Below are positions 1 through 32,000 of a stretch of DNA of 32,000 bases, piece after piece (positions within the stretch are counted from its first letter, which is position 1; the number at the start of each line of letters is the position of its first letter). The translations under genes were made by a program, and so were the position numbers. A model generated the notes under the pieces. The model searched no databases. It saw only the letters and a program-made list of their open reading frames with translations, and was not told where the DNA came from. The stretch is taken from positions 3,240,001-3,272,000 of the forward strand of contig NC_008312.1 of the NCBI RefSeq assembly GCF_000014265.1, written 5' to 3'. Source of the DNA: Trichodesmium erythraeum IMS101. Lineage in GTDB: Bacteria > Cyanobacteriota > Cyanobacteriia > Cyanobacteriales > Microcoleaceae.

Positions 1-1135
1 CAATTAGGTCAAAAAACTTAGTTAGTTCAGAAAGTTTATTTAGTTTAATTCCTACGGTTTTATTTAGCCCTAATTCATAATCATCTGTGTGATAAAAATC
101 TACCACATTACCTTGATTAGAGTTTAAATTTTCCCATTTTCTTTGCCAAGCTCCCCCTAAATCTTGAGCTGTATATTTTAACCTTTCAGCTAAACGAAAA
201 GTAACAATATATTGCTTACACATTTTTGCAGGACGGTTGAGCTTTGTTACCTCCAGCCAATCAAAATAAGAGTTACTTTCTATAAGCAAATTAGTATCTA
301 AAAATAACTCTATCCTCAAGTCTTTACTGCCAATTTTTTTCATTCTCTTATTGGATTCGTCTATCAGTTCTGTTAATTTTTTAGATAGATATTCCCGTTC
401 AATCAAGTCTTTTTCTTGAATATTACGGATTAATTGACTAGACCAAAACCAACTTTGTATTTGTAAAGAACTATAATTCTTTTTCTTAAGCTCAATCAAC
501 AAATAAGATTCTAGTAACTTGGGATTTTGGGTATCAGGTGAAGATTTTCTAAAATTTGGTGTTGCTGTTTCCTTAAACTCAGAATATCCAAAAAAATTAC
601 CGTATTCTTCTAGCCATTTATCTAGGGTTTTTTGTAGATTTGAATCAGAAACTTGTTGTTGAATTCCTACTACAAATGGAATAATAAGCCGATATTTTTT
701 TAGGGGAATAATACGATTTAGTTGAGTCAAAATATCATCAATATTCTTAACTGTTTTATCTGCCATTTCAGGGCGACATGATAAGTATATTTTTTCTAAT
801 TTTTCAAAAGATTGATTCTGTAAATACTCTCCCAAATCATTAATTGCTTTATCTTCTTTATTCCTAGAACCCGATAAGTTTGTCTGTTCTTGTCTGTCAG
901 TCTCAAACTCATTAAAAGCCTTAGGATTGATTTCTTGAATTTCATTTAGTAAATCATCTATTTTTTCGTGTTTATCAATATAATCAAATAAAATTCGGAA
1001 TCTTTGATTTTTACTTTGTCCATTTATAAATTGGCTATAAACATCATGAAAGCTATAAAAAACTAAATCTTCAAATTCGTCTGGTCCTAGAGCTTTGTTA
1101 ATTAAATTCCGAATAAGTTTAAGATCATATTTCAT
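1..1135 (-). CDS. Effector-associated (death-like) domain protein, C-terminus beyond the window edge; the body is possibly a VMAP-C-like module
   Basis: The minus-strand frame is open from the ATG at 1135-1133 to position 1. It is absent from the ORF track because no stop lies in the window. The first ~80 aa (MKYDLKLIRNLINKALGPDEFEDLVFYSFHDVYSQFINGQSKNQRFRILFDYIDKHEKIDDLLNEIQEINPKAFNEF) align position by position with the N-terminus of the adjacent 661-aa ORF. The remainder (..DLRIELFLDTNLL..DWLEV..IVTFRLAERL..GAWQRKWENL) resembles VMAP-C-type modules from memory only. Confidence 0.6.
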   Translation of the reverse strand, partial: MKYDLKLIRNLINKALGPDEFEDLVFYSFHDVYSQFINGQSKNQRFRILFDYIDKHEKIDDLLNEIQEINPKAFNEFETDRQEQTNLSGSRNKEDKAINDLGEYLQNQSFEKLEKIYLSCRPEMADKTVKNIDDILTQLNRIIPLKKYRLIIPFVVGIQQQVSDSNLQKTLDKWLEEYGNFFGYSEFKETATPNFRKSSPDTQNPKLLESYLLIELKKKNYSSLQIQSWFWSSQLIRNIQEKDLIEREYLSKKLTELIDESNKRMKKIGSKDLRIELFLDTNLLIESNSYFDWLEVTKLNRPAKMCKQYIVTFRLAERLKYTAQDLGGAWQRKWENLNSNQGNVVDFYHTDDYELGLNKTVGIKLNKLSELTKFFDLI

Positions 1136-1213
1136 TATAAACAAACAAATAAAAAAACAATGTAATAGACTAATTAATCACCAAACAAAATGATAACTAA
1201 TAACTAAAATATC

Positions 1214-3199
1214 TTACTGCCGCATAATCCAATAACCCCCCTCTTCCGACGGTTCTAACCGACCTCTTCGCTGCCCTGGGGAAGTATTATTAATTAATAA
1301 GTCCCGTATATCTTCAAGTACCAAACGAGCATCAGCAAAATAACCATGTCCTAATAAAGTTAAATCTATCTTAGAAACTTTTACCGTGTCTATTCCTTCT
1401 ACAACAGTAACAGGGGGGAAAAAACCAGCTCGGCCATGCTGATGAATAAGCGCTGAAGTTGCTAAGGCTTTGTCTTTTGATGATATGTATAATGTAGTTC
1501 GTTCTGCTAATTGATGATATCCTTTAGCTAACTCTTTAAACAAGTCAATATCTACATCTGGAGCGGCTAAAATAATTTGCCCAAAAGCAATATTAGTTAT
1601 TGTTTGAACTTGAGAAATAATTCTTTGGACTGCTCTGAGTAAACCTCGGTTTCCCATACTATGAGCAATAATATGAATTTTCTCAATGTCCGTTTTTTCG
1701 GCTAGGTTGAGTAAAAATTCTGTCATGTACTTTTCGCTGGCTTCAATACTTGCCTCGTCTACCGGATATGCTGATAATTTCCCTTGAGATGGCCAACTAT
1801 AAAAGGCTGTAATTCCTGGCACTTGCAGGTCAAACCCCATTTGTGCGGCTCTAATAGCTGCATCTTCAAAATTGACGTTGTATCCATGAACAAAGACTAA
1901 AGCAGACCTTTCATTTATTTCATGGTCTTTTAATTCTTCGTTGATATTTTCCCAAAATAGTTCTTTTTCCAGAATTTGCAAACTTTGAAAATGTAGTTTG
2001 AGGCGATCGTCTTTGAAAGTAATTAATCTTTTCCACAAAGGGGAACCTATAGAGCCTATTTTATGAGATTTAGGAACAGCTACTTGACAAATACCATAGT
2101 GAAGTTTGTCATCTCTTTTTCCGGAAAAACCTTTGGATATATTATTTGTATCTACAGGTTTTCTGTTGGTACCAAACCATAAAGGATATATAGTTGCTGT
2201 TGTTTCTTTAGTATCTTTTAAAATCAGAGATCTTTTGACTTTTACGGTTTCTTTTTTCTTTATTGCTTTCTTTGTTACGGCTTCTTTTGAAGTCAAATAA
2301 CCGTTGGTTTGATGACTTCTTAAACTGACAGTTTCTGACTCTAATAATGATGTATCAAAAGGAATAAAATGAGGAATTGGACTATCAGGTAATCTTAAGC
2401 GTTCAATTCCATTTATACCTAGTTGAAAAGCTTGATAATAGCTCCTTTGATATGCTAAACCTTGATAAAATTCTTCGGCAAATATCAAAGCAGAATCATC
2501 ACCAATCTCTTTTTTCATGCCAATAACACAACCTACCTGGTGAGCGACTGCATCAGCTTTTTTCAGAGAAAAACAGGCATTAAATACAACACATTCTATA
2601 GGTTTTCCATCTTTTCTAACAATAGATAATAATTCTGATAATGTTTCGAGGGATAAAACCTCTGCCTCACCTTGACGGTTGTTTAAAATTATTTCACCTT
2701 GAGAATTACCATGACCGCTAAAGTGAAGAATTCTAGGCTCATATTTCAGCAAATATTGAGATAAATCTTCTATAAAAGCATTTTCTTCTCCATAAACAAT
2801 ATAATTTTTTCCAAATTCTGTCTGCTGTAGTTTTTCCCTAATTAATTCAGTTTCTTTTTTTAATTGTAGTGGCTGTGTAGTTGTAGGGTTTGCTGCTAAA
2901 ACCAAAACATCACATTTTTCAATTGGAGGCGGAGGGGGATTTTCTCCTAATTTTGACTCATACTCTTGATAAACTTTTGGATTAATATTTTTAATGCCTT
3001 CAAGTAACCGCTCAATTTCTCTATGTTTGTCAGCATATTCAATTAAAATTCTGACTCTTTGCTTTTTATTTTGTCCATTTGTAAATTGGTTATAAACATC
3101 AGGAAAATAATCATAAACTAAGTCGTTAAATTCTTCTTCGGGTAGATCTTGATTAAGTAATTCCCGAATGACTTTTCTGAGTCTGAAATTATATAACAT
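1214..3199 (-). CDS. Three-module effector protein: N-terminal effector-associated domain, CHAT (caspase-fold) protease, and C-terminal DUF900-type alpha/beta hydrolase
   Basis: 661-aa ORF. Residues 1-85 form the EAD-like helical domain, followed by a PPPPP linker. The CHAT dyad context is ILHFSGHG (His163, nt 2711-2713) and VVFNAC (Cys209). The C-terminal half has VFVHGYN, the nucleophile elbow AHSMG (Ser514), AAPDVD and LLGHGY, which is typical of the DUF900 esterase/lipase family. Confidence 0.85.
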   Translation of the reverse strand: MLYNFRLRKVIRELLNQDLPEEEFNDLVYDYFPDVYNQFTNGQNKKQRVRILIEYADKHREIERLLEGIKNINPKVYQEYESKLGENPPPPPIEKCDVLVLAANPTTTQPLQLKKETELIREKLQQTEFGKNYIVYGEENAFIEDLSQYLLKYEPRILHFSGHGNSQGEIILNNRQGEAEVLSLETLSELLSIVRKDGKPIECVVFNACFSLKKADAVAHQVGCVIGMKKEIGDDSALIFAEEFYQGLAYQRSYYQAFQLGINGIERLRLPDSPIPHFIPFDTSLLESETVSLRSHQTNGYLTSKEAVTKKAIKKKETVKVKRSLILKDTKETTATIYPLWFGTNRKPVDTNNISKGFSGKRDDKLHYGICQVAVPKSHKIGSIGSPLWKRLITFKDDRLKLHFQSLQILEKELFWENINEELKDHEINERSALVFVHGYNVNFEDAAIRAAQMGFDLQVPGITAFYSWPSQGKLSAYPVDEASIEASEKYMTEFLLNLAEKTDIEKIHIIAHSMGNRGLLRAVQRIISQVQTITNIAFGQIILAAPDVDIDLFKELAKGYHQLAERTTLYISSKDKALATSALIHQHGRAGFFPPVTVVEGIDTVKVSKIDLTLLGHGYFADARLVLEDIRDLLINNTSPGQRRGRLEPSEEGGYWIMRQ

Positions 3200-3420
3200 A
3201 CGCTTTTTAAGTATTAATTATTAGGTGAACTCCGACGGCTTCTGGAAAACTAGACAAAGCTAGAAATTTGCTGTCGGTCATGGGCAACTGCAAATCAGTA
3301 AATCTCTTTAATTAGAATTATATTCTATCAATAAATGACTTATTCAAGACTTGCCTAAAGATATTCCATGAATAGGAAGGCTGTCACCAGGGGCAAATGA
3401 TGTACAAGGTAAATGGTGAA

Positions 3421-3439
3421 AATTATGTAGTGCGGGCAT
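3421..3439. repeat. Copy of a short dispersed repeat (aattatgtagtgcgggcat), degenerate palindrome version
   Basis: The 19 nt are identical to 23255-23273. The second copy continues into a perfect 8-bp-stem palindrome. This copy has a decayed right arm (tgcgggcattttctcccg). Confidence 0.6.
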
Positions 3440-3603
3440 TTTCTCCCGGTGAGGGTGGCTTTTGGTAAACTACGCTTTTACAACCAAAGCTTTGTCGAGA
3501 GGTTCGATGCAAAGTTCCTATATGCAAGGTCTCTGCTGTGGTGGACGGAGATGAAAAATGCTGGTGTTTTTCTTCGAGGCTAGTTTTTTTCTTCTAACTC
3601 ATA

Positions 3604-3631
3604 GCTGAGTGCTGACTGCTGAGTGCTCACA
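3604..3631. repeat. Heptamer tandem repeat (STRR-like): gctgagt gctgact gctgagt gctcaca
   Basis: Four consecutive 7-nt units are read directly from the sequence. Short tandemly repeated heptamers are a known feature of filamentous cyanobacterial intergenic DNA. Confidence 0.6.
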
Positions 3632-3793
3632 GTCCCTGTACCTATTTCCTGTGACTAAGGTCTAAGTATTTAGGGGGATGTGATATCAGTTGAGAGCATC
3701 AATAAGTTTAAACTTGACATCATACTCCACGTTACATTACAAAAATTACTGCTTCATTGCTTTCAGCGTAATACATTGTAGTATTGCATGATG

Positions 3794-3822
3794 GCAAAAA
3801 ATTTCGACTCGCCAAAGGCGAG
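3794..3822 (-). terminator. Putative intrinsic terminator of the orthocaspase gene
   Basis: On the minus strand a GC-rich 6-bp stem (ctcgcc ttt ggcgag, 3808-3822) is followed by tcgaaatttttt. It lies ~35 nt downstream of the stop and after a gggcaaaa tandem octamer (3831-3857). Confidence 0.4.
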
Positions 3823-3856
3823 GCTAAATAGGGCAAAAGGGCAAAAGAGCAAAGGG

Positions 3857-5767
3857 CTATTCAGGAGTCCTGGGGGGGAAACTCACAAGACGAAAACCAA
3901 AATTGGAGCTGACCACCACGACCGAGACATAGTAGCCGCGGCTCGCAGAGCGACACCACCCAGGATAGTTGAGCCAGGAGCCGCCACGAAGCACTCTACC
4001 GCTACTATCGCCTCCATTTACCCAAGCACTTCCATCAACAGGTGCTCCATCATAATTACTATGCACAACATCCTGACACCACTCCCAGACATTCCCATGC
4101 ATGTCATATAGACCAAAAGCATTAGGTGGAAACTCACCTACAGGAGTTGTTTGTTCTCTATATTCTCCTTTTGGTTCATCAGCATAAGTCTCTGAAGCTC
4201 TATAATTAGCTAATTCTCCTGTGATAGTTTCTCCAAAATAAAAAGGTGTAGTTGTCCCAGCACGACAGGCATATTCCCATTCTGCTTCACTCGGTAGTCT
4301 ATAGTCTCTTCCTGTTTTCTTAGAGAGCTTTTGACAAAATTCTGTAGCGTTATTCCAACTTACTCTTTCCACAGGGCGATTTTTTCCTTTAAATTTCGAA
4401 GGATCATTTCCCATTATTGCTTGCCACTGTTGTTGAGTAACGACATACTTTCCCATCCAAAATTCTGGCACATCTACATGATGTTGCGGACCTTCATTAT
4501 CACTTCTCTGTGCTTCCGTCTCTGGAGACCCCATCAGAAAACTACCACCGGGTATTTTTACCATTTCCAGAGTAACTCCATTACCTAAATTTTCTATCAT
4601 TACTTCTGCTTCACCTTCAGAGCGGCTTATTATTTCTCCTTTCCTGTTAACTTTAGGAGTCGCAAATGTATGAATAGTAATTTTTGGCTGTGACTTTGTT
4701 TTTATTTGTGAGTTTGGTTCTAACTTCCGTTGTGACTGTAGTGAAGTTTGAATATTTGAACCTTCTAATACTTCTGTTGATCTTGGTTGTTGAGTTTCTG
4801 AAACCGGTAAATTCTGAAAATAACCTAGATCTAACTGTGGGGTGGAAACCAACTGAGATCTAAACCGATCAACAGCAATTTTCTGCAGAGCCTTAACTGC
4901 TTCAAGATCCAAACCTACCTCTAAAACTCTTATCCATAGTTGTTCTGCCCAATTAAAATCTCCATTTGTTTGAGCTCTGTAAGCGTCAATTTTCAGAGTA
5001 GAAACATCAGTTTTTGTTGCATACTTCGGCATTAAAATTAAATGAGACTTTTCAATAGGGTCAGCAATAATACGAGGGGTCTGTCGTTTTCCTTCCTTTT
5101 GAGCTAGCTCTTGCACCCGATACTTCAGATATTCATTCAGTCTTTCTGCAGTTGCTTTTTGACCCTTACTACCTAACCCCTCTAATAACGCATAAGTAAA
5201 AACTCCCTGTTGCAACTCTTCTAATTCCCAAGAACGTTCATTTGGACTACAAGAAAAAATAGTTACTATCCCCTTTTCACGAGCTTCTTGTTCTGTTTGC
5301 CTTCCTAGTCCTTCTCCCCCTTTTCCCCCATCACTTTTGTTTCTACAAGCATCCAATATTAGAACTATATTATCTGCTCCAGATTTTTGCAGTTGTTGAA
5401 TAATATAGTCAACAGAAATTCCACTTCTTTCAACATTTGAATGACCATCAATAGGAATTAAATAATCAATATTATTATTCTCTCTATGACCATGGCCGCT
5501 AAAAAAAAACCAAAGGTTATCACCAGTTTTCAGAGATAGTTTTTTAACTTCATCTTCTAACACCAATTCTAAGCGGGAACGAGTTGGGCGAGTTGAAGCA
5601 CCATTAATTTTTGGAGAATTATCTGACAAGTAAAAAACGTCATCAAAATCTGCTTCGTCGAGCAAAAAATCCCTCATTTTTTTAGCGTCATTAGCTGCAT
5701 ATTTTAGAGGAGTCAAAAACTCATATTCCTGAACTCCTATAGTAATTGCTATATTTTGATTGGTCAT
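3857..5767 (-). CDS. Orthocaspase (peptidase C14) fused to a C-terminal FGE-sulfatase / C-type-lectin-fold domain
   Basis: 636-aa ORF. The caspase dyad context is WFFFSGHGH (His92) and LILDACRN (Cys141). The C-terminal ~270 aa carry FGE-family motifs (IPGGSFLMGSP, VDVPEFWMGKYVVTQQQW, RLPSEAEWEYACRAGT, GLYDMHGNVWEWC, RVLRGGSW, GFRLV). Confidence 0.9.
   Translation of the reverse strand: MTNQNIAITIGVQEYEFLTPLKYAANDAKKMRDFLLDEADFDDVFYLSDNSPKINGASTRPTRSRLELVLEDEVKKLSLKTGDNLWFFFSGHGHRENNNIDYLIPIDGHSNVERSGISVDYIIQQLQKSGADNIVLILDACRNKSDGGKGGEGLGRQTEQEAREKGIVTIFSCSPNERSWELEELQQGVFTYALLEGLGSKGQKATAERLNEYLKYRVQELAQKEGKRQTPRIIADPIEKSHLILMPKYATKTDVSTLKIDAYRAQTNGDFNWAEQLWIRVLEVGLDLEAVKALQKIAVDRFRSQLVSTPQLDLGYFQNLPVSETQQPRSTEVLEGSNIQTSLQSQRKLEPNSQIKTKSQPKITIHTFATPKVNRKGEIISRSEGEAEVMIENLGNGVTLEMVKIPGGSFLMGSPETEAQRSDNEGPQHHVDVPEFWMGKYVVTQQQWQAIMGNDPSKFKGKNRPVERVSWNNATEFCQKLSKKTGRDYRLPSEAEWEYACRAGTTTPFYFGETITGELANYRASETYADEPKGEYREQTTPVGEFPPNAFGLYDMHGNVWEWCQDVVHSNYDGAPVDGSAWVNGGDSSGRVLRGGSWLNYPGWCRSASRGYYVSVVVVSSNFGFRLVSFPPRTPE
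3899..3994 (-). other. Candidate DGR variable region (VR) at the 3' end of the orthocaspase-FGE gene
   Basis: The stretch is abruptly GC-rich and adenine-poor on the coding strand. It encodes VLRGGSWLNYPGWCRSASRGYYVSVVVVSSNFGF and is dominated by NNC/NNT codons (CTC AAC TAT AGC GGC TAC TAT GTC GTC GTC AGC TCC AAT). These sit between the invariant scaffold residues GGSW, CRSA.R and GFR. No template repeat or DGR RT is present in this window. Confidence 0.4.
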
Positions 5768-6520
5768 CGTTTCTCTGCTGTGATTTAAATTTCAACTTAG
5801 TAGCACTTTTTCCTGACAGATAATTCTGTTGAACCAGGTTAGCGATCGCTAACTCAGGTTTAACTTAAAATCAGCGATCGTACAAATTAGAAAATAAAAA
5901 TAGATTTTACTATTAATTTTATATACAAACAACCCTGTTAGATATGACATTAATAAATTATAGTAATATATTTTAAAATATTGAGTCAGGTTAACTCTAT
6001 CAATTATTTTTTTGAGAAACACAAATAACCATAATTTAATTCAAGAAAGTTGAGACTAAAAGCAATTTGAATAAATAAAAATAATTGAGTAACTCCTGAA
6101 ATTGTGCAGTTTTGTTTAATAAGTAAACTACATTTAGGATTTTTTCAGCAAAACCAGACTAACCTTGGACAAAAAGTCAGTAAATAAACTAATTTTGATC
6201 ATTCTAATATTGTAGCGGCCTCTGAAAATAGATAAGAACATAGATTAGAGTCCGGTCCAAATTATCCTTATAAACCTTTAACTAACAGAGCATTACCACC
6301 TACTTATTTATTAAGTTTTGTAAATTTAGTATTTTAGTAGTTTAGTGGTTTAGTGGTAAACAGCAAAATATAGAAAATGATAGAAACCAAAAATTATTAA
6401 GATTTAAGAAGCCAAAATCAACAGAATTAGTATTCAGATATAGTCTACTTGTTAAATTTTCAACCTGATACCTAACATCTGACATCTAAAACATGACATA
6501 TAACGCATTAGACCTCAAAC

Positions 6521-6625
6521 CTAACAGCTAAAACGGAAGAAAACCTAAAACTTAACACCTAAAACGGAAGAAAACCTAAAACGGAAGAAAACCTAAAACC
6601 ATAATAAAATCTAAAACCTAACACC
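6521..6625. repeat. Tandem/interspersed repeat block built on ctaaaac, including three copies of the 17-mer ctaaaacggaagaaaac
   Basis: The 17-mer occurs at 6528-6544, 6559-6575 and 6576-6592. Extra ctaaaac units occur at 6545-6551, 6593-6599 and 6611-6617. The block ends ~45 nt upstream of the mtnA start. Confidence 0.75.
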
Positions 6626-6668
6626 AGGGTGATATATTGTATTTACGTTCATCAAAAAACCATGGAAA

Positions 6669-7730
6669 ATGATATATAAATTCAGAAAAGTAAACCCCAT
6701 TACTTGGAAAAATGACCATGTTGTATTAATTGATCAAACTTGCTTACCAGAAGAATATAAAACAGTCGAAATTAGCAGCTATGAAGAAATGGCAGTAGCT
6801 ATCAAAACAATGATAGTTCGTGGAGCACCAGCCATCGGTGTATCAGTAGCTTATGGAATGTATTTAGGAGCAAGAGAAACTGTCACAAATGATAGAAATG
6901 AATTCTTAAAACAGCTAGAAGAAATAGCTGTAATTTTCCGAAGAACTCGCCCAACTGCTGTTAATTTATTTTGGGCAATAGAGCGAATATTAAAAGTAGC
7001 AAATAAAACTAATGGAACTGTAAAAGAAATTCAAGAAGCGGTATTAGAAACTGCTAAAAAAATTCATCAAGAAGACTTAGAAACCTGTAAAAATATAGGC
7101 GATCGCGCAGTTGAAATTTTACCAACTAAACCCGAAAAATTGAACATATTAACCCACTGTAATGCAGGAGCTTTAGCAACAGCAGGCTATGGTACAGCAT
7201 TAGGAGTTATTCGTTCCGCCTGGCGAGATGGAAGGTTAGGCAAAGTCTACGCTGATGAAACTCGTCCCCGTCTCCAAGGAGCAAAACTTACCACCTGGGA
7301 ATGTGTCCAAGAAAACATACCCGTCACCCTAATTAGCGATAACATGGCAGCCCACTGTATGAAACAAGGCTTAATTCATGCTGTAGTAGTAGGAGCTGAC
7401 AGAATAGCAGCAAATGGAGACACTGCCAATAAAATTGGTACTTATAGCCTAGCTATTGTCTCTCAAGCACATAATATTCCCTTGTATGTAGCTGCACCCC
7501 TATCAACTATAGACTTTAAAATCTCTGATGGTAGTGAAATACCCATAGAAGAAAGGGATACAAAAGAAATATATCAAGTAGGAGAAACACGCATTTGTCC
7601 AAAACAAGTAGAATTTTATAACCCGGCATTTGATGTTACACCTGCAGAACTAATTACAGGAATAATGACAGAACATGGTACAGTTCTCCCAGGAGAACTA
7701 GAACAATTTCGGGTCAAGCAGTTAGTTTAA
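6669..7730 (+). CDS. mtnA: S-methyl-5-thioribose-1-phosphate isomerase (methionine salvage)
   Basis: 353-aa ORF with the eIF-2B alpha/beta/delta-like MtnA signature: [75 protein letters not shown]. Confidence 0.9.
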
Positions 7731-7777
7731 TTTAATAAAAACATTAACTAACAACTGAAGCGGCCAGGGAAACAACC

Positions 7778-8380
7778 TTAACCAACAGTTGGAGCCATAT
7801 CTATCTCAACTAACCCTTCTAATTCTGTAACTAAACGATCTAACTCTACTACCATCGGAGTAGAGCCAGCCTGATGAAATGCAGTCACAAGAGATCGATA
7901 ATACCAGAGCGTACCTTCTTTACCACCCTTAAATATATTCCAAAGTACATCACCTTGGGTCCGATAGTCTTTTAAAATAGACCTCACATTATGTAGTTTA
8001 TCTGCTAAAGAAACCAAGCGTACTGAAGGTGAAGCATTAGCAAGACGAGCAATATAAGCTTTTTTACGTTCTGCCCAAGGAGGTTTAGGAGTAATATCCG
8101 TTTCAGTGCAACCATCCACTATTTCAGTCACTCTCTCCCCAAAACGTGCTCTAATTTCTCCACGAACAGTTTCCCCACCTTGATCTTCTATAGCATCGTG
8201 GAGCAATGCTGCTATAGCTTCATCTTCATCAGCGCCATACTCGAGGGCAATGCTAGCCACCCCCAAAAGGTGAGAAATATAAGGAACCTTACTTCCTTTG
8301 CGAACTTGATCAGCGTGTAACTCCGCGGCGTATACTAAAGCTTGTGTAAAATGGAGCGAAAGCATCATTTTTTTAGTCAA
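7778..8380 (-). CDS. HD-domain phosphohydrolase, RelA/SpoT-type (small alarmone hydrolase-like)
   Basis: 200-aa ORF with ELHADQVRKGSKVPYISHLLGVASI and AALLHDAIED, the H..HD..D metal-binding pattern of the HD_4 family. There is no synthetase domain. Confidence 0.75.
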   Translation of the reverse strand: MTKKMMLSLHFTQALVYAAELHADQVRKGSKVPYISHLLGVASIALEYGADEDEAIAALLHDAIEDQGGETVRGEIRARFGERVTEIVDGCTETDITPKPPWAERKKAYIARLANASPSVRLVSLADKLHNVRSILKDYRTQGDVLWNIFKGGKEGTLWYYRSLVTAFHQAGSTPMVVELDRLVTELEGLVEIDMAPTVG

Positions 8381-8487
8381 AAGTTAAAAAAAATTACAAT
8401 ATAGAGCAAAAATCAATCTGTCACTTTTTAGTGCAACAATAATAGATTATTTTGCCCTTGTATTCAACTCAAACTGAGAATAATTTT

Positions 8488-8683
8488 ATGGATAAATTTC
8501 AAGTAGCAGTTATTGCTAAAACAGCAGATCCTCAACAGGTAATTTATGCAGCTTTACATCAAGATTATAGTGAAGGATTTGTATTTGATCAAAAAAATAT
8601 TTGGCCTTCAGAAACCAAATGTGGGGAAATTCTTGTTAAACGACTTTTAGTAGGCGATCGCGGACATTATGGATGTCTTGAAC
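8488..8683 (+). CDS. thyX: Flavin-dependent thymidylate synthase ThyX, exon 1
   Basis: Runs from the ATG at 8488 (MDKFQVAVIAKTADPQQVIYAALHQDYSE..GDRGHYGCLE) to the group II 5' splice site. The track ORF 8452..8709 reads through into the intron and uses an upstream TTG start. Confidence 0.8.
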
Positions 8684-9941
8684 GTGCGACTCGTTGGCCA
8701 AGAACCTAGGACAACCTAGTATAAATGGCCATCCTTAGTCAATACATGAGGATAACCTCGACTAATGGATAACTCTTATGTCCTTGGTGGTGAAATTCCA
8801 TCCGCCTTGTTGTTGGGTTGACAGCATAGGCCACAGGGTAGAGACTGAACATCAATCCCTGAAGCTGGCTTAAATGGGGTCAAAGCTTTAACTATCAAAT
8901 AAGTGAGACTTCTAGCAGAGACTAACAAGTGAACGAACAGGAAGGTAATTAAACTCTCGTAACATTCATTCATCCCAAAGATAGCTATGGGTTGTAGGCC
9001 AAAAGTCAGAGGGTCTTTGGATAATAATGTGTTCAAGCTATTATCAACAACCATACCGGATCCTCCGGGAGATTTTACCTCACTAAATTAGTCGCAATAA
9101 AGGCATAAGGGAACGAGGAAACCTCTTTAAGACACCCAAGAATATAGGTCAAAAACTTGGGAAGCCATTCAAGGTCAATCTACGCAAAGCCCGTAGGTCT
9201 TAAGGAGAGTAGGATTGGGTAAAAAAGCACAATTTATGCAGACGTACCCACTGTTAGACGTAATGTAAGGCAATAATTAGCAATAAAAAAAGCCAAAACA
9301 CTAAAAAACATTTAGGGTCACCTAAACTATTTTTAAGTGTGGCATGAAATACAAAAGATATAGGTTCCTAAAGCAGTTTTAATCCAAATTTGAAGTGGAA
9401 AAATATAAACTGGAAATTAGTCCTGAAAAATGTATTTAAGTTGTAAAAGTTAACTTACAGAGCATCCCGTTGTGGCAAACTCCGCAATATGCGTAAATAC
9501 CAAAGACTTCTGAGCAAAAGCTATTACCCTAGGCTGTTAGCTTTTAGGCACGTGACGCAAAGTTACCATAGCAGAAATAGTAAATATCCAGGGGTAAAAA
9601 AAAGAAGTCACAATACTGTCAAAGCAGCAAAAGAGTAAACATGCATCTTGTGGATTATATTTTTGACCAAGGGTATAAATTGAAACAGACCACATCGTTC
9701 CTAGGTTTGAAAGTGGTGACAACACCTATAAAAATCAACAGTTGTTGTACCAACATTGCCACAACGTTAAGACTACCAAAAATTTAAAAGCAAATTATTA
9801 GGACTCATTAAGTCCAAAGTAGAACTTTAAGGATGTGCCCTTGAATAGGGACGTTTAAGAGAGGAGCCGTGATGAGGTGAAAGTCTCACGTCCGGTTCTG
9901 AAGACAAGTCGGATCAGGTAACTTATCTGGCTTAGTTTAAC
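8684..9941 (+). mobile_element. Group II intron, ORF-less (intron-encoded protein degenerate or deleted), interrupting thyX
   Basis: The 5' end is GTGCGAC (8684-). The EBS1 candidate gttcaag (9031-9037) is exactly complementary to the last 7 exon nt, cttgaac (8677-8683). Domain V (gagccgtgatgaggtgaaagtctcacgtccggttc, 9864-9898) has the AGC triad and a GAAA loop. The 3' end is ..tttaac (AY). Removal fuses GHYGCLE|HPQITFNCGFFPHSVMQQARTHRIG in frame. The domain IV region (9192-~9560) is homologous to the IEP 5' region at 22525-22900, but ATG has become ATA and only ~0.3 kb remains before domain V. Confidence 0.85.
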
Positions 9942-11362
9942 ACCCTCAAATTACTTTTAATTGTGGATTTTTTCCCCATAGTGTTATGCAGCAAGCAAGA
10001 ACTCATAGAATAGGTTGCTGTTTGTCGGGCAATACAAAAGTTAGATTTAGGTATTCGTCTTCATCCCAAGAAGCGAAATATTATGAGGAAACAATTGAAA
10101 AATTAGCTAACTTATGGCATTACGGGAGCAAAAATCAATATACTTCTAAAGATGCAAAATGTATGCAAGAAAATATATCTAGCCGTAATATTTTTACTCT
10201 AGATACCCAAACTAACCAAATTGTTTCTAGCAAAATTACCAACATATATATTAATGGTGAAAAAGAAACTTACACAATAAAAACTGTTTCTGGTAAGGAA
10301 ATAAGAGCTACCCTAGAACACCAGTTTTGGACTAACCAAGGGTGGAAACGATTAAAAGATTTTAATAACAGCACTCAATTATGTGAAGTGCAATTAGCTG
10401 GAAATAAAGTTACTCCACAAGAAGTTAAATTTCTCGAAAAAGAAATGTTTAATGAAAAGTGGATCCCAGTAAGAAATTATGACGGATATAAAATTTATAG
10501 CTTAGATATTTTGAATTCTTACCTTATTCAAAAAGAGAATAAAGAGCATTCACGGAGCAAATCTAAAAATTGTTTACTTCCCAATTTAAATTATGGAATT
10601 AGGTATGATCGACTTTCAGAAGTAAATATAAATAGATTAGTAATGGAAAACTTGAAATTATTAGGAGAATACAAGGAACTTGAAGTCAGACATTTAAATG
10701 AGAATAGTTTTAACAACAAGCCAAAAAAATTTGCCTGGAATTCTAGCAAAAGCGACCAAATTGACAATATCAATAACAATAGTTTCTCTGATAATTCTGG
10801 TGTTTTTGTAGAGATAGAATCTATTGAAAAATTTGGCAAAGAAATTACTTATGATCTTGAAGTCGAACACCCAGAACATAATTTTATAGCCAATGGTTTA
10901 GTTGTTCATAATTCTTTCGATGTACAAAGTTATCGGTTTTGTTCGGGAAAAGTTATTGCAGTAGCAGATGGAAAAACTGATATAGAAACTGCTTTTTACT
11001 TACGTCCAGTCGGAGAATATTCTGACCGCAAAGGTAAAAAATATTATTATTCCGCCGAACAACGAGAAAAAGATTTATATTGGTGTTTAGAAGCAGCTAA
11101 GAAATACAAACTTGATATGGAACTTGGAATGTCTGAAGAACATGCCAGAGGAAAAATTCCTTTTGATTATCGTCAGCATTTTGTTGTCAGTTTTAATTGT
11201 CGTAGTTTGCTACATTTTTTAGATTTACGTTTTAAAAAGAATGCTCAATTAGAAATTCAAAAACTTTGTGAATTAATGTGGCCTCATTTTCAAGATTGGG
11301 TTCCCAATATAGCAGAATGGTATGAAAAAAATAGACTTAAAAAAGGCAAATTAGCACCTTAA
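9942..11362 (+). CDS. thyX: ThyX exon 2 (contains an in-frame intein at 10019-10912)
   Basis: The exon starts with AC, completing a His codon begun in exon 1. The extein sequence is HPQITFNCGFFPHSVMQQARTHRIGC ... SFDVQSYRF..ARGKIPFDYRQHFVVSFNCRSLLHFLDLR, matching the ThyX RHR-X7/8-S region and C-terminal motifs. Confidence 0.85.
10019..10912 (+). mobile_element. Intein (298 aa) within the ThyX signature motif, with a central HNH/NUMOD4-like homing endonuclease remnant
   Basis: Block A is CLSGNTKV at the N-terminus and block B is RATLEHQFWT. Blocks F/G are EITYDLEVEHPEHNFIANGLVVHN, followed by +1 Ser (SFDVQS). The central region EKWIPVRNYDGYKIY ... INRLVMENL ... LEVRHLNENSFNN parallels NUMOD4 + HNH_3 endonucleases. 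The N-terminal boundary could instead be one codon earlier (10016). Confidence 0.85.
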
Positions 11363-11478
11363 AAACAACCCTAAAAATAACTGATAAATGATAACTAAAA
11401 TCACACATTTTTCAACGATAATCTAAAATCAACGAAACTCCCTATTCTCAATAAACTCCCTATTCCTTATTACCTATT

Positions 11479-11907
11479 ATGAAACTGAAAATCAAAAAGT
11501 TAGATGAATTAGCAATTATTCCTTTTTATGCTCATAAAGGAGATGCTGGATTAGATTTATTTTCTATTGATGAGTCAACAATTAATCCAGGGGAAAGTAA
11601 ACTGATTCATACAGGTATTTCCATAGAATTACCATCAGGAACAGAAGCACAAATTCGCCCGCGAAGTGGATTAGCATTAAAACATCAAATTACTGTTTTA
11701 AATACCCCCGGAACTATCGACGAAACTTACCGAGGAGAAATAGGAATAATTCTGATAAATCATGGCAAAAATTCTTTTCAAGTAACAAAAAGAATGAAAA
11801 TAGCCCAAATGGTAATAACGTCAGTTTTATCTGTTAAGGTAGAAGAAGTCAATCAATTAAGTACAACTCAAAGAGACATTAATGGATTTGGTTCAACAGG
11901 AACATGA
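11479..11907 (+). CDS. dut: dUTP diphosphatase
   Basis: 142-aa ORF with the trimeric dUTPase motifs [36 protein letters not shown] and GFGSTG. Confidence 0.9.
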
Positions 11908-12446
11908 GAGAACAAATATATCAAAGACCAAGCTGGGATGAATACTTTTTAATGATTGCCAAATTAGCTGCTACTCGCTCAACTTGTTTAGCTTTTCCAG
12001 TAGGAGCAGTTATAGTTAAAGATAAACAAGTTTTGGCAACTGGTTATAATGGGCCTCCTTCTGGTTCTAATCATTGTACAAGCCAAGGTTTTTGTTATCC
12101 TGAATTAAGTAGTTGTGATGCCAGTAAAGCTTTACCATCTCGTTCTGTTCATGCAGAAGCTAATGCTATTGCTCAAGCGGCAAAACATGGTATTTGTACG
12201 AATGGAGCAATTATTTATGTCACCTTAGAACCCTGCATTTATTGCTTAAAATTAATTATTTCTTCTGGTATTAAAGAAGTTTTTTATGAGACGTCTTTTA
12301 ATAGTGGGGGAAAAGCGGCTTTAAGAGATTTATTTATTCAAGATGGTTTAGTTTCCCTTAAGCAAGTTTCTCTCTCAGATACAATTGCTAAAAAAGCAGC
12401 AACATTTCTACTTGATCCTACTTCTATTAGTAAAGTTTCTCGGTAG
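11904..12446 (+). CDS. dCMP deaminase (ComEB/cytidine-deoxycytidylate deaminase family)
   Basis: 180-aa ORF with [20 protein letters not shown] and the zinc motifs HAEANAI and EPCIYC. The start overlaps the dut stop in ATGA (11904-11907), implying translational coupling. Confidence 0.85.
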
Positions 12447-13012
12447 TACTAAACAAGTAATGATTTTGTTTATTTACCTTATAGTAATTCAAGGGATATA
12501 TCAACCTACATCCTGACATTTTTAAGACTACCAGTTTTTCAACTTGAAGAATAACAATAGTAAACCCGTTAAGGATAGAAAGTAGGCACTATGAAGGTAA
12601 ATAATTTATGTTGAATAGTTATAAAGTAATTGAAAAAAATGCACTTTTGATAACCGGAATAGGCTAATATACAGTGCATTTGCTAGTTTATGAGGTGAAT
12701 TAGTATTAGCTTCTTAGATAGTTTTTAAAGTATAGAATTAAGTTTTAATTTTTGTTGATTCAATCTACTGAAATAACCATACTATACTTTACTAAAAATA
12801 GGCTATACTATATTTAATATATAATAATTATAGCATTTATTCATGAAGTTTCACTTAATATAAAGATCAGAATAGTCAGTTTAATAAGGCCTTAAGTAAC
12901 AAAACTATAATGATGAGGAAAAATTATTAATTGTCTTCTTAAAAAGAAATATTATTAGTAGGTAGGCATAAAAAAGTTTAGCTATATTAAAAAAAAAATT
13001 CTACTAATTTCA

Positions 13013-13042
13013 AGTTCCTCCAAACATTTTAATGGAGGAACT
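13013..13042 (+). terminator. Orphan hairpin followed by a T-rich tract, in ORF-free DNA
   Basis: A perfect 9-bp stem (agttcctcc / ggaggaact) with a 12-nt loop is followed by atttgccttttg. No recognisable gene lies upstream. Confidence 0.3.
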
Positions 13043-13279
13043 ATTTGCCTTTTGTGACATAGGAAAAAAATTTAACCCTAGCTGACTTAGGAGATTAATT
13101 ATTATCACTAAATTGGGGGAAATGATCGTTATTCTCTGTAGTTTATAGCCTATGCCATATATTTTTCAGTCAATATGCTCTTACCCTATATTTAAAAATA
13201 GAAAGCACATTATGAAAAGTAAAAACATCATCCTTAACCCAATTTTGCCAGTCAAATTTTTAGTAAGTTTTTTACCTTT

Positions 13280-13838
13280 GCTAAGAATTTGAAAATTCAA
13301 GTTGAATTTAATCCGGCAAAAGTACAAGCTTATCGTTTAATTAGCCATGAAAATTGACTGTTACGTTCTCAAGATTTTAATGACAATACAAAAGATGCGG
13401 GAGATTTTGGTACAGGATATTTGGTTACGGCACTTTATGAAATTATTCCAGTGGGAGTAGAAAGTAATATGAAATTATCAGAAGTTTATCAATTGAGATA
13501 TCAAGATAATTAAGTTTATCAACCAGCTTAATAATAGTGGTCAATTAATATTAGTTAAGTTGTGTTATAAGGAGCAAAATGGTAAAAATTCTGAGTTAAT
13601 TCAACAGCCCGATGTTAATAAGGGAGTAAGTTTCAATAATGCTTCAAATGGTTTTAAATTTGCTGCTGCTGTGGCTGAGTATGGAATGATTTTACGAGAT
13701 TCTGAAAATCAAATTGATGCTAGTTTAAATAAAGTATTGAAGTTAGCAAATGAGTCGAATGGTTTAGATTTAGAAAGTTATCGGAGTGAGTTTATTAATA
13801 TGGTTGAAAGTAGCCAGAAATTGATGGGTCAAAAGTAG
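13280..13838 (+). pseudogene. C-terminal remnant of a YfbK-like von Willebrand factor A protein (DUF3520-type region)
   Basis: It reads AKNLKIQVEFNPAKVQAYRLISHEN* LLRSQDFNDNTKDAGDFGTGYLVTALYEIIPVG... An in-frame TGA at 13355-13357 sits where homologues have Arg (YENR). A further stop follows, then the ORF-track fragment 13560-13838 (..FKFAAAVAEYGMILRDS..SYRSEFINMVE). The vWA domain itself is missing upstream. Confidence 0.7.
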
Positions 13839-13979
13839 ACTATAAATTTAGATAAAACTTTTTCTATTATAGATTAATATAGATCACAATTTTTTGCTTT
13901 AATCCCGCTACTCCCTTTATACAGAGAATGAGTAATTTTTGATTGAGCTGTTAATTGAATAACTTATATCATTTTAAGT

Positions 13980-15836
13980 TTATTTTTCAACATCTTGAAT
14001 AGAACAAGATTCTTTTCTATTTTTATTCAAAAAGTCTCTAATTTTTATCGGAGAAGAACTTGCATCTGGAATTTTAGGATGATCTCGTTGAAACAAAGAT
14101 TCATTGTATGCTGCTTCAGTAATTTCTAACAAAGCCATAACATTTTTTTTGATATTGTTAAGCTCTTGTCTGATTTCCTCCCAGTCTAAACCTTCTTCTA
14201 TAAATATAATGAGTAAATTAATCCAACCACCCCAAAATTTTGAGTAAATAAAAGAAGTATTTCTTGTTTTATTTCTACTTTTTAAGTTATCTTCATCTCT
14301 ATTAAAAGTTGAAAAAATATAGTTAAAATAACGCTCAAATAAAGCTGTTCCTTTTTCTACTAATGTTTCTTTTTCAGATAATTTTTCTATAGTTGAATCA
14401 AATAATTTCTCATATCCATCTTTTTTTAAAAGAGTATTCCTAACTTTGGCTTTTGTTAACTGTTCGATCTTTGTAATGTTTGTAATTTTTTTAATTGCCT
14501 CAATAATTATTCCAGCATCAATAATACCTTTATTTGCTTTATCCGACGTTAGATTAAAAAATTGCTTAAAGTTTTGTCTAGTATTTAAATTGACAATAAT
14601 CTTTGTAGCAATTACTTTTGGCTCTTTACTTCCCAATTCATAAGCAATTTTATCTGTATGAGTTATTTCTACTTTTGTTTGATTCATATTGATTTCTAGA
14701 AATACTTTAGCGCTAAACTTATTAATAATTTCTTGATTCTCAGTTTTAAAATCAACTGCTGTCACCATTATTTTACAATCATTTTGCATAATTGATTTGA
14801 CCTTTTGATCCGCATAAGAAAATAATCTATGTTGACCATCAATTACAGAAATACTTCCATACTTTCTAGGAATATACAAACAACCATCGTTACGTTCGTC
14901 ATATGTACATTCTTTAGATAGAACCACCAAAATATTAGATGGGAAAATAAAATCAGGATTTGTTAATAAATTTTCCCTGATTTTTTTTAATTTATCGGGT
15001 ATTAAAGGTCTTTGATAATTATAGGTTGAACTATCCTCTAATAAAGGAAGTTCATCTTGTCTATATACACGAACTATATTTAGTATCTTGTATGGGGATA
15101 TAGTAAATGTATACAAATCTGATAAAGGTGCATCATTATCTTTTTTACTAATTTGCTTATTAGTACTTCTAATTAGTTGATGATATTTCTTATCAATTGA
15201 AATAGAAGTTTTATCTATCTCGTCATCGATTTTAAATAAATTTAAAAAATAGTTTCTAGTGTATTCTCCTATATCGTCAGAATATTCCTTTAATCTCATA
15301 TAATCTGATTTATAAAATTTAACTATATCCCTCGCTTCTGGTAAATCAATTCTGCCTTCTCCATTGCCTTCTTCTACAGTTGTAGTAATGAAAAATCCTT
15401 TAATTGACTGTATATTTCTAAATTTTCTTATATGTTCTGTTTTTATACCTAATTTTTGCCAAATATAATCGGAAAATTCTAACTTTTTAATTATATTGAT
15501 TTGATTAATAAACTTTTTATACTTTGTATTGATTTTTCCTTCATCTCTTGATGTTATTTCACCTATTAAACAAACTTTATCTATAGGTATCATGTAATCA
15601 AATTCAAGATGCTCGTTGTTTGGATATTCTGGTGCTATATCTTTTAACTGTACTTGACCTAAATCATTAAAACAATCTAATCCAATAGCTTCAAAAATAC
15701 ATTTTCCTTCTTGTTCGAGTTCTTTTCCTGATTTTCCTTGTAAAGATTTATTCATATTTTGCAATGATGTATAGCTAAAAAATCCAAAATTTATATAAAT
15801 ATAAATATAAATATTAATATTTCCTCTGTACATCAC
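13980..15836 (-). CDS. DGQHR-domain (DndB-like, ParB/sulfiredoxin-fold) protein with an unassigned ~230-aa N-terminal domain
   Basis: The three hallmark motifs are YQRPL (aa 274-278), VIDGQHRL (DGQHR = nt 14826-14840) and FLEINMNQTKV (aa 379-389). The start is uncertain. The GTG/ATG at 15836/15833 directly abuts AGGAGG but adds a low-complexity NIYIYIYI leader. The ATG at 15755 (MNKSLQGKSG) is the conservative alternative. Confidence 0.8.
   Translation of the reverse strand: MMYRGNINIYIYIYINFGFFSYTSLQNMNKSLQGKSGKELEQEGKCIFEAIGLDCFNDLGQVQLKDIAPEYPNNEHLEFDYMIPIDKVCLIGEITSRDEGKINTKYKKFINQINIIKKLEFSDYIWQKLGIKTEHIRKFRNIQSIKGFFITTTVEEGNGEGRIDLPEARDIVKFYKSDYMRLKEYSDDIGEYTRNYFLNLFKIDDEIDKTSISIDKKYHQLIRSTNKQISKKDNDAPLSDLYTFTISPYKILNIVRVYRQDELPLLEDSSTYNYQRPLIPDKLKKIRENLLTNPDFIFPSNILVVLSKECTYDERNDGCLYIPRKYGSISVIDGQHRLFSYADQKVKSIMQNDCKIMVTAVDFKTENQEIINKFSAKVFLEINMNQTKVEITHTDKIAYELGSKEPKVIATKIIVNLNTRQNFKQFFNLTSDKANKGIIDAGIIIEAIKKITNITKIEQLTKAKVRNTLLKKDGYEKLFDSTIEKLSEKETLVEKGTALFERYFNYIFSTFNRDEDNLKSRNKTRNTSFIYSKFWGGWINLLIIFIEEGLDWEEIRQELNNIKKNVMALLEITEAAYNESLFQRDHPKIPDASSSPIKIRDFLNKNRKESCSIQDVEK
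15795..15818. repeat. Hexamer microsatellite (ataaat x3 plus attaat) in the 5' leader or extension of the DGQHR gene
   Basis: Read directly: ataaat at 15795-15800, 15801-15806 and 15807-15812, then attaat at 15813-15818. Confidence 0.7.
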
Positions 15837-16397
15837 CCTCCTGTTGAAAAGTATGACTAATTTATTTTAATTATAAAATATTTACAATACCATACTTTCT
15901 ATTGAGTAGCGTTGATAAAATTTAGAACATTTCAATAAATCAAATTATTCTGTACTAATAATATATATGCCCTCCCTTTTCAAAGTAGTTTAGGAGGATA
16001 TTTTCTAGGATAATCTTTAGTATTTCAGATTACGAGAATTTTTGCGGTATTATCGTCAAGTTCAATATAACCTCACTTGGAGAGGATCCATATCCATCGC
16101 TCGGAATTTTTTTTTGCTAACTTTTCAGCCCTTAGACGCCCTGTTCAGCTTTTTGACTTTTTTGTGCCAACCTTTCTTCACTTGTAGTTAACAAATTACC
16201 TTCACTATTCTACCAACTTAACTAAGGTAGTTCCACCTTGTGATACCTACCAGATCAAACGCCTAAGTCTACTCCTAATAGTCCAATTAAATAATAACCC
16301 CGATCATTTGCCTATATTTGTTCTTACAAATTTATACACTTCTACTCCCGGGTTTTTAATTTCATAAATAGTATAAGTGCCTAAAGAAAACTAATTA

Positions 16398-16880
16398 CAT
16401 ATTTTTGCTCAAAATTATCAAGCACTTTTTTGAGATAATTAAGTAAACTTTCTCTATTCTCATAAGCATCAAATTCAATCCATTCACATTCAATAAATTT
16501 TCCAAAAATCTAAACAAAAATCTCAATTAAGTTTTGCTTAGTTGAGTAAATAGGTAACTCAAAAATCTGGAAATTTATTTACTCCTATTCCTCTAACTTT
16601 TTAATTAACTTATCACCCTTTATAATTGAGGATTAAACCATAATTACTACTGTAGTTTTAGACAAATTGTAACTAAATATATCTGAAAACTATCGGAATA
16701 TTTAACTGTTGATAATTCTGCGGTTAACTTCATAATATAATTCATTTATACGATTCATTCACCCCGAGATATTAATTATTTTACTTTGACAACTTTTAGC
16801 AGTTATTATTAGTATTTTTTCCGTCCCAGCAAACATAAAACATCAAATAAAATCCACTAATATATCCTCAATATCTGAAT
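16398..16880 (-). pseudogene. IS630/Tc1-mariner-type (DDE_3) transposase relic
   Basis: The minus-strand translation, broken by stops, reads ..TTVVIMV*SSIIKGDKLIKKLEE.. LPIYSTKQNLIEIFV*IFGKFIECEWIEFDAYENRESLLNYLKKVLDNF. This matches the vvIMDNasfHk ... LPpYSPeLNpIE ... C-terminal pattern of IS630-family transposases. Confidence 0.45.
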
Positions 16881-17209
16881 TCAAATTATCCCTTTTCCTT
16901 TGATTTTTATTTCAGCTCTAATAATGTAGTTTTTTTTTACTTATACTTTCCAGCTATCAGGAGTTTTACTTAGTCTTCTTTTCAATTGTTTCTACAGTAT
17001 ATTCAATTTTTTTATAATTATTTTTATCATTTATTTGTTAATATCTATTCCCTACTGTGGAAGTCTTATACCCACCTGTTTCAAATTCTTTTCTTTTTGA
17101 TTATATAATCCTAAAAAAACTTGGATTTTTCCATATTTTCAACTAATGATCAATAGTTCTTCTGTTAACTTCAAAAAAAAATTATTAATTCCGAAGTCAT
17201 CAAAAATAA

Positions 17210-17239
17210 TGTAGAGATATTTTATGAGATATCTCTACA
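17210..17239 (-). terminator. Putative intrinsic terminator downstream of the CobA-like gene
   Basis: A perfect 11-bp inverted repeat (tgtagagatat / atatctctaca) with an 8-nt loop lies 47 nt after the stop. On the minus strand it is followed by ttattttt. Confidence 0.5.
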
Positions 17240-17285
17240 AAAATTAGCTGAAAAAGTTTTTATAGTTTCTAGAGAAATCTATATA

Positions 17286-17822
17286 CTATGGTCTATGACT
17301 GCGACGAATTTCTGTAATTTGGTCTGCTATATCCAGAATTACTTCAGGCATATTTGGTCCTGTTAAAATTACATCTAAATTACTAGGGCGTTTTTCTAGA
17401 AAATCTAACACTTCATTTTCAGGAATTAAACCAAAATTAATAGCTAAACTAAGTTCATCAAGAACTACTAACTCATATTTTCCTTCACATACAACTTTTT
17501 GAGTATAGGACCACAAATCTAGCAGCGACTTTTTCTGATTTTCGTCTATCTCTGGGGCATCAATACAACTAGAAATATCGCAGCGAACCCAACTCAGATT
17601 TTGTCCTAGTTGTATTGGTTGTTTGTATCCTTGCTTAATTCCCCCTTTAAGAAACTGTACAATTAATACAGTTTTTCCCTGGCCAGCTATTCTCAAGGCT
17701 TGAGCCATAACATCAGTAAAGAAATTGCGTTGACCACTTGTGAATACCTGCACTAGACCAGGAACTGTGTATGGTAAGTCACTAGGAACGCTTAGAGAAG
17801 GGGTTTGTAATTGTGCAACCAT
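17286..17822 (-). CDS. CobA/CobO/BtuR-family (corrinoid adenosyltransferase-like) protein lacking the Walker A motif
   Basis: The 178-aa ORF is collinear with CobA (VQVFT..., GKTVLIVQFLKGG, LVVLDELSLAINFGLIP, VILTGPNMPEVILDIADQITEIR). The position of GNGKGKTTAA reads SGQRNFFTDV. Confidence 0.75.
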   Translation of the reverse strand: MVAQLQTPSLSVPSDLPYTVPGLVQVFTSGQRNFFTDVMAQALRIAGQGKTVLIVQFLKGGIKQGYKQPIQLGQNLSWVRCDISSCIDAPEIDENQKKSLLDLWSYTQKVVCEGKYELVVLDELSLAINFGLIPENEVLDFLEKRPSNLDVILTGPNMPEVILDIADQITEIRRSHRP

Positions 17823-18625
17823 TATGAATGTTAAAACTTGACTATTTTGAATAATATATTGATTTTTCCAACTTGATAAGCTGGACTGAAAGCTTGTCCT
17901 AGGACAACATTTAATTTACAATATATAGTGCTTTTTTTTATTATATGTTAAATTTAACACTATATGTATGTCAAATTTAAAGATAATAGGAAGAATGAAG
18001 TTAGAGTTTAGAACTTAGAAATTATTTTTGTAAAGGTATCGGGGTGAGCAACCCTCCAAAAACTGGTTTCAGTCCTAATTATTTTCATCAAGTATAAAAA
18101 TTGCTATGAACGATACCAAAGATTTATATAGAATAATTAACTATATATTATATAGATTGTAAATAATTCAGTTGAGGGATTGTGAGACTAATAACTTTAG
18201 GTAGTTTAGGTGCAGGGAAAGAAACTAAAAAAAATTACCCTGTCAAGACCTATAGATTGCTTTGATATCTTTTTTATGATATACTAAAATAGTTGGCTAT
18301 TACTAAAATAATATTAGGCCAAATTAAACAACCTTTTGTGGAAAAAGAAAAAAAAGAAGAGTTGATATCATACCGGAAAATCATTCAGTTTGTTCATCAA
18401 CTACTTTTAGAATCTGATGTTAGTTAAGGTTAGTTAATAGATGGTTATCCTAGAACAGCTTTTCAAGGAAAAGAACTGCATTTTTGATGATTATAATTTG
18501 GGACAAAAATTAGACTGGGTAACTTCTCGAAAAAGTATCTGAAGAAGAACTTATAAATTGATGTGAAGGAGCGATTAGCTAGTTAAGTATATAAACTACA
18601 TAATTCATAAAAAAAATAATTTATT

Positions 18626-19342
18626 ATGTCTTGGCAACGTCCAGATGGTAGAAAGTCAAACCAATTACGTCCTATTAGTTTTGAATTAGATTACACTAAA
18701 TTTGCCACCAGTTCTGTCTTAACCAAGTTTGGTGAGACAAAGGTACTCTGTAATGTCACTATCCAACCAGGAGTACCCAAATTTTTGGCAGATACAGGCC
18801 AGGGTTGGTTAACTGCAGAATACAGAATGTTACCAGCTGCAACTTCCGAACGTCAACAACGGGAATTTATGAAATTATCTGGGCGAACTCAAGAAATTCA
18901 AAGGTTAATTGGACGCAGTTTAAGAGCTGCTCTAGATATGAATTTATTAGGGGAACGTACTATAATAGTAGATGCCGATGTTTTGCAAGCAGATGCAGGT
19001 ACTCGCACTGTTTCTATTACTGGAGGATTCGTGGCAGTAGCAAATGCTATTAGCAAGTTGATAGACCAGGGAAAGTTGGAGCGATCGCCTATTTTGCATC
19101 AAGTTGCTGCTGTATCAGTAGGGTTATTAGAAAAAGAACCTTATTTAGATTTGAATTATCCTGAAGATGTCGCCGCAGAAATTGATTTTAACGTGGTGAT
19201 GAATGACCAACCTGCTTTAATTGAGGTTCAGGGAACAGCAGAAATAGGTAGCTTTAGTCGTACTCAACTTAATCAAATTTTAGATTTAGCAGAAGCAGGA
19301 ATTAAAAAATTATTTGATGCCCAACGTCAAGTTATCTCTTGA
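18626..19342 (+). CDS. rph: Ribonuclease PH
   Basis: 238-aa ORF with [48 protein letters not shown] and [13 protein letters not shown]. Confidence 0.92.
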
Positions 19343-20680
19343 TTAGATACAAAGTTTTTCAAAGGCTTTATCCTTTTGAGAATCAAAAAAGTGCCAGGAT
19401 TTTTGCCAAGGCTTGGGCAAAAAAAATCAAGGGATCATTTTTACTTCTACTGGTACTTAAACATTTTCTAGTAGAAAAGAATGACTCAAAATCAGTCTAA
19501 ATAAGAGAATTAATTAGATGCTCTAAAAGAGTTATAATCCTTGTTTTCCAACATATTTATACCTTTTGCCTTTTTCCATCTATTGATAATACGAATTTCC
19601 ATGGACTGATGCTATGCTCAGGTAACACTTCATTTATTAAATAATCAATACCAATTTTATCAACTTAGTCTACATTACTTAATCTTAATAATATGATATG
19701 ATTTCATTCTTGAGTATGATGTGTAGCAATCTTAAAGGAAATTGGTTTCACAAAAAGAGAATAACCTTGTTCACGATGAACGCTCTCAAATTGTGTTAAT
19801 TATTCTGATGTTGTACAGACATCTCATAGAATATGCTTACTCCTCCATGGTCAGGTCTAGGGATGAGTCCCCTGCTCAAAGTAGCAAGTGGAAAAGTTCT
19901 TTGATAAATAGTATAATTTGAGCTTATTATTTTCTAGTTTCCTGGCTGTTTAAGTCCTACTAACTCATAAATATATCATCATGATTCTATATTAGTTTAA
20001 GTGTTCGCTTACCTGGAGAAAAGTGCAAAAAAAAAAATTACAAAATTAAGATTTGCGCTACTTGGGATTTTTCCTGACTTGAGTGAGAAAATACAGAAAA
20101 ATCAATAAATCAAGACTTATAGAACCAAACAAGAAACCGGGTTTATTGCCCTGATCCCCGTTGTTGATCCTAATGGGAAATTTCCTCTCATACCAATGGG
20201 ATTGGAATGTTTATAAAAAATGCTAGAGACCTTGGATAGAGAAGACTTAGGTCAAACCAAAATTAGAAGACTAAAGTTTGAGTAAATCTTGAAAAAAAGG
20301 GGGATCGGGATATAAATAACTGTATTAAATCAATTAGATATGTTTTGTTTAATATCTCCAATTGAGATTAACTACCGTGAAGTGTATTTTTTTTCGCGGG
20401 TATTATCATAACCAGTTTGATGGGTAAGTGCTCCAAATCCCACTATTAAGCTATCGTACATCTAAATTTTATATTTTCTTAACTTTTTGTCTATGATTTT
20501 GTTCTCAAAAAAACTCAAAATATGGTTTAAGTTATAAAAAGCTTACCTATTACTCATTTCCAGCCCTCATTAACAGACTGTTTCTGTAGATCCCAAGATA
20601 TACAGATAAAAAGTGGTTAATCTTCCGGAATATCAGCAAGGATCAAAGAAAAATCAAGATAAAACACTTATGAAATAACA

Positions 20681-22474
20681 ATGACTCAAGATTTTGGTTT
20701 ATGTTCTAAATTTCCCTACCTGGCTAGAAGTACTGTAGAGGAAGGTATATCAAAACGTCATCGCTTAGGACAAGCACTCATAATGATGTTATTGATTACC
20801 AGCTTTATTAGTATCCATGCTTATCGTATAGTACAATTACAATTAGTTCAAGGAGAATATAACCGGGAACGTGCAGACAACAACCGTGTTCGCTTAACAC
20901 CAGTACCATCAAGTCGTGGCACTATCTACGATCGCAAAGGTAAAGTATTAGCAGGTAACTTCCTTTCTCGCTCTGTATATTTATGGCCAAGCGAATACTC
21001 ACCTGCAAAATGGTTGGAGGTAGCAACGGAGCTTAGTCTAATCTTAGATATTCCAGTGGCTGATATTATTAACAAGTTAAATAAAGCTGGCTATAAATCA
21101 GCCTTACCCGTCAGAATTACCTCAAACATGGACCGCACTACTTTTGTCGCATTAGCAGAAAAAGTAGGTGAGACAAGAGGAATAGAGATTCGTACTGAAA
21201 ATACTCGTTACTATCCTCATGGCACTCTAGCAGCTCATTTATTAGGATATACTGGTGAAGCAACCAAAGAAGAATTAATCGCTAACCCCAAATATCCAAT
21301 GGGAATGATCGTGGGAAAAATGGGAATCGAATATTCAGCAAATTCAAAACTAGAAGGAGTTTGGGGTAATCGTTTAATTGAAGTTGACGCCAAAGGTAAT
21401 GAAATTCAAGAGTTAGGAATAGAAAATCCGATTCCAGGCAAACCAGTAAAATTAACCATTGATTTTGATATCCAAAAAACTGCAGAAAAAGCGTTAGGAA
21501 ATCGCCGGGGTGCCGTAGTTGCAATTAATCCTAAAACAGGAGAAGTCTTAGCAATGGCAAGCGGACCCACATTTAACCCCAGTATATTTGCAGGCCAAGT
21601 GACCAGGGAAAAATGGCAACATCTTCAAGGTGCAAGCAAGCCTTTTTTGAATCGCGCTCTTCAGGGTTATCCTCCAGGAAGCACTTTCAAAGCTGTTACT
21701 TCTGTTGCGGCCCTACAGTCTGGCAAATATTCTCCTAACTCCAAAGTTGGAACTTACAATGCTGTAACTATTGGTGGTATAACTTTTAATGAACATAGTG
21801 GTGGTTATGGATTAATTGGCTTTCGGGATGCTTTAGCTTACAGTAGTAATACATTTTACTATCAAGTAGGTGTAAAAACAGGCCCGGAACAAATTTCTAA
21901 GTGGGGGCGAGAGTTAGGTATTGGTGGCAGTATTGACTTCAAACTATTCGGACTCAATGGTAGTCATGGTCAAATCCCTACTCCCAAGGAAAAAGAAAAA
22001 ATATATGGGGAACCTTGGCATATTGCTGATATTGTGACGATGGGAATAGGTCAGGGTTTGGTATTGGTAACACCTTTAGAATCTTCAGTTATGGTAAGTA
22101 CGATCGCTAATGGTGGGTATCGAGTGCAACCTCATTTATTTGCTTCTGACACTAATACTGATACTACTAAACCAATTAGTACCGGACTAAAACCTTCAAC
22201 TCTTAAAACAGTGCGAGAAGGATTAATTGATGTAGTTAGGAAGGGTACTGCTCGTCGGTTGAATGATGGTACTATTCCATTATCCGGGGGTAAAACTGGT
22301 ACAGTGGAACTTCCAGGGCAAGCTGATAACGCAATGTATATAGGTTTTGCACCTGCCTATAATCCTGAAATTGCTGTAGCGATTGCAGTTGAAGGCGGTG
22401 GTTACGGTTCGGTAGGAGCTGCTCCCATTGCCAAAGCAATTTTTGATACCTATTTTGGTAATCAAGGAAAATAA
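20681..22474 (+). CDS. mrdA: Penicillin-binding protein 2 (peptidoglycan D,D-transpeptidase, elongasome)
   Basis: 597-aa ORF with an N-terminal TM anchor, the PBP dimerisation region, and the transpeptidase motifs STFK (PPGSTFKAV), SSN (AYSSNTFY) and KTGT (GGKTGTVE). Confidence 0.9.
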   Translation: MTQDFGLCSKFPYLARSTVEEGISKRHRLGQALIMMLLITSFISIHAYRIVQLQLVQGEYNRERADNNRVRLTPVPSSRGTIYDRKGKVLAGNFLSRSVYLWPSEYSPAKWLEVATELSLILDIPVADIINKLNKAGYKSALPVRITSNMDRTTFVALAEKVGETRGIEIRTENTRYYPHGTLAAHLLGYTGEATKEELIANPKYPMGMIVGKMGIEYSANSKLEGVWGNRLIEVDAKGNEIQELGIENPIPGKPVKLTIDFDIQKTAEKALGNRRGAVVAINPKTGEVLAMASGPTFNPSIFAGQVTREKWQHLQGASKPFLNRALQGYPPGSTFKAVTSVAALQSGKYSPNSKVGTYNAVTIGGITFNEHSGGYGLIGFRDALAYSSNTFYYQVGVKTGPEQISKWGRELGIGGSIDFKLFGLNGSHGQIPTPKEKEKIYGEPWHIADIVTMGIGQGLVLVTPLESSVMVSTIANGGYRVQPHLFASDTNTDTTKPISTGLKPSTLKTVREGLIDVVRKGTARRLNDGTIPLSGGKTGTVELPGQADNAMYIGFAPAYNPEIAVAIAVEGGGYGSVGAAPIAKAIFDTYFGNQGK

Positions 22475-22524
22475 TTAATCAATAAAATATTTATGTCATG
22501 TTTAGTATAGTTTATGTAATAGGT

Positions 22525-23478
22525 CGTAGGTTTTAAAGAGAGTAGGATAAGGTAAAAAGCTATCAAGCTTACCTACTCACCTTTGGACATAAAGTGAAGT
22601 AATTACTAGCAATGAAAAAGGCTAGAACACTAAAAAATAATTTTGAACACCCCAAACAATGTTTAAGGGTGGCATGGGGTTTAGACGATATTCCAAGCAA
22701 AGTATGCGTCAATCATAGTCTTAAGTGGAAGAACATTGAATGGAAAAAAATAGAAAAGTATGTGTTTAAGTTGCCAAAGTTAATTTACAGAGCTTCCAGT
22801 CCTGACGAAATCTGCTTTTCGGCGCAAATACTAAAAACTTCTGAGCAAAAACTATTACTCAAGATTGCTTGCTGGCTGTGACGCACGTGAACAACCAGGG
22901 TAAGACAACTGTGGGAGTAGATGGAATTAAAGACCTAACTTCTATGCAGTAGCTCAACCTAGTTAATAGATTGAAAAGGTTTCACCACAGACTGAAAAAA
23001 AACCGCAGAGTTTGGATATTTCAACCAGGTAAGGATGAAAAACCAGCACTAGGCATACCAGCTATGGAGGATAGAGCGTTATAAATCTTAGTAAAAAGGA
23101 TTTCAACTTGTTGAGGGAAGCACTTTTGAACTGAATAGCTATGGTCTTTTCCGGAGCTCAATACATGATGCTATCCAAACTATCTTTTAGGGCATATCCA
23201 CAATATTTAAGTATAGCATATTTCGGATATATAAGGTATAGGCTAAATAGTAACAATTATGTAGTGCGGGCATATTGCCCGCATTAGCATAACTCATAAC
23301 AAGGTCAAGCGCTGTATGTTCTGGATACTGACATAGCAAAATGTTTTGAGCAGATTAGCCATGAAGCGTTATTGAAGAAAATAGGGGATACACTATATAG
23401 GCTATTGATTAAACAGTGGTTAAAGTCTGGGGTTATGGATAAGCAAAAACTGACCGAAGGCACACTATAAGGAAGATT
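22525..23478 (+). pseudogene. Dead group II intron fragment: domain IV start plus the N-terminal half of the reverse transcriptase/maturase, with stops, frameshifts and a repeat insertion
   Basis: It is homologous to thyX-intron positions 9192-~9560. The track ORF 22612-22881 is the IEP N-terminus. Downstream broken frames read ..NQGKTTVGVDGIKD.., ..VWIFQPGKDEKPALGIPAMEDRAL*.. and ..LDTDIAKCFEQISHEALLKKIG..IKQWLKSGVMDKQKLTEGTL* (RT0-RT4). Domains I-III and V-VI are absent. The fragment is truncated next to the slt stop. Confidence 0.75.
23255..23283. repeat. Small palindromic dispersed repeat inserted in the RT pseudogene
   Basis: The sequence is aattatgtagtgcgggcatattgcccgca. The first 19 nt are identical to 3421-3439. 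There is a perfect hairpin tgcgggca-tat-tgcccgca (23265-23283). It sits between RT motif fragments. Confidence 0.6.
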
Positions 23479-23486
23479 AATTAGTT

Positions 23487-25649
23487 TTATTGATTATATT
23501 TAGCATAATGTTTTTCCATTAACTGAGAAACTTCAGGGTTATAAATCTGCAAATAATTCCAATAATTTTCAAAGACAGACTCCACATAACCCCTTGTTTC
23601 TGGATAAGGAATTTTCTCCACAAAAGCATCAGCATCATCAAACCCAAAACGTTTTAACCAACTATTTATAGCATTCGGACCGGCATTATAACTAGCAATT
23701 GCCAACATTGAATTATTCTTATACTTTTTATGAGTAAAATCCAAGTAATAAGTACCTAAATTAACATTATCATTAATATTCTCTAAATCATAACTAACAA
23801 GATTAATTTTCTTAGCAGCCTCTTTACCAGTTTGTGGCATTATCTGCATTAGTCCTGTTGCTCCCACAACTGATTTGATGTTTGGCATAAAACGAGATTC
23901 TTGACGAATTAAAGCAGTCACCAAAACAGTATTTAGTTTTCGTTTATTAGACCATTTAACAATAGTTTCCAAATAAGGAAAAGGATACAAAGTTTGCCAA
24001 TAAGTAGACTTTTCTTTTAAAGCTTTATACTCAGCTATCTCCTCTGGAGATTCCCATTTACTCAAGCTAGTTAGCATCCAAATACCATCCAAATTATCCC
24101 CCACACCAACCCTCAATACGCCATCAGTATACTGTTGAGCGACAGTTGGATTCATGCGGTCTTTAAATTCTACTTGCCACTGTTTCCAAGCATCCCAGTC
24201 TTGTCCAATCTGATATAGTTCCCGCAATGTTTCAGAACCAAAAGGCAGTGGTTCACGGTCTTTCCTTTGTACAACCTCTGGAGATAAATTCCTAACTGTC
24301 GTAAAATCCCCTACAGGCCAACCTAGCATCACTGCCGATCGCCAAGCATAATAAGAGTGAGGATATCGTAAAATCATATACTCAAAAGCTTTTGTGGCAT
24401 CCTCTGTCCGCCCAAGTTGTTGTGCCCACTTACCTACCCAGAAACCTGCTTGCGCTGCCAACTTATGATCAGGATTATTCACAGTCAACTCTTGCGCCCA
24501 CTTCCAAGCCACTTGTAAATTACCACCTGCGGCAGCTTGTTCAGCTAACTTCCAGCGTAGTATAGCCGCAGCATCAGAATTACTATATTCTCTCAACAAT
24601 TGTTGACGTAACAGAGAAGCTGACTTAGTAGAGTCAAGTTTATCAAGCAACTTAGACTTATCTAACAATGCTTCGGGTGCTAAACTGGGGAAGTTAACAA
24701 TTACCCTGTCAAGATAAGGTATAGCATCTTTTCGATCAACTAACCTCGACAAACGAATTAAACCCAAAGCTGTATCTTCTCCGCCATTAGGAAATGTATT
24801 AATTAAAGTTTTATAAGCTTCGCGAGATTCTTTGATTTTTCCTCCTAACCATAAGCCCCTGGCATAACGATATAAATTTTGGGGAGTCTTGGTTGCTTTC
24901 TGATATGCTAAGGCACCTTTACCATAATCTTGTTTTTCCCAATACCCAAAAGCAACCATTTCCCAATCTTCGGGAGTCAACTCAGAAGCATATTTTGTTC
25001 TAAGTTGTTCTAATACCGTGCTATATTCAGGCACATGAAAACCATACTTAGCAATAAGCAATAATAACCGAGGTTGATTAGGATTTTGCTTTAATTTTTC
25101 CTGAGCAATTTTAACTGTAGCTGGATAACCAGGAAATTTAGCGATCGCCTCATCCCAGTATTCCGGGTTTTCTTTTCCTAGTATATACAAAGCTTCTACC
25201 ACCACAGCTTCTTGTGGATCGTATCTTAAAACTTCTTGCCAAACTCTTTTTGCTTTGTCTGTATCCCCTATTTGTTCGTAAGCTTGCGCTCGTTTAACTA
25301 GAATATATTGTGCTAGAGTTATATATTCTTTTTCTAAATCTTTCAGTTGAGCGATCGCCAACTCAGCCTCTCCCTGTTGAATTAAATCATTAGCTAGAAC
25401 ATAACGAGCACGACTAGTGTTGAGAGATTTTCCAGTTTTGATCGCAGTTTCCAACCTACGACGACGTTCCTCTGGTTGCAGTGACACAAAACTTACTACA
25501 TTTAACTCTTGATTAAGTTTTTCTTTTTGGGTAGTCTTTTGGGAGTTTTCGTTATTGCTAGTAAATTGTACCAGAAAAACCCCCGATAACAGAGCGCTAA
25601 CAGAAGCGACTATTACTATAGAAACTTTTGTTATGTTTTGCTTTAACAT
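23487..25649 (-). CDS. Soluble lytic murein transglycosylase (Slt70-like: superhelical N-domain plus SLT catalytic domain)
   Basis: 720-aa ORF with an N-terminal signal/anchor and a long TPR-like helical region. The C-terminal SLT motifs are LIRQESRF (catalytic Glu), ATGLMQIMP and ASYNAGPNAINSW. Confidence 0.88.
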   Translation of the reverse strand: MLKQNITKVSIVIVASVSALLSGVFLVQFTSNNENSQKTTQKEKLNQELNVVSFVSLQPEERRRRLETAIKTGKSLNTSRARYVLANDLIQQGEAELAIAQLKDLEKEYITLAQYILVKRAQAYEQIGDTDKAKRVWQEVLRYDPQEAVVVEALYILGKENPEYWDEAIAKFPGYPATVKIAQEKLKQNPNQPRLLLLIAKYGFHVPEYSTVLEQLRTKYASELTPEDWEMVAFGYWEKQDYGKGALAYQKATKTPQNLYRYARGLWLGGKIKESREAYKTLINTFPNGGEDTALGLIRLSRLVDRKDAIPYLDRVIVNFPSLAPEALLDKSKLLDKLDSTKSASLLRQQLLREYSNSDAAAILRWKLAEQAAAGGNLQVAWKWAQELTVNNPDHKLAAQAGFWVGKWAQQLGRTEDATKAFEYMILRYPHSYYAWRSAVMLGWPVGDFTTVRNLSPEVVQRKDREPLPFGSETLRELYQIGQDWDAWKQWQVEFKDRMNPTVAQQYTDGVLRVGVGDNLDGIWMLTSLSKWESPEEIAEYKALKEKSTYWQTLYPFPYLETIVKWSNKRKLNTVLVTALIRQESRFMPNIKSVVGATGLMQIMPQTGKEAAKKINLVSYDLENINDNVNLGTYYLDFTHKKYKNNSMLAIASYNAGPNAINSWLKRFGFDDADAFVEKIPYPETRGYVESVFENYWNYLQIYNPEVSQLMEKHYAKYNQ

Positions 25650-27817
25650 TTACTTGCCATCAGTTAATTTTCAATTTTTTTCAAGTGTTAATTTTCTCCC
25701 CTAGGGACAATTTAAAGTATGAATTGAAGATTACACTCCTAGAAAAAGTACATTTTTCCATTCATCTATAATTTTTTTATCCAGAAGTTAATTATAGCGA
25801 ATTTCCTCTCACTTAGGTATACTACTAGCAACACTACAATAGCAATCTTAAATATTCAGAACTCGTTCTGCCAAGAATTAGTTGTCTAGAGATGCTGGTT
25901 CAGCTAATGCTTAAAGCAAACTATAACTCTGGTGCACAATAAGTGTGGAGGAAAGAAGATTTTTAGCTAAAGTTGGCCTGAAAATAATTAATAAATAATA
26001 GAGTTGTTGGGAATTAAGCCCCAAAAATGCCTAAAACCCTTATGAGTCCAGTTTTAAGCGTGCTTTTGAGTACTAAATACTGAAAAGCTTATATAGTAAA
26101 TGAGTGAGAATTTTAAATTTTTCCATACCAAACAACTCTAATAAATTTGAACATTATTAAGCATCAACTCCAAAAAAAACCCTATAAAGAGCTTAAAATT
26201 TCCACACTTAGTTCATTATCACACTGTGGACTATTTTTTAATTTATTTCTAGAGGCAAAGAAAAATCCTACAATACCAAATCCCCATACATAATAATACT
26301 TACTATTTATCAAAAACTTTTCAACTTGGCACTTTGAGACAGGGACTCACCCCTAACCCCGATCATGAAAAGGTCAGGACATTACATGCAACGTACCTGC
26401 AACAATAATTTCAAAGAATATATAATTAGAGAGCCTCAACCTTGTGTAAAAGTTTATTTCCTTCGTGTCAATTACTTAATTTTTTTAAGTTTTACAAAAA
26501 GTAATCCGATCAAAGAGTTGTAATAATTCAAAAATCAAAAAATTTACTCCCAAACTCTGAGTCATTACCCCAAGTCCTCTCAACCCTCATCCAAAAAAGT
26601 TGCAAGATTTTAAAAAACTTAAAAATATGGGTTTGTCGAACCTTAAACTCGAAAAGCTCTACAGTATTTAATAGCAGAAGTTAATACCAAGTGATTAAAT
26701 TGAGTATACGAAACTTTTGCATTAAAAGTGGGATGACTAGAAACAAAAAAATTATCTTAGTAGAAGATAGATTCTAATAGCACAGAAGTGAGAAAGTTAA
26801 AACCCCATTAGGGATAATTAGACAACATTTACCCACTTGAGAGTACAAAGTTCTCCTAAAAAACTATTTGCTTTAAAGGCTGAAAGTATTATAAAAAATT
26901 GCTTACAGCATTTATAGGTATTTTGGGAAAGTTTCTAACCTTGAGGTATCTATAAGCCAAAGCTCGCAATAGTTATTCCCAGAATTTCCCACTGTCTAAT
27001 TACCTACATATTTCCCTAAATTACACTAGCTATTGAATGATGAGTATGATTAGATAAACTTCTGATATTAAAAGTATAGAGGAAATAAAAGAGATTTTTA
27101 TTCAAACAAATGTGCGGTACTAAGTTCAACAATGACAAGAGAAATCAAAAAGTTAACCAATTATTCTAAATATTCAATATACATCTTTTTTTTCCCAGAT
27201 TTGGTATAAACTGCACAAAACTAACTTTTAACCCTCTAAAGTAAAAATTTAGAGTCGAGTCAACTAACAAAAATTTGTCTAATCATCAGTTTTCAGCTAT
27301 AATTTTTGTAAATTGGGCAGCTAATTTCAACAAAAATTAGACACTGATGGATAAAGTAGGTATAAAGAATAAATGTAGTACAAAAGCATCAGATACTCAA
27401 GGCTCAGCTTCAAACGAGCCTGGTAGTTTTATGATTGTGCAGCTCAATAAAAACTTGCAATCTAGTTCTCCCGTTAACTATAAGGAGGGTGACACTAGTT
27501 AAACAGACCTGTAGCAAAAGGTCGATCTCTATAGTACAAAAAAATTATCAGTATAATCCTAATAACCAGTAAATACAATAAGTGGTAATTAGTCATTTGG
27601 GTAAAAATATCTCTAATCCAAGACTTATAATTATAAACCTCTGCACACTAGGCACTCCCAAATAGAGGCTGTAGTGATCAGCCTTGTATAGCATTAACAA
27701 AACATAATTTATTTTGAAAGTTTAAGTCAACATGGAACCCTTAGAACTGAATTTTTTGCAGTACCTAAGAAATCAAATATATTAACATAAATTCATACCA
27801 AATCACAGATTTATTTT

Positions 27818-28873
27818 ATGAATGCTAGCCAGCTTTTAAGTGCAAATGAACTGTTATTTAGACATTCCCAAGGAGAAAGAAATTTTCAGGGTGCAAACCT
27901 AATTGCCGTTAATTTAAGTGCAGTCAACCTCAATTGTAGCAATCTAAGTAATGCTAATTTTAAAGATTCATACTTAGGTAAAACAAAACTAATTGGATCT
28001 AATTTAAATGGTGCAGATTTTAGTTATGCTAATCTGTCCGAAGCCAAATTTATAGAAGCTAATTTGAGTGCTGCTAACTTTACTAAAACCACACTTATTG
28101 CAACCGATATAAGTGGAGGAATTTTGAGTGGGGCAATTTTCTCAGAAGCTAATTTAACAAGAGCTATTCTCATTGGTACTAGCATGGTTGGAACTTCTTT
28201 ACTAAATTGCTCAATATTAACCAAAGCTAACCTCACAAGAGCTACTCTTTCTCGTGCTATTCTTAGTGGTGCTGACTTAACACAGGCTAACTTGAATCGG
28301 GCAATTATGACTGAAGTGGACCTAAGTGGCACTTTGCTAAATCAGGCAAGTCTAATTCGAGCCTATCTACAACGGGGTAATCTCAATGGTGCAAAACTAA
28401 TCAAGGCAGATTTAACAGAAGCCACTTTAGTACAGGCCAACCTTTGTGCTTCTGATTTAACTGGAGCAGAGTTGCAAGGTGCAAATCTCAGTTATGCTAA
28501 TTTAAGTGGGTCAAATTTGATGGGAGCGAATCTACAGGGAGCAAATCTCAGCAATACTAATCTTAATGGTGTTATTCTCCAACAGGCAGACCTGCAAGCT
28601 GCTGACTTGAGCAAAGCTAGCTTACGAGGTGCTAATTTAAAAGCTGTTAATCTCTCAGGGGCAAATTTATTGAAAGCTGACTTGCGCGATACTAACTTAC
28701 AAAAGGCTAATCTTTATGGCGCTGGTTTATTGTTAGTATCTCTCAAAGGCGCCAACTTAAAAGAAGCCTGTTTATGTAATGCTAACTTAATTGGGTCTAG
28801 TTTAAATCTTTCTAGTCTTCAGGATGTTTGCCTAGAAAAAACAATTATGCCTAATGGTTCAATTCATGAATAG
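27818..28873 (+). CDS. Pentapeptide-repeat protein
   Basis: The 351-aa ORF is almost entirely A(D/N)LXX pentapeptide units (ANLSGANLLKADLRDTNLQKANL...). Confidence 0.9.
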   Translation: MNASQLLSANELLFRHSQGERNFQGANLIAVNLSAVNLNCSNLSNANFKDSYLGKTKLIGSNLNGADFSYANLSEAKFIEANLSAANFTKTTLIATDISGGILSGAIFSEANLTRAILIGTSMVGTSLLNCSILTKANLTRATLSRAILSGADLTQANLNRAIMTEVDLSGTLLNQASLIRAYLQRGNLNGAKLIKADLTEATLVQANLCASDLTGAELQGANLSYANLSGSNLMGANLQGANLSNTNLNGVILQQADLQAADLSKASLRGANLKAVNLSGANLLKADLRDTNLQKANLYGAGLLLVSLKGANLKEACLCNANLIGSSLNLSSLQDVCLEKTIMPNGSIHE

Positions 28874-29628
28874 AGTTAGAGTCCTTTTCAGGGCTAAATA
28901 CGGTCAGTGAGCTTCAAAAGCTAGATTTCAAATAAAGTAGTTCTAATTAATTAGAGTTTGCTAAGTGCGACTTGTTGGGCTAAAAAAGCTAATAAACACT
29001 TCTAGCCCACATCTATAATAATCACCAGAGGTGACATAAGATAATAACTAGCAATTCCTGATAGCTTAAACTCCTCTCCATTCCTTTCTTGCTTAAGGAA
29101 TAATGACTCCCGAGGTCAGGTAATTTTAAGGAGGGCTGATTAATCTCGGTGCATGGCCTTAATATCAGCAAAGGCTAAAGCACTGTAGCCAAAACTGCAA
29201 GATTTCTCACCCCAAATCCAGTGAATATCAATCCTATGAAAATTGTCGTCACCCTAGTTCAGGGTAATTTTCTCAAGCTTCCTAACAAACCATGCCTTTT
29301 TGGTTTGCTTGCTCCTGAGTATTTCAGCATTCCTCACAACACTCTTGGTAAAACCCCCACCCATTTTAGGAGTCCTAGCCTAAGAAGCGAAAAGGATTTT
29401 GGGAACGAAGCCACCTCTTTAGTCCTTCTGTCTTTGGAGGTATGGCAAGGTTACACTAGAAGGCTTAAGAATTAAGGATGTCCCAACAAGCAAAAGCCCA
29501 ACCTCAGAGCTGAAATATGCAAATATGGGAAGGTACTAGAGGCATTAGCCTTAATTGAAACTACTTACAACAGCTAAAACCTAACTATTAGTATGAATGG
29601 CAAGCCTTAAAGGTATATCCATTATCAG

Positions 29629-29702
29629 GAGCAATGAGGGGCGAAACTCTCATGTATGGTGCAGAAGAAAGGAGAGGTAAGGAGGTAAAATCCCCTATTC
29701 AC
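29629..29702 (+). mobile_element. Degenerate group II intron 3' end (domain V/VI relic)
   Basis: gagcaatgaggggcgaaactctcatgtatggtgc (29629-29662) aligns with thyX-intron domain V (GAGC..TGAGG.GAAA.TCTCA.GT..GGT.C) but has a 2-nt deletion and stem-breaking substitutions. It is followed by gaagaaagg... and ends in ..attcac. Confidence 0.45.
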
Positions 29703-29948
29703 TAGATCAAAAGTATTTTTGTGCAGTCAGCTAAAAACTATTGAAATTTTATATTTCCTGTTATCTGTTGCCTATTAGACATCTCCAAAAATACTCAAAC
29801 GCTTATCCTAACTATCTTTAGTGGTGCGATCGCTACTTATGAAGATAGTTAATTTGTACAGTTTTATGGGCATCAGAGATACTTTGTGTTACTAATTCAA
29901 ATATTTATTGTACTTTAATTTATTCTTTTTATCTCAGCTTTTGATGGT

Positions 29949-30473
29949 TTATGCTAATATAAAAGATCGAATTCTTAGTCGCACTAAACCACATATTGTT
30001 AAGATTACTTTTTGATAATTATTATCTTTTAATCTGAATCTTTCTCTAGCAATTCCAAATATTTTAATTAATCTTATTACATGTTCTACAAATATTCTCT
30101 TTCTGGCTTTTTCTTGATTTTCTTCTTTGATTTCTAGCGGCATTTCTTTTTTTCTTGGTTTCTTTTTTGGTGTAGTAGTTCTTTCTACTCCTTCATAAGC
30201 TTTATCTCCTTGAAATTTTTGTTTTTTATCAAATTTATCCTGTTGTTTTCTTAATATTTTTACATCACTTACTGGACCTTTTTCTCCTACTATTACATCT
30301 ACTATTTCTGTTCCTTTTGGTGTCGTTATTATTTGATTTTTAAAAGTATGATTTTTATTTTTTCCTGAGTAATATTTTTCTTGGTCTTTATATTCACTTG
30401 GTCTTTCTCTACTTTGTTCTGTACTATCTACAATTAATTCTAATTCTGTTAATATCTCCTTTACCCATTCCAA
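29949..30473 (-). CDS. IS transposase orfB (DDE catalytic part)
   Basis: 174 aa; LIVDSTEQ..ERP..YYSGKNKNHTFKNQ..GDKAY..RIFVEHVIRLIKIFGIARERFR is the DDE_Tnp_4/IS5-type catalytic core. It overlaps orfA at the A12 tract in a different frame. Confidence 0.8.
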   Translation of the reverse strand: MEWVKEILTELELIVDSTEQSRERPSEYKDQEKYYSGKNKNHTFKNQIITTPKGTEIVDVIVGEKGPVSDVKILRKQQDKFDKKQKFQGDKAYEGVERTTTPKKKPRKKEMPLEIKEENQEKARKRIFVEHVIRLIKIFGIARERFRLKDNNYQKVILTICGLVRLRIRSFILA

Positions 30474-30847
30474 TTCATTTTCTTTTTTTTTTTTACTTGT
30501 TCTAATAAACTTGCTGGCAGTAATTCTCTGAGAATATCTATCCAGTAATGAAAAATATTATTAGCACTTGATTCACTTATACCAAAGTTAATTCCTAATG
30601 TTTGAAAAGTCGGTATTTGATGTAAATAAAATAACGTTAAAATTATTTCTTCCTCCTTTGTTAAATTCTTTTTTCTGACTCCACCTGCTTTAATTAATCT
30701 TTTTTCTGTTTTAGCGATCGCCTTCTTTTTCTCTGATTCTATTATTTGGGCCTTTGCTATTAATTTTATTAGCTGTTCATAAGTAATGCCAATAATTCTT
30801 TTTGTTTCTTTTGGATGGTTATAAATATATTCTAAAGTTGGATTCAT
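30461..30847 (-). CDS. IS transposase orfA (HTH_Tnp_4-like DNA-binding part)
   Basis: 128 aa; ..LTLFYLHQIPTFQTLGINFGISESSANNIFHYWIDILRELLP.. is typical of the helix-turn-helix N-terminus of IS5/Harbinger-type transposases. It ends in KKKKK, encoded by the A12 run (30483-30494). Confidence 0.8.
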   Translation of the reverse strand: MNPTLEYIYNHPKETKRIIGITYEQLIKLIAKAQIIESEKKKAIAKTEKRLIKAGGVRKKNLTKEEEIILTLFYLHQIPTFQTLGINFGISESSANNIFHYWIDILRELLPASLLEQVKKKKKMNWNG

Positions 30848-31269
30848 TTGGGAGACTTTATAAATAAATGGTTTTGATAATTTTACCTTATTTTTTATTT
30901 TGGAGATGTCTATTGCCTTTGATAAAAATTGGATATATCACTTGAATTGAATGCTAAATAGCTTAGGGAGTAATTAGGAACTTTCTATGTAATGTCCCGA
31001 CCTCAAAATGAGAATTATAGAGGAGCTAGTCGGATAAATTTCTTCTTTAACGCCCTCTGTCATAATCAGCCCAAAACATATATCTTTATGTGAGCTTGAA
31101 GAAGTGAAAAGCTGGTGAAGGCGTTAAACCCTGCCCACAAAGGCTAAGGCCTTTAGATTTAAATTCTTTAAGAGTTAATCAGCTAGCCCTAATTACTTAT
31201 ACTTCACAAATTGAAAATTTTGTGATTATAATAAATATATCTTATCAGGTAGAGGTATAACAGCGCAGA

Positions 31270-31686
31270 ATGAAACAATTGGGAACTCATCTAGTAGTTG
31301 ATGCCTGGCATTCTCCCACAGAACTGCTCAACGACACTGAATTTATACGTCAGTCTTTAATGAAAGCAATTTCAGCAGGAGGAGCAACTCTTATAGATTT
31401 ATGTGTTCATCAGTTTAGTCCTCATGGAGTAACAGCAACAGCAACACTAGCAGAATCTCATATTGCCATCCACACATGGCCTGAGTTAGGTTACTTTGCT
31501 GCAGACTTATTCTTTTGTGGTCATGGGAGTCCGCATAAAGCTATAGAGATTCTACAAACGGCTCTTCAAGCTAAACAAATGAAATTGACAGAGATTAAGC
31601 GCGGTTTTGAGCAAGAGATGGCAGTTCAAGATACTGTTACAACACATCATAATGCCAAAACTCTGGCAAAAATCAACTTTAGTTAG
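31270..31686 (+). CDS. speH: S-adenosylmethionine decarboxylase proenzyme (pyruvoyl-dependent, class 1)
   Basis: 138-aa ORF with HLVVDAW and the self-processing site LAE|SHIAIHTWPE (Glu62-Ser63), followed by DLFFCG. Confidence 0.88.
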   Translation: MKQLGTHLVVDAWHSPTELLNDTEFIRQSLMKAISAGGATLIDLCVHQFSPHGVTATATLAESHIAIHTWPELGYFAADLFFCGHGSPHKAIEILQTALQAKQMKLTEIKRGFEQEMAVQDTVTTHHNAKTLAKINFS

Positions 31687-32000
31687 TGTAAAAACAACCA
31701 ACTTAAAGTTAATTTGTCAATAATCCTCTTGGATGAGTTTGAATAAGTTTTGCCGAACAGATTAGATTAGATTCTCAGGAGTATAGTCATATTGAACAGG
31801 AGTATAAGTTGTGAATCTAACCTTTAGTTTTTAGGTATAAGAAGGTTTATAAGCTCTTGAGTATTTAAATCATAAATTCAATTTCTGTCAAAAGCAACAG
31901 ACGACAGGCAACAGGCAAGAGGGAATTAAAAATTGAGATATATGACAGATTAGTAGAAAATGGTTGGTTTTAGTTAATAGTCTCGCGGCTTCGGTCGTGG

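What the first reader, a model, noticed from the sequence alone, without database searches (positions are those of the whole stretch)
1..3199. Two adjacent genes share an N-terminal death-like effector-associated domain: candidate adaptor-effector pair of an NTP-dependent conflict system
The first ~80 residues of the partial ORF (1-1135) and of the 661-aa ORF (1214-3199) are clearly homologous: L.K.IR.L....L..EEF.DLV...F.DVY.QF.NGQ.K.QR.RIL..Y.DKH..I..LL..I..INPK.Y.E. The remainders are unrelated. One is a VMAP-C-like body and the other is CHAT plus hydrolase. The genes are co-directional and 79 nt apart. In the published framework of effector-associated domains (Kaur, Burroughs, Iyer, Aravind 2020), such shared N-terminal modules mediate homotypic recruitment of effectors to a sensor or NTPase. 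The sensor or NTPase part (vWA/MoxR or STAND) would lie left of the window.
Basis: partly seen in the sequence, partly recalled or inferred. Interest (0 to 1): 0.75.

Follow-up and report, generated by a model that had tools for sequence, protein, structure and literature searches.

The report
Shared adaptor domain in VMAP operon
Two neighbouring genes of the bloom-forming cyanobacterium Trichodesmium erythraeum share a small helical "adaptor" domain that probably docks a caspase-like protease/hydrolase onto the scaffold of an ATPase-controlled cell-suicide or immunity system; this kind of system was already predicted from genome comparisons in 2020, so the finding is correct but not new.

Summary
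Both genes lie on the minus strand. Their first ~75 residues are 54% identical (E 2e-21), and both score above Pfam's cut-off for EAD7.

- **Upstream gene** (3199..1214, Tery_2076): EAD7 + CHAT caspase-like protease + DUF900 alpha/beta hydrolase, with all catalytic residues invariant.
- **Downstream gene** (1135..1, Tery_2075, cut by the window edge): EAD7 + VMAP-M1 + VMAP-C.
- **Left of the window:** the same genome encodes a VMAP-type MoxR ATPase. Two inserted genes (cupin, TauE) follow, then a vWA-type protein that ends in an FGS lectin-like domain.
- **DGR link:** in a wild Trichodesmium relative that lectin-like domain carries a clean diversity-generating-retroelement signature.
- **Conservation:** the order protease, VMAP, MoxR, vWA-FGS recurs in Anabaena, Nostoc, Cyanomargarita and Merismopedia.
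- **Fold:** an AlphaFold model of EAD7 (pLDDT 89) is a six-helix bundle. Its nearest solved structures are CARD, pyrin and death domains, but the matches are not statistically significant.

This is a textbook case of the VMAP ternary system and the "EAD coupling principle" of Kaur et al. 2020. Local peculiarities are minor. Function remains inferred, not shown. Interest is low to moderate.

The parts
1214..3199 (-). Gene B = Tery_2076 (ABG51317.1), 661 aa: EAD7 + CHAT + DUF900, the stand-alone protease/hydrolase module
   Evidence: ORF; Pfam domains; exact match to the T. erythraeum IMS101 protein.
2978..3169 (-). EAD7 adaptor domain of gene B (residues 11-74)
   Evidence: Pfam PF19960, 37.2 bits (cut-off 32). 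AF2 model of residues 1-85 has pLDDT 88.7 and six helices. Nearest PDB folds are CARD, PYD and DD.
2411..2911 (-). CHAT (caspase-like cysteine protease) domain, residues ~97-263, with catalytic His163 and Cys209
   Evidence: Pfam CHAT E 1.6e-10. Closest solved structure is 8TL0, a CHAT-domain protein cited in the type III CRISPR SAVED-CHAT literature (E 3.5e-15); the GHG and NAC motifs align. H163 and C209 are invariant in 65 homologues.
1316..1948 (-). DUF900 alpha/beta-hydrolase domain, residues 418-628, with Ser514, Asp548 and His618
   Evidence: Pfam PF05990 E 2.9e-44. S514 (in HSMGN), D548 and H618 are invariant in 65 homologues.
1136..1213 (-). 78-nt intergenic spacer between gene B and gene A. 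No terminator-like site lies in it, so the genes are probably co-transcribed.
   Evidence: Sequence; promoter/terminator scan.
1..1135 (-). Gene A = Tery_2075 (ABG51316.1), the VMAP scaffold. Its first 378 of 460 codons are in the window; the last 82 codons lie left of it.
   Evidence: Translation. Full-length protein from L001, which is 99.98% identical to the window at DNA level. Protein identity.
923..1114 (-). EAD7 adaptor domain of gene A (residues 8-71)
   Evidence: Pfam PF19960, 39.0 bits; 54% identical to the gene B copy.
491..820 (-). VMAP-M1 variable helical middle region (residues 106-215)
   Evidence: Pfam PF19963, 40.4 bits, on the partial protein. It was not listed when the full-length protein was scanned. 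It is present in the precomputed annotation of orthologues. AF2 predicts it helical with pLDDT ~85.
1..415 (-). N-terminal part of the VMAP-C domain (from residue ~241), cut by the window edge
   Evidence: Pfam PF20028: 23.6 bits on the truncated protein and 60.6 bits on the full-length protein.
3857..5767 (-). Upstream neighbour Tery_2077: caspase (Peptidase_C14) + FGS lectin-like domain. It is probably a separate caspase/FGS module in the same island, and it is not conserved next to the system in other genera.
   Evidence: Pfam; identity. Pfreundt 2014 (PMC4143802) lists it as a DGR target with a caspase domain. It is absent upstream of the system in L011-L014.
3825..4020 (-). 3' end of Tery_2077 plus its 3' UTR: a DGR variable-repeat-like segment and a C/T-rich tail shared with the two other FGS genes of the locus
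   Evidence: Alignment A1; comparison with the TR of Trichodesmium MAG_R01.

Best explanation
Window 1-3199 holds the first two genes of a VMAP-type vWA-MoxR 'ternary' conflict system of Trichodesmium erythraeum IMS101, Tery_2076 to Tery_2071.

Components:
- Tery_2075 is the VMAP scaffold (EAD7 + VMAP-M1 + VMAP-C).
- Tery_2076 is a free-standing enzyme module: a CHAT caspase-like protease fused to a DUF900 alpha/beta hydrolase.
- Both carry the same small six-helix, Death-fold-like EAD7 domain at the N-terminus.

Proposed mechanism:
1. A trigger is recognised, either a phage or other invader component, or a damage signal. Recognition most probably happens through the DGR-diversified lectin-like FGS domain of the vWA protein Tery_2071, or alternatively through the variable VMAP-M region.
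2. The MoxR AAA+ ATPase Tery_2074 uses ATP to remodel the vWA-VMAP complex.
3. EAD7-EAD7 homotypic binding holds or oligomerises Tery_2076 on the VMAP, so the CHAT protease is activated by proximity.
4. The protease and the attached hydrolase then cleave protein and ester or lipid targets. This gives growth arrest or death of the affected cell and protects the rest of the filament or colony.

Shown here: domain identities, intact catalytic residues, gene order, conservation, the DGR signature and the predicted fold.

Inferred only: EAD7-EAD7 binding, the direction of signalling, the substrates and the biological outcome.

The confidence of 0.66 is for this whole reading, including the adaptor-recruitment step. 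Confidence that the locus is a VMAP/EAD7 system in the sense of Kaur et al. 2020 is about 0.95.
For: - **EAD7 pair:** both copies score above the Pfam cut-off and are 54% identical. They are the only two in the window.
- **VMAP:** VMAP-C scores 60.6 bits on the full-length protein.
- **MoxR:** it lies directly downstream, with intact Walker A (GKPGTGKS) and Walker B (LLIDEIDK). It also has the N-terminal W-x-I-F and PPxWRxF motifs that Kaur et al. give as specific to VMAP-system MoxRs.
- **vWA component:** it matches NCBIfam SAV_2336_NTERM at 341 bits and has a C-terminal FGE-sulfatase/FGS domain. The SAV_2336 N-terminus is a CoxE-type vWA according to PMC2441816.
- **Synteny:** the order is conserved in Anabaena cylindrica, Cyanomargarita, Merismopedia, Nostoc UHCC 0870 and Trichodesmium MAG_R01.
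- **Portability:** in L016 the same EAD7-CHAT-DUF900 module sits beside an EAD7-NACHT protein, so the adaptor pair moves between NTPase platforms.
- **Within-locus similarity:** the EAD7 copies in one locus are as similar or more similar to each other than to orthologues, and the Nostoc pair share indels.
- **Catalytic residues:** H163/C209 and S514/D548/H618 are invariant in 65 homologues. The CHAT domain is homologous to the 8TL0 CHAT protein of the SAVED-CHAT literature.
- **Fold:** the EAD7 AF2 model has pLDDT 88.7 and six helices. By my count, 19 of the top 50 PDB neighbours are CARD, PYD or DD, with best TM 0.68.
- **DGR:** the MAG_R01 locus carries bAvd + RT + TR, and all 11 TR/VR mismatches in the vWA-FGS gene fall on TR adenines.
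- **Literature:** the architecture matches the published description of EAD coupling and of the caspase + alpha/beta-hydrolase pairing in VMAP systems.
Against: - No experiment on any VMAP system was found in the searched literature. Function is therefore entirely inferred.
- PADLOC has no model for the system.
- The vWA fold of Tery_2071 is not detected by Pfam, and the profile comparison with the Anabaena VWA_CoxE-like orthologue is weak. Its MIDAS-like motif is degenerate (EVNNS).
- Two unrelated genes (cupin, TauE) separate MoxR from the vWA gene in Trichodesmium. The vWA-FGS gene may therefore be transcribed separately.
- The Foldseek matches of EAD7 to Death-fold domains are not significant (E >= 0.7).
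- The direction of signalling is disputed in the literature: Kaur 2020 versus Dore 2024.
- IMS101 has lost the local DGR cassette.
Confidence: 0.66

Rival explanations
1. Same parts, but the system is a developmental or stress-death pathway rather than antiviral immunity. The MoxR-vWA-VMAP complex would sense an internal state such as iron or phosphate starvation or oxidative stress. It would then release CHAT and hydrolase activity as part of the caspase-like programmed cell death that ends Trichodesmium blooms, or as a cell-division or differentiation protease in the manner of HetF.
For: The caspase-domain protein Tery_2077 lies directly upstream. Pfreundt 2014 notes that Trichodesmium is one of few bacteria with a described PCD-like process and many metacaspases. 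The CHAT domain has a weak NCBIfam match to the cell-division protease HetF. These systems are strongly associated with multicellular bacteria.
Against: The vWA partner carries a DGR-hypermutated lectin-like domain, and hypermutation fits a changing external ligand better than a fixed internal signal. The EAD7 domains evolve fast between close relatives, with an excess of non-synonymous changes, which is typical of conflict systems. The two readings are not mutually exclusive.
Confidence: 0.2
2. The shared N-terminal domain is only a by-product of a local duplication or gene conversion. It might act as a common localisation or regulatory tag, and the two proteins do not bind each other through it.
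For: The two coding segments are 73% identical at DNA level. Their synonymous divergence in Trichodesmium is low (dS ~0.5) compared with 0.9 to saturated for the same pair in other genera. That is compatible with recent conversion.
Against: The pairing of one copy on VMAP (or on NACHT) with one copy on the enzyme module is kept across distant cyanobacteria in which the copies have diverged to saturation. The domain has no enzymatic or DNA-binding signature and is predicted to adopt a classic homotypic-interaction fold. Low GC and codon bias could also depress dS.
Confidence: 0.08
3. A housekeeping MoxR-vWA chaperone system. It would mature or insert a cofactor into an enzyme, as CoxD/CoxE or RavA/ViaA do. 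Here it would be linked to sulfur metabolism, with cupin, the TauE sulfite exporter and 'formylglycine-generating enzyme' genes in the cluster.
For: Cupin_2 and TauE genes sit between the MoxR and vWA genes, and three FGE-sulfatase-family domains lie in the locus. The database names read 'formylglycine-generating enzyme family protein'.
Against: The cupin + TauE insertion is found only in Trichodesmium. In four other genera MoxR is followed directly by vWA-FGS. The FGS domains carry DGR variable repeats, which marks ligand-binding lectin-fold domains rather than enzymes. The MoxR has the VMAP-specific N-terminal motifs. VMAP, EAD7 and a caspase-like protease have no place in a maturation chaperone.
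Confidence: 0.04

Closest known systems
VMAP-type vWA-MoxR ternary conflict systems with EAD coupling (Kaur, Burroughs, Iyer, Aravind 2020, eLife 9:e52696, PMC7159879; Pfam EAD7 PF19960, VMAP-M1 PF19963, VMAP-C PF20028)
   Same: [quoted passage not shown]
- VMAP, then MoxR, then vWA gene order.
- MoxR with the WxhapG-like and PsWRxa motifs.
- A cyanobacterial vWA fused to a DGR-diversified FGS domain.
- A caspase-like peptidase accompanied by an alpha/beta hydrolase.
- A filamentous host, which that paper's organism table scores as multicellular.
   Different: - The caspase-like (CHAT) and alpha/beta-hydrolase domains are fused in one polypeptide and coupled through EAD7. The paper describes the caspase as fused to VMAP, with the hydrolase as a neighbouring gene.
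- The paper groups EAD7 with the 'effector-recruiting' EADs, whereas here it recruits the peptidase pair.
- Two unrelated genes (cupin, TauE) are inserted between MoxR and vWA in Trichodesmium.
- The local DGR cassette is deleted in strain IMS101.
Death-fold (CARD/DD/PYD) homotypic recruitment of caspases in the animal apoptosome and inflammasome (Apaf-1 CARD with caspase-9 CARD)
   Same: A small six-helix N-terminal domain is present both on a caspase-family protease and on an NTPase-controlled platform. The best structural neighbours of the EAD7 model are BinCARD, CARD8, Apaf-1, ASC and NLRC4 CARDs (TM 0.55-0.68).
   Different: No sequence-level match to any Death, CARD, PYD or DED model appears (E up to 1). 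The Foldseek E-values are not significant. The NTPase is a separate MoxR AAA+ protein rather than a STAND domain on the same chain. The protease is CHAT rather than a classical caspase. Binding has not been tested.
Experimentally studied bacterial caspase-like immune proteases: type III-B CRISPR SAVED-CHAT (closest solved chain 8TL0) and the TIR-activated caspase-like protease (bioRxiv 10.1101/2024.10.24.620036)
   Same: The CHAT domain is homologous (E 3.5e-15), with the His and Cys motifs aligned. In those systems the protease is an effector or relay switched on by an upstream sensor.
   Different: Those proteases are activated by a nucleotide second messenger that binds a fused SAVED or other sensor domain. 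Here there is no such domain, and activation is presumed to come from adaptor-mediated recruitment to a MoxR-vWA-VMAP complex. In addition, an alpha/beta hydrolase is fused to the protease.
Esr MoxR-vWA-beta-propeller threat-sensing pathway of Schaalia odontolytica (bioRxiv 2026, PMC13622651)
   Same: It is a MoxR + vWA pair coupled to a variable sensor protein. The preprint reports experiments showing that the pathway is required for a defence response.
   Different: The third component is a beta-propeller filament protein, not a VMAP. The output is kinase/FHA signalling to an Esx secretion system, with no EAD-coupled protease.
Trichodesmium DGR with 12 FGE-sulfatase-domain targets (Pfreundt et al. 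2014, PMC4143802) and DGR-diversified sensors of ternary systems (Dore et al. 2024, PMC10907252)
   Same: Tery_2077 is named as a target. The FGS genes of this locus share the VR-like 3' end. The vWA-FGS gene shows adenine-specific TR/VR mismatches.
   Different: In the text I read, Pfreundt 2014 did not connect the targets to a VMAP, MoxR or EAD7 operon. The locus-resident DGR cassette seen in MAG_R01 is a second cassette, distinct from the Tery_1728/1729 element.

Membership tests
VMAP-type vWA-MoxR ternary system (Kaur et al. 2020) | A protein with the VMAP-C domain | tested here: met
   Pfam PF20028 scores 60.6 bits (cut-off 27) on full-length Tery_2075. The window-truncated protein scores 23.6 bits.
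VMAP-type vWA-MoxR ternary system (Kaur et al. 2020) | A MoxR AAA+ gene immediately 3' of the VMAP gene, with the N-terminal WxhapG and PsWRxa motifs unique to these MoxRs | tested here: met
   A 324-aa AAA_5 protein starts 86 nt after the VMAP stop codon. WQIFNK and PPWRSF are present and conserved in 6 of 7 orthologues, and Walker A and B are intact. The first motif ends in K rather than G.
VMAP-type vWA-MoxR ternary system (Kaur et al. 2020) | A vWA-domain component with variable C-terminal domains | tested here: inconclusive
   Tery_2071 matches NCBIfam SAV_2336_NTERM at 341 bits (cut-off 200) and has a C-terminal FGS domain. The SAV_2336 N-terminus was assigned to CoxE-type vWA in PMC2441816. 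However, Tery_2071 gets no Pfam vWA hit, the hhalign comparison with the VWA_CoxE-positive Anabaena orthologue is weak (E 0.02), and the MIDAS motif is degenerate.
VMAP-type vWA-MoxR ternary system (Kaur et al. 2020) | Strict 5'-to-3' gene order VMAP, MoxR, vWA | tested here: met
   The order is kept in all six loci. In Trichodesmium only, cupin and TauE genes are inserted between MoxR and vWA.
VMAP-type vWA-MoxR ternary system (Kaur et al. 2020) | The three components act as an NTP-dependent complex in biological conflict | not testable with these tools
   No experimental study of a VMAP system turned up in the literature searches.
Effector-associated domain EAD7 / EAD coupling principle | Sequence membership in EAD7 | tested here: met
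   PF19960 scores 37.2 and 39.0 bits against a cut-off of 32.
Effector-associated domain EAD7 / EAD coupling principle | One copy at a terminus of a core component, and a second copy on an enzymatic protein encoded by the adjacent gene | tested here: met
   Both copies are N-terminal, one on VMAP and one on CHAT-DUF900, 78 nt apart. The same arrangement is seen in 5 other genomes, and with NACHT as the core component in L016.
Effector-associated domain EAD7 / EAD coupling principle | A small, non-enzymatic, all-alpha domain | tested here: met
   The AF2 model of 85 residues has six helices and pLDDT 88.7. Only two columns are invariant, both hydrophobic (L19, F32).
Effector-associated domain EAD7 / EAD coupling principle | Copies in adjacent genes are closer to each other than to copies elsewhere | tested here: inconclusive
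   This holds for the Trichodesmium VMAP copy (49% against <=44%) and for the Nostoc pair, which also share indels. It does not hold for every locus: the Tery effector copy is closer to the Anabaena effector copy, at 61%.
Effector-associated domain EAD7 / EAD coupling principle | Homotypic physical interaction of the two copies | not testable with these tools
   Only monomer structure prediction was available.
Death-fold superfamily (DD/DED/CARD/PYD) | Six-helix bundle superposable on known members | tested here: inconclusive
   By my count, 19 of the top 50 Foldseek PDB neighbours are CARD, PYD or DD. The best is BinCARD, with TM 0.68/0.62, rmsd 3.3 A and probability 0.96. All E-values are >= 0.7.
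Death-fold superfamily (DD/DED/CARD/PYD) | Sequence or profile similarity to Death-like families | tested here: not met
   A Pfam scan at E <= 1 lists no Death, CARD, PYD or DED model for either protein. The only related weak hit is the bacterial adaptor GAAD.
CHAT / caspase-like cysteine proteases | Conserved catalytic His-Cys dyad in a caspase-like fold | tested here: met
   Pfam CHAT scores 41.4 bits. The domain aligns with 8TL0, with HF(S/I)GHG and NAC conserved. H163 and C209 are invariant in 65 homologues.
DGR target (variable repeat) | TR/VR pair whose mismatches fall on template adenines, with an RT and Avd nearby | tested here: met
   This was tested outside the window, for the vWA-FGS gene. 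In MAG_R01, bAvd + RVT_1 + TR are present, and all 11 mismatches fall on TR adenines. IMS101 lacks this cassette. For the in-window Tery_2077 VR only 24 of 53 mismatches to this TR fall on adenines, so it is not a target of this TR.

The most novel reading that the evidence does not exclude
This operon, together with the adjacent caspase-FGS gene Tery_2077, is a molecular trigger of the caspase-like programmed cell death that collapses Trichodesmium blooms. In this reading a retroelement-hypermutated lectin sensor signals through MoxR to a VMAP platform. A fast-evolving CARD-like EAD7 pair then docks and activates a CHAT protease/lipase. That would be a bacterial 'apoptosome' with an adaptive-like, diversifiable receptor. 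The excess of non-synonymous change in both EAD7 copies would reflect selection to keep cognate pairing private or to escape phage-encoded decoys.
Probability: 0.12. Interest if true: 0.75.

Novelty: already known. Interest (0 to 1): 0.28.

Why it matters
Read as a prediction, the locus adds nothing categorically new. The architecture, the domain families and the homotypic-adaptor hypothesis were published in 2020-2021, and public Pfam annotation already labels these very proteins.

Its value is as a clean, compact example in an ecologically important organism. Trichodesmium blooms supply much of the new nitrogen in tropical oceans, and bloom collapse has been tied to caspase-like cell death.

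The locus brings together, within about 10 kb:
- a metacaspase-FGS gene;
- a Death-fold-like adaptor pair;
- a CHAT protease/hydrolase;
- a MoxR switch;
- a DGR-diversified sensor.

That makes it a concrete target for biochemical tests of EAD7-EAD7 binding and of MoxR-dependent CHAT activation. No VMAP system appears to have been tested experimentally yet.

Tried and rejected
- **VMAP-C fold.** I modelled a full-length VMAP (P0122, 98% identical to Tery_2075). The model is only moderate (pLDDT 71, pTM 0.39, VMAP-C 55-79). Foldseek against PDB gave nothing significant (best E 0.05, TM ~0.1). The weak neighbours are RNase-H-like folds such as Ppx/GppA, EndoV, NurA and UvrC-C. I treat this as an untested lead at most.
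- **vWA fold of Tery_2071.** Direct proof failed. There was no Pfam vWA hit even at E 10, no PDB sequence hit and only a weak hhalign match. The assignment rests on NCBIfam SAV_2336_NTERM plus the literature.
- **PADLOC.** It has no model for the system, only generic CHAT, caspase and AAA hits.
- **Genome-contig scan with gene B.** It returned just two more Trichodesmium MAG fragments. Synteny therefore came from exact-protein contig look-ups. One look-up (P0020) found nothing.
- **Profile search for more distant VMAPs.** It added only five sequences.
- **Promoter and terminator scans of 1-6700.** Counts were at the level expected by chance and were not used.
- **Sulfur-metabolism or true-FGE reading of the cluster.** Considered and rejected; see the rival explanations.
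- **dS/dN analyses.** They rest on small counts. The AT-rich codon usage of Trichodesmium may also depress dS.

Full report
**1. Observation**

The region holds two co-directional genes on the minus strand.
- Gene B runs 3199..1214 and encodes 661 aa.
- Gene A starts at ATG 1135 and runs off the left edge of the window, so 378 codons are visible.
- Their N-termini align without gaps over 74 residues at 54% identity, E 2e-21, and nothing else in the two proteins aligns.
- The coding DNA of these segments (902-1120 and 2957-3175) is 73% identical.
- The spacer is 78 nt and has no terminator-like site.

The only corrections are the strand and a one-base difference in the spacer length.

**2. Identity of the parts**

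Pfam assigns both N-termini to EAD7 (PF19960): 37.2 and 39.0 bits against a gathering score of 32.
- Gene B continues with a CHAT domain (E 1.6e-10) and a DUF900 alpha/beta hydrolase (E 2.9e-44).
- Gene A continues with VMAP-M1 (40.4 bits) and VMAP-C.

The window is 99.98% identical to a Trichodesmium erythraeum contig, L001. The proteins are exact matches to T. erythraeum IMS101 Tery_2076 (gene B), Tery_2075 (gene A) and Tery_2077 (the upstream caspase-FGS gene).

On the full-length 460-aa Tery_2075, VMAP-C scores 60.6 bits. VMAP-M1 was not listed for the full-length query, but it is recorded for orthologues. I regard it as present but borderline in HMMER's filters.

A custom HMM of the shared domain finds only these two copies in the 32-kb window.

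**3. What lies left of the window**

In the same genome, 86 nt after the VMAP stop codon, comes a 324-aa AAA_5 ATPase, Tery_2074. It has:
- intact Walker A and B motifs;
- the two N-terminal aromatic/arginine motifs (WQIFNK and PPWRSF) that Kaur et al. describe as unique to the MoxRs of VMAP systems.

Then follow a Cupin_2 gene, a TauE gene and the 892-aa Tery_2071. Its N-terminal 500 residues match NCBIfam SAV_2336_NTERM at 341 bits, and its C-terminus is an FGE-sulfatase (FGS) domain. SAV_2336 itself was shown by HHpred to begin with a CoxE-type vWA domain (PMC2441816). The Anabaena orthologue hits Pfam VWA_CoxE at 1e-5.

I could not show the vWA fold of Tery_2071 directly, and its MIDAS-like motif is degenerate. 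That row of the membership test stays 'inconclusive'.

**4. Conservation**

The order EAD7-CHAT-DUF900, then EAD7-VMAP, then MoxR, then vWA-FGS recurs in:
- Anabaena cylindrica UHCC 0172;
- Cyanomargarita calcarea;
- Merismopedia glauca;
- Nostoc sp. UHCC 0870;
- Trichodesmium MAG_R01.

The EAD7-CHAT-DUF900 architecture is shared by about a hundred of the 120 listed cyanobacterial protein clusters. The cupin + TauE insertion is found only in Trichodesmium.

In a marine cyanobacterial MAG (L016) the same enzyme module, with an extra N-terminal caspase, sits next to an EAD7-NACHT protein instead of a VMAP. In Merismopedia a third EAD7 protein (NB-ARC + TPR) lies just upstream. The adaptor pair is thus portable between NTPase platforms, as the EAD principle predicts.

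**5. The adaptor**

*Fold.* An AlphaFold2 model of residues 1-85 of gene B, built on a 38-sequence alignment, has pLDDT 88.7 and six helices. Foldseek against the PDB gives no significant E-value, which is expected for an 85-residue helical domain. By my count, 19 of the top 50 neighbours are CARD, pyrin or death domains. The best is BinCARD, with TM 0.68 and rmsd 3.3 A over 88 columns; others include Apaf-1, CARD8, ASC and NLRC4. No Death-family sequence model matches. 'Death-like' is therefore a supported fold-level resemblance, not demonstrated membership.

*Similarity within loci.* Within a locus the two EAD7 copies are as similar or more similar to each other than to orthologues. The Trichodesmium VMAP copy is 49% identical to its neighbour and at most 44% to any other copy, and the Nostoc pair share indels.

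*Rate of change.* T. erythraeum and MAG_R01 are 97.5% identical across the locus. Between them, the two EAD7 segments carry 33.5 non-synonymous and 3.5 synonymous changes. The catalytic domains plus VMAP-C carry 18 and 11 (Fisher p = 0.016). About 20 of the 35 amino-acid changes in VMAP fall in its first 80 residues. The paralogous pair has dS of about 0.5 in Trichodesmium, against 0.9 to saturated in other genera. That hints at gene conversion, although AT-rich codon usage is a caveat.

**6. The enzymes**

His163 and Cys209 of CHAT, and Ser514 (HSMGN), Asp548 and His618 of DUF900, are invariant in 65 homologues. The EAD7 and linker regions are the least conserved.

The closest solved structure is 8TL0, a CHAT-domain protein cited in the type III-B CRISPR SAVED-CHAT literature (E 3.5e-15). 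The catalytic motifs align. Both enzyme domains are therefore probably active.

**7. The sensor and the DGR**

The three FGS genes of the locus share a conserved 3' end and 3' UTR. In MAG_R01 a bAvd + reverse transcriptase + template repeat cassette lies between the vWA-FGS gene and the 281-aa FGS gene.
- All 11 mismatches between that template and the vWA-FGS variable repeat fall on template adenines.
- The IMS101-type allele differs from the same template at 24 positions, 19 of them adenines.
- In the IMS101-type sequence (L001) the cassette has been deleted.

Pfreundt et al. 2014 already listed Tery_2077 among 12 DGR targets and found the other RT of IMS101 to be a pseudogene.

The hypermutated lectin-fold domain on the vWA protein favours the model of Dore et al. 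2024, in which vWA-lectin senses, MoxR relays and the VMAP-linked enzyme executes. The original proposal of Kaur et al. has VMAP sensing and its peptidase cleaving the vWA protein. Neither direction is shown.

**8. Mechanism, comparison and verdict**

The best-supported reading is an EAD7-mediated, Death-fold-like recruitment of a CHAT protease/hydrolase to a VMAP-MoxR-vWA complex, which ends in abortive cell death or arrest.

This is the architecture that Kaur et al. 2020 described. They report VMAP N-terminal EADs duplicated on the adjacent gene's enzyme, and a caspase always accompanied by an alpha/beta hydrolase. T. erythraeum IMS101 appears in their organism table, scored as multicellular.

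Local deviations are small:
- the caspase-like and hydrolase domains are fused;
- EAD7 recruits the peptidase pair, although the paper classes it with the effector-recruiting EADs;
- cupin and TauE are inserted between MoxR and vWA;
- the local DGR cassette is lost in the culture strain.

I found no experimental work on VMAP systems. A related MoxR-vWA-beta-propeller pathway has recent experimental support as a threat sensor.

The finding is correct, well interpreted and already known in kind. Interest is 0.28.

Noticed in passing
window 3857-5767 (-), especially 3825-4020: Tery_2077 is a caspase (Peptidase_C14) + FGS protein. Its 3' end and 3' UTR resemble the DGR variable repeats of the two other FGS genes of the locus. 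It matches the MAG_R01 template poorly (24 of 53 mismatches on adenines), so it is probably served by the other Trichodesmium DGR (Tery_1728/1729 region; Pfreundt 2014) or is decaying.
   Followed up: partly
L015 19494-21136 versus L001 19463-19735 (left of the window): Trichodesmium MAG_R01 has a locus-resident DGR cassette (bAvd, RT, 137-nt TR) between the vWA-FGS gene and the FGS-281 gene. In the IMS101-type sequence (L001) about 1.6 kb is deleted, leaving a 49-aa Avd remnant. The culture strain therefore has a 'frozen' sensor.
   Followed up: partly
L001 14977-16396 (left of the window): Cupin_2 and TauE (sulfite-exporter family) genes are inserted between the MoxR and vWA-FGS genes, in Trichodesmium only. 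It is unknown whether they are passengers or take part in the system.
   Followed up: partly
window 9861-11362 (+): The thyX (Thy1) ORF carries an intein (Intein_splicing, residues 65-309). It is preceded at 9861-9941 by the 3' end of a group II intron (Rfam Intron_gpII, 47.5 bits; D5 model, 53.8 bits). The gene therefore appears interrupted at both RNA and protein level. dUTPase/DCD (11479-11907) and dCMP deaminase (11904-12446) follow.
   Followed up: no
window 13980-15836 (-): A 618-aa ORF has a weak DndB (DNA-sulfur-modification-associated) match (32.7 bits, cut-off 29.1). It may be another defence-related gene in the neighbourhood.
   Followed up: no
window 29949-30847 (-): An IS element transposase is split into an HTH_Tnp_4 ORF (30461-30847) and an overlapping DDE_Tnp_4 ORF (29949-30473). 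This could be a frameshift, either programmed or inactivating.
   Followed up: no
window 6463-6623: A short tandem or interspersed A/C-rich repeat (units of about 17 to 31 nt, such as AACCTAAAACGGAAGAAAACCTAAAAC) lies just upstream of the mtnA-like gene (6669-7730).
   Followed up: no
gene B residues 290-331 (window ~2207-2332, -): The linker between CHAT and DUF900 differs at almost every residue between T. erythraeum and MAG_R01 (dN/dS ~2), although the flanks are nearly identical. Much of this stretch appears to be gapped in most other homologues. It may be a compensated frameshift or a hypervariable linker.
   Followed up: no
L013 7963-9795 and L016 13105-15588: EAD7 is also found on STAND NTPases next to the EAD7-CHAT-DUF900 gene: NB-ARC + TPR in Merismopedia and NACHT in a marine cyanobacterial MAG. 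The same enzyme module may therefore serve more than one sensor platform.
   Followed up: partly
Tery_2075 residues ~209-285 (window ~281-509, -): In the moderate-confidence AF2 model, VMAP-C begins with a three-strand meander, then helix, strand, helix. Its weak Foldseek neighbours are RNase-H-like folds (Ppx/GppA, EndoV, NurA, UvrC-C). None is significant, and the fold of VMAP-C remains open.
   Followed up: partly

Follow-up and report, generated by a model that had tools for sequence, protein, structure and literature searches.

Background

Tery_2077 of Trichodesmium erythraeum IMS101 is already known as a DGR target and was published as such in 2014 and 2020. Pfreundt et al. (2014, Sci Rep 4:6187, PMC4143802) named it, as a caspase-domain target, among 12 target variable regions, all of which, Tery_2077 included, were aligned to the template downstream of Tery_1728/1729. 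The IMS101 template described there, with its TSS at 2632789r, has 26 adenines in 17 codons and a 3' homology region of 35 bp; the reverse transcriptase (RT) beside it, Tery_1728/1729, is reported as pseudogenised, with a premature stop, and resequencing in culture found no change (PMC4143802). Vallota-Eastman et al. (2020, BMC Genomics 21:664, PMC7517822, Tables S1 and S3) listed its product, ABG51318.1, as a CLec & Peptidase remote variable protein. They reported a caspase with a C-terminal CLec variable region as a common architecture in filamentous cyanobacteria, and recorded a second IMS101 RT, Tery_1035 / ABG50407.1, annotated as intact, with remote targets in its Table S1 row. For multicellular bacteria, putative antigen sensors that belong to conflict systems and are diversified by DGRs have also been described (Dore et al. 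2024, PNAS, PMC10907252).

Because the element, its template and the target gene are already published, the present analysis adds little as discovery. It illustrates that raw sequence alone can suffice for a correct call of a DGR target, through adenine depletion, a codon-usage switch, a retained scaffold and a G/C run. An earlier note, made from the letters of the window (the whole 32-kb stretch of IMS101 DNA analysed here), had proposed a remote DGR variable region at the CLec/FGE C-terminus of an orthocaspase. This proposal is upheld by the adenine bias relative to the template family, a hot spot of differences in the orthologue L001, 57 natural variants and both published studies (PMC4143802, PMC7517822). 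We therefore hold with great confidence that positions 3872-3984 of the minus strand are a genuine DGR variable region at the 3' end of Tery_2077.

Domain organization and genomic neighborhood of Tery_2077

The gene, its domains and its two neighbors are as follows.

3857-5767, minus strand: Tery_2077 (ABG51318.1, WP_011611689.1), a 636-aa orthocaspase-CLec fusion; the ORF is 100% identical to P0001
5063-5755, minus strand: Peptidase_C14 (caspase-like) domain, residues 5-235 (Pfam PF00656, E=2.9e-26)
3884-4567, minus strand: FGE-sulfatase / C-type-lectin-fold (CLec) domain, residues 401-628 (Pfam PF03781, E=1.7e-58)
1214-3199, minus strand: downstream neighbor, EAD7-CHAT-DUF900 (alpha/beta hydrolase), of a conflict-system effector type (Pfam)
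2-1135, minus strand: next neighbor, EAD7-VMAP-M1-VMAP-C (vWA-MoxR-associated), truncated by the window edge (Pfam)

Tery_2077 is a predicted orthocaspase: its C14 domain carries a putative catalytic His and Cys, and both the His motif (SGHG) and the Cys motif (DACR) are seen in the translation. By Pfam, the protein itself is free of EAD and vWA domains, and no signal peptide is evident. The ORF ends in ...RGGSWLNYPGWCRSASRGYYVSVVVVSSNFGFRLVSFPPRTPE followed by the stop codon, and the variable region occupies the C-terminal end of the FGE/CLec-fold domain, stopping 13 nt before that codon. At the orthologous locus of MAG_R01 (L001), the gene order is the same for the Tery_2077 orthologue and the EAD7-CHAT-DUF900 gene; there the EAD7-VMAP-M1-VMAP-C gene is complete, and an AAA_5 MoxR-like ATPase comes after it.

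Composition of the C-terminal coding segment

The adenine-poor stretch of Tery_2077 covers approximately its last 110 nt. From the CTC to the AAT codon (3973-3902), the 72 coding-strand nucleotides contain exactly 9 A, against 34.4% A in the upstream gene (binomial P=2.3e-5), in agreement with the approximate count given in the earlier note. Only one other equally adenine-poor 72-nt stretch occurs on the same strand of the 32 kb, in a tandem repeat (6502-6634). The switch toward G/C-ending codons, also noticed at first reading, is borne out by a GC3 of 0.68 in the RGGSW..GFR codons vs 0.22 for the remaining codons of the gene. The prevalence of NNC/NNT codons had likewise been recognized correctly but undercounted, at 13: they make up 14 of the 19 non-scaffold codons in the variable tail. 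The variable residues of the window allele read LNYPGW / S / GYYVSVVVVSSNF, and the scaffold that the note had considered retained (GGSW, CRSA.R and GFR) is invariant among the variants. An antisense ORF called at 3788-4111 on the plus strand is unsupported and was taken as an artefact of the adenine-poor strand.

The template repeat and adenine-specific mismatches

The template used for comparison is an environmental copy on a Trichodesmium-type contig (L014:189-301), not the IMS101 copy, and was found by a protein search with the translated inferred template as query. Template-spanning ORF calls (P0282, P0286) read MGQANSGSW-NNY-P-RR-CRSA/G-N-R-NNYN-S-DEAD-NNN-I-GFRLVSFPP. The template DNA itself, L014:191-301, is a non-coding copy whose variable sites hold A, and its 17 A-containing codons and 26 mutable adenines equal the figures published for the IMS101 template. 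Its match to the window defines two features.

3872-3984, minus strand: variable region of 113 nt, 81% identical to the template L014:189-301 (blastn and base-by-base comparison)
3901-3973, minus strand: adenine-derived mutable sites, corresponding to 17 template codons with 26 adenines, 9 of which are kept in the window allele

Between 3872 and 3984, mismatches fall at 17 of 27 template adenines vs 4 of 84 other bases (Fisher P=7e-10). Three of the four non-adenine mismatches are private to the L014 copy, since at those sites the alternative base is present in all, or nearly all, variable regions; the sole window-side non-adenine difference is at 3915, T vs C in the templates. The G-ending codons GGG, TGG, TCG, GTG and GTG, which the note had set aside as unexplained by AAY templates, are accounted for because the corresponding template codons (AGG, AGG, TCG/TCC, GAG and GCG/ACG) already end in G. 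A template match had been anticipated for the tract 3880-3997; the match exists, but its limits are those given above.

A scan of both strands of the window, allowing mismatches only at A, returned no template and only the variable region itself, so the description of the target as remote is correct; by locus-tag distance, the IMS101 template at Tery_1728/1729 lies ∼0.5 Mb from Tery_2077. Neither two metagenome scans (one for the inferred template core, the other for the 3' homology stretch) nor one viral-contig scan gave any match. A scaffold-pattern scan of the genome collection gave no template and six further variable regions, from MAG_R02 and MAG_R03. The contigs around five CLec paralogues held no RT/template cassette; a group II intron RT and unremarkable neighbors were all that they showed. 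No DGR reverse transcriptase was seen, and upstream of the L014 template lies only the 23-aa end of an ORF. The present comparison shows directly a variable region, its template family, differences specific to adenines and diversification between strains, and the link of Tery_2077 to the IMS101 template and RT is drawn from the literature.

The 3' homology stretch and downstream hairpin

Three further features lie at and beyond the 3' end of the variable region.

3864-3898, minus strand: invariant IMH-like 3' homology, GGTTTTCGTCTTGTGAGTTTCCCCCCCAGGACTCC, including C7; identical in the window, L001-L007, L011 and L013
3823-3856, minus strand: 3' UTR with CCCTTTGCTC, two copies of TTTTGCCC, and TATTTAGC (alignment of 15 variable-region flanks)
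3808-3822, minus strand: GC hairpin CTCGCC-TTT-GGCGAG (plus strand CTCGCC-AAA-GGCGAG), conserved in most variable-region flanks

The C7 of the coding strand is the G7 at 3872-3878 of the plus strand; this run and the hairpin had both been located correctly at the outset, and the run, then described as IMH-like, falls in the invariant stretch common to template and targets. The homology is shared by template and target up to C7 plus AG, and the sequences diverge right after. Within it, GGTTTTCGTCTTGTGAGTTTCCCCCCCAG is identical in P0282, the variable regions and the L014 template, except for a longer C run in the last, and the 3' 35 nt are common to the 11 other variable regions with a marked adenine bias. 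This arrangement, a GC-rich stretch present in template and target with divergence beyond, is that of an IMH-like element.

The 3' UTR is conserved among unrelated target genes and is missing downstream of the template, whose flank differs. In four loci (L007, L011, L012, L013) an alternative stem, TTCCCGC/GCGGGAA, takes the place of the hairpin. A T6 run (3796-3801) lies 6 nt past the hairpin, and a simple terminator scan did not call the hairpin because the T run begins at this distance from the stem. Given the ∼50 nt that separate the hairpin from the C run, and the T run after it, a role as a terminator is as possible as one in target recognition.

Diversity among orthologues, paralogues and populations

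The comparison across strains and metagenomes that the note had suggested gave a consistent picture, with differences concentrated in this segment and 57 distinct variants. In the syntenic orthologue L001, 23 of 59 differences fall within 100 nt (3901-4000), all at codon position 1 or 2, whereas differences outside this interval split 10/12/14 by codon position (Fisher P=8e-16), a 15-fold enrichment in the variable region. Among 65 same-length homologues from other strains and metagenomes, 57 unique peptides vary at the same positions. Apart from a single Glu at alignment position 48, all residues at AAC-templated positions are reachable from AAY. Across 12 variable regions, variable columns are confined to codon positions 1 and 2, barring three singletons, and hold up to four bases, while A occupies only 3 of 88 invariant columns. 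The bias of mismatches toward adenines reaches P<=5e-4 in 11 of the 13 other variable regions compared, which come from MAG_R01, MAG_R02, MAG_R03, one further MAG and metagenome contigs.

Variability extends slightly beyond the template match.

3989-4000, minus strand: two further hypervariable codons, aa 590 (3998-4000) and aa 593 (3989-3991), with an entropy of 2.7 bits each across the 57 variants

The window and L001 differ at 3999 and 3991. The environmental template has no homology 5' of (A/G)GCGGCTCCTGG, so both codons lie outside it. It is conceivable but improbable that homing in the wild runs past the recognized homology, through a longer template allele or a mutagenic 5' junction, or else that the second cassette, with its RT Tery_1035 still intact, writes the same targets in trans.

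Proposed mechanism and function

By the established DGR mechanism, the template repeat elsewhere in the genome would be transcribed, and the DGR reverse transcriptase would copy the transcript into cDNA with misincorporation opposite template adenines. With the invariant 3' homology (GGTTTTCGTCTTGTGAGTTTCCCCCCCAG...) as a guide, this cDNA would then take the place of the variable region. As many as 17 codons for the ligand-binding surface of the CLec domain would be rewritten in this way, while the GGSW / CRSA.R / GFR scaffold would stay fixed. In IMS101, where the RT is pseudogenised and resequencing found no change, the window allele would therefore be the frozen outcome of past homing. The variable region of the T. 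erythraeum GBRTRLIN201 protein (P0002) is identical to that of IMS101, which indicates no turnover in that lineage.

The domain content and neighbors suggest that the diversified CLec may act as the sensor of a fusion protein whose effector is the caspase-type protease. With EAD7/CHAT/VMAP genes next to it, Tery_2077 probably belongs to a conflict or cell-death signaling system. As such, it would be a clean case of a hypermutable ligand-binding domain joined to a caspase-type protease beside EAD/CHAT/VMAP conflict genes, in line with the present picture of multicellular cyanobacteria, in which immune-like or cell-death pathways have intracellular sensors that are diversified.

Alternative explanations

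One alternative is that the segment is a decayed former variable region, once written by a DGR, now untargetable even by an intact RT and subject to ordinary coding evolution. Precedent exists, as PMC4143802 reports non-adenine mutations in 5 of the 12 variable regions, which are probably no longer targets; the window allele itself has the non-adenine difference at 3915 and is shared by IMS101 and GBRTRLIN201. However, the T at 3915 recurs in L007 and L012 and may therefore reflect a template variant, the 35-nt 3' homology and the hairpin-bearing 3' UTR are intact and the same as in the loci that vary most, and orthologues of Tery_2077 are highly diversified in nature. Clearly decayed copies are of another kind: in L005:2600 and L009:1087 the C run is changed, the GFRLV codons carry substitutions, or insertions are present. 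We thus consider decay unlikely. Slightly less likely still is that the Tery_1035 / ABG50407.1 cassette, with its RT annotated as intact, services this variable region in place of Tery_1728/1729 and may still be active in IMS101. PMC7517822 places the remote targets with Tery_1035, in a Table S1 row that holds ABG51318.1 among others, whereas Pfreundt et al. place them with the Tery_1728/1729 template. The alignment of all 12 variable regions to the latter template and the unchanged resequencing (PMC4143802) speak against a Tery_1035 origin, and Table S1 may list the targets by genome and not by cassette. Furthermore, a second variable-region family with a different 3' end (...GFRLVCDGGRTL) is found in Trichodesmium paralogues such as Tery_4351 and is a natural candidate for the second cassette.

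Diversification with no retroelement at all, by diversifying selection or by gene conversion among the 27 CLec paralogues, could draw on the many paralogues with near-identical 3' ends and on the two hypervariable codons beyond the template homology. It is difficult to reconcile with positions 1 and 2 holding up to four bases, the scarcity of A in invariant columns, a residue repertoire that agrees with AAY recoding and the existence of a non-coding copy in which the variable sites hold A. For practical purposes, the invariant third positions (three singletons aside) and the template mismatch pattern already refute it, and we give it almost no credence. A DGR variable region at the 3' end of Tery_2077 therefore remains our preferred reading.

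Comparison with known systems

The closest described system is the T. erythraeum IMS101 DGR itself (PMC4143802): both the element and the gene are the ones analysed here, the codon, adenine and 35-bp figures match, and nothing substantial differs. The reference mechanism is the Bordetella phage BPP-1 DGR (Mtd / TR / Brt). As there, template and target differ specifically at adenines, the target sits at the 3' end of a gene with a CLec fold, the 3' stretch is invariant and GC-rich, and a hairpin lies downstream of the target. Unlike in BPP-1, there are a dozen targets, this one is remote from the template, no Avd was seen, and the hairpin may be simply a terminator, as it lies ∼50 nt beyond the C run and precedes a T run.

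At the level of the protein, the C-terminal domain of Tery_2077 matches TvpA, the Treponema denticola variable protein 1 (PDB 2Y3C), with E=2.7e-27. Both have an FGE-type CLec fold with a DGR variable region at its C-terminal end; TvpA is without a protease domain, whereas Tery_2077 has an N-terminal caspase domain. At the level of the neighborhood, the systems of PMC10907252 combine a CLec target with caspase-like effectors, EAD adapters, VMAP and MoxR. Tery_2077 adjoins EAD7-CHAT-DUF900 and EAD7-VMAP genes, and a MoxR ATPase is also present at the orthologous locus L001. In contrast to those systems, Tery_2077 is itself without a Pfam EAD or vWA domain, and its link to the neighboring genes is a putative one, suggested by their adjacency.

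Tery_2077 carries a DGR variable region at its 3' end

The 3' segment of Tery_2077 is a genuine variable region of a diversity-generating retroelement (DGR), as the earlier note had correctly called from raw sequence. The protein encoded in the window has 100% identity to ABG51318.1 / WP_011611689.1 (locus tag Tery_2077, T. erythraeum IMS101). That reading is both right and already published, since Pfreundt et al. (PMC4143802), who name Tery_2077 as a target, and Vallota-Eastman et al. (PMC7517822) list this gene or protein; its status as a DGR target has been in print since 2014.

Features of Tery_2077
3857-5767, minus strand: ORF Tery_2077, 636 aa, variable region at the 3' end
Residues 5-235: Peptidase_C14 domain (Pfam)
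Residues 401-628: FGE-sulfatase / C-type-lectin-fold (CLec) domain (Pfam)

The translation shows the caspase motifs for His (SGHG) and Cys (DACR), and the C-terminal domain resembles in sequence the DGR variable protein TvpA (PDB 2Y3C, E=2.7e-27). The proposed A-poor tail of G/C-ending codons is borne out: the 72-nt CTC-to-AAT stretch (3973-3902) contains 9 A, against 34.4% A in the upstream part of the gene (binomial P=2.3e-5), and GC3 is 0.68 across the RGGSW..GFR codons versus 0.22 in the remaining gene. The number of non-scaffold codons ending in C or T, put at 13 in the earlier note, is 14. Besides the variable region, one minus-strand stretch of the 32-kb window is equally A-poor, namely tandem repeats of ∼31 nt (AACCTAAAACGGAAGAAA...) at 6463-6634, upstream of mtnA (IF-2B family, 6669-7730). 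Opposite the variable region, an unsupported 107-aa antisense ORF (3788-4111, plus strand) is most likely an artefact that arises because the complement is G/C-rich and stop-poor.

Diversification among strains and paralogous targets

Comparison among strains, proposed as a check, reveals divergence concentrated in the predicted segment. Against the syntenic orthologue of Trichodesmium sp. MAG_R01 (locus L001), the 1911-nt gene shows 59 differences, of which 23 fall within the 100 nt at 3901-4000 and 36 in the remaining 1811 nt (odds ratio 14.7, Fisher P=8e-16). Within 3901-4000 all 23 fall at codon positions 1 or 2, whereas elsewhere they split 10/12/14 over the three positions; 16 of the 23 sites have A in the orthologue and another base in the window. 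The flanks, including the entire 3' UTR, are identical.

A scaffold-codon pattern retrieved six further variable regions (MAG_R02, MAG_R03), and others came from contig look-ups. They terminate unrelated genes, encoding kinase-CLec, CLec-only and proteins with other N-termini. These targets have 35 nt in common (GGTTTTCGTCTTGTGAGTTTCCCCCCCAGGACTCC). In most of them the 3' UTR also contains TTTTGCCC repeats as well as a GC hairpin with a T run after it. Across 12 gap-free variable regions, the columns that vary (3973-3901) lie at codon positions 1 or 2, save three singletons; A is among the observed bases at all variable columns but two, and occurs at 3 of the 88 invariant columns. In protein searches, 57 of 65 same-length homologues with this C-terminus have unique last 63 residues, with an entropy of 2-3 bits at the positions listed as variable in the earlier note and zero at G-W, CRSA.R and G.R. 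Residues at AAC-templated positions (N, Y, F, S, D, I, L, V, G, C, H, T, A, R) are the set reachable by changing bases 1 and 2 of AAY, with a single Glu (alignment position 48) as the exception.

Recovery of the template repeat and adenine-specific recoding

Neither a reverse transcriptase gene nor a template is present within the window; a both-strand scan for copies differing only at the copy's A returned only the segment itself. Direct DNA scans of genome, metagenome and viral-contig collections, which do not include the rest of the IMS101 chromosome, found no template either. On the premise that gene callers may place spurious ORFs over templates, a template inferred from the variable regions was translated and used as a protein query. 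Two matches, P0282 and P0286, begin MGQANSGSW, continue as NNYPRRCRSA(G)NRNNYNSDEADNNNIGFRLVSFPP and then depart from the target sequence.

Template repeat
L014:191-301: template repeat on the 593-nt environmental contig carrying P0286

This template reads GGCTCCTGG AAC AAC TAT CCT AGG AGG TGT CGC TCT GGG AAC CGC, continuing AAC AAC TAT AAT TCC GAC GAG GCG GAC AAC AAC AAT ATT GGTTTTCGTCTTGTGAGTTTCCCCCCC. It is flanked upstream by the end of a short ORF and downstream by the beginning of a CLec-only gene, and homology to every variable region is confined to 189-301/313. Its 26 adenines in 17 A-containing codons are exactly the numbers of the IMS101 template (PMC4143802).

Measured against this environmental copy rather than IMS101's own template, window 3982-3872 mismatches at 17 of 27 adenines and at 4 of 84 other sites (Fisher P=7e-10). 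At three of the four non-adenine mismatches the window base recurs in every variable region or almost every one, so these are private changes of the L014 copy; one is confirmed by P0282, which has Ala where L014 has Gly. The sole window-side change is at 3915 (T for C), common to L007 and L012, two of the other contigs compared. The same bias holds at P<=5e-4 in 11 of 13 other variable regions; one with an insertion (L009:3413) gives P=0.005. The MAG_R01 orthologue (L001:11780-11900) is nearly unmutated, with 4 adenine-site changes; homing may have happened very recently, or the MAG consensus may have merged a diverse population into the template-like base. Codon 3916-3914 encodes Thr (ACG) about as often as Ala (GCG), which requires that both ACG and GCG occur among the template alleles. 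The caveat that G-ending codons do not fit falls away, because at these positions the template reads AGG, AGG, TCG/TCC, GAG and GCG, and the G is the unmutated third base.

Residues 590 and 593 of Tery_2077 (3998-4000 and 3989-3991, minus strand) are as variable among homologues as variable-region positions and differ between the window and the MAG_R01 orthologue; they fall just 5' of the template homology in both readable template copies.

Cassettes, mechanism and the IMS101 allele

Pfreundt et al. (2014) described a 265-nt template RNA (TSS 2632789r) downstream of RT Tery_1728/1729 and aligned 12 variable regions to it, with Tery_2077 as the caspase-domain target; they reported a premature stop in the RT and, on resequencing, no change in any of the variable regions (PMC4143802). 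Vallota-Eastman et al. (2020) listed ABG51318.1 as 'CLec & Peptidase (RVP)' (PMC7517822), and the two papers assign remote targets to different cassettes. A second hypervariable C-terminal family, ...CRSA.R....RR.......GFRLVCDGGRTL, occurs outside the window in Trichodesmium-like kinase-CLec and caspase-CLec proteins (P0010-P0023, P0014 (Tery_4351) and others). Its 3' end is different, with a G run likely taking the place of the C run, and its members are probably targets of the second DGR cassette.

Target, matching template family, adenine-specific recoding and between-strain diversification are all present. By analogy with the established DGR of Bordetella phage BPP-1 and the cited papers, the template RNA would be reverse-transcribed with misincorporation opposite A, and the invariant 3' stretch would guide the cDNA in replacing the variable region. 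The IMS101 allele, LNYPGW / S / GYYVSVVVVSSNF, is frozen, with Val occupying each of the three D/E/D positions, and the GBRTRLIN201 protein carries an identical variable region.

At the coordinates given in the earlier note lie a G7 run (3872-3878) and a hairpin, CTCGCC-AAA-GGCGAG (3808-3822). The hairpin is a conserved feature, replaced by an alternative stem in some targets; the template flank lacks it. With a T run after the stem and ∼50 nt separating it from the C run, it may be either a terminator or a DGR recognition element.

Other features of the window

The thyX gene (Thy1, 8452-11362, plus strand) is split twice: exon 1, beginning at 8452, is followed by a group II intron (Rfam domain V/VI at 9862-9941), and the second exon (9986-11362) carries an intein. 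A thymidylate synthase is listed among the hosts of actively splicing introns (PMC4143802). Direct repeats at 9192-9542 and 22525-22873, 70-88% identical and 13.3 kb apart, look like copies or remnants of one group II intron family; the latter is overlapped by a short ORF that weakly matches RVT_N (22612-22881). A DndB (DNA-sulfur-modification-associated) domain is present in a 618-aa protein encoded at 13980-15836 (minus strand), with synteny kept in MAG_R01. The transposase of an IS element (29949-30847, minus strand) is split into HTH_Tnp_4 and DDE_Tnp_4 ORFs with a 13-nt overlap, which suggests a frameshift or pseudogene.

A conflict-system neighborhood

Downstream of Tery_2077 lie an EAD7-CHAT-DUF900 gene and then an EAD7-VMAP-M1-VMAP-C gene (both in 2-3199, minus strand), whose paralogous N-terminal EAD7 domains form a repeat (902-1120 versus 2957-3175, 73% identical). 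In the orthologous MAG_R01 locus, a MoxR-type AAA_5 ATPase comes next after the EAD7 pair, and thus a VMAP/MoxR-type conflict system lies directly downstream of the DGR target. From its domains and neighbors we infer that Tery_2077 may act inside the cell as a diversified sensor joined to a caspase-type effector. Its neighborhood matches the systems of Dore et al. (2024), in which cyanobacterial DGR targets are associated with VMAP/MoxR conflict systems (PMC10907252).

Follow-up and report, generated by a model that had tools for sequence, protein, structure and literature searches.

A group II intron and an intein both interrupt thyX, the gene for flavin-dependent thymidylate synthase, in Trichodesmium erythraeum IMS101

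The thyX gene encodes flavin-dependent thymidylate synthase (TIGR02170, PF02511), and in Trichodesmium erythraeum IMS101 public records break it into two partial ThyX ORFs and an antisense 'hypothetical protein'. Our analysis of a window of 32,000 nucleotides (the whole stretch of DNA that was analysed, to which all positions refer) confirms that a group II intron and an intein both interrupt the gene (Tery_2080/2082), and we hold, with a probability of roughly 0.93, that its product arises through two self-splicing steps, first of RNA and then of protein.

Layout of the locus

The interrupted gene, its neighbors and the ORFs annotated over it are arranged as follows.

8488..8683, + strand: thyX exon 1, from the ATG at 8488; codons 1-65 and the first base of His66
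8684..9941, + strand: group II intron of 1258 nt with the ends GTGCG...AC; no protein-coding ORF in it is intact
8776..9054, - strand: Tery_2081, annotated as a 'hypothetical protein' of 92 aa, antisense to intron domain I
9942..10018, + strand: thyX exon 2, 77 nt; remainder of His66 to Cys91
9986..11362, + strand: Tery_2082, an ORF of 458 aa starting from internal Met80; part of exon 2, the intein and exon 3
10019..10912, + strand: Ter ThyX intein, 894 nt, 298 aa, between THRIGC and SFDVQSYR
10913..11362, + strand: thyX exon 3 (C-extein), Ser92 to Pro240 and the stop codon
11479..11907, + strand: dut (dUTPase), 116 nt downstream of thyX
11904..12446, + strand: dCMP deaminase gene; its first 4 nt are shared with dut

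Joined, the three exons give a mature coding sequence of 723 nt including the stop codon (196+77+450), or 25.1% of the 2875 nt; the 687 nt (about 24%) of the original prediction was an error of arithmetic, the only one that it contained. The encoded protein of 240 aa reaches 162.1 bits against TIGR02170 (cut-off 87.9), covering model positions 2-211 of 211, and also matches PF02511 with 132 bits, while its ThyX motif (RHRxxS...S.R) takes the variant form THRIGCSFDVQSYR, which aligns to RHRIA-SLSVKSSRY in the ThyX of H. pylori (3AH5) and is common to cyanobacterial homologs. The boundaries of both insertions are confirmed by the thyX genes of L001 and about 80 other cyanobacteria, since these are uninterrupted and comprise exactly 240 codons with a continuous motif; the in-frame intein is absent from them, and its removal from the IMS101 sequence restores the motif. 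Translation of the spliced mRNA would yield a precursor of 538 aa (63 kDa), from which excision of the intein from within the ThyX motif would release a free intein of 34.9 kDa and leave an enzyme of 240 aa (28 kDa), predicted from its sequence to convert dUMP to dTMP.

The annotated pieces can be read against this structure. In unspliced RNA the reading frame ends at the TAG at 8707-8709, and the resulting product of 73 aa is the annotated Tery_2080; Tery_2082 as annotated is an artefact, and Tery_2081 is almost certainly a spurious gene call. The gene is split in the annotation because gene callers ignore introns. As had been anticipated, thyX stands at the head of a cluster for dTMP synthesis, with dut and the dCMP deaminase gene following on the same strand, and no ThyA is found among the window ORFs of 100 aa or more. 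The three genes may be co-transcribed as an operon, and thyX itself is probably essential. A scan for promoter and terminator consensus sequences gave 20 promoter-like sites where 16 would be expected; on the + strand it gave no terminator.

The intron-plus-intein layout is not a new discovery, having been known since its publication in 2004; experiments have since demonstrated the RNA splicing as well as the protein splicing, and the intein has become a laboratory tool. A paper by Liu and Yang in J Bacteriol of that year (186:6316) is said, by its title, to deal with the intron- and intein-containing thyX of Trichodesmium erythraeum, i.e. with the same strain and the same gene. Four proteins of the window are identical to IMS101 records, and the matches to ABG51321 and ABG51323 are exact; the gene carries the same pair of elements, one group II intron and one intein, its unusual ThyX motif likewise has THRIGC-S where RHR...S would be typical, and nothing substantive differs, agreement at the level of coordinates being assumed. 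The present case illustrates that a complex nested gene structure can be reconstructed exactly by reading nothing but the raw sequence. As cited in PMC4143802 and PMC4649490, selfish RNA and protein elements likewise accumulate in DNA-metabolism genes of the same organism, where introns devoid of ORFs are spliced by the maturase of a related intron; thyX differs in having just one intron and one intein, 77 nt apart.

Structure and removal of the intron

The intron, which was tested as a bacterial group II intron of IIB-like class, contains the following elements, listed together with the exon sequence that they recognize.

8669..8683, + strand: IBS2 (8669-8676) and IBS1 (8677-8683), at the 3' end of thyX exon 1
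8962..8969, + strand: candidate EBS2 ACAUUCAU, 8-bp pairing (one G-U) with 8669-8676
9031..9037, + strand: EBS1 GUUCAAG, complementary to IBS1 (8677-8683) through 7 Watson-Crick pairs
9288..9596, + strand: RVT_N remnant, N-terminus of the intron-encoded reverse transcriptase; 35.5 bits, stop codons inside
9688..9783, + strand: what is left of the intron-encoded protein's HNH endonuclease domain; 34.5 bits
9863..9899, + strand: domain V, the catalytic hairpin (Rfam and fold)
9902..9938, + strand: domain VI; its one bulged A, at 9934, is the 8th base from the intron 3' end

All coordinates proposed for an intron at 8684-9941 that splits GHYGCLE/H hold. Its ends conform to the 5' GUGYG / 3' AY rule (GTGCG at 8684-8688, AC at 9940-9941), it breaks His codon 66 as C/AC within that motif, and the Rfam match to domains V and VI, at 9862-9941, stops exactly at the proposed 3' splice site, with 47.5 bits for RF00029 (gathering score 40; E 1.6e-6 for the whole window) and 53.8 bits for RF04357 (gathering score 53). 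Folding likewise yields the bulged A at 9934 (z = -3.2), which is presumed to be the branch point. A permissive search with the Rfam models for domains I-IV returned no match in the intron at E<=1; for its 5' two-thirds the support consists of the EBS pairings and of about 80% identity to sister introns, an identity that extends over 870 nt and in which conserved blocks flank the variable EBS loops.

The element is a member of a multicopy Trichodesmium intron family and, judged by its sequence, is a deletion derivative that has kept of its protein nothing but the RVT_N and HNH remnants: the former can be aligned with residues 3-103 of a sister protein that is intact, while between the two remnants the RT core and the maturase (X) domain are deleted. 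In related MAGs, the NCBI annotation of the stretch corresponding to 9489-9638 is an RVT_N-domain protein. IMS101 is rich in gene remnants, two of which lie in this window; for a second intron fragment in the window (22300-23600) the Rfam search gave nothing.

As to the mechanism of removal, the final 15 nt of exon 1 would be bound by the EBS1 and EBS2 loops, and the attack on the 5' splice site presumably comes from the bulged A in domain VI; ligation of the exons would restore His codon 66. That the intron is spliced in the cell has been published: Table 2 of PMC4143802 (2014) lists the intron of the thymidylate synthase Tery_2080 without a maturase and with 3 RNA-seq split reads. Of the 17 introns spliced in vivo, 10 have no ORF (PMC4649490). 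The thyX intron is without an RT core and maturase domain of its own and its maturase is therefore probably supplied in trans, and efficient splicing most likely needs the product of a sister intron elsewhere in the genome.

Efficient self-splicing under physiological conditions is rare among group II introns, and this counts against the alternative that the thyX intron is autocatalytic in vivo, without any protein helper, the loss of its own maturase having been of no consequence. In favor of autocatalysis, the catalytic core, the EBS/IBS pairings and the branch-point A are all intact; however, the clade possesses sister introns with intact maturase ORFs (527 aa in L093), and trans-encoded splicing factors have been demonstrated in E. 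coli, where similar Trichodesmium introns were spliced with such help (Meng et al. 2005, as cited in PMC4649490). We consider autocatalysis unlikely and retain help in trans as the preferred reading.

The exon junction at 8683/9942, which the original prediction had singled out as the place to look, is also found joined in contigs. Contigs from four sequencing-run assemblies (L084-L087; raw SRA runs SRR15346332, SRR15346329, SRR32466012 and SRR3181806) carry the IMS101 sequence without exactly 8684-9941 and encode the predicted 538-aa precursor, and we infer that they are RNA-derived and represent the spliced form. L084 differs from the window in homopolymer lengths only, which is uninformative as to an RNA or DNA origin. 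The contigs might instead be genomic DNA of IMS101 sublines that have lost the intron precisely, the intron then being polymorphic, and their length of up to 12 kb, with genes on both strands spanned, speaks in favor of DNA. This alternative is nonetheless improbable, and distinctly more so than autocatalysis: of the DNA-based assemblies returned for the T. erythraeum clade, all ten (eight NCBI genomes and MAGs, including strain 21-75, as well as ENA and Tara metagenomes) keep the intron with identical spacing, the 538-aa form is seen solely in assemblies of raw SRA runs, and L087 (window 8364-12657) has the extent expected for a thyX-dut-deaminase transcript. Moreover, transcription extends over much of the non-coding sequence in Trichodesmium (PMC4649490), and this would account for long contigs with genes on two strands.

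The intein and the role of the locus

The second insertion had been placed at 10019-10912, 77 nt past the intron, splitting THRIGC/SFDVQSYR, and profile matches bear this out: TIGR01445 gives 36.5 bits (cut-off 24.5), TIGR01443 gives 25.7 (15.6) and PF14890 gives 66.3 (35.8). The residues of a class 1 intein are present, namely Cys1, TLEH of block B at 98-101, His-Asn at 297-298 and Ser at +1. The middle of the intein is occupied by one further feature.

10379..10789, + strand: decayed NUMOD4 and HNH_3 homing endonuclease, about residues 121-257 of the intein

This endonuclease is identified solely through the Okeania ortholog, because the IMS101 region itself shows no Pfam match even at E<=10; in the Okeania intein, NUMOD4 (30.0 bits) and HNH_3 (30.4 bits) exceed the Pfam cut-offs, and relative to it the IMS101 region has a deletion of 10 aa and reads NNKPKKF in place of DNRLENL. 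With its NUMOD4-HNH endonuclease decayed, the intein is therefore a fixed, non-mobile passenger, retained only for its ability to splice itself out.

Its engineered derivatives show the splicing domain to be highly active. A Ter ThyX intein is indeed catalogued, as the original prediction stated, and the element is an established protein-engineering tool from which mini- and split inteins have been derived (Lin et al. 2013, PMC3620165; Pinto et al. 2020, PMC7090010), and these splice with an efficiency of about 100% in cis, a figure given for the mini-intein in PMC3620165, and of 97% in trans. The engineered mini-intein has 170 aa (PMC10127266), its centre having been removed, whereas the natural one has 298 aa with the decayed endonuclease; splicing of the natural intein in E. 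coli had been demonstrated earlier (PMC3620165). By sequence, the closest solved relative is the Ssp DnaB mini-intein (PDB 1MI8), a HINT-fold protein with which blocks B, F and G align (E 5e-13), although it belongs to another host protein and another insertion site, and the endonuclease region of the natural Ssp DnaB intein differs. Taken with the published split reads for Tery_2080 (PMC4143802), the intein splicing reported in PMC3620165 and the sequence tests described above uphold the proposal that active ThyX requires RNA splicing followed by protein splicing.

The insertions might do more than splice out. In all intein-bearing alleles of Trichodesmium and Okeania the extein residue preceding the intein is Cys, with Val or Leu elsewhere, and the intron appears to rely on a factor encoded elsewhere; one could accordingly imagine that the intron, the intein or both serve as a conditional switch gating dTMP synthesis, through maturase availability or through a redox-sensitive Cys(-1)/Cys1 pair. 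We regard this as very improbable. The mini-intein splices to about 100% in a foreign context in E. coli, and endonuclease decay together with lineage-specific insertion is the pattern of purely selfish elements. Nothing indicates that either element has a function of its own; both are selfish elements that have inserted into conserved regions of a gene on which purifying selection acts.

The weakest alternative, a pseudogene in decay at this locus with dTMP supplied by salvage or by a different enzyme, could appeal to the annotation as three separate ORFs (Tery_2080, 2081 and 2082) and to the many gene remnants of IMS101, two of them within the window, but deserves next to no credence given that the split annotation is an artefact, the joined exons encode an uninterrupted full-length ThyX, the intron core and the catalytic residues of the intein are intact, splicing has been observed, and dN/dS is 0.09-0.26 in the exteins and similarly constrained in the intein splicing blocks (0.19-0.20). 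In the endonuclease region the ratio is 0.54-0.67.

Intron sites of thyX in the Trichodesmium/Okeania clade

Comparison across the clade reveals a solid pattern, for which we found no report in the searchable literature: members of one intron family have entered thyX at four different sites.

Site 1, after codon 10: T. thiebautii type and MAG_R03/R04 type
Site 2, after codon 26: T. thiebautii type and Okeania sp. SIO3H1
Site 3, within codon 66: T. erythraeum clade only
Site 4, after codon 69: T. thiebautii type, 13 nt away from site 3, the one used in IMS101

The pattern is borne by four independent assemblies, with an Rfam D5/D6 match in each intron and intact ORFs after splicing. The thyX of the T. 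thiebautii type holds three introns and an intein, and three RNA splicings and one protein splicing are therefore required for its expression, the predicted exon junctions on contig L089 being 318/1887, 1934/4008 and 4136/5968; it would rank among the most fragmented bacterial genes of its size, in what is treated as the numerically abundant Trichodesmium clade (PMC9950141).

Among five sister introns at these four sites, EBS1 covaries with the exon: every EBS1 loop can make a 7-bp helix with the exon of its own intron, and its pairing with the other exons has a lower score. A single insertion that 'slid' by 13 nt was considered as the origin of both the IMS101 intron and the third intron of the T. 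thiebautii type, and was rejected because the exon sequence is complete in either allele and the two EBS1 loops differ, each matching its own site. It is possible, at somewhat less than even odds in our estimation, that in this clade the first 210 nt of thyX serve as a recurrent landing site for a single family of group II introns, the four insertion sites being independent and the pattern more than a product of chance and tolerance.

For workers on mobile elements these comparative results may be of modest interest, in that they present sister introns whose exon-binding loops are retargeted to four nearby sites of one essential-pathway gene, and, in the same gene, a natural series of inteins whose endonuclease ranges from one that scores as intact, through a decayed one, to one that is fully deleted.

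A thyX gene interrupted by a group II intron and an intein

Four proteins of the window are identical to Trichodesmium erythraeum IMS101 records; the exon-1 product is ABG51321 (Tery_2080), and the open reading frame running through exon 2, the intein and exon 3 is ABG51323 (Tery_2082). The presence of both a group II intron and an intein in a single thyX gene, as put forward in the original prediction, is confirmed as an observation and supported in its interpretation, with all coordinates for the intron, the intein and the exons holding; the mature coding length, then given as 687 nt (24%), is actually 723 nt (25.1%).

8488-8683 (+), thyX exon 1: ATG at 8488, ThyX residues 1-65, then GTGCG at 8684
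8684-9941 (+), group II intron
9942-10018 (+), thyX exon 2: 25 further ThyX residues
10019-10912 (+), intein
10913-11362 (+), thyX exon 3: Ser at 10913, last 149 ThyX residues, stop at 11360-11362

Left unspliced, the exon-1 frame runs into a TAG stop at 8707-8709. Joining the three exons yields 723 nt and a 240-aa product that matches the equivalog model NCBIfam TIGR02170 (thyX) with 162 bits (cut-off 87.9) over positions 2-211 of 211, and Pfam Thy1 with 132 bits. About 80 cyanobacterial genomes carry an uninterrupted thyX of exactly 720 nt, and since their products align gap-free to the spliced IMS101 product, both boundary pairs are fixed independently. The intron cuts the conserved ..LEH segment 26 codons upstream of the intein, which in turn lies inside a ThyX motif (THRIGC / SFDVQSYR) that aligns to RHRIA-SLSVKSSRY of Helicobacter pylori ThyX. 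A search for thyA within the window found none there. ThyX is presumably the sole thymidylate synthase.

The combination is already known in all essentials, and only the comparative lineage pattern may be new. The Tery_2080 thymidylate synthase intron, which has no maturase, is among 17 with in vivo RNA-seq split reads (3 reads; Pfreundt et al. 2014, PMC4143802). The natural Ter ThyX intein had earlier been shown to splice in E. coli, and the mini-intein made from it splices at about 100%, a split form at 97% (Lin et al. 2013, PMC3620165), and TerThyX is part of a split-intein library (Pinto et al. 2020, PMC7090010). As far as sequence can establish them, our analysis provides the parts and their boundaries, the 5' splice-site pairings, the geometry of the catalytic core and branch point, and the intein catalytic residues; intron splicing in vivo and efficient intein splicing are established by this published work of others.

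Removal of the intron from the transcript

In Rfam, domains V and VI are recognised over 9862-9941, which takes them exactly to the 3' end of the intron (RF00029, 47.5 bits; gathering threshold 40), and a plastid-type D5 model also matches (53.8 bits); the domain I-IV models of Rfam returned no match to this intron. In the fold of the last 87 intron nt, which none of 200 shuffles reached, the two hairpins form and one A bulges out, at 9934 (eighth base from the intron 3' end). In domain I, GUUCAAG (9031-9037) perfectly complements the last 7 nt of exon 1 (7 bp), and ACAUUCAU (8962-8969) forms an 8-bp helix with the 8 nt immediately upstream of these. Inside the intron lie the remains of a protein that it once encoded: a stretch of RVT_N with stop codons aligns with residues 3-103 of an intact sister protein (Pfam, 35.5 bits), part of an HNH nuclease (9688-9783; 34.5 bits) almost adjoins it downstream, and the reverse-transcriptase core and maturase domain are absent. 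Excision would follow the lariat pathway, presumably with the help of a sister intron's maturase.

The predicted junction between 8683 and 9942 is supported by contigs lacking exactly the intron and by the published split reads for Tery_2080. A public 538-aa protein, identical to the predicted RNA-spliced precursor, is encoded on contigs assembled from four sequencing runs; these are 100% identical to the window as far as 8683 and pick it up again at 9942, the junction being ambiguous only within a shared AAC. Ten DNA-based assemblies were returned for the T. erythraeum clade, eight of them NCBI genomes or MAGs and the others ENA and Tara metagenomes, and every one retains the intron at unchanged spacing. 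No assemblies but those of raw runs have the intron-free form. On the simplest reading, the intron-free contigs would represent spliced mRNA. One such contig spans 8364-12657, the extent expected for a thyX-dut-deaminase transcript; this extent, the gene spacing (116 nt between thyX and dut, a 4-nt overlap between dut and the deaminase gene) and the conserved gene order suggest that the three genes share one transcript.

Assemblies with the locus break inside the intron (L081-L083, which cover the window from 9238, 9863 and 9879 onward), as expected of a multicopy repeat, and this explains why MAGs often show the interrupted thyX as no more than a 458-aa fragment. In the annotation, 8776-9054 on the minus strand carries a 92-aa 'hypothetical protein' (Tery_2081); lying antisense inside intron domain I and passed on to several MAG annotations, it is almost certainly not a real gene. 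A further member of the thyX intron's family, truncated, occupies the intergenic space between a PBP2 gene and an SLT transglycosylase gene (22521-23442); it has about 69% identity to an intact sister intron and carries reverse-transcriptase remnants (residues 1-245) with stop codons, but neither the 5' end nor domains V/VI.

The intein and the selection acting on it

The 298-residue insert begins with Cys1, contains a TLEH block B and ends in His-Asn, with Ser at +1; it matches the splicing models TIGR01445 (N-terminal), TIGR01443 (C-terminal) and Pfam Intein_splicing, and among solved structures the Ssp DnaB mini-intein is nearest to it in sequence. A Pfam scan of the central ~140 residues gave no match even at E<=10 in IMS101, whereas the orthologous intein of Okeania sp. 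SIO3H1 exceeds the cut-offs for NUMOD4 (30.0 bits) and HNH_3 (30.4 bits). Aligned with it, the IMS101 intein displays a 10-residue deletion and the replacements DNRLENL to NNKPKKF and HRLV to NRLV. The NUMOD4 part is absent from the T. thiebautii-type intein, and in two other lineages the entire endonuclease domain is gone.

Against four relatives, dN/dS amounts to 0.09-0.26 in the exteins, 0.19-0.20 in the intein splicing blocks and 0.54-0.67 in the endonuclease region. The low values in exteins and splicing blocks argue against a pseudogene; the host gene and the self-removal of the intein are maintained while the homing function drifts, a pattern that fits a fixed intein with no further need to home.

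Introns and inteins of thyX across lineages

Searches with the intein recovered it at the same thyX site in many Trichodesmium variants and in Okeania, and as a mini-intein in a more distant cyanobacterium; the surrounding DNA shows that the intron content of the gene varies by lineage.

Table. Introns and inteins in thyX by lineage (L-numbers are loci)
T. erythraeum clade (window): intron within codon 66; intein, endonuclease decayed
T. thiebautii type (L089-L092): introns after codons 10, 26 and 69; intein, NUMOD4 part lost
Trichodesmium MAG_R03/R04 type (L093-L095; L093 3264-5790): intron after codon 10 with intact 527-aa RT/maturase; mini-intein
Okeania sp. SIO3H1 (L088, 3373-5919): intron after codon 26; intein, NUMOD4-HNH endonuclease scores as intact
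Distant cyanobacterium (L096, 422-1690): no intron; mini-intein
MAG labelled Trichodesmium sp. jk18x7bins.61 (L001, 6001-6720): no intron; no intein

The L089 protein is 99% identical to a protein of MAG St18_bin1, a genome named as T. thiebautii in PMC9950141, and the T. thiebautii type is assigned on this ground. The three group II introns of this type (L089 319-1886, 1935-4007 and 4137-5967; the same layout in four independent assemblies, L089-L092) each open with GTGCGACTCGTTGGC and have an Rfam D5/D6 match, and once they are taken out the 527-aa precursor is intact; the IMS101 site is not among their positions. Trichodesmium thyX introns, the IMS101 copy included, share about 80% identity over domains I-III; the two codon-10 introns look orthologous, being 91% identical, and the Okeania intron has only short stretches in common with the Trichodesmium ones (about 70-83% identity). 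In five Trichodesmium introns the EBS1 loop, which pairs with the end of the upstream exon, is hypervariable inside conserved flanks, each forming a 7-bp helix with its own exon end (score 6-7, versus 2.5-5 for the exons of other insertion sites). The IMS101 site and the third T. thiebautii site, 13 nt apart, are separate insertions. We found no description of this multi-site pattern in the searchable literature. Among the members of the 90% cluster of the full 240-aa L001 ThyX are shorter intein-free ThyX proteins, 150-193 aa long, from several Okeania genomes; these are probably further intron-split or truncated thyX annotations.

Other features of the window are the following.

1214-3199 and 3857-5767 (-), each a large protein with several domains of the cell-death or effector type: EAD7, CHAT and a DUF900 hydrolase in one, caspase (Peptidase_C14) and FGE-sulfatase in the other
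13212-13835, VWA-domain gene remnant, in which just two parts of the 882-aa T. thiebautii-type ortholog (residues 1-24 and 686-882) can still be recognised
13980-15836 (-), 618-aa protein with a weak match to DndB (DNA-sulfur-modification-associated; 32.7 bits)
29949-30847 (-), two adjacent ORFs of 174 and 128 aa, the former matching DDE_Tnp_4 and DDE_Tnp_1

The match of the 174-aa ORF suggests that the pair is a split or frameshifted IS transposase. Downstream of the deaminase gene, decay of the VWA-domain gene leaves about 1.5 kb that is mostly non-coding, and long non-coding stretches lie on both sides of the gene for the 618-aa protein.

Follow-up and report, generated by a model that had tools for sequence, protein, structure and literature searches.

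A DGQHR-domain protein of Trichodesmium erythraeum with a predicted nuclease-like N-terminal domain, related to genes of dnd and pbe clusters

The ParB/Srx-like DGQHR domain is a nucleotide- and DNA-binding switch in DndB and DpdB and, in the form DGQQR, in GmrSD and SspE. The gene analyzed here lies in a 32-kb stretch of Trichodesmium erythraeum IMS101, called the window throughout, and encodes a protein which resembles several of these without coinciding with any. The DndB of dndBCDE (TIGR03233/PF14072) shares with it a ParB/Srx-like core bearing the motifs QR, DGQHR and FxxxNxN, and non-cyanobacterial members of the family adjoin dnd genes. Unlike DndB, the window protein has an additional nuclease-like domain at its N-terminus, differs in its C-terminal region and is about 225 aa longer. 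In other phyla, moreover, the gene of the family comes after pbeD and dndBCDE starts with a DndB gene of its own, and the window holds no dnd gene.

SspE, GmrSD and BrxU combine a DUF262 DGQQR NTPase with a DUF1524 HNH domain. The likeness lies in the fusion of a ParB-like, nucleotide-dependent DNA sensor to a nuclease or nuclease-like domain, whereas the window protein has DGQHR in place of DGQQR, and an N-terminal PD-(D/E)xK fold in place of their C-terminal HNH. SspE has, in addition, a link to phosphorothioate systems (PMC9646914).

The PbeABCD systems with a CxC ABC-ATPase (Xiong 2019, PMC6459918; Aravind group 2024, PMC10853773) are described as made of four genes, and no fifth gene of the DGQHR/REase type is named in the text of either paper. 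Non-cyanobacterial members of the family adjoin the pbe cassette, but no pbe gene is found near the window gene or near the other cyanobacterial copies. DpdB (NF041060), the DGQHR ATPase of the 7-deazaguanine Dpd system, is also a DGQHR ParB-like protein, and its PADLOC model weakly matches the Leptolinea member of the family (E=1e-10, the sole PADLOC match found); the window protein, however, neither matches DpdB nor has dpd genes nearby, and DpdB has no extra nuclease-like domain.

The reading preferred here, to which a probability of roughly 0.5 is assigned, is that of a nuclease which senses DNA under the control of an NTP, descends from an accessory gene of Pbe/Dnd systems and now acts alone or in trans. 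What the analysis itself shows is the architecture, the fold, the contexts and phylogeny of the family, and the selection acting on the ORF; the nuclease activity, the NTP gating and the role in defence are inferred.

Coding sequence and DGQHR domain

The ORF at 13980..15836 of the minus strand comprises 618 aa when read from a GTG. The true start is the ATG at 15755 (MNKSLQ...), 27 codons downstream, as fixed by alignment with 29 homologues and by the 591-aa gene call of NCBI; the segment ahead of it is most likely a 5' UTR with an AT-rich simple repeat. Sites found by a promoter and terminator scan around the gene were no commoner than in shuffled sequence, and Rfam and tRNA scans of its flanks gave no match. 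The coordinates of all features are reported in Table 1.

Table 1. Features of the DGQHR gene and of its flanks, in window coordinates.
Feature	Coordinates	Strand	Evidence
vWA/YfbK-like pseudogene, convergent with the gene	13209..13835	+	tblastn with the vWA protein of L081; YfbK_C on a 92-aa ORF
Coding sequence, 591-aa protein	13980..15755	-	ATG at 15755; stop at 13980-13982 checked
Final ~96 aa of the helical tail, past the end of the TIGR03187 match	13983..14270	-	full-length model
DGQHR (ParB/Srx-like, DndB-like) domain, aa 212-495	14271..15122	-	TIGR03187, PF14072, hhalign, weak Foldseek
DGQHR motif, aa 306-310 (IDGQHR)	14826..14840	-	translated directly; invariant in the 30-sequence alignment
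N-terminal domain, aa 1-175, predicted PD-(D/E)xK restriction-endonuclease-like fold	15231..15755	-	AlphaFold2 and Foldseek
Putative active-site segment HLEFDYMIPIDKVCLIGEITSR, H49, E51, D53 ... C62, E66, T68, R70	15546..15611	-	translation
27 codons wrongly included at the N-terminus of the mechanical ORF, GTG start	15756..15836	-	without counterpart in homologues
Uma2-family (PF05685) relic, upstream of the gene	16141..16375	-	tblastn/blastx against intact Uma2 of L005 and L018
IS630-type transposase relic (DDE_3 and HTH)	16387..17051 (approximate)	-	blastx to L004:15041-16039; Pfam of that protein

As originally predicted, the ORF of the DGQHR protein is intact and devoid of local partners. 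No dnd, pbe or ssp domain was found in any window ORF of at least 80 aa, and none of the window ORFs showed a BLAST relation to PbeA, PbeC, PbeD or DndA-E; PbeA (HKD and SF2 helicase), PbeB (a small protein), PbeC (the CxC ABC ATPase) and PbeD (the DndE cognate) are all absent from the window.

The translated protein contains the motifs YQRPL (Q248, R249) and FLEINMN (F352, N356, N358), and Q248, R249, D306-R310, F352, N356 and Q359 are invariant across 30 aligned sequences, which bears out the earlier statement that the QR, DGQHR and F..N.N motifs are intact. The generic DGQHR model, TIGR03187, matched aa 239-522 of the 618-aa ORF with 72.8 bits (cut-off 58.85, E=3.8e-20). The Pfam DndB model PF14072 barely exceeded its cut-off (32.7 against 29.1 bits), covering only 98 of its 338 positions, and DGQHR_dnd_1 (TIGR04172) reached 27.7 bits, below a cut-off of 450. 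The DndB equivalog TIGR03233 (cut-off 328 bits) was absent from the matches of the window protein at E<=1; the canonical DndB encoded next to members of the family scored 505 bits with the same model. By hhalign, the two proteins could be aligned with a probability of only 56%, over 142 columns of the ParB core. On these grounds the protein is not DndB proper.

No family of PADLOC-DB 2.0.0 and neither of the Pfam models DUF262 and DUF1524 matched the window protein at E<=1, and a PDB search with the full-length profile returned noise only. Full-length Foldseek searches, with BrxU ranking top and Spo0J and sulfiredoxin also matched, were too weak to be used alone (E>0.07), and the N-terminal domain was therefore modelled separately. 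In the full-length predicted model (pLDDT 85.9) the C-terminal region, which is specific to the family, is all-helical from about aa 410, with pLDDT mostly above 90. It includes residues conserved in the 30-sequence alignment (F477, F484, D487, W525 and F575), and does not align with the C-terminus of canonical DndB by hhalign.

Genomic contexts of the family

The family is rare, with 134 clusters or proteins among 1.84 billion representatives, and unnamed. It has a three-part organization, with a nuclease-like head, a DGQHR middle and a helical tail; nearly all complete members are 560-620 aa long, and the N-terminal domain was found in this architecture only. Short sequences grouped with the family were also considered as pseudogenes, and discarded as such: the 42-49-aa members of cluster P0003, taken for Trichodesmium pseudogenes, are NusB fragments from unrelated bacteria, brought in by a clustering artefact, and the 61-69-aa members of cluster P0001 are fragments of the N-terminus, among which at least one bears the annotation 'partial'.

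Outside cyanobacteria, the gene is located at or inside a dnd/pbe cluster in 18 out of 18 loci examined, corresponding to 16 genome loci (given as L010-L017 and L019-L025) and two metagenome loci (L087 and L088). In most of them pbeA-(B)-C-D immediately precedes it in the same orientation and dndCDE(A)(B) adjoins, and the gap separating it from pbeD is 39 bp in L087 and 12 bp in L088; in L010 it is convergent with the pbe cassette. A canonical DndB is also present in L012, L013, L015, L017, L019 and L087.

Cyanobacterial copies are spread over three orders, and were found in Trichodesmium, Okeania, Dapis, Pleurocapsales and some Nostocales, with full-length copies in T. erythraeum IMS101, in strain 21-75 and in several Trichodesmium MAGs. 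No dnd or pbe gene lies in the retrieved flanks, which reach up to 10 kb per side, at any cyanobacterial locus examined (the window, L001-L009, L018 and L081-L086), where the neighbours are housekeeping, Uma2 or toxin-antitoxin genes. A search for a partner shared among cyanobacteria was equally negative: the 626-640-aa gene found upstream in L004, L006 and L009 is GlmS, and the other neighbours (HisK, HAD, LysE, MacB, Uma2) include none. With DndB as outgroup, all 100 NJ bootstraps recovered the cyanobacterial copies as a monophyletic group nested within the dnd/pbe-linked lineages.

The original prediction had conceded that orthologues consistently embedded in dnd/pbe clusters would speak against it. 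Such embedding was found for the distant homologues (26-45% identity), while the close orthologues (54-89% identity) are solo; the stand-alone role, which it had considered plausible, agrees with a whole cyanobacterial clade keeping the gene solo and intact. An alternative is that the protein works together with a Pbe and/or Dnd module encoded elsewhere in the genomes of Trichodesmium and other cyanobacteria, as a displaced component of a phosphorothioate system. The constant association of the family with pbe/dnd in the non-cyanobacterial loci counts in favour of this, as do the frequent decoupling and mixing of CxC/Pbe and Dnd modules within genomes (PMC10853773) and the frequently unlinked position of dndA (PMC3632139). 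It is nevertheless considered unlikely, as the cyanobacterial loci show no partner within the retrieved flank, whereas other phyla keep pbeD within tens of bp. A literature search, moreover, found nothing on dnd or pbe genes in Trichodesmium, on a named fifth Pbe gene or on expression of the DGQHR gene, which for a Trichodesmium-dnd link is absence of evidence only.

The gene order PBP, RNase PH, CobO-like, DGQHR gene, vWA, dCMP deaminase, dUTPase, thyX is common to other Trichodesmium, and is conserved in part in Dapis, Okeania and other Microcoleaceae; the DGQHR gene itself occupies one chromosomal position in Trichodesmium, Okeania and Dapis. Its GC3 of 0.161 matches the values of the housekeeping genes next to it, dCMP deaminase (0.144) and dUTPase (0.169), so that the AT-rich island is not to be taken as foreign DNA. 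Both results contradict the earlier view of a recently acquired accessory gene. As to carriage, phages gave no match, and plasmids only five weak matches to the DGQHR core.

The N-terminal domain and the proposed function

The N-terminal region, of which the first ~230 aa were described at the outset as resembling nothing recognised, gave indeed over about 178 aa only noise, and no sequence match, in searches against Pfam (24 members) and with a profile against the PDB. Modelled separately with AlphaFold2 (pLDDT 93.5, pTM 0.88), the domain was compared with the PDB by using Foldseek, and the top matches were overwhelmingly PD-(D/E)xK nucleases, among which Bax1, Cdn1, R2 RLE, McrC, Card1, Can2 and R.BspD6I, with modest E-values (2e-3 to 1e-1), probabilities of 0.84-1.0 and TM-scores of 0.3-0.47. 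In a viral library, the named matches were again mostly PD-(D/E)xK nucleases, restriction endonucleases and exonucleases. A PD-(D/E)xK restriction-endonuclease-like fold is confidently modelled for this module, in line with the nuclease-like nature originally suggested for it.

Within the putative active site, E51, D53, C62 and E66 are invariant in the 30 aligned sequences, and H49 is near-invariant, being found in 151 of the 177 members included in a family census. In most members, the window protein included, threonine takes the place of the canonical ExK lysine and an R follows at +4: E-x-T-x-R, where the basic residue is at +4, occurs in 145 of the 177 sequences and E-x-K (+2) in 9, about 20 having no basic residue at either position. 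Judging from this pattern, the catalytic lysine looks relocated, not lost. The predicted fold could also correspond to a non-catalytic DNA-binding module, in view of the replaced lysine and of the members lacking a basic residue.

In an extended form of this alternative, the protein would be a DndB-like DNA-binding regulator or a chromosome-associated factor, with a catalytically dead REase fold used for DNA binding or oligomerization. DndB is a transcriptional repressor (PMC6459918, PMC4507180), and the threonine in place of the ExK lysine as well as the stable synteny amid Microcoleaceae housekeeping genes, unusual for defence genes, fit such a role. It appears quite improbable, because the (near-)invariance of D53, E66, E51 and H49 is unexpected for an inactivated REase, and the relocated basic residue suggests a preserved active site. 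The family is, furthermore, an extra gene where canonical DndB is present, hence not a substitute for it, and the protein evolves fast, as is typical of conflict genes.

According to the preferred reading of a gated nuclease, the DGQHR domain would bind NTP and DNA and gate the N-terminal nuclease, which would in turn nick or cut DNA judged foreign, in a one-protein logic similar to that of GmrSD and SspE, with the nuclease at the opposite end. Outside cyanobacteria, as the fifth gene after pbeA-pbeB-pbeC-pbeD and beside dndCDE(A)(B), its product would most likely sense the status of DNA and serve as a nuclease effector or co-effector in phosphorothioate-based defence; a single lineage of cyanobacteria would have inherited this gene only, and retained it without neighbouring partners.

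A bolder proposal, offered with considerable doubt, sees in the family an unrecognised fifth Pbe component, which would provide the nuclease activity not found in the original PbeABCD description. In cyanobacteria the protein would have shed its dependence on both phosphorothioate modification and the CxC ABC-ATPase machinery, and would act by itself as an immune nuclease. If true, this would show how an accessory gene of restriction can turn self-sufficient in nature and then be inherited vertically.

Should the gated-nuclease model be right, Pbe/Dnd clusters in at least eight phyla would carry a conserved fifth gene, not named in the two Pbe papers cited above and not modelled in PADLOC, which joins a nuclease fold to a ParB-like switch. 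Such a gene would bear on the way in which Pbe blocks viruses although no cleavage of DNA is visible. The cyanobacterial clade, including the globally important nitrogen fixer Trichodesmium, would represent a natural experiment on the same protein without its operon partners; Trichodesmium has few R-M systems (PMC8262939).

Selection on the gene and flanking relics

The reading frame is maintained by selection, and on the preferred reading the gene is functional. In neutral simulations, random substitutions matching in number those that separate the gene from L081 (200 nucleotides) produced 10.7 stop codons on average, and none of 20,000 frames remained open; the same result (0 of 20,000) was obtained against L002. 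All indels in the comparisons of the DGQHR gene are in frame, and identity with L084 is 94.5% in the coding region against 78.6% in the flanking DNA.

The gene evolves, at the same time, under a dN/dS of 0.61-0.64 against 0.13-0.38 for its neighbours, that is two to four times as high, with values of about 1 or more for the N-terminal 180 codons in some pairs, and with substitutions distributed nearly flat over the codon positions (78/46/76). A high dN/dS is also compatible with relaxed constraint after partner loss. These values, and a locus in which the neighbouring vWA, Uma2 and IS630 genes are pseudogenes, would fit a functionless, stranded remnant, intact by inertia and drifting to loss, but this is very unlikely in view of the simulations and in-frame indels, of the full-length copies kept in Trichodesmium and across the three orders, and of the presence in the window protein of every family-invariant residue. 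If the gated-nuclease model is wrong, the gene would be a leftover in slow decay, a further example of a fast-evolving orphan in a pseudogene-rich genome.

Both flanking relics recognised in the original prediction, a vWA pseudogene and a transposase, were confirmed by tblastn and blastx, respectively; the Uma2 relic is an addition to it. All relatives in Trichodesmium, Okeania and Dapis carry an intact vWA gene (542-658 aa), while the copy in the window retains only residues 1-25 and 346-542 of the 542-aa gene, in different frames by tblastn. Although syntenic in Microcoleaceae, it was rejected as an obligate partner, since the window has no more than this pseudogene and the gene is lacking elsewhere. 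The transposase proved to be of the IS630 type, and its relic shows 48-54% identity to L004:15041-16039 over residues 115-331 by blastx.

Domain organization of the DGQHR gene product

All 172 homologues found, as well as the NCBI gene call on the source chromosome, start 27 codons inside the GTG-initiated ORF, so the coding sequence was shortened accordingly (Table), with MNKSLQ as its N-terminus; the original ORF is real, with its start moved to 15755. The protein scores 72.8 bits against the generic DGQHR model TIGR03187 (cut-off 58.85), and the QR, DGQHR and FxxxNxN motifs, reported as intact, are invariant in 30 aligned homologues. The Pfam DndB model is barely passed (32.7 bits, cut-off 29.1), only 98 of its 338 positions being covered. 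Neither TIGR03233 nor TIGR04172 recognizes the protein, and hhalign relates canonical DndB to the family over the ParB core only (56% probability, E=1e-4, 142 columns); the identification as DndB was therefore discarded. PADLOC has no model that recognizes the protein.

The N-terminal domain has no sequence match in Pfam or PDB. Its first 178 aa were modelled from a 24-sequence alignment (pLDDT 93.5, pTM 0.88), and the model was compared with PDB by using Foldseek. The leading matches are overwhelmingly PD-(D/E)xK nucleases, including Bax1, Cdn1, the R2 restriction-like endonuclease, McrC, Card1, Can2 and the R.BspD6I small subunit, as well as VC1899, AF1548, AddAB, cap-snatching endonucleases and Hachiman (E from 2e-3, probability up to 1.0, TM-scores 0.3-0.47). 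In the viral library, most named matches are labelled "PD-(D/E)XK nuclease", "restriction endonuclease" or "exonuclease". E-values and TM-scores are modest; the matches nevertheless agree strongly on a PD-(D/E)xK fold for the predicted structure, in line with the nuclease-like module originally considered.

A conserved segment, H49-x-E51-x-D53 ... C62-x3-E66-x-T68-x-R70, contains four residues (E51, D53, C62 and E66) invariant in the 30-sequence alignment. In a census of 177 family N-termini, E-x-T-x-R is found in 145, the canonical E-x-K without R in 9 and neither in about 20; 151 of the 177 have H49. The alternation between T/R and K suggests that the catalytic basic residue may have been relocated. 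In T. erythraeum a loop of the same domain carries a 4-aa in-frame insertion, within aa 122-138 (EEGNGEGRIDL, against EEF----VLKL in the other 29 aligned homologues), where model confidence is still about 81-90.

A profile of the N-terminal domain, run against 1.84 billion representatives, identified only 134 proteins, and nearly all complete ones are 560-620 aa long, with the domain at the N-terminus; the domain is therefore confined to this architecture, in a family that is rare. Twenty-five relatives of full or nearly full length were recovered by a genome scan. The 90%-identity cluster of P0003, the protein of a second Trichodesmium-type copy (L084), also includes 42-49-aa proteins from unrelated bacteria; these are NusB N-terminal fragments, a clustering artefact which could mislead member counts.

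Genomic context of the family

Sixteen non-cyanobacterial loci, from Chloroflexota, Rubrobacteraceae, Trueperaceae, Isosphaeraceae, Latescibacterota, Poribacteria, Bacteroidota and 'Ca. Onstottus', encode proteins 26-45% identical to the T. erythraeum one. In all 16 the gene lies at the junction between a pbe and a dnd cassette. In Leptolinea, its neighbours are PbeA (PADLOC 810 bits; TIGR04095), PbeC (546 bits) and a dnd_assoc_4 protein in the PbeD position, followed on the opposite strand by DndA, DndE, DndD, DndC and canonical DndB (505 bits). Two metagenome loci show a clean five-gene operon, pbeA-pbeB-pbeC-pbeD-family gene, in which the family gene follows pbeD at distances of 39 and 12 bp.

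Pbe has been described as a four-gene system, with PbeB of 66 aa and PbeD of 152 aa (PMC6459918). A later reinterpretation identifies PbeA as an HKD+SF2 helicase, sees a CxC ABC ATPase in PbeC and a DndE cognate in PbeD, and lists many associated nucleases; a DGQHR+REase protein is not named in its text (PMC10853773). Fusions of ParB-like domains and PD-(D/E)xK nucleases are already known in general terms (PMC3632139); in the searchable literature, no description appears to exist of the present family, of its position as the fifth gene of Pbe or of the cyanobacterial clade in which it stands alone. At three pbe/dnd loci (L011:11840-12646, L024:11653-12450, L025:12604-13416) the family gene adjoins a HARE-HTH + Mrr_cat restriction endonuclease, which fits the "REase fused to HARE-HTH" class (PMC10853773).

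No dnd or pbe gene was found in the retrieved flanks, up to 10 kb on each side, of any cyanobacterial locus (the window, L001-L009, L018 and L081-L086), and no other ORF of the 32-kb window carries a dnd, pbe or ssp domain, which bears out the description of the gene as an orphan. Cyanobacterial neighbours are GlmS, histidine kinase, HAD, LysE, MacB, Uma2, AAA ATPase, DUF1257 and toxin-antitoxin genes. NJ trees group the cyanobacterial sequences into a single clade. On the ParB core, with canonical DndB as outgroup, all 100 bootstraps recovered this clade as monophyletic and placed it among the pbe/dnd-linked lineages. This nesting makes linkage the most likely ancestral state, from which the solo state would be derived.

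The best-supported reading is that the protein couples a nuclease-fold domain to a ParB-like switch and descends from a Pbe/Dnd accessory gene. The cyanobacterial protein would act without adjacent partners, and its N-terminal domain would nick or cleave DNA under the control of NTP and DNA, by analogy with SspE, GmrSD and BrxU (PMC3632139 and established knowledge of these families). In these a ParB-like NTPase is paired with an HNH nuclease, whereas here the predicted nuclease fold is PD-(D/E)xK and N-terminal. A less likely alternative to such solo activity is that the protein works in trans, together with dnd/pbe genes that lie elsewhere in the genome.

Chromosomal position and selection

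Features of the window, in window coordinates
Feature	Position	Strand	Remarks
EAD7-CHAT-DUF900 hydrolase	1214-3199	-	adjoins next protein (pair 1214-5767)
Caspase (Peptidase_C14)-FGE-sulfatase	3857-5767	-
thyX	8452-11362	+	apparently split
thyX first-exon ORF	8452-8709	+
Group II intron domain V/VI	9861-9941		Rfam RF00029/RF04357
thyX main part	9986-11362	+	with intein
vWA/YfbK pseudogene	13209-13835	+	downstream of DGQHR gene; residues 1-25 and 346-542 of 542-aa gene left, different frames
DGQHR gene, coding sequence	13980-15755	-	591 aa
DGQHR gene, ORF from GTG	13980-15836	-	618 aa
Loop segment with 4-aa insertion	15343-15393	-	aa 122-138
Conserved segment	15546-15611
Uma2 relic	16141-16375	-	upstream of DGQHR gene; putative endonuclease family; intact in L002, L005, L018
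IS630-type transposase relic	about 16387-17051	-	upstream of DGQHR gene; back to back with Uma2 relic (16141-17051)
RVT_N ORF	22612-22881	+	89 aa
IS5/ISL2-type transposase	29949-30847	-	13 bp overlap of ORFs
DDE_Tnp_4 ORF	29949-30473	-
HTH_Tnp_4 ORF	30461-30847	-

The original prediction placed the gene in an acquired island, flanked by a vWA pseudogene and a transposase relic. Both flanking features were found. All Trichodesmium, Okeania and Dapis relatives carry the YfbK-like vWA gene in intact form (542-658 aa); the window copy lacks residues ~26-345 and is also frameshifted. The gene order of the window is matched on Tara Oceans contigs of another Trichodesmium (79% protein identity): PBP, RNase PH, CobO-like, DGQHR gene, intact vWA, dCMP deaminase, dUTPase, thyX with intein, group II RT and MtnA. 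Parts of it are shared by Dapis, Okeania and another Microcoleaceae genome. This synteny, together with a GC3 (0.161) equal to that of the adjoining dCMP deaminase (0.144) and dUTPase (0.169), rules out an acquired island; of the original interpretation, "orphan" and "nuclease-like" hold. In the near-identical copy of L084, a Tara contig (89% identity), the vWA side and 380 bp upstream are kept, while the neighbourhood beyond differs, with three TerD genes, a peptide deformylase and a trypsin-PDZ protease, evidence of a rearrangement breakpoint close to the gene on its upstream side.

By the Nei-Gojobori method, dN/dS of the gene is 0.64 (dN 0.112, dS 0.174) against Trichodesmium L081 and 0.61 against Dapis L002, versus 0.16-0.38 and 0.13-0.31, respectively, for neighbouring genes; for the first 180 codons, some pairs give values around or above 1, subject to large sampling error. 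The gene might be seen as a decaying remnant, a reading which remains but is opposed by simulation. When the 200 substitutions observed against L081 were placed at random, a mean of 10.7 stop codons resulted and none of 20,000 runs stayed open; for the 268 differences from L002 the number of open runs was likewise 0/20,000, and for the 97 from L084 the probability of an open frame was 0.012. All indels are multiples of three, and identity to L084 is 94.5% in the gene and 78.6% in the 380 bp upstream. The reading frame is clearly maintained. As judged from sequence comparison, the gene is thus functional at clade level and fast-evolving, a combination compatible with a conflict gene as well as with constraint that was relaxed once partners had been lost. 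A further rival reading, that of a DndB-like regulator whose REase fold is dead, is opposed both by the invariant acidic residues of that fold and by the co-occurrence of the family with true DndB.

Other elements of the window

The two parts of thyX are separated by ~1.3 kb, and because a group II intron domain V/VI closes this interval, the gene looks like a host of both an ORF-less group II intron and an intein. Of a group II intron reverse transcriptase, the 89-aa ORF preserves just the RVT_N start; its counterparts in L003 and L018 are 549-614 aa long, and it is therefore a decayed mobile-element gene. The split IS5/ISL2-type transposase belongs to an IS that is frameshifted or else uses programmed frameshifting. 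The two large, adjoining conflict-type proteins, EAD7-CHAT-DUF900 and caspase-FGE-sulfatase, may form a separate effector pair.
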